Of a stretch of 64,000 nucleotides of DNA, positions 1-64,000 are shown in pieces. The translations under genes and the position numbers were made by a program. The stretch is from Callorhinchus milii. Its lineage: Eukaryota. The stretch spans positions 11,596,001-11,660,000 of the forward strand of contig NW_024704742.1 of NCBI RefSeq assembly GCF_018977255.1, read 5' to 3'. Below the pieces are notes generated by a model that was not told where the DNA came from, did no database searches, and worked only from the letters and a program-made list of their open reading frames with translations. Position 1 is the first letter of the stretch, and every line of letters begins with the position of its first letter.

Positions 1-280
1 CGCTTCCTCCCTTTCCTCCTTCAAGGCCGGTCTCAAAACCTTTCTCTTTGACCGTGCCTTCAGCTCCCCTCTCGACTCTCTTCCTCCTCCTCGCTCCCTC
101 CCTTCCCTCCCCTCACCCTGACCATTTCCCCCCTCCTCTCTCCCTCCCTTCCCTCCCCTCACCCTGACCATTTCCCCCCTGCTCGGGTCATGACCCAACT
201 GTGCAGCGCCTTGGGACGTCCTCCTGACGTGAAAGGCGCTCTATAAATGGAATCTTGTTGTTGTTGTTGTTGTTGTTGTT
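1..280 (+). mobile_element. L2-type LINE 3' end (young family A), cut by window start
   Basis: ORF2 C-terminus (FKAGLKTFLFDRAF), pyrimidine-rich 3' UTR, tail CAGCGCCTTGGGACGTCCTCCTGACGTGAAAGGCGCTCTATAAAT and (TTG)n. Nearly identical to the copy at 40297. Confidence 0.85.
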
Positions 281-529
281 CCCTGAATCACAATAGTTCC
301 TGTAAAATGTTTACTGTAGAGTTTTCATTGATTCAACATGCAATTTGCATTGAACCAGCAACAAATGGCCTTACGTAACTGGCCTGTATGAAGTCTAATT
401 GTTTTCTCATGAGTTGTTTCAGGGTCTGGAGACTACAAATTGCCAGGATTTTTGGCCCATGACTGTAAGACTTAATTTGTATGTCACAAGATTAATTGGG
501 GATGAGATAAAGGCAAACCCATAGGTCCA

Positions 530-770
530 GCATCTCAAAGCGCTTCACAGGATTTGCTGTGACATGAATGATTGTGTATTTGTAGGCAACTGCAGAAACA
601 CAATTGCACACAGCACAAACAGCCATGAGACGAATGACCAATTTTATTTGGGGGATTGTTGGCCAGGACACTGGGAGAAATTCCCTTCTCTTTTTGAATA
701 GTGCCATGGGATCTTTAACATCCACCTGAACAAGTAGACGGGACCTCGGTTTAATGTCTCTGCCGAAGGA
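530..770 (-). mobile_element. Deu-domain SINE fragment (SacSINE/AmnSINE-like)
   Basis: Reverse strand reads GAGACATTAAACCGAGGTCCCGTC...GGTGGATGTTAAAGATCCCATGGCACTATT...GTGTCCTGGCCAA, the Deu core as recalled. Related copies near 27857 and 58170. Confidence 0.75.
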
Positions 771-1204
771 CATAGGAAAACAGGAACAGAAGGAGGCTTT
801 TCAGCCCATCCAGCTTGTTCCAACAGCTCATCCCCAAATGTATTAACTCCCATAGCAAAAGATATAGTCAATTCACTTTACAGCGTATTTTTGTGAAACA
901 TTTGAGAGGTCTCAATGATGTGATAGGGCACTATATCAAATGCAAGGATTATTAATGCATCATGCTGAGGCCACTATAGGGTGATCTGATTTGGTTGTTC
1001 AAAAGAATTGATCAGGTCTATGGGGAATGACAGTTTCCTCTTGTAGAGGAATATTAGAGGGGCATATCATTAATAATGGCTCATATTTGTTTGCTTTCCC
1101 AATTGTGTATTGCCTGTGGTGTTTCAGAGGAATATTTGAGGAATAAAGTATTTTGCACATTAAAAAGTTTCTTATCTTAAAAAAAATTGTGTTTTTAATT
1201 CTAG

Positions 1205-1390
1205 ATCCGATCTGGAGAATCTGCTGCAAATCTTGCTCGGGAGCTGGCTGAGCAAACAAGACGACTGATTCACGCTGGAGACATTTTGTTCTCTGTAAAG
1301 TTCATGGAACAGCTTGTAGATTTGCTGAATATGCAGCTCATTAGCTTGACTCCAGGAGGGAAGGACAGCGCTGCTCGGAGCCTGAACAAG
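1205..1390 (+). CDS. ADGRL3: Latrophilin-3-type adhesion GPCR, internal exon (start of GAIN domain)
   Basis: AG 1203-1204, GT 1391-1392, 186 nt, phase 0-0. Encodes IRSGESAANLARELAEQTRR...LTPGGKDSAARSLNK; the C-terminal motif matches LPHN3. Confidence 0.93.
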
Positions 1391-1859
1391 GTGGGAAAAC
1401 TTTGCCTCTCTATCTGTGGGAACCAAACTGATTCTAAGGAGGTTTTTTATATTAGTGTAACATTTGGCACATAGCCTCATGCTTTAGGAAGCACAGTTAT
1501 GTTGTGCACCCAAATCCAACCTTCAAAAAAAAAACATTTTCTTCACTAAATTATTTCATGATACCTTGTTCATAAAATCATGCAATATTTTGCAAGAATC
1601 TTATCTTCTGGAATAAAATGCTATTTCATTACAAAGGAGAAATTCCTGCTACTTCTAAATACAAAAATCCCATGGAATTTGTATCAAGCATCCTCTTGTA
1701 TTCTGCTATTTCTGGCCAGGCCTGTTACTGAGTAGCTCGGAATTGCTCTCATAGAACTGAGATTAATTGCTTCACTGATTGTAGCTATTTATGCTGGTAC
1801 TTAGCTCTTACATTGCTCTCATATTTTTCTACACTTTACAAACTGGGTTCACCTTAATT

Positions 1860-3400
1860 CACTCAGTCCACGACTGTTTGTGGGACACTGATGTGCGCAA
1901 TTGGCTGCTGCATTTTGCTCACAAAACGTACAGTCAGTTCAATTTACACAACAACAACTTGCATGTATTACACAACAATAACTTGCACCCTCCACGCAGG
2001 GTAGCATCTCAGAGTGCGTAACAGTGGCGGAGCCTGACTCCAAGCTGGGGGAAGGGGGTAGGTGGCCGTAAGCACGGTCGAACAGGAACGCTTTCAGGCG
2101 GGACATGAAAGAGGGGAGAGAGGGATTGAGGGAGAGTGTTCCAGAGTTTCGGGACATAGTGGCTAAAAGCGCGACCTCCGATGGTGGGGCGGAGGATGCA
2201 AGGGTCAGCAAGAGGCCAGTGCCAGTCAGGCGGAGGCGCCGGGTGGTGGAGTCGGGAGTGAGGAGGTCGGAGAGGTAGGGAGGAGCTAGGGAGTGAATGG
2301 ATTTGAACATGAGAGTGAGGATCTTGAAGTCGATCCGTTTGGTGATGGGGAACCAGTGGAGCCTGGGCCAGAACTGGTGAGATGTGAGTATGGAGGTTGG
2401 TCGGGGTCAGTATGCAGGCGGCAGAGTTTTGAATGAGCTGGATCTTGTGAATGGTGGAGCTGGGAAGACCGATGAGGAGTACGTTGGAGTAATCCAAATG
2501 CGAGGTGACAAACGCATGACCAAGGGTTTCGGCTTCATTTGAAGTGAGGTACAGTCGGAGGTGAGCAATGTGGCAGTGTTGGAAGAAAGTGGTCCTGGTC
2601 AGGGACCAGATGTGGGACAGGAAGGACTGTTAGGGGTTGAATCGGATGCCTAGGTTGCGCACTGGTTCAGTCAGTCTGAGGGAGAGCCCAGGGAGGTTGA
2701 GGAGTTTAGATTCGCAGGAGTGAAGATGTTGATGGGAGCCAAGGAGTATGGCTTCCATCTTGTCCACATTCAGCTGCAGGAAGTTTACAATCGTCCAGGC
2801 CTTGGATGTCTATCAGACAAGCTGATAGAACATCAGTGGACTTGGAGTTGGTACTGGAGGAGGCAAAGTAGATTTGTGTGTCATCCGCATACATCTGGAA
2901 GTTTACTCCGTGTCTGCGGATGACATTGCCCAGAGGGAGCATATAGGTAAGGAAATGAAGACGACCAAGGATGGAGCCCTGGGGTACCTCACAGGTGACC
3001 GATCGGGGGAGGGAGGAGAAACCATTTGCTGAGATGAAGTGGAGTGGGTTGTTTAAGTAGGACTCGATCCATGCGAGTGCAGTCCCACTAAGGTAGATGA
3101 GGCAGGAGAGCTAATAGAGGAGGATGGTGTGGTTGATTGTGTTGAACGTGGCAGAGAGATCCAGGAGGATGAGGAGGCAGAAGGAGCTCTGGTCACAGAT
3201 AGAGAGAATGTTGTTTGTGACTTTGACAAGCGCTGTCTCTGTGCTGTAGGCAGGGCGAAAACCAGACTGCAGGGACTTGAGGGAGTGGAGGGAGAGGGAG
3301 AATATAATATTCAATTTACAGTATATTCTGTGAAGGGCTTTGGGACGTCTCGAAGAAGTGATAAGGTGCTATATCAAATGCAAGGATTATTATTGTTATT
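1860..3400 (+). mobile_element. SINE 3' half, split by an L2 insertion (halves about 1860-1948 and 3310-3400)
   Basis: Both halves match consecutive parts of the intact SINE at 26110-26428. Confidence 0.8.
1949..3309 (-). mobile_element. 5'-truncated, frameshifted L2 LINE (RT domain to 3' tail)
   Basis: Minus-strand fragments QSGFRPAYSTETALVKV, LLDLSATF, MYADDTQ and IQNSAA. (CAA)n tail; TSD TTCAATTTACA at 1938-1948 and 3310-3320. Confidence 0.92.
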
Positions 3401-3402
3401 AA

Positions 3403-3968
3403 TCTCCTTGTTAGCCTTCCCAACTCTTCCCTCCACATGCTGCAGATCATCCAGAACTCTGCAGCTCATGTCCTCTCCCACACCGGGCTCCTTGACCCCA
3501 TCACCCCCACCCTCACATGGCTCCACTGGCTCCCCCACCCTCAGAGGATGACATTCAAAATCCTCATCCACACTTTCAAGGCCTTGCGCCCTCCTACCCC
3601 TGTGACCTGCTGACTCCTATCAACCTGTCCACTCCCTCTGCTCAGCAGACACTGGCCTGCTCCACATCTCCCACCCGACCCACCCTACCATTGGTGGCCG
3701 GGCTTTCAACCTCTCTGCCCCCACCCTTTGGAACTCCATCCCACAATCCCTTCGCCTTGCTCCTTCTCTTGCCTCCTTCAAAGCAAGACTCAAATCTTCC
3801 TTTTTGACCATACCTTCAGCTGGCCTCCTACCCCCCCTCTGCCCTCCCTCATCCCAAACCTTCCCCCCACGCACAGGTCCTGATCACTGACTATTCAACT
3901 GTTCAGTGACTTGGGAAGTCCTCTCGACATGAAAGGCGCTTTACAAATGTAATTTTGTTGTTGTTGTT
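3403..3968 (+). mobile_element. L2 LINE 3' fragment
   Basis: Degenerate ORF2 C-terminus; tail GAAAGGCGCTTTACAAATGTAATTTTGTTGTTG. Confidence 0.8.
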
Positions 3969-4779
3969 AACCTGATCTATTCACATGCAAACCCACATCA
4001 GCCTCTAAACACACTGCACATTTGAAGGTGGCTGGCTGTAAGTTCATTTGGTAGAAGCCTATTCAAATTGGATTATAATCTTGTACTACTCGTTGAGGAA
4101 AAGTAATATTAATTAGATTCACTAATACTTTCATTTAAAAGAGTTTTATCCTGATTCCTACAGTTCTTCTGGTGACGTCCAAGAACGATAGATTAAGAAT
4201 CTTTGATTTTGTGGTTGAGTGATGTGGAGCTGCACTTGCGTTGACTGTGTTGCAGGAAGCTGGGACACTCTTCAGTGGGTGGGAGAAGATTAAACACACC
4301 CTCAGGATTTAAAAATAAAATCTTATTTTCCAAGCCAAAACTCGTATTCAGCTCTGTAAGTTAACAAGGCTTTTTTTCCCAAAGAGAGAGGCTAAAACTA
4401 CAGGTTAGGTATTAATCCTGGGGTGCTTCTGCTGAATGCCAATAGCAGATGATGTGCAGTGCCAACAGTGTTTAGCTATAACTTAGTTGAGATCTGCTTC
4501 AACCATCATGCCACCAACTCTCTGATAGAGTAGTGGCGAGGGGGGAAGGCCAGGCAAATTTTCCACTAAAACGGCACCTCAGATCCAAACGTTTTATTCA
4601 CCACCGAGCAAGTGTCTGACCAATAATGTTACTTTGCTTCTGCAAGTGGAGAATTATTTAAGCTTGGAATTCAATTGCTGTGTGTGTTTGAAGAAGATTT
4701 TTCTTCCTTCTTGCGACTTTTTCAGTTGTTTCAGTTATATAATAGCTTATGCAGATTGAACTGCTTACATTTCACTCCC

Positions 4780-5130
4780 CTACCTGAACCCTTTACTCAG
4801 CTGGCTCCAGACTCCTGCACATCTCTTATCAAGCGCTCCAGTTCATTACCTTGTGTGAAGAGCGCTATATAAATGCAAGCTTGTTATTATCCCGTCCACC
4901 AATGGTGGCCATGTTTTCAGCCATGGAGCCCCAAGATTCTGGAACTCTGTATCAATCCCTCCACCTTGCCTCGTCCTTGCACATTTCAGATATCATCTGA
5001 AGACCCTACTCTTCAACCTACAGTCACCTCACTCACTCCCTGGCTTGGCATCAAGCTCCAACACTGTTGAGCACTCCCAAGACGCTACCTGTGTGAAGGT
5101 TGTACAATAAATACAAGTTGTTGTTGTTAT
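4780..5130 (+). mobile_element. Two adjacent degraded L2 3' ends
   Basis: Two GTGAAG...AAATRCAAG..TGTT tails, ending near 4890 and 5130. Boundaries approximate. Confidence 0.65.
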
Positions 5131-5454
5131 TGAACTCTGTTTCCATTTAATGTCTACTGTGAAAGCGAGGGGGAAGAGAGAGGGAGGGAGGGGGAGAGCG
5201 AGGACCAAATGGAAACTGTGATGTCCTCTGAGAAAACACTGGGTGAAGAAATGACAGACAAGTTAATTTTGCAGTGCAGTTGACCTAGGGATCTTAACAC
5301 CTGAATATGAATGATATGGCTTCCTCCTGTACTGTAAACCATGTATAATTCTATGCCTTAGGTGCTTGCTTCCTATACAATTCTGGGGTGGATAAATCAC
5401 ACACCACCCAGCTTAGCTCAAAGCAGCGTGCCAGGTAGAGGAAATAAATACTCC

Positions 5455-5720
5455 ACAACAACTTGCATTTATATAGCGGCTTTCACGCAGGGCAGCGGAG
5501 GATTTCACAGTGGCAGATTCTGACACTGAGCCAGAGGGAGGGGGGAGGTGACCATAAACACGATAAAAAAGGAAGGCCTTTAGGAGGGATTTTGAAGGTG
5601 GGGAGGGGGCAAGGTGGAGGGATTGAGAGAGAATTCCAGAGTGGGCCGTAGTGGCTGAAGGCACGGCCACCAATGGTGGAACAGAGGGCAACGGGATCGG
5701 TGGTAACGGGTGGTAGAGTG
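5455..5720 (-). mobile_element. L2 LINE 3' fragment
   Basis: CAACAACTTGCATTTATATAGCG tail; similar to the 1949 and 14332 copies. Confidence 0.75.
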
Positions 5721-8700
5721 GGAGGTAAGCTGGTTTGAGTTTATTTTACTTGAGTAACGTAAAATGAGAAAAATCTTTTTAATATTCACATGATGTCTTG
5801 CCAAATTCAATTCACTTCCAGTAAATAAATTTATTTTTCAGTCATGCGTCACAAATTGCCATAATTGTCAGCATTCTTCATTGTATCAGTCTAGTCAGTG
5901 AATGTGGCATCTGGTGTACTGGCCTTGGAGGAAGTTCAGCAATGATTCCCCACAATGTTGCCTGGTGTGAAGGGACTTGTCTGTGCTTCAAGATTGGGTC
6001 AGTTTCCTACCACTGAAAGAAGTTCTGATTAAGGTGTTGGAGATGAAAAAAGGAATTGACAAGTTAGAAGCTAAACAATTCTTCCCTTATAATAGGCGTA
6101 AAATTAACCCTACGTAGCTAAAAAAGAAACTCACAAATAATTATAGTAATCCTTGCATTTGATATAGAGCCTTATCACATCTTCGAGACATCTCAAAGCG
6201 CTTCACAGAATATACTGTAAAGTGAATTGATTATACATTTTGCAGGCGAAACATGGCAGCACAGCATTGTCCCACAAACAGTCGTGGATTGAGTGATTCA
6301 TTTTTTTTACTATTTGAAGAGATTATATTGTCTTCACACAAATATTGGTGGGTTTATCGAATTTACTGCCCAGCTCACTATAAATGCAGGAATGATGGTC
6401 TAATCCTGTTCTTCTATTCTATATCGAAACCTGTGCTGTCTTCTCCAGATGTCCATGCACTTTCCAGCTGTGACATCAACAGATAAAAATCTGCAGCACA
6501 AACACTTGTTTTTTTTTGCTTTTTCCGCTTCCAAGTCCAGAGGCACTGAGGTATTTGTAGCACAGTATAACCGAGTCTGTGCTTTGTAAAATAATCTCAC
6601 CATCCTGGCTGAGATCATTTTGTAAAGCACAGTCTCTGTTATACTAACCGTTAAATCCACACAGCCTCATTGCCCATTTCAGATCAGATAAATCAGCACA
6701 GACCACGTTACTGGTCTGAGATCAACTAACTCAGCACAGACTGGCCTCGAGCCTGATCTATATGATTTGATTTCACTTTGGGCAACGAATTTACTCGAGG
6801 CAAAAAAAAAGCTGTATCGAAATTAAACAATGTGAATTACAGAACATAAGTGCGGAAGACAACATTCAGAAAGTTTTCCTTATTAAATGGTGAATTTGTT
6901 TTGATAGTTTTTCTTCCAGTATCACTCTTCGGAAAATGCATTGCCGCAGGAAGGTTTGACAGTCTAAATGATCACTGGTGATGTTAATACTTCTACTTCT
7001 ATTCTGTCATCGTTTGAACAAAAGCAGCTTTATTACGTGCAGATGACTTGATGTTATAACTGAATTATGATGACCTCCCCATGGCTTGAATGCTGTGTAA
7101 AAACTGCATTCTCACTCAGCCCTGTGTGCTCATGTTTCAGAGATTTTTAACAGACCTATCATTGCTCCTGCAAGGACTGTTCATTGAAAGGAACCGATAA
7201 AGTGGAATGAAGTGAGAAAAGGGATTCCAAACCGATCAAGTGCTCGGTCTAAACTTGTTCACACCTACAAGCTGTGAAGAGTTGCACTATTACTGTATGG
7301 TAGATGACCTCGGTTGAGTTGAGGCTTCGCAAGAGAAGCGCAACAGAGTCAGGAATTGATGAGATACTGAATGTGGATGTCAGGCAATCTTGACTGCCTT
7401 CGGAATTCACTCCAGTGTGTCTCTGCCCACCTTAAGCAACACAACTTTTCCCACAGCTGTGGTTGCCCACACATCCAATAAATCAGTTAATTTGTACGGT
7501 CTGATTTTGAACCACCTCTGGATCCCATCTGCGTCAATCAGTGTCTGCCCAGGAGCTACCAATCAATTTGCAATCACCTAGAAATTCAAGTGTGTGGAGC
7601 CATGATGAAGAGCAGTCTACGTCAGTGAGCCCCATAACAGGCCCAATAATTTTCTACCAGTCTTTTATGCTCCATTCATCAGAGCAATTTCTGCTCGCCA
7701 TTTACGAATACACAAATTAAAGTTCACAACCAATTATATACACAAGGGTGGGGTGGGCGTGGGAGAGGGGTGGTAGCAGAGAGCTCCTGTGTCAATGAGC
7801 TTTGATAATTTTTCATCTTGGCAGTGAAGAGTGCTCCAGGGAAAAAAAATAGCAAAGCAAAATAAAAAAAGCTAAGGCGCAAGGCCTTCTTAGCGACTGT
7901 TGCAATGTAACATGTTAAGTGCAATTTTACATGATGCACCGCACTGAAGAATTTTTGTTCCTGTGTTTAACCTTTAGATCCCAGGACAGTCTGTGTCTGC
8001 CCAACATTTAAAGATATCCTGAAACATCCATGTGCAGTGTCAGTGCATGTAGCTTGTGCTCACTTGGAGTTCACACAAATATCAAAATTTGGCAAATTCT
8101 GACCTGTCGTAATGGGAGATTAAGAGGGAATAAAGGAGACGACTGTGTTGTACGATTAACGGAAAGTCTCGTCAAAAAAAGGCTCCAGGAATCGTGAAAA
8201 GGGAGAATTTTATTAGGAGGGAGATGGTATTGGGGATGATTGTTAAAAGTAAAATAATCTTTCCTCATGCTCTATTAATAGTGATACATTTTCAGTCTAA
8301 GTAAAAATGAAACAATTTGAAAACCACATAATTTGTCTTGGAGTTTTATCCAAACACCACACTAAGTATTGGTTGGATTAATTAGTTAGGCTTTACAGCT
8401 ACAACCTGCATTTATAAAACAATATTCACTTGAAAGAAGGCCTCGAGTGATGAGGATGGAATTCAATGGAAATTGTGAAATTTCATTATTTTAGAATATA
8501 AAGTCATTAAGCATGTTAAGCAGAGGTCACTTTCCTTAAACTTCCTGCCTCGTAGACTGAACCTTGAAGTTGCAGTTGCTGAAGGATAGCTAGACCAGGC
8601 AATTGTGGTCTATTTATGAGTTATTTCGTCAATGTCTCATTGTTGCAGAAAATATCTCAGGAACAAATCCATCCCTACATGGAATTGAAAAAAAAACATA

Positions 8701-9022
8701 TTTTGAGAATGAAGAGACAACAGAAATTACTGACGTTGGGATTTCTGCTGGGCAATTTTGATTTTTGGAAATATCTGTTGCTTGACTGTATGAATTGATT
8801 CTAACACTAAATGGGGTGATGTTGAATGCAAGTGTGAAAGGAAAGCTAGTAGTCTAAATTGAATCCAGTCTTTTCAATATCACTCAGTTATGACTGATGT
8901 GTGTGTGCCTGGCAGATGAGTCTGTTATTTGATTTCTATTTTTATCATGTCTTCCTGCTGTCATTGTGACTAACTTTCTGATATTCTGTGTTCAATTGGT
9001 GATGCTGGCATTATGGATTCAG

Positions 9023-9061
9023 CTTCAGAAAAGAGAGCACTCTTGCAGGGCATACATTCAG
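9023..9061 (+). CDS. ADGRL3: 39-nt cassette exon in GAIN domain (LQKREHSCRAYIQ)
   Basis: AG 9021-9022, GTAACT at 9062, phase 0-0. Matches the known latrophilin splice insert LQKRERSCRAYVQ. Confidence 0.9.
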
Positions 9062-11449
9062 GTAACTTTTTTCACGGGTTTGTTTTACGATGTGCTTCCA
9101 CCATTAAAATCCCCTCTATGATCATGTTTCACCCCATGCTCCGCATCTTCCTGAAGCTTATTGACTGGATAAATTAACTGGCTTAATTTATTGCTGTATC
9201 ACTTAGCTCATGGAGTTAGTCATAAGGTGTTTGTTTTCCATTCCTCCAGCCAGACCATTCCCTGCATGCTGGTGCTCATGGTGTTGACAGGGCACTGTAA
9301 CATGAAATATTGTAAGCAGTTTAAAAATAATTTGAGCTATTCACAAATGGCCCATCTGCCATTGCTTTAAACTGTATTGCTGAAGTGGTGTGGTATTACT
9401 ACAGCCTGCCTAGCGACTCTTTCTTGAGTGAATGTTTCTGGATGCGAGTAAATCTAAAGTATTTACAATGCTGACTTTCCAATCATTCTTTTGCATGATC
9501 ATTTGTTCCAGTTAACTTGCTGCTTTGAAACACGTTAATTGAACTGGATGTCTAGTCCCAAGTATTGTTTCAGCATTGGTGGGCAACGCTTAAGGTGTGC
9601 TCATTAGTACAGTCATTCCTATGCATCTTGGTCTTGCTGGACGTGTTTGTTAAACTCCATTATTGGGACTAGTGATAACTATAAAGGAGATTATATAGGA
9701 AAGAGATCCATTAGCAGAGTAGAAAGCCCAGCCACCTATATGTCATGGTGTTCCTTCAGGTGAGATAAGGTTTGCATGCTATGAGGTGGTCAAAAGTGAC
9801 TGCTCAGTTCAAATGGAGGTACATGGTTCAAACCTTTCACCTGCTATTTGCAGATATGTACCAATTGTTTTGAAATGGATTCTCAGGTTATTAGCAGATT
9901 GATATTGGCTGCTAATGAGATTTCCCCTTTACAATTAGGTGCACATCATCAAAGGTGTAATGTGTTACACTGACTGGAATTGCTTCCCACTTGTGTCGAT
10001 TCCTCTGAGCTGACCAGTCCTACGATGTGCAGACAAGCTTTGCTTTAGCTCACCTATGCTATCATTATGTTGTGTAACCATTTTAGAAAACGGCACTTAA
10101 TAAGCAACCAGCTGAACTCTTCATTGGACAAGGGGAGGAAATCCTTTCGATGTTCAACTTTCTATTCATTAAATCCAAAAGGTTAAACTAATGAAGAGTA
10201 TCTAGTCAAATATTGTTATCCAGAGACAGTATTTCGATTTAGTCAGCAATTTGAATTGAAATTGAAATATTTTGTTATTCTATTAATAATAATAGTGTGT
10301 ATATATTCTGAAGCCCATCAATTTCTGTCATTTCAAAATTGCTCTTGTTTTAATCAGCCGTATTTCAAATCTCGTACACAGATTGTAAACTCGTAAGCGA
10401 TTCTCCTGGTTATTTATTGAGGCAGGTAATAAAGCTTTAGCTAATTGTGTAAGAGGTTGTAAATAAGTTGCTGTGACTGCCATTTTCTTGACAAAGGAGA
10501 CTGAACAGAAATCTTTTTAATGCCAAATGAAAGGCAAACAGATGAAGATGTTGTTTCCCTTGTTCTGCCGCTGAATTGGCTGTTTGTCAAACAGTTCCAT
10601 GGTCTGTGACAAACAACTTTCTGAACTTCCTAATTAACTTTGCCTTTTTGACTGTGGAAGGGCTACGTGGCTTGACGCCCTTGTTAGGCTGGTTGGAGTG
10701 AATTGGCAAACCATGCTTGAGACCTGCCTGTTTGAATCACTACCTGTTTGTCCAGTACTTTACAGTTTGGAAACAAACTGGAGAGAACATTTTCTGGGTG
10801 TTCGTCTGCAGTGAGAGGGTGAATTGACTGATTTCAGCCATGTTTTGAGTTTCCTTTGCCTGTCCTAGAATGAGCCTTTCTTATCCTAGAATAAGTTTTC
10901 ATAAAATGTCCTTATTGGCCAACCACTGAATGACTAAAAGAGACTGGTTTAGTCGTCATTGAATGCCATTGATATTCTGATAGGCAAACCTTGAATGGCA
11001 CATCTTTGAGAAATGTTTTTTTCTTTATCAGAATTGTTCCTTTGCAAGCTACAGATCTCAGCCCTTCACCCGGCACTTTGTTGTTTTCTCTTCCAAGCCC
11101 TTTCAAGAGGTGGTATGTGACTGGCATGTTCCCAGTCCTCCACCAGTCCTAATTTTTGCATGCTTATGAAGACAAAAACGCTTTCAGACATCTCAAAGAA
11201 GTGATAAGGCGCTATATCAAATGGAAGGATTATTATTATATATTTTTATAAATGCATGGTCACCATTCATGTTTTTACCCAGATCCAAATTGTATGTCGA
11301 ACCTTATGAGCTTTTTAAAACTAAAAGTAATACCTCCAAGGTTGAGAAGTTTTTTTTTTAAAATGACTTTCTACTACACCATTTTTTAAATGACTTTTCT
11401 CAAAATGCTCACCTGTTCTGATATCTATCAATATTAGAAACTGTCCAGT

Positions 11450-11760
11450 ATCAACCTGTCCGCTCCCTCCACTCAGCAGGTTGCGTCCTGCTCCACGTCC
11501 CCGCCCTCCCCACCATCATTGATCAAGCCTTAAGTCTCTCTGCCCCTACTTTTTGCAACTCCATCCCACATTCCCTTCCCTTCCCTCCCTCCCTTGCCTC
11601 CTTCAAAGTCCGTCCCAAGACCCTTCTCTTCAGCCAACCTCCTGTCCTCCTCCCTCCCTGATCCCAAATCCCCACCGCTGGGTCCAAATCCCTGACTTTC
11701 CAACGCCTTGGGACGTCCTCCTGAAGTGAAAGTCGCTATACAAATGTAATTTTGTATTGT
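11450..11760 (+). mobile_element. L2 LINE 3' fragment
   Basis: Tail CGCCTTGGGACGTCCTCCTGAAGTGAAAGTCGCTATACAAATGTAATTTTGTATTGT. Confidence 0.75.
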
Positions 11761-13340
11761 ATCTGGTACCTCATCCAAATTATATATGAGGCGAGTTATT
11801 GACCTACTGGTTGGTCATCACAAATGTGCCAGATCCTGCTCTTGCTTGATGACCATGATATTCATGTGTGTTTCCAGTAGCCAAGACGAGGTGGCAACTT
11901 TGGCAGATTATAGCTCTCACTAGCTCAGGATTGGTGAGGCCAATTACAACATGCCTTGGCTAAGTTAACTTGCCACATACCAGTTATTGAGTAATGTTTG
12001 TTTTTTGTTTCCCCATCAATTTAGCTATTGGGTGCAAACTCAGAGAATTTCATACAATTTGGGTGAGGCAAGTCAAATTTAGGATTTCTCTTGACCTTTT
12101 CCTAATATTTCAAATAATTTTGAATTGGATAAATAGAAGTGATGCTTTTCAGTTGACCAGTCTATTCTCATTTCCCAGAGAAATACAGGCTAAGTTCATC
12201 GATAGTACTCAATCACTGTTTTTACCATGAAAAGCTACAGCCCAGACTTAAACCATGGAGCACATTCCATTGTGAGGGTGCTCAAGAGCAATTAGTTGGC
12301 ATCCCGTGTTTGCAAACGCATATGAATATTATGCTAGATTGTTCAACTAGGACTGTGTTTTGCCCACATGTCCTTTATTTGAGAGAAGAAATAGCAGGTT
12401 CCTTGTCCATGTGAATGTTGGTGAGGTTATTGTGTGCAATGATATGTAAAATGACTTGCCAGGATAAAAAATAGTTAAGTTATAGGTAATATGACTTTGA
12501 CTAATGGTGCAAAACAAATTTGCATTGCTTTTTTTGAGGATTTTTTGAAGGGCGTGTCATCAAACTTAGTAAAATGTGATTATTTTTTAATGCACCCGAC
12601 CAGTGGATGAAATGGCATGAAGGAGACATAAAATACACACTGTTCTCAGATGCAAAGTGAATCTTTCAATTGTGGGCTGCTTCTTCAAGCCATTTTTGAA
12701 GAAACAATCATCACCACCAAAAAATAGATTTCATGTCAACCATTCAACCCAAATTTGCATGAATCCTATTTTGGTCTGTCATAAGCTGGTAGACAATAGT
12801 ATTAATACTTGTTTCTTAACCCTGCAATGCATAATTCTCAAGCATTGATCTAAATTACTCTGTCAGTTTATCTATAAACACGCTGTGTCTCAAACAGCAT
12901 GTACAGAAAAATATTCATGTCTCTTCAAATGAATTTCAGGCTTATGAACAAACAGATTATTTTCAGGTTAAAGAAACAGGCATATTGGACCTCTGAAAAA
13001 CATCACTGTGGTTTTGAACATCACTTGCTCCTTTTCCCTCTAAAAATGGCTTGTCGTGGTAAAGGATTTTTTGATGTTAAGCATTTCGTGCTGTGGTATT
13101 TTGTGCAAAATGAACATTAACATCTGGGCTTCACGTGTTGAGTTTGGAAAACAAGTGGATCAGTTGACATCTTTAATTTTGGCACAAAAGCACTGTGATT
13201 ATACAAAACGTGGAAGAAGGAGAGGATTCAATTTGAATTGTTATGAATGGAGTCACGTGCCACTGCTAATTGAGAGTTATTTTGTATGACTTTAGGATTG
13301 CAATCTCAAGATGCGCTTTTCGCACGCATACGCACCCTCC

Positions 13341-13386
13341 TTCATTCATTCATTCATTCATTCATTCATTCATTCATTCATTCATT
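13341..13386. repeat. (TTCA)11 microsatellite
   Basis: Perfect tetranucleotide array. Confidence 0.98.
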
Positions 13387-14130
13387 GTGAACAACATTTG
13401 GGTTGAATGGTTGACATGAAATCTATTTCATTCATTAAAGCTATCCCATCCCAGTTTATAGCAAAACGTTCAACTTCACAGGTTATTTCCTGCAGACCTG
13501 GCTGGCTGTAACTTTTGACGAATGGTAGCAGTAGAATTGGTGACCCATTACTGAGAGCAAGCTGAGTTGAATTCTGTATCATTTATTTGATGACTTAGTC
13601 ACTACAATGACTATATTTTTTTTGCACCAGAATCTTGTCCTGTATTTGAGGACATTTTTTAAAATCGTAAGAGACGATGTCCCTTTTCCCTAACCTACTT
13701 GGGTTTGTAATATTTGGCTGAGCTTACGAGTGCTGCACCTTTTTAATCCTATGGCAATGTTTCCCACAGGAAGATTGTTTGAATGAATACCTCTATTCAA
13801 CCAACAGGGAAAGATGACAAAATGTCCAGCTTACAGTAAATTGGGTACAGTGTAAAGAGCTTTGTCTCTTTACATACTAATAAAACATGGCTTAATACTG
13901 TAACAAGATGGGTGCTATGAATTGATCACTTTGGAGATGCCCAAAAGAATCCTGGAGATGAACATCCATCCTTCCTTGTAACAAGTGCCCAATCTGCACT
14001 CAGTGTTCTAACTTGATGTACTGGCCTAGTGCTGGGGGGCCATGACATGAATTTTCCTTTGGAAGTCTTTGCTAAGTGCAAGGTATGCAAACATTAAAAA
14101 ACAGACCTGTTGTATTTTTGTGGTGCGTAG

Positions 14131-14314
14131 GCGATGGTGGAGACAGTGAACAACCTTCTGCAGCCACAAGCCCTGGACGCATGGCAGGACCTGATGACAA
14201 ATGACCAACTGCGGGCAGCCACAATGTTGCTTCATACGGTGGAGCAGGGCGCCTTTGTCCTGGCTGACAATCTGCTCAAAACAGACATCGTCCGAGAAAA
14301 CAACGAGAACATAT
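14131..14314 (+). CDS. ADGRL3: GAIN domain exon
   Basis: TAG 14128-14130, GTGAGT at 14315, 184 nt, phase 0-1. AMVETVNNLLQPQALDAWQDL...LADNLLKTDIVRENNENI. Confidence 0.95.
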
Positions 14315-14331
14315 GTGAGTGGAGGGCAGTT

Positions 14332-14756
14332 CAACAACAACTTGCACTTAAATTGCACTTATATAATGCCCTCCACGCAGGGTAGTGTCTCAGAGCGCTC
14401 AACAGTAGCAGAGCCTAAATCCATGTGGGGGTGGGGGCAGGGCAGGTGACCATAAACATCGTCAAAAAGGAAGGTTTGCAGGTAGGACTTGAAAAAGGAG
14501 AGAGTGGGGGCAAGGCAAAGAGATTGAGGGAAAGTGGTCCAGAGTTTTGCGGGTTAGTGGCTGAAAGCGTGACCTCCAATGGTGGGGAGGAGGGTGCAAA
14601 GGATGAGCAGGAGGCCAGTGCCAGTCGAGCGGAGGTGCCAGGTGGATTGGGGAGTGAGGAGGTCGGAGAGGTAGGGAGGTGCCAGGGAATTAAAGGATTT
14701 GAGTGAAGGGAGTGTGAGGATCTTGAAGTCGATCCGTTCAGTGATGGGGAGCCAGT
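14332..14756 (-). mobile_element. L2 LINE 3' fragment
   Basis: Minus-strand NWLPITERIDFKIL...LAPPYLSDLL; (CAA)n tail. Confidence 0.85.
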
Positions 14757-16327
14757 TTGATGCGAAAGTCGTCCATTCCACGTTAATCGTATTTGAGAAG
14801 GAAACAATTAATTTTTAGGTATTGAAATTCATTCTACATCTTGGCTCCATTCCTTTTAACCTGTGGATTTGAAACAAGTCAGCTCGTTCTCGGGTGTTGC
14901 TATAATTCGGAAACATTCTATGTGTTGAAAAGTGAAAACTGACTGGATTAAATCAGAAAGTGAAGGCTGAAGCAAGATGACAGTTAAAACAAGTAAAATC
15001 ACAAGGGATTGAATCTCTTTATAGTGGCAATGCACTCGTCAAGAGTCTATCCTACATTGGTTCAGTCCTCAGAGAGTTAGCAAATGAATAATATATAAAT
15101 TAAGTACATGAAAGCTCAATTCTTAGTAAAAACAAACTAAATTATCATCAGTAACATAGAAAGGCTTCAACCACAAGTAGAAATTGTCTTCAGTTTAGTT
15201 TTGTTCAAATTCTGAAACACATTGAGAGAAGAGGCTGGTACAACTTTTCTAAGTACATCATGTTGACCTCCTAAAACTGTTAGCATTGTCCATAGAACTC
15301 AACTTACGGAGCCTGAACAGAGTTGATGGAACTGAATCCTTAACATGTTTAAGCTTAACTGAGATCCTTTATTATTTTTTATTATCTCATTGCCAGGCAC
15401 AATGTGCATCATTAGAGCAGGCAGTCATGAGGCATTCAGAGATAGAAAAGTGCATTTTCCATAATAAACATTTGGGAGAGAGAGAGGGAAATTATTGTGC
15501 ATGGAGATTTAAAAACAAAATTCACTGTATAAGGATTTAGGCTTGCTACGTTCTAATATAATCTTTACATTTGATATGGTACCTTATCACATCTTCCAGA
15601 CGTCTCAAAGAGCTTCACAGGATATACTGTCATGTGTATATTTTGTGGGCCGCAAATTGCTGGAACTAGTCATGAATTCTTAAACTTTAATTTTCTTCAG
15701 AATTATAACGCCATTAGTGAGTGATTAATTAAATCATTAGATTTGAAATATATTTGATGATCTAAATCCAAATCCCCATAAAATAAGTAATACAGGAGAC
15801 TCTGGAGAACATCAAAGAAGTTGAGTGCTTGATATATACCCTCACCAGGAGATCACAGAGTTTGAGTGCAGCTGTTGGATTGCCATGCGGATGCTCATCA
15901 TGAAAGGATGAATTGAAAGGTTGGCCCAAGCAGAATGGCTAACAATGTGTACAGCACCTTGCTTCACATCCCCCTCCACTTTGAGATATATCCAAATAAT
16001 AATCATAGCAGCATTCTTTGCCGTAGTGGCTGTATTGTCATCTTTTCTACTTTCAATGGAAATTGACTGGTAAGTGCCTGACTTGAAGAGGGCATATGAG
16101 TGCATTTCAAAATTTGTGACAGCAATTGAAGTTTGCAGTGCTCCAGGACGCTACCTCACGTGAAGGGCGCGATATAAATGCAGGTTGTTGTTCAGTTGCA
16201 AGATTAAATACGGGTAATTCTTCAAAGACCGTTAAGGCATATAGGATGCTCGAATACAGAAAGACAGAACAGTGACCCACAAAGTGTTTGGATGTCACCA
16301 GTTTGTTTTTGTTTTTTGGGGTAATAG

Positions 16328-16450
16328 TGCTGGAGGTTGCCCGCTTGAGTACAGATGGAACATTAGAAGACCTGAAGTTTCCACAGAGTGGAATAAATGA
16401 GAACTCGATAACGCTTTCGGCAAGCACCCTGAAACGGTATGGCCGCAATG
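16328..16450 (+). CDS. ADGRL3: GAIN domain exon
   Basis: AG 16326-16327, GTAAGT at 16451, 123 nt, phase 1-1. LEVARLSTDGTLEDLKFPQ...TLKRYGRN. Confidence 0.94.
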
Positions 16451-18169
16451 GTAAGTTGAGATGTCCTGATGTTAAATATTATATAGAAGGCTACAGAGCA
16501 GCAAGATGCGTGTGTGTTTGTACCTGTTCTCATATGGTCGGGCTAAGGAGACAATGGTCACTGAGAGGGAGAAGGAAATAAACTGAACCAATCCCATATT
16601 CAGGGGCTGGTAACATAGCACTACTGGCAGATGCCTTGGAGCAGTTAGACATTTCTTGATTGTGAAATGTTCAATGTTGTTTATCTCTGCCCCTTTCAAT
16701 GATAGATTAAATGTATAGATCTAATTTTTTTGGTTCATCCGCTCTGTTTTCTCTTATGAAACCTAATGAAACAAAGCAATGAACATTTTCTATCCTAGGA
16801 TTATCTGGTTTCTATTTGTGAAGCATCACCACTTTGGACAAAGTAATTTCACTGTTGACTTCCGTCTGACTGTTTTTTGGCTGGAATGTGGATCTTGTGT
16901 TTATGACGTCAGAAGCATCGTTGGTGTCTGTCTTTTGGTGTCTCCCTCAGAATATGGAAGAGTACATCTCACGTTTCCCTTCAAAGAATGAAGGGCAAAC
17001 AAGTGATCCTTGAAGACAATATAGTTCCCCTTCCAAAGTAAGAATCAGAATACAATAGATTCCGGAAGGTCAAAATCCTTCACGGTTTTAGCTTAACAGC
17101 ACGGTCTTAGATTTATGATTCTCAATTTAAGTATTAATCTAAGTGCCAGTTTTCTTAAAACAAATTGGCTTTCAAATTAAAGCTGAATTAATATGAATTT
17201 TCCAAAAGTTTGAACAATGATAAAATAAGGCTAAGATTGTGGGGACTTTAGGACTTCAAAGCAGCACGCAACACTACAAAGTCAAAGGCCAGCAAAAGAT
17301 CTGTAGGCAAAGAAAATGGCCTCTTCCTTCACAACACACATCTTCCTTCAAATCTTGGTGTCAAAAATGGTCCTGGATGTTTTGATTGTGTGGTATCCTG
17401 GACATTTGGCTAATGGTGCTCTGAAGAAAGTAAACAGTTGACTCAGGCCTTTCCCAATGTTCTGAAGAACATTTAGGAATGACTGGCATCAGTTCTCCAG
17501 TTTCTCAGGTTAATGATAATAGTTCTAAATGGGTCTGAAGTTCTTATTCAACATATGTTTTGCTGCTGACAGAGGCTGGCTTGATATAGTTTACATCCTC
17601 TACCTGAAGGTAGAGGGGCCTCTTTGGGGGAAAATAAACATTGTTTCAGCATGAAATCTGCAGATTGTGCAGAACTTTAAATTAGTTCTAGCGAGTCCTT
17701 GGGTGAAGATATGACAATTTGTATCAGTCTTGATCAAGTTGGATGAATCTCATAGTTTGTTGGTCAATGATCCTTGAGGAAACCCATGTTTATTCTATTG
17801 TTGTTTCTCTGCCAACTCCACACTAGTATAGACGAGCCACAGGACATTCCAGCCTTTGTTTGACAACAGTAATACAACACTAGAACAAAGCTAAGAGGAG
17901 CAACAAAATATATTCCTCAAGCATTTTATAAATGAGGATTAATGAGGTATACTGGAAAAAAAGTATATCCGGCCAGTAAGTACCTCCGGTTAACAGGATG
18001 GCTATTCCACTGGTGGACCATATTCTGCAGAGATCAAAACTGCATTAGAGATGAACTCTTGGTAATCTTGAGGTCAAGCTGTACGTTGCTGTCAAGAGAA
18101 TTGTGATAATATAGCAGTCTTTATTTGGAACATTTTCTCAATCACAATAGCCAACCTGCTTTTTCTACT

Positions 18170-18415
18170 CATAGGTCATTCTCGAGGCTGAAAACAACCC
18201 CAAAATCCTGTTCTCCACCACCCACCACCTCCTCCATGCCTCCTCTCTAGCACCCTCAATCCTCACTTCTGATGCCAAGTGCTTGGAGGTCCTGGACTAC
18301 TTTAAGATAGATAACATCCGCCCAGCTGTACACCCTCCCCCCACCCAATGTCACCTACCACCCCACATACCTCCTTCATCAGTCACTTCTCCTACCATGG
18401 CTCCCACCCTACACT
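18170..18415 (+). mobile_element. L2 ORF2 internal fragment
   Basis: ILEAENNPKILFST is homologous to ILEAKHNPKILFS in the 47203 element. Confidence 0.65.
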
Positions 18416-18419
18416 CTTA

Positions 18420-18633
18420 GGTGAAACATGGCAGCCAATTGCACACAGCAGTTTCCCACAAGCAGTTGTGGATTGAGTGACCTTTTTTTTAAAGGGATCA
18501 TTACCCCCGGAAATCGACTAACAACCAGGTTGCTTCTCCCTTCTAGATAAACAGAGGCATGTGGAGTAAGGAGACTTGATAAGGTATAGCCCTGCCCGGG
18601 AATGAAATCCGCGTTCTCTCGCTTGCAAAGCGA
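18420..18633 (-). mobile_element. tRNA-derived SINE fragment
   Basis: Matches the body and part of the head of the 26110 SINE in reverse. Confidence 0.75.
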
Positions 18634-19511
18634 ACGCTACAAGTTTTACAAATTGTATGTAACAAGCCGCATTTTACTGCACGAAATGTTGAATATGATA
18701 TCCAAGTGTAAACTAAACCAAGTGCAGCTACATCATAATATATTTGCCGATATTTTTGAACATCATTTGCTGCATTGCCGAGAGATCCTTTTGCAAATAC
18801 TTTGTCAAGTATTTGTACTGTATAAATCTGAAAACGAGTGAGGAAATAATAACAATCCTTGCATTTGATATAGCGCCTTATCACGTTTTCGAAACGTCTC
18901 AAAGCGCTTGACAGAATATACTGTAAAGTTAATTGACTATGAAGTAGCATAAGAGGGATTATGGATGAAAGAAATGCAAAATGGTTCAGATTAATCTTGT
19001 ACAATAGCTTCCCTATGATTTGATCCATTTTTCTGAAGTAATATTCACCTGATAATACTGACCCAAGTCTCCTTGTATTGAGGAAGGGATCTGAATTTAT
19101 TCTGTAGTGGCACTGTCATGATAATTTGATGTCAATCCCACCACCATTGTTGTCATGGGTCTGTTTCGTAACCCGTTAAACACTGCATGACAGTGTTCAA
19201 AATATTAACCTTCATTTATCAGGATTCCTCTGTCTACTGTGTAATCGGAGCCTGTGCACTGAATTTTTCGGAGTGTATCAAAAGATTAATGTGCGCACTG
19301 AAAAAATCTGTAAAAATTATTCACTTCAAACTTCTAAGAATTATTAAAAGGGAAGTAACATTCATGGAAATACTTTCAGTACAAGGTACTCTGCCCCGCA
19401 TCCCCCTTAAACAGGCTATGATAAACAGGCTGGCCTGATGGATACTACATTGTGAATCTTCGAAGTGCATTTCTTTAAAAAATGATCGCAGGGTTTTTCC
19501 CTTTGTTGCAG

Positions 19512-19717
19512 GTGAGATAAGAGTTGCCTTCGTCCTCTACAACAATCTGGGCACCTATCTCTCCACTGAGAATGCCAGCTTCAAGCTGGGAAGTGAGGCC
19601 ATGTCCACCAATCACACTCTTATAGTCAATTCCCAAGTTGTCAGTGCAGCAATCAACAAAGAAAGCAATCGAATCTACTTGAATGATCCTGTGGTTTTTA
19701 CCTTAAAACATGCTGAC
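19512..19717 (+). CDS. ADGRL3: GAIN domain exon
   Basis: CAG ending 19511, GTGAGT at 19718, 206 nt, phase 1-0. GEIRVAFVLYNNLGTYLSTENAS...DPVVFTLKHAD. Absent from the ORF track. Confidence 0.95.
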
Positions 19718-20818
19718 GTGAGTATGGAAATCTTGTTGTACAGGGTGTTGTTTATAAGGGTTTAATTTGCAAATTGGGCCAACAAAAGTATATGCATACA
19801 GCGGGACTTATAATAATAATAATAATCCTTGTATTTGATATAGCGCCTTATCACGTCTTTGAAATTTCTCAAAGCCCTTCACAAAACATACTGTAAAATG
19901 AATTGACTGTATATTTTGTGGGCAAAACTTATGTGATGACTTATGTAATATTCAGGCAATGCGGAGCAATCCAGGTCATTATTGAATCTTTTACAGAGAT
20001 TGTTTGCACGTGATTAACCCAGCCGCAAATTTAGCACAACCACAGGCTTTTGCAGATGTCTTAAACTCAACGCGCAAATTAAACAAACTCCTGTTTTTTT
20101 CTCTCTGGAGAGTAAACCAGTCATTCTGAACAACCCTCATTTCAGAACACACTGCAATATAATGGAATGATTAGAAAACCTACAGCGGAATTCTCATGAG
20201 AGCATTTTTTAAATAATTTTTGCACTATTTGTTGGACTGTTTTGGTGTATCTTTGACAACCTGCTGTTCCCACAGTGAAAACTGTCCTGCCTGTGTCCTC
20301 TTGACCGTTGGGAGGACGGACTTTCAGCCATTCTACCTGGCTCAAAATCTACCTCTTTGTTCGCACTTTCCTGTCTCCACCCCCGCTTCACTCCCACCCA
20401 CAGCTCGGGTGCCCAGCCAGCAGTGTAAACTAGACGCTTTGAAGTTTCCTCATGGCATGAAATGCCTACATAAATGTCAATTGTATTATATTCTCCAGAG
20501 GATTCCAGGTGTGTTAATATTTGTACACAACNAAAAAGGGAACTGGCATGAAGATGCAATAAATTGTGTGCACTGATTTGTGCCAAAAGGCATACTTTAA
20601 ATAATATAATATCCCTTTAGATGTCTAAACTTTGTTGAGACGCTTTCTACAGACTCTCTGGGAAGTAGCAGAGTTGTAAAGGGACGCAGCCATTTCTGCG
20701 GTTGGCACTTGGGGAACTGAAAGTAAAATCGCTGTTGGATTGAACAGTCACTTGTAAAGAAATGCTTATTAAAAATTCAGCATGTTGCAAGGTAAATAAG
20801 TAGAATGAAAAGGGACGA

Positions 20819-20997
20819 AAACAGAGAAGGCTGGGAAAACTCAGCAGATCAGGCAGCATCTATAGAGAAAGGAAAGTGAGTCAATGTTTCGGGTTCATGG
20901 CGTTCTGACGAAGGGTTGTGGACCCGAAACATTGACTCACTTTCCTTTCTCTATAGATGCTGCCTGACCTGCTAAGTTTTCCCAGCCCTCTCTGTTT
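20819..20997. repeat. Long inverted repeat, probably Penelope-like-element-derived
   Basis: Arms 20819-20895 and 20921-20997 (77 bp, 4 mismatches) with a 25-nt spacer; contains CTGACGAA-GGGT...ACCC-GAAAC. The family assignment is inference. Confidence 0.85.
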
Positions 20998-22579
20998 CTG
21001 TTTCAGATTCCAGCATCTGCAGTATTTTGTGTTTTGTAGAATAAACAGGGGCTTAATATGGAAACTTGAGAAGGGTGAGGTGTTATGTAATTCAGTTCCA
21101 ATGACTATTTTAGCAATAATAATAATTGTTGGATTTGATATTGCATTTTTTCATGTCGTCGAGACATCTCAAAGCGCTTCACAGAATATACTGTAAAGTG
21201 AATTGACTGTACATTTTGTGGGTGAAACGCGGCAGCCATTTGCGCACGGCAGTGTCACAAATATTAACACACCTACATTACTTTAATAACATTGGAGAGA
21301 AATACATAACACAAATAAACTCCCAATATGCATGGCTTATTTACCAAATAGTTTAATTGCACCTTTCCTTTTCATAAATCCCTTCAGTTGCCGCTAATGT
21401 GACTTATTTTCATTCCATTAATTCAGCAGCTATCTCATATTAATCTCTCTGTTGGCTTTTATTTATGCACCATTATACAATGCACTTCTGTTGAACTGCA
21501 ACCTCAGCCTCACCAAATTCCATGCATCCATCAGCCTAGTCCTCGACAGTTCACTGTCTCCCAATGGATCAGTTTCAGGGTCCTCACCCTTGCCTATAAA
21601 TCCATCTACTTCCTACCATCTCTTATCTCCCCGATCTTCCACCCTACACTACCCCTTGCGCTCAGCAAACTCAGGCTTGCTGCATGTCCCCTGCCTCTCC
21701 ACGCAACTCTCAGTGACAGAGCTTTCACTCTTAACCTTTGAAACTCCCTTCCTCTATCCCCTTGCCCCGTTTTGGTCTTTAAGTCTCATCTAAAATCTTA
21801 TCCCTTTGAATGTGCCTATAGCATCTGCCTCCCCCCTCTACCTTGATCGTTTATGTCTGTCCTTGTGAAATGCTCATTTGTTATCCTAGGTGAAGGTCAC
21901 TATATAAATGCAAGTTGTTATTGTTCCTGTTCGATTGTTTGCTTTTAGCTATGATTTAAACTCAAGTACCCAGTCCAATGGAGCATGCACGTGATGTATT
22001 GTGCAATGATCAGGCTCAGTTTACCCTTTGGATTCCCATGGGTAGCATGTCTAAATTTTGTGCTGCTATCAGATGGACTGAGGGACCTTGCTATAACCAC
22101 CTTAACAGCTCATTGCAGGCGGCTTTATCAACAGCGAGCTCATTGATTTGCGAAACAGTATGGGGCATGAGAATGGCTGAACATAAAAGCTTATAAATTG
22201 ATATCTAGAGGTTTAGAGAGCTATCACTCCAATGAGGATGTTAGTTTATCATCCGTTTCCAAAAGTTCAACAACCACATTAAAAATTCACTTTAATGCTG
22301 GACAGTGATATTTTTCAAATCTTGGCTTAAAATGCCAGCTATTTCTGAATTGGAACTGGTGATCAATTATAATGGATCTGAGACATCCTCTTGGCATGAA
22401 AGTAGCTGTGTAAATGCACACTGGGGCTCAGGGCTCTCTCTTTGGTCCTTTCTTCTTCGATATTTACATGCCTCCACTTGGTGACATCATCTGCAGACGT
22501 GGGGATGTAGCAGGGTGACTGCCTTGCCACCCCCACCTACATTGAACATTGGCATTTTACTGTTCGATATATATATACA

Positions 22580-22773
22580 TAATTTTTTACAAGGAATTTA
22601 TACCCCCAGAAAAGCGATTCACCAAACAAATACCAACCGGGTTCCTACTTACTGCTAGGTAAACAAAGGAGTGTGGAGTAAGGAAACTTGCCCAGCATTT
22701 TGCTCTGCCGGGAATCGAACCCAAGTCTCTCACTTGTGAGGCGAGTTCTCTAACCACTGAGCTTCAGGATTCC
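22580..22773 (-). mobile_element. tRNA-derived SINE 5' part
   Basis: Reverse strand gives GCTCAGTGGTTAGAG (A box) and GGGTTCGATTCCC (B box). Confidence 0.8.
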
Positions 22774-23064
22774 ACGATGGGATGATGGCAAGGTTCATTC
22801 AATTGCATGGTCAGCAATGCAAATAAAGCAGATGTTTGTTTCAAGAGATGATTTTAGTCATGAGTTCAAATTAATCAAAATCCAAGACAAATTTGACATT
22901 GGTTATAATCTGAGTTTTATATCTTCTACGCAAAAAATGTGATGTGCAACAGATTGATTTCTGACTGAAGTGATTGTGACCAGAGATCTGGTGGGGTGAC
23001 AGGGAACAAGAGATGGTCCAGTTGCCAGGGCTTTTGTCAGAATCTTTCTATCTTTTTGTTTCAG

Positions 23065-23238
23065 CTCAAGAATAACTTCAACCCAAACTGTTCCTTCTGG
23101 AGCTACTCAAAGCACACAATGACGGGATACTGGTCCACACAGGGCTGCCGAAAGCTAGGCAGCAATAAGACACACACTACCTGCTCCTGCAATCATCTCA
23201 CCAACTTTGCCGTCCTCATGGCCCACAAAGATGTGAAG
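23065..23238 (+). CDS. ADGRL3: GPS motif exon with autoproteolysis site and tethered agonist
   Basis: CAG ending 23064, GTAAGG at 23239, 174 nt, phase 0-0. [20 protein letters not shown]...[20 protein letters not shown] codons at 23194-23202. Confidence 0.97.
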
Positions 23239-25160
23239 GTAAGGATTAGCGACGCAATATGGCCTATTCACCCCACACCTTGAGGCTTGTCTGCTGCCGA
23301 AGTCAAATGGCTCTTTCATTGACACAGTGGAGCTAAACTCAACTGGTTCCAGATGCCACNTTTTTTCCTGATTGTTCAGTCAAGCTCAATGGAGAAACCT
23401 ATTTAGCATCTGACAATGTAACAATGTATCGTGGGAATGCACCACCTAATTTAGCGAAGAAAACAAGTAAAACTAGAGCAAATTAAGTGCCACTACCAAA
23501 ATGTAGCATTCACTTTCATGTATGCTGTATTAACTTTTTTTTGGGTGGGGAGTGCAAGTTACAAGGATAATTGCCCCGAAGTACGTCAATGTACATTTTA
23601 AAAGACTTATTTTTTTACCATGCTCTTGGTTATATTATTCCTCTTCCCACCCTCTTCACCCTCCCCCTTAGCTCTGGTCCCCAGGCAGCAGTGTAAAGCA
23701 TGTTAAGATGCCCTCCTGACATAAAAAGCGCTATATAATAATAAAAACTTAATCCTCACATTTGATATGGTGCCTTATCGCATCAGAAGGATGTCTCAAA
23801 ACGCTTCACAGGATATATGGTAAAGTGAATTGACTGTATATTTTGTGGGTGAAACAAAATATGTAAGTGTAGAATAATACATTGTAGTTGCAAATGATTA
23901 TGCATGTCCATGACTACATATTTTCCTCTTTTCCATGATCGGATTAAACATTGTGACATGTGTGGAATTTACCCTAGTCATTCCAAAGGTTTGGCTCGCT
24001 TGTTTAGATTTACTTGGAGTCTTCACATTATTGGGTTGTAATCTAACACCAGTGACATTTGATTCTCACAGAATTTAGGTGGAAAGTAAAGTTCACAATC
24101 TGTCTTAAACCTCTCTCCTTCCCGACATTTAGTGGGAAATATGAATGTGCTGTGTGAAATTTTGTAAATCCCACAGACTAAGGCTGTGCCTATGCCATCA
24201 TTCACACATAACACAAAACATGTGTGCCTTGGAATATATTGTGATCAGCAAACAAGATTTACAGCATAACTTGATATTGTTAAAAAAGGAGCTTTTTTTT
24301 CACTTTTTTTGATTAAGCAAAATATTTTCATTTAACTACACCCCATACATTCAACTGATTAGGCCTCTGTTCAGATAAGGCAAACCTCATCCGGGTGTTG
24401 CCCTTTAATTCTTTTCTGTGCTGGCCAGCAAATCTGCCCTGGCCTTGCGTTCTCATACCATCATCAATCTCTTGAACTCGTGAGTTCTGTTAATTTTGAG
24501 GTAGGAAAATACCTTGTCTAAAAAGTCCTCAGAATTAAACTATTTCTGAGGACATACACCAAGTAATTTCAGACAAGTCCACCATAATACAAGACATTGT
24601 TTTGACTGTCTTTTTCATCTGTGTAATTTGCAGGTGCAGGAATGCCTTCAACCCTGCAGACCAAAGCTCTAAAGCACCATGTACTGTGAAGCGCAGTTGT
24701 GCTTTCATTATTCTGAATTTTATCTCTTCTTCTTTTCCCGCTTGTCAGCTATATTGCTCCGTATCATTCCAACCCAGAAAAAGATATTCATAGAAAATGA
24801 TGTGTTCCTTTATTTCAATAACATATATTGCTCATCTAGTCAACCCGTTTATTTAACGTTCTCTTGGTATTTTCAGTTTTTCTCTCTGTTCTTCTACCAC
24901 TCAACATAATAATCCTTGCAGTTTAGTGTTTTATCAGGACACCACAAGGTCTCAGCACACATCACCAGATTTTTCTTGTAAAGTGTAGTGACTGTGTATT
25001 TGTAGACCCAGCCAACAGCCGATTTGCATACTATAATGTTCCATAAACTGCCATAATGATATTCCAGCTAAACAAAATTACTTTATGGTTATTCATTAAA
25101 TGGCCATAAAATTATTTTATCTGGAGGATTGTTAGCCAGGCAAGCAAAGGATGGCACTTC

Positions 25161-25351
25161 ATAGAATCATAGAACTATACAGCACGGAAGGAGGCCATTC
25201 AGCCCATCGTGTCTGTGCCAGCTCTTTGAAAAGAACAAATCAATCCCACTCCTCCGCGCTCTCCCCATAGATCTGCAAACTTGTCCTCCCCAAATAATTA
25301 TCTACTTCTCTCTTAAAAGTTGTTATCGAATCGACTTCCACCACTGTTTCA
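25161..25351 (-). mobile_element. CR1-type LINE 3' end inserted in a SINE
   Basis: ATAGAATCATAGAA tail, GGAGGCCATTCAGCCCATCG stem; TSD GGCACTTC at 25153-25160 and 25352-25359. Confidence 0.8.
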
Positions 25352-25490
25352 GGCACTTCCGATGATGCAGTATTCCTCCAGCACAGTATCGGTATGTCAG
25401 CCTAGACAATGAGCTTAAAGTCCCAACATGGGGCTTGAACCCACAACCTTGTGACTCAGGCGAGTGTGCTACTAACTGAGCCAGGCTGAG
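25352..25490 (-). mobile_element. tRNA-derived head of a Deu-type SINE
   Basis: Reverse strand TGGCTCAGTTAGTAGCACACTCGCC...GGTTGTGGGTTCAAGCCCC, with A and B boxes. Confidence 0.7.
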
Positions 25491-26109
25491 GCTCTAATTA
25501 ATTTGCTATTAATCATTGTGAGACGAGGGCACAGAGTGTTGGATCTTCTAACTTTTAGAGAAAAACAGTATTTCGAGGAAGTAAGTTAAATATTACAGTG
25601 CACTTTGTGCCATTGTTTAGCTTGTTATTGTTAAAACTTATGAAGAACATTAGAATTTGTGAGGACAATAGAAATCCATTAAGCTCCTCCTTTTATGATT
25701 TTTAATGAATACCTTATCACATTATCTCACTAATCCCTCACATTTTTCTTTCACCAGGATTACATTCAATTCTCCCTTGACCCTATGAACTAATGAAAAG
25801 TTATCTTGCTTTTAGTCACAGACAGATTTAAGATGCAGGAAAAGTCTTTGCTTTTAAAAACTTATCAAATGACACAGGTTTATTTCTTAGTCATGGGATA
25901 ACATTCTGCTAGTTACCCCACCATATTGCATAGAGAAATAAGGGAAGTCCAATGCCATATCTGGATTGTGTGCCTAAAATCATTCGACTTTCATGATCAG
26001 GTTGGATTTGTTTGCAGTTACGGTTGAGAACACTTCGTACTGTGCTTCAGTAAACTGCTGACAAGTGTTGAGGTATAGTCACTTCCCCTTTAACATTTCT
26101 TTTTAAATT

Positions 26110-26428
26110 GGAGTCCTGTAGCTCAGTGGTTAGAGCACTCGCTTTGCAAGCGAGAGACCTGAGTTCAATTCCCGGCAGGGCAAAATCTTGGGCAAGTTTC
26201 CTTACTCCACACGACTAATAATAATCCCTCCAAAAAAATCAAAATCAATAATAAATTGGTCATTTTCAATCTACGACTGTTTGTGGGACATTGCTGTGTG
26301 CGATTGGCTGACACGTTGGCCCACAAATATACAGTCAATTCACTTTACAGTGTGTTCTGTGAAGCGCTTTGGGACATCCTCCCGACATGAGAAGCGCTAT
26401 ATAAAATGCAAGGATTATTATTATTATT
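26110..26428 (+). mobile_element. Complete tRNA-Ala-derived SINE with L2-like tail
   Basis: A box TAGCTCAGTGG, arm CTCGC-TTTGCAA-GCGAG (anticodon TGC), B box GTTCAATTCC, (TTA)n end. TSD TTAAATTGG at 26103-26111 and 26427-26435. Many tail fragments occur elsewhere (e.g. near 6146, 19810, 21115, 31510, 38312, 43893, 45440, 61960). Confidence 0.9.
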
Positions 26429-27856
26429 AAATTGGCCAAGCCTGCCCTGCTCCAATCTGTCTTGTCTCGCTCTGAAGATGTGTTAGTTGCTCGGGTCGCC
26501 ACGTCCTGTCCCGGGAGAACTCAGTTAAAATTGTGTCAAATGACAGCCTAGTAGAATCCACAGTGGCTGAAAGATTTTAGGGGTCATAAGTGATGGAGAT
26601 GCTGGCAGGTTTAGTCATGGTCTCTACTTTATTTCTACTCCCTGAGGACCATTGTGCACAACACAAAGCTCTCAATAGTTGGCTAGCTCCTGTTCACTGA
26701 AATCTGATCAGAATCCTAAGAGGATAAGATTGTTTTCAGTCCCTTTCTTTACTGGGACATTGATGGCTCCTTAAAGCCGTCATAAATACAAAACACAGCA
26801 AATATTATCTTACTGCATTATATTCTGTGAAGCACTTTGAAACGTCTCAAAGACATGATAAGGCACTATGTTAAATGCAAGGAATATTACTCTACTAGAA
26901 AATGAAGTTTAACAGTAAGGTAATATGGTCGGAAACAATTTTTTTTAGAGATGTGTGATCTGCCTGTTAAGGTCTAAGTTAAAATGCTATAAATGATGCT
27001 GTCCGAAAGGATGAGGGAATTTCTTCCCATGTCTTGGCCAACAATCTTCCAATAGGTTGGTAGTTTACCTTGTAGCTGTTTGTGGGACTTTGCTGGTTAC
27101 AAGTGATGCTGTGATTCCCTACAAAACCAGTAATTACACTTGACAGTAATTGCTTGTGAAGTGCAATGAATTGTTTCGATACGATAAAGTGCTATGAAAA
27201 TGCAATTTCTTCTTCCAAAGACTCAATGAAGGTGACCTTAAGCAGCTCATCACTTTGTCTAGGATCATCTGGGTAGCAAAACTAATTTCAGTTGAGGTTC
27301 CCAGCAGTGGCAAAAATCCGGCCATGTTTCTACGGATCAAAGCTGTTTTCAGTGCAAATTGTGCAGCTGTTGCCCTGATCAGTTATTGTTACAGCTTTGC
27401 CTCCTGTATACATCATGGCCTGCCAAAAAATTAAACTTGCAGTTGGCCAGAGTATAACTTGCTGTGTATTTGTTCTCTTGGTTGGAGAAGCAGATTGCTC
27501 TTTGGGTTCTGCTACATTTTCTTCGACTGCTGTGATTGAGTAGCATTGCAGAAGTTGGCAGCAATCCCTATATCCTGTTGTGGACAAGCTTGTTGATGTC
27601 CTGATGATATTAGTAGCCAGTTTGAGAGGATAATATTGGAGAGAAGCTCGTACCACAGCTCCAAACAATCTGCCGTTTACAGATGATCCGATTACAATGG
27701 ATTAGGATTTAAACATGTTTGCTGATAGTTACTTAAGCCGCTTGTTAATGCAAAACAACTGAACATGCATTGTCCTATAAATGGCCAAGAGAATAAGGCT
27801 AGCATGATATCTAAACAAACACAATATCACAATGTAGACTTACACTTACTCTCCAC

Positions 27857-28010
27857 CTGAGATGAGACATTAAACCGAGGACCCATCTGCCTGTTCAGAT
27901 GGATGTTAAGCAATCCCTGGTACAATTCGAAAAGAGAACGGAGTTTCTCATGTCCTGGTCAACAATCCCCCAGATAAAATTGGTAATTTACTTCATGGTT
28001 GTTTGTGGGG
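27857..28010 (+). mobile_element. Deu-domain SINE fragment
   Basis: GATGAGACATTAAACCGAGGACCCATCTGCCTGTTCAGATGGATGTTAAG; homologous to 530-770. Confidence 0.7.
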
Positions 28011-30018
28011 CAAATTCTTAAATTCAGTCCTAATTTTTAATCTGGCTTTCTGTACATTCTTTGAAGAGCTACAGAAAACTGGCATCAAAGTTAAAACAGA
28101 ATTCAACAATTTGTAAATCTAGACTCACGTGGAATTTCTACCCCAATATCTCAATTAAACATAAACTGTGTTATTAAAATTCAGAGCTAAGACTAAAATT
28201 AGATTGATCAGTGAGTCTAATTAGATATTACAATATCAAGTGCTTTATAAATTGGCATAATGCAATTGGTTTGCTTTGTAAAGCAAATTTAAACATCCTA
28301 TTTGACTGTAGGTTGCAATAAAACACATATCTTGCCATTGATATCACTGTGGCAAACTTTCCCACTGCTTGGCCAGCTCGGACTTGCCAGAGCTTCGGCT
28401 TGCAGGGTTAACAGGAGCTGAGCGAGATTACTCCCTGCCCCCAGTGACTGGTCTGCCCTTCCAAGTCCTGCCGATCAGCTAGGCTGGCTGTGCTGTCCTG
28501 GAATACTGCGGACCCGCCTGGCTCAGCAACCGGACTGCAGACCGCCACAGAGGGCTGCCTCGATTCCAACATTCCATTGCCAAGCATGTCAGCTTGGAGC
28601 CAGTTCAGCTCCAAGAAGACACCTCTTACCCCAAGGAGGATAGTCACTACCTGGTCGTTCGACATCCGGCACAATAGAATGGCACCAAATAAACAACCAG
28701 CTCGGCAGAACCCATGTTAACGTTTTCTTCTTTACAAAGAAATATACCCATCAATCTGGATTCATTCTGACCTCATTTCCAAATGTCCTAAAGGCCTCAC
28801 TTCACCTCAGCTATGTAATCTCCAGCCATTTGTCTCAGCCTGAACTATCTACTATTCGGTATTTGGTCTGCTGCTTGTGCTTTCTCCCTCTGCTGAAAAC
28901 CGTTATAGGACCGTCAGGCACAACAACCTTATTCTCTCTTTGGAAGACACTTGGGTTTCACTGCCAGGCCTTTCTGTTTCCAGAAATCTCCTAAAAAAAA
29001 TTTTGTCCTTGCATTCCATTGCCTCTAAATTCTTCCGATATTTTGTTTGAGGGTCCTCTGCTCTCTTTAAATGCTTTGAGATGTTCGTTTATGTGAATGG
29101 CACCTCATAAATGCATGTTGTTGGTTGAGGTTGTCAGTGCAAGAGCCTTACATATGCAATAAGAAACTGAGGACTGAGCAGTTATCCATCCATCAAGCTG
29201 TGTGATACTGATTTTTAAATCCGTAGCACAGAAAAATACAGACCATATTAACGTGTTTTTGCCCTATCTTTTAATCATGTATGTCCCTTTTTGCAACACA
29301 TCTTTTAAAGTATGAGACCAATTTTTATTTGGCAGTTTATAAATAAATTCTGTAAAGTCCCTTTTTTGACCAATTCTTGTTTTTTTTCCCCCACATTATC
29401 CCAGTAACACACTCTGGGGCACCCCAAGCCTTGTCTCTTGCCAACCTGCACCTAATACTTTCTGGATTTGGCTAAGCAGGATACGTCCCTCCAGACGTAG
29501 AAAGCTTTTTTATATGTAAGTGGCATACATATGTGGAATTCTGAATTGTGATCTAGATCCTCTTAAGCATAGGATTTCCACATATGGAAGTATTCCTGCA
29601 CTGCATTTTTCTGCTATGTTTGCTTTAGATTAATAATTATTGTTAAAGTTCTGATTGCAGCACTTGCAACATTCCAATTAAATTGGTACTACTGTATTGT
29701 AACCTGAGATCCTCTTTAACAAGATTTTGGAATTTGGGTTTGGCCCAGCCACAGCAAAGTTGATTTTGCTGACGTTCGAGTGCTGAGACAGTCGGAGCTC
29801 ACCCTCCAGATGAACTGAGTATTAATTTCATAGTTTTATGGGACCCTGCCCTGCACAAATGGTTTTGCCCACAGAAAGAGTCACGACACTTGACAGCAAT
29901 TATCTCTGAAAGGATTTGCGACATTCCATTTTGATAAATCCCTTTAAAAATGCACCTTTTATATTTCACACTCCTAACAAAAGGTTATAAAGCAACATTT
30001 TTCTTGATTTTCGTCACT

Positions 30019-30593
30019 CAACAACAACAACAACAAGATTCCATTTATAGAGCGCCTTTCATGTCGGGAGGACGTCCCAAGGCGCTGTACAGTTGGGTCA
30101 GGACCCGAGCAAGGGGGCAATGGTCAGGGTGAGGGGAGGGAAGGGAGGGAGCGAGGAGGTGGTAGAGAGTCGAGAGGGGAGCTGAAGGCACGGTCAAAGA
30201 GAAAGGTCTTGAGACCGGCCTTGAAGGAGGAAAGGGAGGAGGCGGCGAAGGCACTGGGGGATAGAGTTCCAGAGCCTGGGGGCTGAGAGGCTGAAGGCCC
30301 GGCCACCGATGGTAGGGCGGTTGGGGCGGGGGATGTGGAGCAGACCGGAGCCAGAGGAATGGAGGGTACGGGCAGGTAGGTAGGGGAATAGTAGGTCGGA
30401 GAGGTAGGAGGGAGCAAGGCCGTGAATGGCCTTGTAAGTGAGGATGAGGATCTTGAAATCGATCCTCTGGGGGATGGGGAGCCAGTGGAGGCGAGCGAGG
30501 GTGGGAGTGATGTGGTCCCGAAGCCTGGTGCGGGACAGTACACGAGCTGCAGAGTTCTGAATGACCTGCAGCTTGTGGAGGGAGGTGCCGGGG
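30019..30593 (-). mobile_element. L2 LINE 3' fragment (family A)
   Basis: Minus-strand SFKAGLKTFLFDRAFSSPLDSLP; same tail as 1-280. Confidence 0.88.
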
Positions 30594-32345
30594 TATCTAC
30601 ATATCTACAAGAAAGCTATTGAAACCAGATGAACAAACATCTAATTTGCCAACAAATATGCACACACAGTTGATACTCTAGTCAGTGAATCATATGATAA
30701 TCTTTAGAGATGTCCTTCTGATATCTGCAATATTACATGTGGAAGCATCCAATAAATGATAAATTGACATGATGGGTTTACACTATGTCACTTTTCTTAT
30801 TTAAAGGGCACAGTCTCTGAATTCAAGTTTGTCAAATTGATTTTATCTTTAAAAAGAAGCATACAACAACAACTTTACAGTGCTGTTTGTGTTGGTGGAT
30901 GTTTCTAAGCACTTTCAAAGCCAAAACGAAATTACTCAATTTAGTTAAATTATTTTTGACTTGATGAATAGATTCTACTGAATAATTTTCCTGTTTTTTG
31001 ATTTGATTTGAGGATTATAAGAAGATTAACTCTTTCTGAAAATGAAATGGGAATATTACTTTATAATATGTATGTGGATGATCATATGGTATATTAAAAT
31101 ATTTAACGATTATGTGTGAAAATATTAGCATCATATATTGTAGACAGATCCTCCCAATTATGAAGAAGATAATAAATAATGTAAATAATAATTAATTCTT
31201 CAATGGGCAAAATGAAAAATTTGTGGGCCTTAAATTTTTTTAGCATTTAGAATTTGGCAACTTGATGAATGCTGACTTTGAAGTTGTTTTTTCACTAGTT
31301 CTGAAAAGGATTTATAGACAGTGTGCTTCAAAATTAAGCATATATTTAGGAAGTTACCAAATTCTGGTCACTCTAATACGCTAGATAAATAGAGTTAATC
31401 TAGACACGGGTAGAATTTTTCCCCAGCTGTCAGTTAATTGTGCTGATCACTAAACGTTCACTACACTTTTATAATGAGGATATTGGTTTACATTATATAA
31501 AAAATAATGTGGTCACTTCAATCCACGACTGTTTGTGGGACGCTGCTGCATTTCGTCCACAAAATATACAGTCATTACACTTTACAATATTCTGTGAAGC
31601 GCTTTGAGACATTTTGAAGATGTGATAAGGCACTATATCAAATGCAAGGAGTATTATTATTGTATGTAGCAAAAGGACAGCTATATTTAGAAATCAGTGT
31701 ATTTAGAGACCAGTAAAGTCCACATGTGTGCCCTTTGTAATATAGATGGAGAGTGACTTTATTCCACTCTTTTTCTGAAGAGTGCAATGCTTCACTTTCT
31801 GATTCAACAAGGGAGGGGTATAACTGTGGGGTACATTATGTAATGTTATTGTGGAAACCAGTTCAATCGATGGTTTGAGACAAACCTGTTGAGCTTAATC
31901 ATTTTTTAACTTCGACTGACCTCATGGAGATCAGCAAAATCATTGTTGTGCTGTTTGGAAACCGTGTAGAAAGACGAGCAGGAAGTGAACAAGTGGAATA
32001 GGAAACTTTGAACGACTATGATTCTAGTCCATCAGTGGTCATGTGATTAGATATGTATCATTGGCACCTGGACATTATGGCGTGACCTTCTAACGCGCCG
32101 TGTGTAAATTGACTTGTTCAGTGTCTTGTTTCAGTGAGGAAAGCTAGTTAAAAGTTACAAACCGCATGAGCCTGCATCATTTGTTGAGAATGATTTCCTG
32201 AACTCAAGACAGGCCTGATGGCATCAGATTGATAATCAATTGGCACACACTCTCCTGATGGGCTATAGTCGAGGGCAGCCTCATGGCCTGTATAGATTAA
32301 CTGACACTTGCCTGTTGACTGATCATTTTCTTATTGTGTTCCCAG

Positions 32346-32555
32346 CTTAGTGACCCTGTCCATGAGCTGCTGTTGGAGGTTATTACCTGGGTCGGGATCC
32401 TGATATCACTTGTCTGCCTGCTGATCTGCATCTTCACTTTTTGTTTCTTTCACGGACTTCAAAGTGATCGAAACACCATCCACAAAAACCTTTGTATCAG
32501 CCTTTTTGTGGCCGAGTTGCTTTTCCTAATTGGGATCAACCTTACAGATCAACCG
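32346..32555 (+). CDS. ADGRL3: TM1-TM2 exon
   Basis: CAG ending 32345, GTGAGC at 32556, 210 nt, phase 0-0. [61 protein letters not shown]. Confidence 0.97.
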
Positions 32556-32669
32556 GTGAGCATGTCTTGTTCTTAAGTTCCCATTTGCCTGGAGTTCTCA
32601 AACCCGCAAAGCCCTAAGAGAAAGCATTCTCAGGACATAGGATTTCAGAGAATTGGACAGGGATTGATT

Positions 32670-32832
32670 GGAGATGGGGTGGTTTCACGGAGAAGGAATG
32701 GGGTGGTGGACGGGGGAAGGGATGGATGGAGTGGGGGAGGGGATGGGGTGGTGGAGACAGAGGGATGGGGTGGGGGATGGGTTGGGGGAGGGATGTGGTG
32801 GTGGAGGGGATGGGATGGGGGTGGGGAGGGGT
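32670..32832 (+). repeat. G-rich low-complexity tract
   Basis: Dense G3-G5 runs built from GGATGGGGTGG-like units. Confidence 0.9.
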
Positions 32833-33899
32833 CCAGCTCATCTCAAGGATTCAGATTCAGAACCAGCTCAGACACGTGGATTGAAGATGTCCATTTGTTG
32901 GTTGTATGGGTGGTATGTAGTATTAGTTTTGCTAGTTCTGAGCCTGTCCCTCAGGATTATGGGCTCATTAGAACTGGCAATAATTTGGCAATCTCAGTTG
33001 AAGAGCTCACAGGATGGCTGTTATGAGAAGTTAAGAATATCACTGTGATGTATAGTACTGGTGCTCCTCTCACGTTTGGGGTGAGGCATATTGTTGGGGT
33101 AAGCTTCCTTCTGCATCTAACTGTGCTGTAGCTGAACTGGGAGATGTTTTTATTTTGTCTGGCACACATGGAAACCTATCACCATACAAACCAGAATGAA
33201 CATTCCACAAACGTCGGCTGTGTACGCGTGGAAATTTCAGTGTGTCTGGAATAAAATATGTTCCTCAGAGGGATGCCCCCATGATTACCTTTTTCTGGAA
33301 TGTATTAGCCACACGTCGGCAAGATTCCAGGCTTTGGGGACCCCAGCTGGAGTTCAGCCAACTAAAACCAACATAGTTTGTTTGACATTGCAAATTCTAT
33401 CTGGCAAAATTCCTGCTATTTGTCCAGCTCGGGCCACCCTACCCTTGAGGGCTTAATGCTGGCACCAGTGTTTTTTTAAATGTATTCTATTCCCCCCCAA
33501 CACACACACATCTATCCCTTATTTTGAGCACAATTTTAAAAAGTTGACTTTGCACGTAAATGATACAATTAAAGTTGTGAAAGGAAAAACCAACAAGTGG
33601 ATCTGGTTTGAATTGAAAGATTGAACGATTAAAACAACAAGTTGGATGAGAGATATGCCATGGAAACCCCCTAAAAGCTGACGTTAACTGCCTGTGTCCT
33701 GATGTCCCTGCTGAAAATATATTGACCATATTACAAAGCATCCAGACAGTGAGCAGAAAGTTTTGTTCTAAAGTTTAGAACACTAGGTAGTTAGTACCTT
33801 TACCATTGTTGTGTTGGAAAGCTTTGGAAGCTTCTGTTTCAAGACTTGCTTTTGTCAGCACTAACTACTGCCCATTAATCAGTTATATTGGTGTTCTGT

Positions 33900-34010
33900 T
33901 TCATAGAATCATAGAATCCTACAACGTAGAAGGAGGTCATTCAGCCCATCGTGCCTGTGCTGGCTCTTTGAAAGAACTATGCAGCCCCTCCCTCCACTCT
34001 TTCTCCATGA
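33900..34010 (-). mobile_element. CR1-type LINE 3' end
   Basis: TCATAGAATCATAGAATC tail; homologous to the 25161 copy. Confidence 0.75.
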
Positions 34011-35431
34011 TAAAAGATTAAAAATGTTCCACTTTGACTTGGACAAGAATTTAATACAAATATCCATGATATGTTGTCTTTCCTTTAGGTTTATTGGACT
34101 TAATGTTCACTGGAATGTATATTCTCTGTACAGTGTTGTGTGTCATCATCATAGTGTTGTTGATGTTGTAGAGTACATGCTAGTGTTGTCTCTGAGTCCT
34201 GCAAATTCAAGAGAGAAAGAGCTGCTTCCTAGCTTTAGTGTGTTGAACATAAAATTCCGCACTTACCATCTATTTTGTCCTGAATGTCCAGCTCCTTGGG
34301 ATGTCCTCCCGACATGAAAGACACAATACAAATGTAATTTTGTGTTCTATTCTGTTGTTTTTCGTTTTTGAAATTGTTTTTTTCTGCTCTTCTTTATTCA
34401 ACCTCTTAAGTCCCAAGAAGTATAAACAGATCAAAATAAATTACCCGCTCCCACACTTAGAATCTGTCACAATGGTGTACAAAAGTGATATCTGCTGCTG
34501 ATTCTTTCTCACACATTTTCTTTCTCCCACTGTTCCCCTCTCTTCCCCCTTCTCTCCCTTACTCTCTCTTTCTATCTCATCTTTTCTCACTCTCAGTCGC
34601 TCTCTGTGATTTCCCATCCTGAGTGATTTCCCATCCTGATAGCCACACCTTCAAGATGCAGATTTCAGTGATGCAGCAGGTTACGTCCTTGAATCAATCC
34701 TCATATGTTAGATTTCTGAGGCCTTGTCCCTCTGCACAGTGATCTGTGGCATCCACCATCTGAAGACTATCATTTCTACTTTTGTTTTAATTGATATATT
34801 TCTTTTTAATACATCAGTGACCCAAAACGCTGTAAAACCCAGTCTGAACTCAAATGTTCAGACTTGGGGGAACATTTTATCTCTTTATTTGCCACTTCAC
34901 ATCTGCCAGTCAGTATTATGATTAAATTTCTGCTCCTTATGGCTTTGAAAAATCCAAACTAAATCCAAATCTGAATCTTAAAGGTGTGGCCACTGCTGGG
35001 ACAAAGGGGAAATAGGGTACCAGAATGGACCAGACTTGTGTAAATCCCAAACATTTCCCTCAAATCAAATGCTCCACGTTATTGATTCTCACTTAGCCAT
35101 CACTGCTTAGCTTTCTCAACACTGCCCATTCCTCTCTCCCGAAATGCTCCTCTTCCCCCAACAGCTCATATAGACCTGCTGGACATTTGCAATCTGCACA
35201 CATCCAACAAAATGAATTTCCACCTGAAATATATGTGTCCCTCTAAAATACCTTTTTTAGCATAAATTGTTTCCGAGACCCTCTTCCCCAGGAACACTCT
35301 GACTTGTACATAGATCAAATGATAAGGCAGTCTTTGCATTCCCACTGACCCATAACAAATGTCATATGCATTGCCAAGATTAAGGAGTAAGAGGGTAAAT
35401 CCAGCTAATCTGCCAGTATGGTTTCTTTCAG

Positions 35432-35652
35432 ATTGCTTGTGCAGTCTTTGCTGCTCTGCTTCACTTCTTCTTCCTCGCTGCCTTCACATGGATGTTCCTG
35501 GAGGGTGTTCAGCTCTACATTATGCTAGTAGAAGTCTTTGAAAGTGAGCACTCCCGCAGAAAGTACTTCTATCTTGTAGGATATGGAGTACCTGCACTTA
35601 TTGTCGCTGTCTCAGCAGCCGTGGACTACCGGAGCTATGGGACAACAACAGC
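35432..35652 (+). CDS. ADGRL3: TM3-TM4 exon
   Basis: CAG ending 35431, GTAAGT at 35653, 221 nt, phase 0-2. [29 protein letters not shown]...[10 protein letters not shown]. Confidence 0.97.
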
Positions 35653-37132
35653 GTAAGTCTGCAGTTTGGCTTTGAAAATCCCTTTGTGGGAGTGAGCATT
35701 ACTTCTGTTTGATTGATGAATTAATGAACACAAGAGAACCAAATGATTTGAATTTAAATAATTTAGCTGCCTCTTACCATATAATGATTTGATTGATCAA
35801 AGAATGCAGAGAAGATCAGACAGTTCATTTTATTAGCAGCAGCCTGCATTAAAAGCAAATGGTTGAAAATGCAGTTATTTAATGGAAAGTACTTACCATA
35901 CAATTAATGGAGGGCACCCTTACGCTCAATGGAAAGTAAGGGTACTTAGTGGGAAGAACTTTGCAGTAAAATGCTGTGAAGCGCTTTGAAACGTCCTCCC
36001 AAAATGAGAGTCTCTGTTAAAAGTGTAAAGATTGTTAGTAATATTATTACTGTACCAATTCCCACCGATGACTTTATTAGACTTGTATCCGTTACAGTAA
36101 GGTCAAATAAAGATTGTCACAAAACAGTGGGAATTGATTACAAACAAAAATCCACATGTGAAGTGAAGCACGTATTGAAAATGGTGAGTAGTGAAAATGA
36201 AGTCTCCTCTTGCAATTTTCACCCTATATATTTTTTCCAATGACATTTGTAAATGCGTTCTCGAGTAAGGCAAAAGCTGGGTGAGGAAAGGGGTGGAAAT
36301 GCTGCTCATTTGGTTCTAATATGTTCTGCTATGTTCTGCTATGTAAATTAAGGCCGTCCTTACAGTATTTTGTCTTGAAGGATTTCATTCCAGTCAGGCG
36401 TGCACTTGTCACTTTCATTTTGTCCATCTGTCACACAAATGAAACTCGAAAGAAATGTAATTTTCAGGCAGACTACAAATTTGATCCTGTTGAATGCAGC
36501 AGAAATTACACGATTAATAATTTAGTAAAAGGTCATAAATCTGCTGAAGCATTCCACACAGGATGCTACCAAAGCCTTGAAATGTTACTGCCGATAATGG
36601 GCCGTGGGTTTAACCAGCGAAAAGGTTGATCACCTCAGCTAATTACAGTTCAAGGAATGATGCTCATTTCCCCTCTGAACAAAATGCTTGCTCCATTCCT
36701 CTCTTAAATAAAATGCTGCTCCCATCTGACAAATGCTAGACAGGTTATTGTCACTAGTAATGGGAGAGGAGAGAAAAAGATCAGAATTAGAAGATTTAAT
36801 GGTTGTGTGAATTACTCCTCCATCTCCCCCCACTCCCAATGATTTTATAACAGCAGAGAAAGATGCTCTAACACAAGTGCTGACATCAGGCCCAGTGCCA
36901 TCTTTCTGCTTTTTTTTTTGTCTTCCGAGAGATAATTATCTTACTCCATCAATGATGCTGTCAGAAATTGGTGCCGTAATTCAGCATTTAAATGAACAAT
37001 GGTATAATATCGCCTGGCTCCCAGTGGACTATTTTGCGGTGGGCATTCCTCTCTGTCACTCTGCTGCTGTATGTTGATATATGCTCTGCACTCAGTACTT
37101 GAATGTTTCCTGTCCCCTGCGTTTCATTACAG

Positions 37133-37199
37133 ATGTTGGTTGAGGCGAGACACCTACTTCATTTGGAGCTTTATAGGCCCCGCGACCTTGATTATTATG
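37133..37199 (+). CDS. ADGRL3: ECL2-TM5 exon
   Basis: CAG ending 37132, GTAAGT at 37200, 67 nt, phase 2-0. CWLRRDTYFIWSFIGPATLIIM. Confidence 0.96.
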
Positions 37200-38110
37200 G
37201 TAAGTACTGCTAATTAACACAGCACCTCCAAGGGTATGAAATAGGACTTTTGCTAGACCTTTCCTGTACATTTTTAATTTATGGACATTCATTTTAAAAA
37301 TAAATGTTCTTTCCTGACCCACTTAATCGTTGCAAGCAATTAGGGCTTCACTGTCTCAAAAAAAACAGTGAAGGTGATTTTGACAACAACATTTCACCAA
37401 AGCATTGAAGTAACTTATCACGATGTGTAAAATGGATCAATTTTTCTGGTGCCACAGATCCATCAAAGAATTGCTCAATCGTCTCATTTAAAATAACAGA
37501 GGATATTTGCATAGCCTCCTTCTCTGGTTCTTGACGAGGATATCATTGTCTGATTCAGGGCATGAGTGCATTTTTTTTGCATATAATTATGTAATTGATA
37601 ATTATTTAGATCAAATACTTTTCACAGTCGGGCGACTGCAGTAAAAATTAATTTTGATGAAACGCTGAACCCTGCATTTGATTCGAGGAAGTGAGGCTGA
37701 TTTGGGTGGTGGATGTTGGAATAGCAGTGAATTGTGAAGTGGTGGAATGTGCAGGTTCCCCCCATGCAGTTTGTCCTCTCAAGATCAGTTCCAGATAGAC
37801 GGCAGGGAAGAAACATGAAAGGTTATGCACTTCATCAGGAAAGGGACAAAGCAGAGAGTCACCTCAAGCTGTGCAATGATGATAACGGAAAATAATTGGA
37901 GAGAGTTATTCTGGCAGAGGCTGTAGGCCCCAACTTTCTGTTTGGAAGTGATATGTGACAGACAGACAAGACAGATGGGTGTAGAGGAGAAAGGGCAAAC
38001 CAAGAGATGCATGTGAAGGAAGGAGGGGAACAGAAAAAGAACCTAAAAGGAGCAGAAGGGAGGTATTAAGCTTTTCATGCTAAAGTAACTTTTTGTTTTC
38101 AATTTTGCAG

Positions 38111-38202
38111 TTGAATGTAATATTTCTTGGGATAGCTCTTTACAAAATGTTCCATCATACAACTGTACTGAAGCCAGAATCCAGCTGTTTGGATAATATC
38201 AA
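38111..38202 (+). CDS. ADGRL3: TM5-ICL3 exon
   Basis: CAG ending 38110, GTAAGT at 38203, 92 nt, phase 0-2. LNVIFLGIALYKMFHHTTVLKPESSCLDNI. Confidence 0.96.
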
Positions 38203-39067
38203 GTAAGTCTCTTTCCATTGTGAGGGTCTTTGAGTGAGCTGTGTTTTGACGTTATGACGTAAATTGCATGTAGAGGTAAATATTTCACGGACTTACCCGT
38301 CTGCTTTGCATTATAATAATAATAATAATAATAATAATCCTTGCATTTGATATAGCGCTTTTCACGTCAGGAGGACGTCCCAAAGCGCTTCACAGAACAC
38401 ACTGTAAAGTGAATTGACTGTATATTTGTGGGCGAACGCGGCAGCCAATTGCGCACAGCAATGTCCCACAATTACTTGATGAATTGAATTGCCTTGTGCT
38501 TACAATATAGTTTATTAGCTGGAATGTTTCCCAGATGCAGCTTATCACTAGTGGGACCATCATATCATATAACAATATCATATACCCTTCTGAGAGTGGA
38601 CAACCAAGTCTTGAGTTGAACAGCTCATGTCCGTTTCCTTCACCGGTGTTTGCAAAATGCCCCCAGTTATAACAAATGCCCCATTACTTACCTCTGTAAT
38701 GAGTATTTAGAATTAGGTAGAAATGACATTATAAATATGACTGCACTGCTTGAGTATCCACTGCTTTGGATCTTCTGACATTATCAGTAGATTGGAACCA
38801 ATAAGATGCCTGAATGTTAATGCTGTACTGGCCCTGAGGTGAATTTTCTAAGCTGTCCTCTTAAGCACTGTTTTTTGCTTAATTAAAAGACGTAGACATG
38901 ATTTCTCAATATTATAAATAGTACAATTTATATTTCTTACACATTTCCCCCCCCCCCAAAAGGTTTGAGTGTTGGATCTTGGCTCCGCTATCTTTGCCGC
39001 ACTCCTCTTTCACTTGCAATTGCCTTATCCATGGATTACGATTACACTATCCGGAGTATGGTGGTAC

Positions 39068-39144
39068 ACACTGGTCACCTATTAAGGATACGTAACACTG
39101 GTCACCTATTAAGGATAGGTAACACTGGCCACCTATTAAGAATA
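39068..39144. repeat. 27-bp tandem repeat, about 2.8 copies
   Basis: ACACTGGTCACCTATTAAGGATA(C/G)GTA starting at 39068, 39095 and 39122. Confidence 0.92.
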
Positions 39145-39981
39145 AGGATCTCTTGCTTCTTCAAACAAAGTATTCTGCATCTTGTTAGGTAACCATGCTG
39201 TTGTCTATTGTTTATACATAGCTGTAGAAACATTTTACAAGAAATATTTCAAACAACATTAACCTACTTTGAGTGGTATACTTATGTGTGGGTGTGTATT
39301 TATTTGTGTGTGTATATTCATGTATGGGTATTGTATCTGCCTGGTATGTGTATTCGTGTGTGTGTGTGTGTCAGAGTCAGGTTCAGACTTCGCCACTGTC
39401 GAGGGCTCCAGGATGTTACCACATATGAAGGACTCTATCTAAATGCAAGTTGTTGTTGTGCGTGTTCATTTGTCTGTGTATTTGTGTATGTGTATATCCA
39501 TATGTATGTGTGTGTGCAATGCATGCACCTTTATGTATATATTTTGAAACTGGGGAGTCTTTTGATATTGTCTTTCACTACTGTCTTGAATTGCTACAAA
39601 TCATTGCCTGGTCCAATTTTAAACCCATCAGAGTGTGACTGAAAGACTGCACGCAGGAAAATAAAAGTAGTCAACTTGATTCTTTGTCCATTTGCTAAGC
39701 CTTTGAATTTGTCATTACAAATCTTTGAACCTTTTATTCTGCAAGCAGTCTTAACTGGTTCTTTTATAAATAAATGTAAAAAAGCCTCCTTAGTCCCATT
39801 AAATGACAATGTAGTAGGGCTCTGTGTTTCGTTTCAGAGATGTTTTTACACTGGCAGTCTAGTATACTATTTAAATCCATATTTTCACCCAGATTACAAT
39901 GTGATATGTGAATGCTGTAGAGGTGCCCCTTTATAACACAGTAATGGGGGGTAGGCATAAGATCCGAACCCACTTTATAGT

Positions 39982-40563
39982 GGAGTCCTGTAGATCAGTG
40001 GTTCGAGCACTCGTCTTGCAAACCTAGGTTTGATTCCCGGCAAGGCGAACATTGGCCAAGTTTCCTTACTCCACACGCCACACAGTAAGTAGGAACCCAG
40101 TGGTTAGTCGATTGACGGGGCCCTTTTCTGAGGGTAATAATTCCTTCAAAAAAAAATTGTCACCCAATTCACGACTGTTTGTGGGACACTGCTATGTGCA
40201 ATTGGCTGCTGCGTTTCACTCACAAATATATACAGTCAATGCACGATACAGTATATTCTGTGAAGTGCTTTGAGATTTCTTGAAGACGTGATAAGGCAAC
40301 AACAACAACAACAACAAGATTCCATTTATAAAGCGCCTTTCACGTCAGGAGGACGTCCCAAGGCGCTGCACAGTTGGGTCATGACCCGAGCAGGGGGGAA
40401 ATGGTCAGGGGGAGGGGAGGGAAGGGAGGGAGCGAGGAGGGGGGAAATGGTCAGGGTGAGGGGAGGGAAGGGAGGGAGCGAGGAGGGGGAAGAGAGTCGA
40501 GAGGGGAGCTGAAGGCTCGGTCAAAGAGAAAGGCACTATATCAAATGCAAGGATTATTATTAT
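39982..40563 (+). mobile_element. tRNA-Ala SINE interrupted by an L2 insertion
   Basis: Head GGAGTCCTGTAGATCAGTGG at 39982; the tail resumes at 40530 as AAGGCACTATATCAAATGCAAGGATTATT. Confidence 0.85.
40297..40531 (-). mobile_element. Young 5'-truncated L2 (family A)
   Basis: Reverse complement differs from 41-280 at only a handful of positions; AAGGCA duplicated at 40293-40298 and 40530-40535. Confidence 0.9.
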
Positions 40564-41071
40564 AATGCGGAGTAATCACTGATCAGGGCCTGTGACATAC
40601 CAATCACATGACCAGTGAAATTACTGCGTGCGCTCAGAAAGGCAGCTGCTTCCCACACCACAATATTGTCTAATTTCCCGGGTCATCAAGTCACTGCCAA
40701 CATTGGTTTCTGCTTATTGTACATGTTAATTGTGCAAGAACCCACAAAGCAGTGACTCGCTGATCCAGAAGTCATCTGCTTTATAGTGCACAGAGAGTAT
40801 ATTCTAACAGGGAATCTACCGCATTTCATTCATCTCAATCTGTTCAACTCAGATTTATATCAGTGTCATAATCCAATTTGCTCAAATAATCTTTCAATTG
40901 CTGGTACTCTTGTGCATAGATGTATAATAACAATAATCCTTACATTTGATGTTGCACCTTTCATATTAGAAGGACGTCCCAAAGCGCTTCACAGGGTGTA
41001 CTGTAAAGTGCAGTGAGACTGTGCGTTTATGGGCGAATAGCCATCCGTGTCTGCAGAACATTGAGGCTGTT

Positions 41072-41378
41072 CTGCCCTAGAGGGGGTGCAGCGTAGATTC
41101 ACTAGGTTAGTTCCTGGGATGAGGGGGCTGACCTATGAGGATAGGCTGAATAAACTAGGGCTGTATTCTCTAGAGTACAGAAGAATTAGGGGAGATCCTA
41201 TTGAAACATATAAGATTCTTAAAGGACTGGATAAAGTCGACGCTGAGGGTCTGTTTCCCCTGGTAGGAGAATCTATAACCAGGGGTCACAGTCTTAAAAT
41301 TGAGACTGCCCCTCGGGGCAGGCTCGAGGGGCCGAATGGCCTACTCCTGCTCCTAATTCTTATGTTCTTATGTTCTTT
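41072..41378 (+). mobile_element. CR1 LINE 3' end with internal deletion
   Basis: QRRFTRLVPGMRGLTYEDRLNKLGLYSLEYRRIRGD...TRGHSLKI joins almost directly to the GGGCCGAATGGCCT stem and (TTCTTATG)n tail. Confidence 0.9.
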
Positions 41379-44300
41379 CAAATACCATGTTCTCCCACTT
41401 CCCAGTTTAAGATTATCATTATTTTACCAAAACACATTTCAGGACCATTTCAGTTGGATATGTTTATACAAGAAAGAGACCTGCTGTCCTGGAGGCTTTT
41501 GCCTTTGTCCTGCTCTCTGCAGCTCAGAAGCAGACTGAACCCAGTTGAAATTGAGTTGTATTTAGGATCACAGTTCAGTTTCAGACCATTCACATGATTT
41601 CAGGTCGAATTAGTTCAGTCATTGAAGACTTCTAAATCATGACTTATTCTTTTCACGAGGCAAAACATTCCCATTGATCTAAATATGCAGAGGCCACTGG
41701 CTCTCGGCGAATTGCGGATTAGTAATCCAATCTCTTTTCAGATAATTTTATGAATCACAAGGCCAAGCCTCATGTGCTGCGAGTCCATCATCTAAACCCA
41801 CCGATTGGATTGTTGTCTTTCTATTAAAGGCACATTCAATGCTTTTCTGCAGGCAGCGTATGTACAGTGATGGGCTTTTTGTTTCCTCTAATTTTCCCCA
41901 TTGTCCTAAAGATGTTTGGCTCCTTATCTCTTCCATTGGGAGTACAGTGGAGAGCATTCAAAGAATATTCAAGCACCTGAGGCAAACCCAATTTTATTCT
42001 CATCCAACATCCACATATTGGAATCTCAAGCAAGGTGTCTATGGACTTAGATCAGCAGTAGCTTATCTAATTCCATCCTCACCCAACTCCATTATCCCAC
42101 CCTACATGTGCACACTAACAAGGGGTGCTGAGGTCAATGGCAGTGCACTTACGGCCGCTGTGGTTGAGAACAGCAAACTCAGCACAATCTGTACAGTGAC
42201 CAAGATTAATTGAAGTTGAGTCAGATCTAATAGAAATTTGTATTTTGTTATCACTGTCTGAAATACGTTGCCCATGACTGCTTGTTTATTGTTTGGTTTA
42301 ATTACTTTCGACTTCTCAAAGTGTTTTTTTTTAAAAATCTAATTTTTGAGGCATTATGTCTAACGAATGCTTGAGTATCCATGCATATCCTGCTGTTATT
42401 GTCCTGTGAAATTAAATTAATGTTTTGTTCTTCTGAGAATATAATTAAACAGCAAGCACTTGTGTGGTGCATAATAGCCTATGATACGTGACATGGGTTT
42501 CCCTACTGAACAGTAGCACACGCTCCATACATGTGTACTGAGGATGGCGGAGTTTGTGCAGAAAACGCTTAGCATGAAATTATTCAATCAGCATCTACAG
42601 AGCTTTTCTGCGATTCAAGGGAGTTAGTGCTAGGAAATAGAACTCTCTTATTTTCTACATGATTATTATTATTACATGCAGTGCATCAAGGACTCTCAGA
42701 TGAGGTGGAAAATTTCGATACAGAAAAAAAATCCTCTTTTTTTTGTACCAGTTACCTCAATTCCCACTGCACTTTATCCAAATTCTTGTGAAGCACCTCG
42801 AGACATCTCCACAAAGGTATAAGATGCAATATCAAACGCAAGGTTAATTTATTTTATGAATCCTCCTTTCTACATCACCGTGCCACTTCCCCACTCTCCA
42901 CAGTAAGCATCCTGAGGCTTATCCGAGTGAGATTGCTAAATAAGTGGGGCATAGACTTAACGCACAACCAAAACAGTTTGAACTTGTGTAAGTAAAACTG
43001 TTTTCAGAACTGAAGAGCTTTTAGATGTCTCAACAACATGCTGAGGCACTATATTAAATGCAAGGATTATTGTATTATCCTAATTTTGGGAAGAATTCCT
43101 TCACCCAGAGGGTTGTAAAGACTTGGAATTCTCTGCCCCAGAAAGTTGTAGAGTTGGAAAGAATCAATAGGAATGTTTTAAAGAGAGATAGACTTAGTGG
43201 TAACAATAATAATCCTTACATTTGGTATAGCGCCTTATCATGTCTTCGAGGAGTCTCAAGTGCTTCACAGAGTACATTGTAAAGTGAATTGACTGTATAT
43301 TTTGTAGACGCAGGAAGGTAGAGGTGAGCGAAGGAGCCAGATATTGGGATTAAAAGTTCTTTCTATAGTTCTAAAATGTGATAGACCGATGGTCATAGAT
43401 CATGGGTGAAAATATTCTTTGGTGCGTGGTGGAGTGACTAAAATTCGATTAAAGAGCCAGTCCTCTTTCAGACAGGTGAGCCATTGGCTTGACCGACAGG
43501 TCCAATAGCCAATCGGAAATGAAAACAACAAGTTGCATTTATATAGTGCCCCTCACACAGGGTAGTATCCCAGAGCACTTTACAGTGGTGGAGCACAATG
43601 CCGAGCCGGGGGAGGGGGAGGTGACCGTAAGCACGGTTGAAGGTCGGAGCCAGACAACCCTACAAGCAGTCTTTTGGATCTTGAGCGGGCAAGGGTCGCT
43701 TCTGCATTGGGAGAGGAGCCAGAGGCAGTCCGTACCGGGGGTGACATGGATTGGGGCTGCTCGGGGTAATGACTGTAGCCCTCCTCAGAGCTTTCAGCTC
43801 CCAGCTCCCCTTAAAGAGATGAAGCTGTCGATGGAGGGGAGGGCAGCAGCCTGAAGGCCAAATGTGTTTTCTAAGCTACACACGATCCTCCAGCAATAAT
43901 AATAATAATCCTTACATTTGTTATAGCATCTTATCATGTCTTCGAGACGTCTCAAAGCACTTCACAGAATATACTGTAAAGTGAATTAACTGTATATTTT
44001 GGGGCAAAATGTACAACAACAACTTGCATTTATATAGCACTCTTTAAGTGGGGTAGCATCCCATTCCAGTAAGGTCTGACCAGGATATTATACATCTGTA
44101 ACGTATTGAGTTTTGTAGGTTATTAAACCCTTCAAGTTATGCAGCAAAAAATTTTTAAAAATACTTCAGAACAAGAGTATTCTAAAATAAATGGTTTTAT
44201 GTTTAAACTTCATTTCAACCACAAGGACTCTTTTGGGACAAGTAATAAACTTGTTAGGGAAATTGAATTTCTAGTTGTTTAAAATGCAAGCTTCAATAAA

Positions 44301-44819
44301 TTACAAGGAATTCAAAAGGAATAGTGCCTCTTAAATTGCCCAGGAGCAGATTTATATTACCCAAATTTAATTTAGCAGCCAGAAAAGTAATTCTTTGTAG
44401 GTACGTTTCTTTCTCTAGCCAATGTTCTCCCATCCCTCTTGTGTCCTGCAGATAGTTTTTTTCTGCTAGGCTACAGTCCCATTTATGTCATTCATGCTTT
44501 GGTGCCTCGGTTTAGAGATTATTATTCATATAATCATTGTAATGAGATGTGCTGCAAAGTTTGCAAAGAGTGTTCTTCAGTTGATTTAGTCTCAAATCCC
44601 TGACTGTCCAGCGCGTTGGGACATCCTCCCGGCATGAAAGGCGCTATACAAATGTAATTTGTATTGTATTTATCTGACAACAAATCTGACAACCTTAACC
44701 ATATCAATTTTCTCCCCTCCTTTTATGTTTACTGTCTTTATTTCACTATCTCTTTCTTAATTGTCCTAAACTCTTTAAAGTGATACTACAAACCTTAGTA
44801 GTCCACATAGCCAGGTCAT

Positions 44820-45050
44820 TTGACCGTTGATAAGGGTTATCTTGGCCCAGTGCTGTTTTTGCTTGCTGTCCACACACACACACAGGCATAGACACCAGCA
44901 CCCAACACACACAGCTTTGTCCCACAGTCTCTGAATAATGATCAGGAGTAGGAATCATTCCCCTCCCAAGCCAAGGGTGTGACAATTGACCAATTCTAGC
45001 TCCCCGATGACTATCCTGGCTGAATGAAGCAAATTCTGCACAGACTTTGA
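44820..45050 (-). mobile_element. Ancient degraded SINE-like repeat (possibly LF-SINE type)
   Basis: Weak mutual similarity with about 11800-11990, 41970-42190, 6660-6760 and 56670-56930 (GCTGAG..CAGC.AACTCAGCACAGAC, GAGGCCAATT motifs). Family name from memory. Confidence 0.4.
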
Positions 45051-47202
45051 TTGACTTGTAAAATCTTTGAGACGTTGGAGGAACCTGTAATTCTGTGTTA
45101 AGAATCATACAGAAAAATAAATAACTGATTGTTTTGTTGATGTGCACAAAATCTTTTCGAATTTAGGATGTAATATGTACCAGCGAGGGTCGTGTTGTCT
45201 GATGGTCAAGGTGACTTTATGAGTCTGTTAGAATGTTTCATTTATTAATATTAAAATAAATCACCGCTCTAAGAAACAATCATGCAACAAAAATGTATCA
45301 CAGTCAAATGCATGAAAAGTGTGAAATATCATCAACAAATGTTAAACCTTTCTTTAGCTGAAGCTGAAAGGTTTACAGGCACTTTCTAGTAAAGCACTTT
45401 CCAAACATCTGTGTCTAGAACATGCCTTATTAACTTAAAACAATAATAAGTAATAATAATAATCGTTGTATTTGATATGGAGCCTTATCACGTCTTCGAG
45501 ACATCTCAAAGCGCTTCACAGAATATACTTTAAACTGGATTGATTGTATATTTTGTGGGAGAAACGTGGCAGCCAATTGCACACAGCAGTGTCCCGCAAG
45601 TGGATTGAGTGACTAAATTATTTTTATTTATTTGAAAGGAATTATCACCCCTGGAAAAGTAATCCACACTATTAAGTATAGAGGGAGAAAACCGTTTGAG
45701 AATAGACCTGCAGGTATACACATATATGTGTGCAAGTCACCTTGTGTGCAAGCAGGGGCATGTGTTCTTGGGTACCCACCCAACTACTTGTGCTTGCTTC
45801 TTTCTGAGATTCCTGTGCTTTCATCATCCTATGTTACTGGTATCTCAGCAATGCGTATCCCAGTTACTGCATTTGGCATTTGTCTGCTACCAAAAGAAAT
45901 GATAATTGTTCGTCCTTATTTGTTCTGGATCTCATTCAGAGCTTATACAGATCTGATCAAATATGGAGTCTTCTGGCAGTCTATACGCATTTTGATTCAT
46001 TACTGTAACCAGAAGCGGAGCCTATTAAATGAGGTTGCCTGGGTGGGGTGGTGGCAGAAGTTCTAAACAATTCTTTGATTAATAATTGGTCGAGGTCTGT
46101 AATCTATTTGAGAGGGAAGAGAACAGTCTGCTTTCTGTATTCACCATTGAAAATAGCCTTGCAAAATGTTTCAGGAATACAGGCTGTGCTTTTCTGTGCA
46201 CATTATAAACAGGCAGCATTCCACCAGCACTTTTTGAAACACACCCAGTTTACTTTGCTCTTTCTTTTTTCTTCAAACGAAAGACGTGTGTGTGTTCAAA
46301 TATTGGTGCAGACACTTGCTGTTTTCTCAGTCATTATTTCTGCCGCTGAAAACTGGCGCCAGTCCTGTGAGAAACCAATGTAAGGGGATTGTTTTGATGT
46401 CAAATTGCACTTTTCTGTGGAAGTTTTAGACCATCTGCCTGTTTTCATGAATATTTTCTCTCATTTTCACTCACTGTGAGCTCAGTGTTTTGTTTCCTTC
46501 AAGTGAGAATAAGGTTAGGCAGAGCAGAGTAATACTGAACAAATCCATTTAAGTTATAGACCAGAGACCATTTTTTCAAAAGTGGCTAGCACTAGCAGTA
46601 AGTATAGAAACCTAATCCTTGAAAAGAAAGGAGATTCTTATTTATTGTGAGAAAATACCCTTTAAAATAGTTTTTTCGTTAAATCCTGTTGAGAAGCACT
46701 TTACCAGCTTGTGAACATCAGGAGGACAAACCTGTCAGTAAATTCAGGTTTTCTAATTGAAAACAGTGATGAGACCTATTGTCCAGCCATCATCAAGGTT
46801 AATGACTAGATCATCATCATTCATTCTTCCATTTAATACAGCGCCTTATCATGTCTTCAAGAAGTCTCCAAACACTTCACAGAATATTTCTACAAAGTGA
46901 ATTCACTGTATATTTTGTGTACATAGTTATATACAATATTTTTTTCAATTTTTTTGACAGGTTTATTATCCTGGGTAGTTTACATTTCAGGAGCTCTTAA
47001 ACAAACCAAATGGCTAGATTGATAGTCTTCATACAATATTAACTATAATAATAATAATCCTTGCATTTAATATGAGCGTTATCACATTGTTGGGATATCT
47101 CAAAGCGCTTCACAAAATATACTGTAAAGTGGAGTGACTGTGTACTTTGTGGCTGAAACAAATAGATGAGAGGAAGAGTTCATTTCAGAAATAATGCTTA
47201 CA

Positions 47203-49402
47203 ACAACACAACTTGGATTTATAAAGTGCCCTCCACGCCAGACAGTGTCTCAGAGCGCTTTACAGTAACAGATCCCGGTGTCGAGCCAGGGGGAGGGGGA
47301 GGAAGGTGACCAAAGGCGCAGTCTTTGAAAAGAAAGGTCTTCAGCAGAGACCTGAAAATAGGAAGAGAGGGACCGAGGCAAAGGGAGTGAGGAAGGGAAT
47401 TCCGGAACCTCGGGGCGTAGTGGCTGAAGGCACGGCCGCCGAGGTGGAGCAGAGTACTCAGGGGATGAGGAGGCCAGATCCGGAGGAACAAAGGCAACGG
47501 GTACTGTTTTAAGGAGAGAGAAGGTCAGAGAGGTAGGGGGTTGCACAGGAGGGAAGGGAATTGAATACAAGAGTGAGGATCTTGAATTCGATCCTCTCTG
47601 GGATAGACAGCCAATGCAGTCTGGCAAGGACTGGGGTGATTGAGGAGTGAAGTTTGGTGCGGATGAGAATGCGGGTGGCAGAGTTTTCAGTGATCTGGAT
47701 TTTATGGATGGTAGTGGAGGGGAGGCCGGCGAGGAGGGCATTAGAATAGTCCAGCTGAGAGGTGACAAAGGCATGGACTAGGGTGTCAGCAGCTTTTGGG
47801 GAGAGGTATTGGTGGACCGGGCGATGCGTCGGAGGTGGAAGAAAGCGGTGCTGCTGAGGGACCGGATGTGGGGAAGAAAGGATAATTGGGGGTCGAACCT
47901 GACGCTTAGGTTGCGTACGGGTTCGGAGAGTTTTAGGGGGAGATCGGGTAGGTGGAGGAGGTGAGAGCCATGAGATTTTAAGACGTTAACGAGAGCCAAA
48001 TAGTATGGCTTCCGTCTTGTCAATGTTCAGCTGAAGGAAATTTGCGCTCATCCAGCCCCTGAGATTTGACAGGCAGACTGACAGAACATCAGGGAACTGG
48101 GGGGGGTCACAAAGAGGTGGAAAAATAGAGTTGGGTGTCGTCTGCATACATGTGGAAATGTACTCCATGTCTGCGGATGACACACTCAAGAGGGAGCATG
48201 TAGATCAGCAAGAGGAGGGGGCCAAGGGTGGATCCTTGGGGTACCCCGCAGGTGACCGGGTGAGAGCGGGAGGAGAAGCCGTTTGTGCAGATGTACTGCT
48301 GGTGGGTTGTGAAGTAGGGCTCGAACCAGGCGAGTGCGGTCCCACTGAGGTGGATGATGGAGGAAAGGCGGTGGAGGAGGATGGCATGATCGACTGTGTC
48401 AAAAGCCGCAGAGAGGTCCAGGAGCACAAGGAGGCAGAGGGAGCCCTGGTCACAGATAGAGAGGATGTCGTTTGTGACTTTCACAAGCGCAGTCTGTACT
48501 GTGGGCAGAGCGGAAACCGGACTGGAGGGGTTCGAAGAGGGAGTGGGAGGAGAGGTATGCACGGAGTTGTTTGGCAACAACACATTCTAGGATTTTGAGA
48601 GGAAGGGCAGGTTAGAAATGGGGTGGTAGTGGCTGGGGTTTGAGGGATATAGGGAAGGTTTCTTGAGGAGGGGAGTGATGACAGCAGTTTTGAGGGGAGC
48701 AGGGACTGATCCGGAGGAGAGGGACTGGCTGATGATGTCAGCCAGTAGCGGGCAGAGGAGGGGGAGCTGGATGACCAGCAAGTTGGTGGGGTCGAGGGGG
48801 AGGGGGTCGAGGCAGCTGGTGGTGGGTTTCATGGAGGTGATGGTGGGTGAGTGGGAGGAGGGAAAGATGGGGAGGAAGAAATGTAGGATGGGGTGGTGGT
48901 AGGAGCAGATGATGGGGAGAATGAGGGGCACAGAGAGGGCGTGGTGGTGGGTGACAAGGTGCTGGTGGATGAGGCTGCCTGGCGGATGTTGTGAATTTTA
49001 GATGAAAAGAAGTCCATGACCTCTTCGCACTTCGCATTTGATATGAAGATTGAGGAGGCCTGAGAGGGGGCACGGAGGAGGTAGTGGGTGGTGGGAAAAA
49101 AGGATTTTAGGGTTGTGTTTAGCCTCCAAGATGATGTTGGAGTAGAAGGCCGTTTTTGCGCATGTCAAGGAATGGTGGTAGCTGTGGAGATGCTTGAGCC
49201 ATAATTGGCAGTGGACTGTCAGGCCAGTTTTTTGACATCTGCGCTTGAGCAGCCGGGTTTGGGTTTTTAGGCGGCGGAGATGGTTGTTGAACCAGGGGGA
49301 TCGGGTGGGTTCGGAGATGGTCCTGGATTTCAGTGGGACGAGGGAGTTGAAGGTGGTGGAGAGGTGATCGTGCAGCATCTGGACGGCTGCTTCAGGATCT
49401 CC
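47203..49402 (-). mobile_element. 2.2-kb 5'-truncated, frameshifted L2 LINE
   Basis: HPISNLPFLSK, LLDLSAAFDTVDH, GVPQGSTLGPLL, MYADDTQLY and LQLNIDKTE lie in shifting frames; TSD GCTTACA at 47196-47202 and 49403-49409. Confidence 0.95.
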
Positions 49403-50470
49403 GCTTACATTCTTAGGATTTCAAAGTGTGCAGATTGTAGGAGGTAAGGACATCCACAGCCTTTTGGAGGCCAAAGCACACAAAGTCACAACCTCCCAAT
49501 GCTATTTTAATTTTTATCACCTGCGTGCCTGACACACACAAGGAAACCCATCGTCATGCTTAAGAGTATCCAAACTAGAGAGAATTCCACATATGTATGC
49601 CCTTTGATCATGGAAATTTCCTTGTGGAATGGATGTGCTCTCTCTCTCCTTGGAGGGAGGGACGCACACTCTGCTAACTGAATTCTGGAAAATATCAGGC
49701 ACAGATTAGCAAGATACAAAGGCTTGGGATTCCGAAGTGAGCACTACGCTAAACCTGCACAGCTTGCCAAACTCATAACTTGCACCCTAGCGAACTTCCT
49801 GCAACTTGTACAGCAAGGACCACTTTATCGGTTATGGCTTTGGTTTGCAGTGTTAACAGTTTACCTTTAGTAGGTCATTTGACATCTGCCGAGAGCATAT
49901 ATGAGCCGCTCACTCGGGGGTCAACAGGTACTCAGAATTCTCTGCAGATATCCTGGTGAGTAGCACAGCTCAGCATGACATGTGTGAGAGCATTGCCACT
50001 AAACACCTGTTCACAGCTCAGACACACATCCATTGAGTGACTGTTCCACCAGTCATTGGTACGAAGCGTGAACAGTAGCTGCTTACCTCTCTGCATTCCA
50101 GTCAAGGTGGATACCAAGCCGTGGATATGTGAGCGAGCTCAGTTCTCCAGATAATGTCACCCCAAGCCTCAGAGTTTATCAACTATTCAATGAACATCTG
50201 CCTTTAGTGTGGTGGGACCTTTACAGGTGACATGCCTTGTGCTGAAGGTCCAAATCCAATCTGTGCACTAGGCTAACTCAGCTGGTTAATCCGTTTTCTC
50301 ATGTGAGGGGCTTTGACAATGCAGTGGCGACAGGTCAGTGTAGACCAGAGCCCGCCCTCCTTGCAACCTGTTCCCCTACTTACCATATACCTACCTCACC
50401 GATAATTTTGGAAGCCTCTCTGCTACACACTCAGGAGTTTAGAACCATAAAGGAGAACTGTTTGGACATC

Positions 50471-50868
50471 ATAATAATAATAATAATAAAAATAATGATC
50501 CTTGCATTTGATATAGCACCTTTTATCACATCTTTGAGACGTCTCAAAGCGCTCATGGAATATACTGTAAAGTGAATCAACTGGATATTTTGTGGCCGAA
50601 ACGCGGCAGCGAATTGTGCACAGCAGCATCCCATAAACAGTCGTGAATTGAGTGACCAATTTTTTATTATTATTATTATTTTTTGAAGGATTGATTACCC
50701 CCAGAAAATCGATCCGCCAATCTGCTAACAACCACTTGCAACTTACTGTGAGGTAAACAGAGGTGTGTGGAGTAAGGAAACTTGTCCAGTGTTTCACCCT
50801 GCCGGGAATCAAACCTAGGTCCTCTTCCTTGCGAGGCGACTGCTCTCACCATTGATCTACAGGACTCC
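50471..50868 (-). mobile_element. Full-length tRNA-Ala SINE
   Basis: Reverse complement runs from the GGAGTCCTGTAG head to the (TTA)n tail. Confidence 0.87.
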
Positions 50869-52889
50869 ACACCAGAATGCCCTTCACCCTTACCCAGCAC
50901 GGTCCCGCAGGACAGTGTCCAAATGAAAATTGGCGTCCATCATGACCCCCAGATACCGATAAGAAACATTAAATTTGGATGCCACTTTCAGCAACTAATT
51001 CCTGAGATATGTAATTGACATGTAGTGCTCTACATTGTTTGGAGATTGCCTATTGATTCTCAACTTCTATTTAGTACCTCTCCATCTATGTCAGTCCTCA
51101 TACTCTGACGTTTGCCTGTCGAAAGTTGTATACTGGGATTCGGTTGTATCTTTGCACCATTTCCCAATTCCGTTTGAATGTTACTAAGCTGTGCTCAGTA
51201 TTGGCCAGTGGTTAAACTATTTCTATTCCCTGAACACTGTCATAGTCACTGACGAAAACTAAATCTATGGGATTCCTGACATCCTGAGTCAGGAAGCAGT
51301 TATCAACCACAACGATGAGCTCAGGCAAGTTCCCACTTTCTCTCTTCAACATTTCCGTTTTAATTTGGGTTGCTTGAAGCTCCTCATCCAAAACACCTTT
51401 TTTTTGTTTTGCTTTGTTCATGTTTCTAACATTACAATAACATTATCAGTTGTTCTTATTTTAGTCTGAAGCCACCCCCATTTTTAAGCACATCTAACTG
51501 GAGACTTTTTTTACCTTGGCTCATCCCAAAATTCTGGCTCATGTATCATACCTTCTCATTTGCCCTTTACAAACCTTGTGTATCTTCCTATCTTTCCTGA
51601 AAGGCCTGTATCCTAGCCCATTAGACCATAATGAGAATCACCTCATTAGCACTGTTTCAATGCAGTTTAAAACATATCCTAACAAAGTATTTCCTTTTGG
51701 TATTTTCAAGAATGTCGGTGTTGTAATTTATGCTGGAAGATGGTGGTGAAATGCTTGTTTGAAACTAAATATTTCAATGGATTCTGGTGACGTCTTGAAA
51801 AAGTTGAACTGACTAAATTGCTCCTTTTTTAATCAATATCGATACAGTAGCAAATATTGCTGGCTGGAAACATTACTCCAAGTGTCATTACAATGCAGTT
51901 GAAATAATTTGTTAGTCTTGATCAAGAAGTGCAAAGCAGAAAAAAAAAGGTTAGAAAGTGTGTGTGTGTCTGTTTCTCCTTCTCCTTCTATTGCATATTG
52001 TTCAGTTGCCATTGGAGGTGTGGGTTTTGTATCACACCTGCCAGCTGTTTTTTCTTCTTGCCACTTGTGACTGGAAATGGTGGGAGGGACATCAGTTTCC
52101 GAATTTATTTTGTACAAGTCTCAGCAGTACTTCAACCAATCTTCAATATCTTAGAGAGATAAGCCAAACTCCAGTTCTGTAATTTGCTCACCTGTCTCCC
52201 CATTGCATAATGACTGTCACACATGAAATGGGTACTACGTTGCACAGTGTACTTGTGTACATTTCACCATCGATACTTGGAACATCTGCCCTTGAAGAAA
52301 AAAGTGGAGTGGCAGATTGCACACTCTGAGGTCTCTGAATTATGTCTGCAACGGTTGCATTCCCACAGTTTTAAGTGTTGCCATCAACAAGGACTTTTGC
52401 TGGTCTGTTTCTATTTTTAAATGTTAATAACTTCAGTTTACTTTGTGAGAAGTTTTCAATTTCCGTACATTTGCCCGCATAGAGATTTATTTGTTACAAA
52501 TTTCAATCCAAGCCTTGCCAGTGTTGAGTGCTACAAAACTTTCTATCCCACGAGATTAAGAACACTGATAAAATTTGTAGTGTGTCTGAAAGTAAAAGCT
52601 GGTATGTTGGCTTGTTTTATTTTAAATTGATGTTAAATTAGATTAACTTCCCTGCTGAAAAATTTGGGTTTACAGTAATGGACAAATTAAATCCCAGTGA
52701 GGATACGATCTAAAGATCAACTACCAAAATCTGTTGCATCTCACCTGCATTGGCATATTTTAATATTTTGTCTTTATTTTCCTTCATTAGTTTGTTCTTT
52801 ACTTCATTCTAATTTCCTTTGCCTGCTTTCATGTAGCACTTCATTCGGAATGTGAGCTCTTCTGTTTCTTTTTTCTTTGCCTGTTTCAG

Positions 52890-52931
52890 CTATCGATTTT
52901 ATGCTGGATGCATTAATATGGAATGGAGAGG
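52890..52931 (+). CDS. ADGRL3: Putative 42-nt ICL3 cassette exon, (N)YRFYAGCINMEWR(G)
   Basis: Strong polypyrimidine tract and CAG ending 52889, GTAAGA at 52932. Phase 2-2 fits the host intron, no stop. Pattern resembles the ADGRL2 ICL3 insert. Confidence 0.65.
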
Positions 52932-53479
52932 GTAAGAGCCAGTATCCTCTTGAAGTGGGTTGGAATGACAATCACCATTTAAATAAACTCATTGATTTTG
53001 GATTACTTACTGTATTGGGTATTAAGAAGCTCGCAGTCAAGCAATTTGAGGGAGATTAATGATAGTTCAATTAACAAAAGCTTTGTGGATCTGATTAACA
53101 AGTATCTTGGAAGTTTACCAATGGAGGTGCTGAAATCTTTAATGAACTTGTCCGTTTGCTCAAGACTGTGCTTGGAGATAGTTTTTATCTAAAGCGCGTT
53201 GGGCACAATTAAGAAATATTATTTTGAAATGTTTTTCTGAAATTGAGTATTCTAGAAAGATGAGATCAGATAGGTCAAAGAGCCTTCTCTTATGAATCTT
53301 GAGAGCCTAGGTCATGGAGAGTGATAGGGGCAAACTGCCTCCTCCACACTTTCACTATAACTTTCACTATAACGGTAACGATTTATGTCACTTGCCTTTA
53401 GGTTGTACGTCCTCAACTAAATTCCTTGTGGTGTTGATTCATAAACCCCTGGAGGATAAATGAAAATATGAACAAATGG

Positions 53480-54090
53480 TGTAGTGGTCAAAGTGTATGA
53501 GAGACTGAAAGCTAGTTTGCAGGTGTAGAAAGCAATCAAAAACACTAATGGGATCCTGTATTTTACAGGAAGCGGTCTGTAATATAAATGCAAACAGTTC
53601 CTGCTCCAGCTAAACAGAGAAGTGCTCAGGCCTCATTTGGAATATTGTGTTCTGTTTTGGGGCCCATATTTTTAGGAAGAATATATTCGTCTTGGAAGGT
53701 TTCCAATGACAATTTACTGGATTATTAACAAGGAATGAGCGAGTTTAGCTATGAGGCTAGGTAAGATTGTGTTATGTTATCCAGAGCTGAAAAGGTTAAG
53801 TAGTTATCTGACTGAGGTGGTTAAAATAATGAAGGGAATTAACAGGCTAGATTGGGTCTCTTCCATGGGTAGAGAACATTTCAAAACAAAGGAGCGCAAT
53901 CATAAAATCAGAGCTATCCCGGGCAGAAACAAGACCAAAAAATGTTTCTTCACAGAAAGCGGGGTGTGAATGCGTAGTGCGTTGCCCAAGAAGGCCATCA
54001 ATGTCAAATTAATGGGGAAGTTTAATCAGGAGATAGACGGATATTTGAGAGGTTGGGGATATAGAGAAAGGGCGGAGAAATGAGATTTAA
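53480..54090 (+). mobile_element. Old degraded CR1 LINE 3' region
   Basis: Remnants RPHLEYCVLFWGPY, KIMKGINRLD and KCFFTE. Confidence 0.75.
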
Positions 54091-54819
54091 ACATCTGCCA
54101 TTACCTAATAAAAGTTACAGAATCCAGCTGAATTGCAGAGTCACAGAGACACTGATGGAATGTTTGAACCTACCTTGACGCTGATTTGCTCCTCATATAC
54201 ATTTATCTCAGGATATGAGTTTCAGTGATTACTGGGACTATCATAGACTGAGAGTGTCACAATTGCCACTTTGTTAAACTAAGTGACCTTCCTTCACCAA
54301 GCAACATAATGCTGTCTCACTGCCTTGCTCTGTTGATCATTTGGGACCAACAAACGATTGTTGAAATTTATAGAAGTAAAAATAACGCAATATCATATTT
54401 AGATTATGGTTGGCCATTTTGTAAATGCATTGCCAAAAATATCACTCTCCTGATATGCTTTCAAAATGGATGAATCATTCAGTTTCTTGAAGGCAAGAGG
54501 TATAAGGGTCACAGTATTTTTGAAGATAACTGTTTGTTTTAATGATGTCATTGCAACTTGGCTTCAGACTGTGTAGCTAGTATCCTGTCTGCTTTGTCAA
54601 TTGCCTTCTTTCTGTGGCAAAAACTGGCTTCTGTAGCAATCTGCCCCCAATTTACCTCTGTCTGATGAGATGTTCACTTTTTCTCTCTCCCACTCCCCTC
54701 TCCCAAGCCCAGGACTGTCAGAATTTATTTGTCTGCATTCCTTCCTGGTTGATTTAATGCACAAACATATGCATCCAAAGTACAGAAATCATTCGACAAA
54801 TGGCTTACCTCTAAGTATT

Positions 54820-55030
54820 TAACATTTGAAGGTCTTGATATTCCTTCCTAAAGTGTGGTGCCCAGAATTGGACACAATATTCCAGCTGAGGCCTCACCAT
54901 TGACTTATAAAGGTTTAGCAGAACTTCCTTGCTTTTGTACTCTATGCTCTATTTGTAAAGTCAAGGATCCCATATGCTTCTTTAACATCTCTATCAACCT
55001 GTCCTGTCACCTTCAAGATCTGTGTTTGTG
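54820..55030 (-). mobile_element. CR1 ORF2 fragment
   Basis: Reverse strand [24 protein letters not shown]. Confidence 0.8.
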
Positions 55031-55390
55031 AGTAGCTAGGATCTCTGAGGTTTTGTAACTGTTTTTGCTGGTCCCTTGCCTGTCTGTGTTGGTCAATGAC
55101 TATACCACTGTACACTGTATATCAGCAATTTCTGTTTTGTGTTCCCAGCACACAAAATAAATTTAAAAGTAAATATTTAAATGGATGTCCTGAACAATTA
55201 CCATTTGCTGACAGTTATAGTTCCAGCTCTATTGTTATTTAAGATGCATCAAAACAATCATGGGGTTAATACATCATTGGTTAGAGAATTCTGAGAAGGA
55301 GGGTACTCTCACTTATGACTGACTATTAGTCCAGTCTGAATAGTCAGCATTCATCCAATTGATACTTCTGGGTCTTGTGTGATATTGTGT

Positions 55391-55520
55391 GGAGTCCTGT
55401 AGCTCAGTGGTTAGAGCACTCACCTTGCAAGCGAGAGACCTGAGTTCTATTCCCGGCACAGCGAAATGTTGGGCAAGTTTCCTTGTCTCTGTTTACCTAG
55501 CAGTATGTAGGAACCCGGTT
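55391..55520 (+). mobile_element. tRNA-Ala SINE head
   Basis: GGAGTCCTGTAGCTCAGTGGTTAGAGCACTCACCTTGCAAGCGAGAGACCTGAGTTC. Confidence 0.85.
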
Positions 55521-57034
55521 CCTTCAAAAAATTCCTTCNAAAAAAATTCTCGATGCATTGCTTAGAAAAAAATCATAATGAGCACATTTCTTAAACATAG
55601 TTTGTGGTTTTAGTCAAGTTAGTTTTAGAAATTCAGTAATTACACATTTCTTATTTAGAAACCTGTTCAGAAAATACCAGAATACCACAACAGGCTGAGC
55701 ATGGATCGAGCTGTTATGCCTGCATTGCCTGGCATCAATGAGCCTGTTCAACTGTCGTCTGTGAAAAAGCATGACTCAGACAGACAGACAGACAGGTTTG
55801 TTGTGTGGGAATCCAATGATTAGGGGCAGTTTCTTGAAATATCTTAAAACAGCTCAGTCTTTATAATGCTCTCTTACGATCTGAGCCATTGTCCAGTGTG
55901 TGAAAGTGCAGCAGCAGATGGTGCCTTACTTACCCTGAGCAAGAACAATAACAACAAATTACATTTGCAATTTGTGCAAATTGGTGCCTTTCATGTCAGG
56001 GAGACGTACCAAAGCGCTTTACTGTGAAGTGGAGGGACTATGTGTTTGTAGGCAAATGCAGCAGCCTATTTGTGCACAGCAGTGTCCCACAAACATCCAC
56101 GAAACGAACGACCAATTTTATTTTCTGGTCTCTTTATTTTTTCCTTTCCTGCCTCGTCNTTTTTTGACTCACATGTTTGCTTTATTGGTATCTTACCTTT
56201 GTCTTGCATCAGTGCCTCACAAAAAAACACTCATCTCAAAAACTGGCATTGTCACAGTTTGACCTGAATTCAAAGAACCGTACTTGGTTGATGATTTCAT
56301 TACCTTGAAAGCTGGTCTAAGGAAACGATTCATCTCTCAGAAAAGTCATTGCAGTAGGTATTACTGCATTTCTTGAATTTATTTCTTTTCAAACAGCAAC
56401 ATTTGCAAATCCAAATAATTTAAACACAATTTCTGCATTCCATGTATGGTTGGTAAAGAAATAATAAGATTGTAAAGATTGGTTTATGGATTTGGGGATG
56501 CACAATACAAAGTGCTAATGTGGTGCACAACATTTAGCACAAACCTGAGAAGCAAAGAGCAGCCTATTGACTATTAAATATAAATTTAAAAAGCTGCTTC
56601 AATGTTTGTTAAAGGAAATGCCCGATGTGAAACTGAGCAGTTGAGATTTGAACATTCCCTCTTTTAGTCCCGTTTATGCTGAGCTACCTCATCTGACCCA
56701 GCTACTTGCTCTTTCAAGGCACAAATCAAAATATACTGCTTTGATTGCGCTTTTGGTTATCTATCCCCTCCCCATCCCACTCAGCTCCCAACCATAGATC
56801 GGGTGCCCATATGGGCTCAGGTATGAAGGACAACCATTTGGGTGAGGTACTAGGGGTTTGTAGATACTGAAGGCTATCCAGGGCCCTTGGAGTTGTATCC
56901 GAGCGTGTGTCTGTGTCTTGGCGAGTAAGGGTTCAAACGTTTCTAACTTGGGTTGAAAGAAAATGATTACCCAAACTGTTTGTTTAAAAAAAATGCATTA
57001 CTATCTTAATTGGCTCTTTTTTTATTCTTTACAG

Positions 57035-57203
57035 GTCATGGGTCATAGGGGCGATAGCACTCCTTTGCCTCCTTGGACTAACTTGGGCTTTTGGACTTAT
57101 GTTCATTAACGACAGCACAGTTATCATGGCATATCTCTTCACCATTTTCAACTCGCTGCAGGGAATGTTCATATTCATTTTCCACTGTGTCCTCCAAAAG
57201 AAG
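57035..57203 (+). CDS. ADGRL3: TM6-TM7 exon
   Basis: CAG ending 57034, GTTAGT at 57204, 169 nt, phase 2-0. [23 protein letters not shown]...[19 protein letters not shown]. Confidence 0.97.
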
Positions 57204-58169
57204 GTTAGTCTTGTCTATCAAAGGAATATATATATATATATCTATGAATATATTGGACTGGGGGGAAAAGTAAAGGAAGTCGGGTAAATGTCCTTCCTCT
57301 TGATGGCTCTTGTTCAGTGTTATCACAATACTGCAGAAATCAACTGCTTCATTGCTCAATAAGGAGACAGAAAGGTCTAGTAAGAGTTTATTAATTCTTG
57401 TGCAGGCATTAACCTTTCCTCCTCTATAAATATCCTTAATTGTCTTTCCAGATTTGAGTATTTATGGTTTAAACTCTTAACCTTCTGAAGTCAGGAAATA
57501 GCAATTTCAGAGCGATCAGTTTTCTATTGCTAATTTCATTTGTGTGTATCAGCACAAAAGATGCACAAAATGAGGGGTTGGAACACTCTGCTTTGAATAA
57601 GTTGAACAAACGCCTGTTGAAGCTGTTCAGTGGAATTTCAAGTCATATGCAGTAAAACTGACAAATTTAGTAAAACTCACAGCTTTGAATTGTAGATACC
57701 TATTTTAAGCTGCAATATATAGCAACACAGCTCTATTTGGAAATCACTTCATATTGTTGTATGGACAGTGCAGGTGTCAAATGATTACTCCTCCATCAGC
57801 AGAAATTTTAAAACACAGCATCAAGTCTAAGCAACTGCTTCACCCGTGTCCTGATAAAGATGGAAATAGAAGAAGCATGCATTGCCTTACAATGACAAAA
57901 CACGTCTTCCCCAAACCTAAACCAGTCATATTTATAAGTGAACCCAATTTCAATGCTCTTAACATGGGGTGTGAGAACTGACCCTAGATCCACAAGGATT
58001 GCACCAACTCTGCCCAGGCTGCGTAGGATGCAAGGCTTACATTGAATGGAATTTCGATAAATTATGTGGATTCTGGTATAAGGGGCACAATCTCTAAGTT
58101 TGTAGATGATATGGAAATAGAGAGTATAGCTAAAAATAAAGAAGATTCTAGGCAACTTAAATGCTTATT

Positions 58170-58480
58170 CCAGGCTGACGCCCTAGTGCATTGCTAGGAG
58201 GAGTGTTGAGTTGTTGAAGATACCATCCTTCAAATAAGACATGAAATCATCTAAGGTGAATGTTAAAGATTCCATAACTCTTACTTGCAAATTGAGTTTC
58301 TCGCAGTGTCCTGGCCAACCATCCTCCAGATGAATTAATCATTCACTTCAAGGCTGTTTTGGGAACATTACTCTGCCCATATTAACTACCACGTTTGCTT
58401 ACAAATCCAGTAACTAAGCCTGACAGCAATTCCTGTGAAGCACTTTGAAATGTTATGGATCTTATGTCAAACCAAATATT
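58170..58480 (+). mobile_element. Degraded Deu-type SINE
   Basis: GGTGAATGTTAAAGATTCCAT...GTGTCCTGGCCAAC, then a TGTGAAGCACTTTG tail. Confidence 0.6.
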
Positions 58481-61400
58481 ATTATATTTCTACTGTATTG
58501 GGAAGCTTTACCTTTTTCAAGGACACTATTTCAAGGTGCAGATATAGTGCTAGTCATTCAAGGTCTGTTTTCTCAGATAATTGCTCTAATTATGCTTTAT
58601 TAACCTATCATTCAAAAACAATCTAGATGCAAAATATTTGGCTATGATGCAAGGTTTAAGAGTTGGATCCAATCTTGCCTGAAGTTGCTGGAGGACTGTT
58701 CTACCCGAGGACCTTATAGATCAAGATCTGAAATCCAGCTCATTCTAGATTCTATTTAGCTGTTATTTTAAATTTTCTTTGATAAGCAGAAATGTACTTA
58801 CTCAAGGCCATCAGACCTCACCTGCCTTTGCGGTTCAACTGTTACATTTCTACTAAATGTATGAATGCCTTTTGGTGGGAGAGCGGCTTAAAGGTATAGT
58901 CTCTGTAAATGTGCGGTATTTTCCCAAGGGGAATATCCTTCGATAGTACAGGACTATCTTCAACAAAACTCTGTGGCTATAGTTAAGCTACATATTGAAC
59001 AGCTTGTCTAGGATTGTTGTTGTTCTTTTATAGATAAAACAATGAATCAGGCTCTCATTACCCGTTTGGGCTTGAAATTCTCCTGCATTCGAGGACCTCC
59101 TGGGACATAGTGTAGTGAAATTTCTATGGATCCAAATTTTTAAAGGGAAAACCATCTCCATGAAATTTATGGCTAAAATGATTATCCTCCTAATGCAATG
59201 TAATGAATGTGTATTTTTGTTTCTGCCACGAACGGGTGAAAATATAAATTTTGAGCTCAGTTACTATTAGCTGACTGCAGCAGATTTAGGACGTTGCACA
59301 AGTAAAGGGTAAAATGTGGCTATTGTACATTTTGTGCCCCATTAGATTATATATTGAATTCCCGCACCTTCTTGTTTATGCAAATACTGGATTGCATAAC
59401 CAAACATGACAGAGTTGAAGAGTTTTCAGCTTTCAGATACTAGAGTACAGCATTGCTGTTCATGACAGAAATGTGCAGAATAGCTCCAGATTCTAATGTT
59501 TACTGCATTTAATGAATGAGATGCATTGAGAAACATTCACGATTCCTGTATGGGTCTCCCTAATTCCACTTTATACTCAAGAACCTCTCATTTTACTGAT
59601 TGTACTTTAAAAACTGAAACCCATGTGGTACTCACAGGGCTTATGAATATCCAAAAATGTTTTCAATGTTAAAATATGATTGGTGAATTGTTAATTTCTC
59701 GTGGACTGCAAATTATGATAACTACACATAAATTTTAAACACAGCATCAAGTCTAAGCAGCTGCATCTATTTAAATGATAACGTGTTGAGGTGAAGATTT
59801 AAATATGGATGACAGTGAGTATGTAGAGACAGTGATAGACAATTAAAAGTTTACATAAAGAGTCCATAACAATATTCAAAAGGGAAAAATGAATTAGAGT
59901 AGCAATAATCACCAGTGGGGAAACTAGCACTAATGCATTGATACATGATAGGCCAAATAACTCCTGCATTGTAAACATTCTAATATTGTATGAAAATAGT
60001 CACAGTATATTTCACAACTTGATGGAAGTCAGTTCTTAGGAAGGATTTGTTGAGTTGAGATCTGAGCTCTTCTTGTAACTTCGTTCGTTTCACTAGTGTA
60101 AGTAGTGATCGTGAGATCAAGAGGATATTTGTTATTGCGAGAAACTTGCAGTGATGGATTCTGTGATAATAAGCATTGATCTTAGCTTCAAACCACCTGG
60201 ATGTTTATTTTGCTTGTTGCTGTTTTCACAGAGAATCATGGATCAATGGTAGAAATAGTGTCCTGACTTCAGAAACATGTTGGGGGGGGAAAGAGAGCAT
60301 TGATAATAGTAATTCAAATGCTAGTACAGTCATATGGTGTGATCTACTCATTACAGGTCTTTCAAAAAAGGTGGCTTTTTAAGTGGTGACTGAGTGAGGC
60401 TCTGTGCACTGAGCATGGCACTTTCATGAGGCATTGTTTACTGTGTTCAGGCTGGAAGTAATCATTAAAAAATAAATAATTACTTCTCTTTCTCTTGGCC
60501 ATGTGAAAGATAACAATTAATGGCAGAGGCTTTAATTGCAGTGTTATGTGATAACTTTGATTGTCATTTCAGTGCAGAGATTCAATTAAAATTGAATTCA
60601 CTTTCATCCATTTGCTGTGTTTATATTTGATATACTGACTGGTTTAAAAAAGTTAAACAGAACACTGATGATTTTTACCTGGTCTTATTCATAATGGGTT
60701 GGAAGACGATGACATAAAACTTACGGTGTTATTATTAACCAAACACATATTGATATTCTGAAAGATAATATCATCACGGAATGAGTACTGTGTTTCCAGC
60801 AATGGGCCATAGAATTGACCAGTGGTTAAGCTGTATATTGTTTCCTGACAAAGCTGCAGAAACTAGGTTTAATATGAATATTATTGCATTCTGTGGACTT
60901 TGGAGCAATCTGACTTTTGATATCTGCTCCTGACACATACACCAAATATATTGCCTACATAAAACTAATGCTGTTGTAACTGGAATGCATTCAAGACTGC
61001 ACCAAAGAATTTAGATTACTATAAGTGACTTTTCCTATTTTTTTTAAAAGTTGCGCTTTGAGACATCTTGAAGTTGTAATGAGGCGCTATATCAAATGCA
61101 AATAATAATCAAATAATTATTATTGGGAAACCTCAGTACACATTAAGATGGTTGACATGAAGAGGAAAGAAAATTACATAAATCAATAAGTAGCTAATGA
61201 CATTAAACATGAGTCTTTAAAGGTCGCAGATTGAGGGAGGAATACAATAAAAATATTAATTCTTGAATTTCATATCGAACCTTATCACATCAATGAGACA
61301 CTTCAAAGCGCTTCGTAAGATTTTACAATGAAACGTGGCGACCATATATTTGTAGAAGAACAGATCAAACTTCTCTTAAGCGAAACAGAAGAACAAGGAA

Positions 61401-61673
61401 GGAAAATAGTTCCAAAGTCCAAGAGATCAAGGAAAAGAATGAGTTACAGTTCTGGGAAATGTATCTTCCTGATGGCAGCTGGGTCCTGAAAAGCAGTTAC
61501 TATTCTGATGAAGGAATAAAGCAACTCAATTTTAATTGAATACGACACTGTACATGCAGTTGTCTTAATTGTTTATTTTCAAGTCATCCATGTGTTGTGT
61601 GGTTCTGCAGGTCTTGTGGGACATTGTAGGGGTGAAACTTTATTCTCACATAAGTTGTCATTTTGTTGTCTAG

Positions 61674-61799
61674 GTGAGGAAAGAATATGGCAGGTGTTTC
61701 CGCACACACTGCTGCAGCAGGAGGAGCACGGACAGCTCCCTTGGATCAGCAAAGACATCCAGTGCTCGAACTCCAGGACGCTATTCCACAGGTTCTCAA
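61674..61799 (+). CDS. ADGRL3: Helix 8 / proximal C-tail exon
   Basis: TAG ending 61673, GTAAGT at 61800, 126 nt, phase 0-0. VRKEYGRCFRTHCCS...RTPGRYSTGSQ. Confidence 0.96.
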
Positions 61800-63039
61800 G
61801 TAAGTCAGCCACTCTTTAAAATGGGAGCTTTCAATGTGAAATTTACCATGTGTGTCGTGCTGCAAGTTTCTAAATATTGTATCCATTTTCATCTGTGCAC
61901 AATTTATGTCGGAGAGCACAGATTATTGTTTCTTCCATCAAAATATTAATAAATTCATCATTCAATCTATGACTGTTTGTGGGACACTGCTGTGTGCAAT
62001 TGGCTGCTGCGTTTCGCCCCAAAAATATACAGTTAATTCACTTTACAGTATATTCTGTGAAGCGCTTTGAAACGTCTCGAAGGCATGATAAGGTGTTATA
62101 TTAGTGCAAGGATTATTATTATTACCATTGAATAGAGAGATTAAAAGTATGTACTTGGCATTCTTTATGTGGGTGGTTTTCTTCTCAGATAAGAGCACCT
62201 CAAGCTGAAGAGGTCTGCAGTTATTGAGCGCTTTCACCTTCCATTAATAATGGAATCATTTTCACAATGAGTTCAAAATGCATCACGTCAACTGCACCTG
62301 GGCATGTCACAGGTGGACCCCCAAATGTAGTCCTCAATGGCAGTGTTAGTGAATTTTTCTGCTTCACTGGAAGCCCTGCCACTAAAGGTTGATCTTTCCC
62401 AATGAGGACCAGTATGTTGAGATAGGGACTGAAGCTCCAGCAGAGCAGATCATAATGAGAAAAGCCATCCCATTCTTTCTAGAAGACAATGAACAATCTA
62501 CATCATCATGGAGTCTCCCAAATACATTTAGTCTCTTTGTGGAGCCAAATAACCACTTGTAATACTTTCAACGGCAGAGAACCTGAAATTGAAAGTTTTT
62601 CTGACTTCCTTCTCAAAAGTAAATGAGTGAAAATTCTTGGATAAAGCTTAAACTACGATGCTTCACAAGTTTTGACGACAGTCTTAGATATGGTAAGACC
62701 CTTTGACCTGCTGTCAAGGTGAGGCAAGAGTTCGCAATACAATCATTTTGACTTCTTAGTCCCCTCATTTTGTTGGTGCAAGTCTTATGGTCCAGCTGTT
62801 GTGAAGCACTGTTTTCATTGTTTGAAACTGATGAGATTTTATTGCTTATGCAAGACTTAGGGAAATCCCATCGGGCTTGTTTGTGCTTCGAATGTTCAGA
62901 AAAGAGGAATTTAGCAGCAGCCTAATTTATGAGGGGGCATTCTCTTGTGTCCTCTTGTTACTGAGCCACTGAGATTTGTTTTCAACAGGTTTTTACATGG
63001 CTCTTGTTTAGCAGGTTTCATCAGTGGTGGGCTGGTGAT

Positions 63040-63102
63040 GCTGCGCTCCAGGACACTACCCCGTGTGAAGGGCGCTATATAAATGCAACTTGTTGTTGTT
63101 GT
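63040..63102 (+). mobile_element. Short L2 3' tail
   Basis: GCGCTCCAGGACACTACCCCGTGTGAAGGGCGCTATATAAATGCAACTTGTTGTTG; similar stubs near 16138, 39400, 43523 and 63952. Confidence 0.75.
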
Positions 63103-63140
63103 TCACAACTCATTTGTGTTTATGTGTTGTTCTTTTCCAG

Positions 63141-63237
63141 AGCCGAATTCGAAGGATGTGGAATGACACAGTTCGAAAGCAATCTGAGTCATCCTTTATC
63201 ACTGGCGATATCAACAGCTCAGCATCACTTAACAGAG
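63141..63237 (+). CDS. ADGRL3: C-tail exon
   Basis: CAG ending 63140, GTTAGT at 63238, 97 nt, phase 0-1. [32 protein letters not shown]. Confidence 0.96.
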
Positions 63238-64000
63238 GTTAGTCAAAACAAGGAAAGGTATTATCCACTGCCTGTGCATCAATCAGTGATACCTTTTGGT
63301 AGAGATCTCATGATTTGTATTCCACTTCAACATGTTTTCCAGAGTAGAAAAGAATACAGTCTGAACTCAAAGACTCGTACAGTAATAAAGGAAACCTTTC
63401 AACTTCCATTGTTCTTACAATGAAGTTTGACACAGTATCATTGTGGATTTAACATGATGAAAAGAGTTTATTTTCTGAGCTGTAAAGGAATCTAGTACTA
63501 AAAGGATTAGTTTAGGAGTAAAAATGCAATTGCTAAATAGCTATTTATCAAAAATGAATTATGCTAATCCTGAATAAATACACATTTGCATTTTCAGTTT
63601 AATTTTATTTGGGTCTTGAATCTTGACTGGCTTGGTTCATCTGGGCTTTTTTAACCCCTAAGTGATCACATATAATCTTGCTTCACGATCCATTATTGCC
63701 TGAATCCATTGTTACTCAGCTAGTTGCTATTTTTATATAAAAGTGGTTATTGTGATAAGGAAAATTCTTAAGGTATATCACCTTAGGTATGCTTTTAAAA
63801 TCAGTGTGTCTAAACAGCCTTACGATGTGCTTTAAGACAGTATTGTTTCCTGCTTGTGTTACACAAGGAAGATTGTTCAGCCTCAACATACAAGTGACTA
63901 TAGATCATTACTTAAATGAGCACTAAACTCTATGGAGAGATTCAATAACATCAACAACAACTTGCATTTATATAGTGCCATTCACACAGAGTAGCATCTC

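Follow-up and report, generated by a model that had tools for sequence, protein, structure and literature searches.

The window analyzed here is a 64,000-nucleotide stretch of the Callorhinchus milii genome (contig NW_024704742.1, positions 11,596,001 to 11,660,000), and coordinates given below count from its first letter unless another sequence is named. It carries part of the gene for the latrophilin ADGRL3. The TM6 exon (57035-57203, forward strand), which encodes the end of the third intracellular loop (ICL3) and TM6, starts with G TCA TGG, and ends with ...CVLQKK, is 100% identical in a protein search to the C. milii ADGRL3 records P0046 and P0047 and 98% identical to shark and ray ADGRL3, whereas identity over the same stretch drops to 80%, 75%, and 69% in the three paralogues of this genome. 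The latrophilin-3-type gene of the original prediction is therefore ADGRL3. The preceding exon (38111-38202, forward strand) encodes the last part of TM5 together with the first residues of ICL3 (LNVIFLGIALYKMFHHTTVLKPESSCLDNI followed by AA; donor AA|gtaagt, phase 2) and was matched by tblastn to residues 977-1010 of P0047; thirteen further segments of the window also match P0047, and protein residues 512-1140 could be placed on the window. A 45-nt segment at 9020-9064 matches residues 573-587 of C. milii ADGRL3 (E 0.004) and may be the small GAIN-region exon for which alternative splicing occurs in mammals. Four single N letters are present in the window, at positions 20532, 23360, 55539, and 56159.

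The TM5 and TM6 exons are separated by a phase-2 intron that splits ICL3 (38203-57034, forward strand), which had been put at 18.8 kb, measures 18,832 nt, and consists largely of repeats. Within this intron lies a 42-nt segment of phase 2-2 (52890-52931, forward strand), referred to here as cassette A of ADGRL3. Its acceptor region (52858-52889, forward strand) contains a polypyrimidine tract with 18 pyrimidines among the 20 positions from -22 to -3, a TGC at 52878-52880, and a terminal cag, and the acceptor reads tcttctgtttcttttttctttgcctgtttcag|C at position 52890. With 90% pyrimidines at -22 to -3, it is the richest of the acceptors that were placed exactly in the window. Past position 52931, the sequence reads GG|gtaaga, so that the donor GTAAGA occupies 52932-52937 (forward strand) in the junction AGG|GTAAGA. 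Scripted joining of the window exons without the segment yields ...CLDNI-K-SWVIG, and joining with the segment yields the stop-free product ...CLDNI-NYRFYAGCINMEWRG-SWVIG, with the junction peptide ...CLDNINYRFYAGCINMEWRGSWVIG; NYRFYAGCINMEWRG thereby takes the place of the single K, so that ICL3 becomes 14 residues longer immediately ahead of TM6. Re-reading of the sequence thus bore out the length, phase, open frame, and GTAAGA donor first quoted for the segment, and the anticipated inclusion product, DNI-insert-SWVIG, was reproduced in frame. By every sequence criterion, 52890-52931 is a cassette exon.

Because an intron of this size offers many opportunities for accidental exons, the splice signals were weighed against their background. 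Across the intron there are 1,315 AG sites; AG..GT candidates that are open, in phase 2-2, and between 12 and 120 nt long number 1,221, and 44 of these have a length of 42 nt. The combination of at least 80% pyrimidines at -22 to -3 with a GTRAG donor is found in only 3 candidates, cassette A among them. Taken by themselves, the splice signals and the open frame do not exceed chance in this intron, and these counts favor the reading of the segment as a pseudo-exon, that is, an AG...GT stretch that is accidentally open in phase and resembles an ADGRL2 insert by coincidence. The homology scan argues against it. All frames on both strands of the intron (37,588 positions) were scored with three probes taken from the core of the ADGRL3 cassette in catshark, teleosts, and Scleropages; position 52891 scored 55, 52, and 51 with these, every other position scored at most 24, and the background had a mean of about -17 and a standard deviation of about 7.8. 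When the ADGRL2 cassette was used as the sole probe, the site ranked only 22nd of the 37,588 positions, a point in favor of coincidence, and the likeness to ADGRL2 is therefore convincing only jointly with position and phase. As the segment is also identical to a catshark insert at 10 of 15 residues, and as its place and phase coincide with those of annotated inserts, a chance pseudo-exon is extremely improbable. It is homology between the peptides, and not the splice signals, that is decisive in raising the segment above chance.

The homologous inserts are found in ADGRL3 of other fishes. In a protein search with the TM6 exon, a comparable insert was present at the corresponding site in two teleost ADGRL3 records among the 120 listed. 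A follow-up profile, built from ADGRL3 inserts and short flanks, listed 120 clusters, in 71 of which an A-type insert is present (70 from teleosts of 19 genera, together with isoform X11 of the catshark Scyliorhinus canicula); 47 of the remaining listed clusters have only a YEDNRPFIK-type insert, one is a longer mammalian variant, and one does not cover the site. The annotated insert of catshark X11 (P0188) consists of NYRFYDGSVNVEWQG followed by YEDNRPFIK. The peptide of the window, NYRFYAGCINMEWRG, shares 10 of 15 residues with the catshark insert and 8 of 15 with the form that is common in teleosts. Residues Y2, Y5, G7, E12, and W13 are common to the window, the catshark, and both aligned teleost cassettes, C8 is also common to the window and the teleosts, and a core of the form Y-R-[FY]-Y-x-G-x-x-x-x-E-W joins the window cassette to the catshark and teleost ADGRL3 inserts. 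These inserts (for example P0050, P0121-P0187, and catshark X11) belong to the same gene and occupy the same site between CLDNI and SWVIG, where 15 residues stand for K. At the level of peptide, site, and phase, this comparison demonstrates that the window cassette is orthologous to the annotated catshark and teleost ADGRL3 inserts. The view that the exon is ancestral rather than new is upheld by this orthology, and its supposed novelty to ADGRL3 has to be given up, as 71 of the 120 listed clusters already have it annotated. Two differences remain: the catshark and teleost inserts are annotated, whereas that of C. milii ADGRL3 is without annotation, and the former run on into a second cassette (YEDNRPFIK or YQDYEPEIK), none of which is found in the intron of the window, so that cassette A would act alone.

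A paralogous insert is encoded in the same genome. In the 991.5-Mb assembly searched, the window corresponds to G000:C1:11596001-11660000. A genome search with the two flanking exons retrieved homologous exon pairs on contigs C5 (2.3 kb apart) and C29 (7 kb apart), and the gene on C5 (G000:C5) is ADGRL2, being 100% identical to a C. milii ADGRL2 record. Its ICL3 intron contains a 45-nt cassette A (L016:1300-1344) that encodes NNYRVCDGYYNTDLPG, i.e. (N)NYRVCDGYYNTDLPG, behind a long pyrimidine tract, and a 27-nt cassette B (L016:1678-1704) that encodes YEDNKPYI (YEDNKPYIK with the junction). The nine-letter junction AGG|GTAAGA is identical at ADGRL2 cassette A and at the window cassette. Isoform X3 of C. 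milii ADGRL2 annotates both cassettes exactly as the DNA reads, and 5 of the 12 C. milii ADGRL2 records include cassettes (three A, one A and B, and one truncated A); a truncated NNYRVCDERIM stands at this place in the Ensembl-derived record P0385. The ICL3 site is covered in 106 ADGRL2 clusters: 68 are without an insert, A stands alone in 12 and is followed by B in 25, and a single cluster has only B. The exon is optional in transcripts (37 clusters with A), and the A peptide is identical in all 37 clusters bearing it, from chimaera to rodents.

The window cassette and ADGRL2 cassette A lie in homologous phase-2 introns, are symmetric in phase, and share the pattern N-Y-R...G...N...G with a similar E/D pair; they are identical at 6 of 15 positions (N, Y, R, G, N, G), and their score against each other was reached by 31 of 100,000 shuffles, and the score of the catshark cassette against ADGRL2 cassette A was reached by one of 100,000. 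In a multiple alignment, the A cassettes of ADGRL3 and ADGRL2 align together, followed by the B cassettes. The likeness to the ADGRL2 insert is modest but indicates real homology, as had been proposed from the six identities. The ADGRL2 insert cited in that proposal exists (in the same genome and in 37 of the 106 clusters) and the six identities were correctly named, but the actual peptide has one extra N and is encoded by 45 nt. ADGRL2 cassette A, to which the window cassette is paralogous, corresponds to exon 23 of mouse Adgrl2 (PMC13108381) and to the additional ICL3 exon present in variant 13 of human LPHN2 (PMC12236479). The two types differ in that ADGRL2 cassette A has 45 nt, one more N, and an invariant peptide, whereas the ADGRL3 cassette has 42 nt here and a variable peptide.

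Much of the surrounding intron is filled with repeats, and the segment might accordingly be an exonized or decayed repeat, belonging to the CR1-like sequence that had been suspected at about 52930-53290. At the sensitivity of the search used, window 52800-53243 matched only itself in the 991-Mb genome, and the 36 other genome matches all fell within query positions 441-501, which places the start of a multi-copy element at about 53244. Six ORFs around the cassette gave no Pfam match at E up to 1. An ORF at 53739-53969 resembles a LINE 3' tail by eye, and it has no Pfam match. Membership in a CR1-like element is thus contradicted by the single-copy state of 52800-53243 together with the Pfam result, and the teleost orthologues and the ADGRL2 paralogue of the cassette would be impossible for a lineage-specific repeat; although the neighboring multi-copy element and the LINE-like ORF gave the idea some initial appeal, a repeat origin can be regarded as negligible. 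Elsewhere in the intron, a (TAA)n run and interspersed repeats (38303-38345, 40289-40444, 43800-44460, 55357-55997, and other bins) are covered by contigs to a depth that ranges, in each of the four runs, from thousands to hundreds of thousands, and an AAT-rich element (..AATAATAATCCTTRCATTT..) is repeated at 40923, 43895, and 47044.

The second cassette of the fish inserts, cassette B, was sought in the ICL3 intron of the window with regular expressions, an exhaustive list of 27-nt AG..GT segments, and BLOSUM scans with four B peptides, and no B-type cassette (YEDNRPFI-like) was found; the searches returned only copies of AAT-rich repeats without splice sites. A B insert is recorded in ADGRL3 of skates, rays, catshark, teleosts, a lizard, and a mammal, and the missing B between 52932 and 57034 looks like a lineage-specific loss, judging from this distribution. 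The insert NYEDNRPFIK that had been cited for mammalian ADGRL3 is real, but it is not the counterpart of the window exon: it corresponds to a separate 27-nt cassette downstream, which stands in tandem with A in fish ADGRL3 and in ADGRL2. Cassette B resembles A in being an optional exon of the same gene and the same ICL3 intron, placed in the loop before TM6, and differs from it in its 27-nt length, its downstream position, and its unrelated sequence. Exon 24 (E24) of mouse Lphn3 is here equated with the NYEDNRPFIK exon; this is our own reading, as the available passages of the paper (PMC10830413) do not give the exon sequence. Because A and B are common to ADGRL3 and ADGRL2, the two tandem ICL3 cassettes predate the split between these genes.

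On these grounds, the segment at 52890-52931 is very probably a genuine, conserved alternative cassette exon of ADGRL3, the first of two tandem optional ICL3 exons, which adds 14 residues before TM6 and is proposed to alter the engagement of G proteins and arrestin. The anatomy, orthology, and paralogy of cassette A are established by the comparisons given above; its continued splicing in this species and its effect on signaling are what we infer from them. The exon was rightly called hidden: all 14 C. milii ADGRL3 records examined (4 RefSeq and 10 UniRef) are without any ICL3 insert and have the plain K. Among the 18 sequencing runs listed as containing the TM6 exon, none is recorded as RNA. 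In two RNA-like contig sets (X1 and X2), contigs match precisely 57035-57205 and extend past it on either side as if spliced, with 29 and 13 further letters upstream. In the region searched (38050-57260), where repeats fill the tables of joints and loose ends, X1 and X2 give no cover at the cassette, and two further sets (X5 and X6) give even, low cover across the intron that resembles DNA or pre-mRNA.

These records bear on a second reading, in which the segment is a relic of the ancestral cassette, one that has dropped out of ADGRL3 mRNA in holocephalans and looks intact only through the slow evolution of the lineage. The uniform lack of the insert in the 14 C. milii ADGRL3 records, while cassettes of ADGRL2 from the same species are annotated, speaks for such a relic, and so does the distribution in elasmobranchs, among which a single record of many carries cassette A. 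In six clusters of elasmobranch ADGRL3, cassette A is found in none of 26 records (11 have B only and 15 have neither), no elasmobranch record among the TM6-exon matches listed has it, and catshark X11 is the only annotated cassette A of a cartilaginous fish seen among the ADGRL3 records examined. The apparent loss of cassette B from the same intron also counts here, because it indicates that the loss of an ICL3 cassette does occur in ADGRL3. That same loss can be turned against the relic, for cassette B has become traceless and thereby illustrates the fate of an unused cassette, whereas cassette A has kept its frame, both splice sites, the residues common with teleosts (Y2, Y5, G7, C8, E12, and W13), and the most pyrimidine-rich acceptor of those placed in the window. 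A relic is unlikely, and a cassette that is still in use is the preferred reading.

How inclusion of the cassette might be regulated is a separate question, and an answer to it is compatible with a functional exon. The TGC close to the acceptor had been taken as a cue for a neural microexon of the SRRM3/4 type, whose inclusion would depend on the UGC beside the acceptor. The TGC at 52878-52880 lies at -12 from the AG in a UCUUCU...UGC arrangement, which fits the published bipartite UCU_CUC..UGC enhancer; the same work reports that, in 74-79% of the microexons dependent on SRRM3/4, a UGC is located downstream of the branch point and ahead of the AG (bioRxiv 10.1101/2024.09.17.613571). TGC also stands beside the 27-nt B cassettes of ADGRL2 (-10) and of the probable ADGRL1 described below (-11). 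The window exon further resembles SRRM3/4 neuronal microexons in its short length, its preserved frame, its deep conservation, its location in the gene of a synaptic adhesion receptor, and the pyrimidine tract and UGC ahead of the AG. However, a TGC within 18 nt upstream is found at 284 of the 1,315 AG sites of the intron (21.6%), so that its presence here is at chance level, and the 42-nt length exceeds the 3-27 nt that a published abstract gives for this class. Upstream of ADGRL2 cassette A, the final 60 intron bases are free of TGC, whereas GCATG occurs at +39 and also at -97 and -90; the missing TGC together with the GCATG at +39 points to other regulators for the A type. Dependence of cassette A on SRRM3/4 is therefore doubtful.

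As for function, splicing-in of cassette A would lengthen the third intracellular loop by 14 residues directly before TM6 with the frame kept, and by analogy the insertion could change the contact that G proteins and arrestin make with the cytoplasmic side of the receptor, depending on the cell type. The expectation of such a shift arises because the relatives of the cassette, ADGRL2 cassette A and Lphn3 E24, are reported to produce one; the functional data behind the analogy come from mammalian cassettes that are paralogous to, or different from, ADGRL3 cassette A, and those for the A type come from ADGRL2 only, as far as the available passages of the two papers extend (PMC12236479 and PMC13108381). 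According to these passages, the ICL3 insertion of human LPHN2v13 lowers tethered-agonist-dependent activation of G-alpha-13, and v13 is the sole LPHN2 variant without agonist-dependent binding of arrestin-3 (PMC12236479). Inclusion of mouse Adgrl2 exon 23, which encodes 15 ICL3 residues, is given as about 74% of transcripts in glutamatergic, 49% in GABAergic, and 7% in endothelial cells (PMC13108381, available passages). For E24 in ICL3 of mouse Lphn3, inclusion is reported to favor coupling to G-alpha-s and exclusion coupling to G-alpha-12/13 (PMC10830413, available passages), and variation of ICL3 in Lphn2 and Lphn3 is mentioned in the passages seen of a review (PMC6629964). No paper on cassette A of ADGRL3 or on the tandem A/B arrangement was found in the open-access literature.

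The other latrophilin-like genes of the genome extend the comparison. The paralogue on C29 contains a B-like cassette of 27 nt and phase 2-2 (L017:3732-3758, equivalent to G000:C29:4013081-4013107), which has good splice sites and yields K-YEDYKPFL-K; it reads tctgtag|A TAT GAG GAC TAC AAA CCA TTT CTC AA|gtaaga, with the TGC at -11. No cassette A was found in its ICL3 intron (L017). TM6 of this paralogue begins with SWALGAITLLFLLGLTW, and the gene is probably ADGRL1, by elimination and by its SWALGA motif. No named ADGRL1 was present among the representatives at 50% identity, and the Protein Data Bank returned chains of ADGRL2, L3, and L4 and none of L1. The available passages of one study state that mouse Lphn1 is not spliced at the ICL3 site (PMC10830413). 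A fourth latrophilin-like gene on C117 (L018:8094-8171 and 9686-9850) has a shorter ICL3 (..HSAPLTLENIK / SCALGVVALLCLLGITW), and neither an A nor a B cassette was found in its ICL3 intron of about 1.5 kb; the representatives P0406 and P0412 look like relatives of this gene.

In the chimaera genome, both cassettes are present in ADGRL2, A alone in ADGRL3, and a B-like cassette alone in the probable ADGRL1; the fourth gene has neither. Outside this genome, a mammalian ADGRL3 record (P0211, from MetaClust; 98% identical to a human 7TM construct) contains a 20-residue A-like insert, NNHRICDGILYKSTFNERLPF, before YEDNRPFIK, and a divergent A-like exon may persist, or may be predicted, in the mammalian ADGRL3 locus. 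Among the representatives at 50% identity, no A- or B-type motif was found beyond the vertebrate proteins already identified. Several distant latrophilin-like proteins (P0415, P0419, P0421, P0427, P0428, and P0430) have an ICL3 of 25-33 residues that ends in [DE][LMV]P before [AST]W[LI]KG; this ending is reminiscent of ..TDLPG|SW, with which ADGRL2 cassette A closes, although the proteins may come from related taxa and hence are not independent support.

It can be put forward tentatively, as an idea with nearly as much for it as against it, that ICL3 originated as a switch made of two cassettes, earlier than the genome duplications of vertebrates, with A of about 42-45 nt (NYR..DG...) and B of 27 nt (YED..P..K), and that the paralogues kept different parts. 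Under such differential retention, sharks and teleosts would have kept A and B in ADGRL3, and mammals would have kept B plus, at most, the divergent 20-residue A-like exon. If this is true, holocephalan ADGRL3 would set its G-protein bias by an ADGRL2-type cassette, and not by the E24-type cassette studied in mouse, and ADGRL1 of some vertebrates would have an unrecognized ICL3 splice site.

The window exon is an unannotated orthologue of an exon that is known from other fishes and whose paralogue is well studied, and identifying it reveals no new mechanism. What it does provide is a correction to the ADGRL3 gene model of a reference cartilaginous fish, and it bears on a current topic, since the splicing of latrophilin ICL3 is being pursued through the coupling shift of Lphn3 and the insertion of LPHN2, to judge from the available passages of those papers. 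It further shows that, in ADGRL3 outside tetrapods, the loop has one more cassette than the mouse work covers, and that this cassette is of the ADGRL2 type. A and B are shown to be old, separable modules that are combined differently among the paralogues, and the naturally occurring A-only, B-only, A-plus-B, and empty receptors would allow the effects of loop length and loop sequence on the choice of G protein to be compared.
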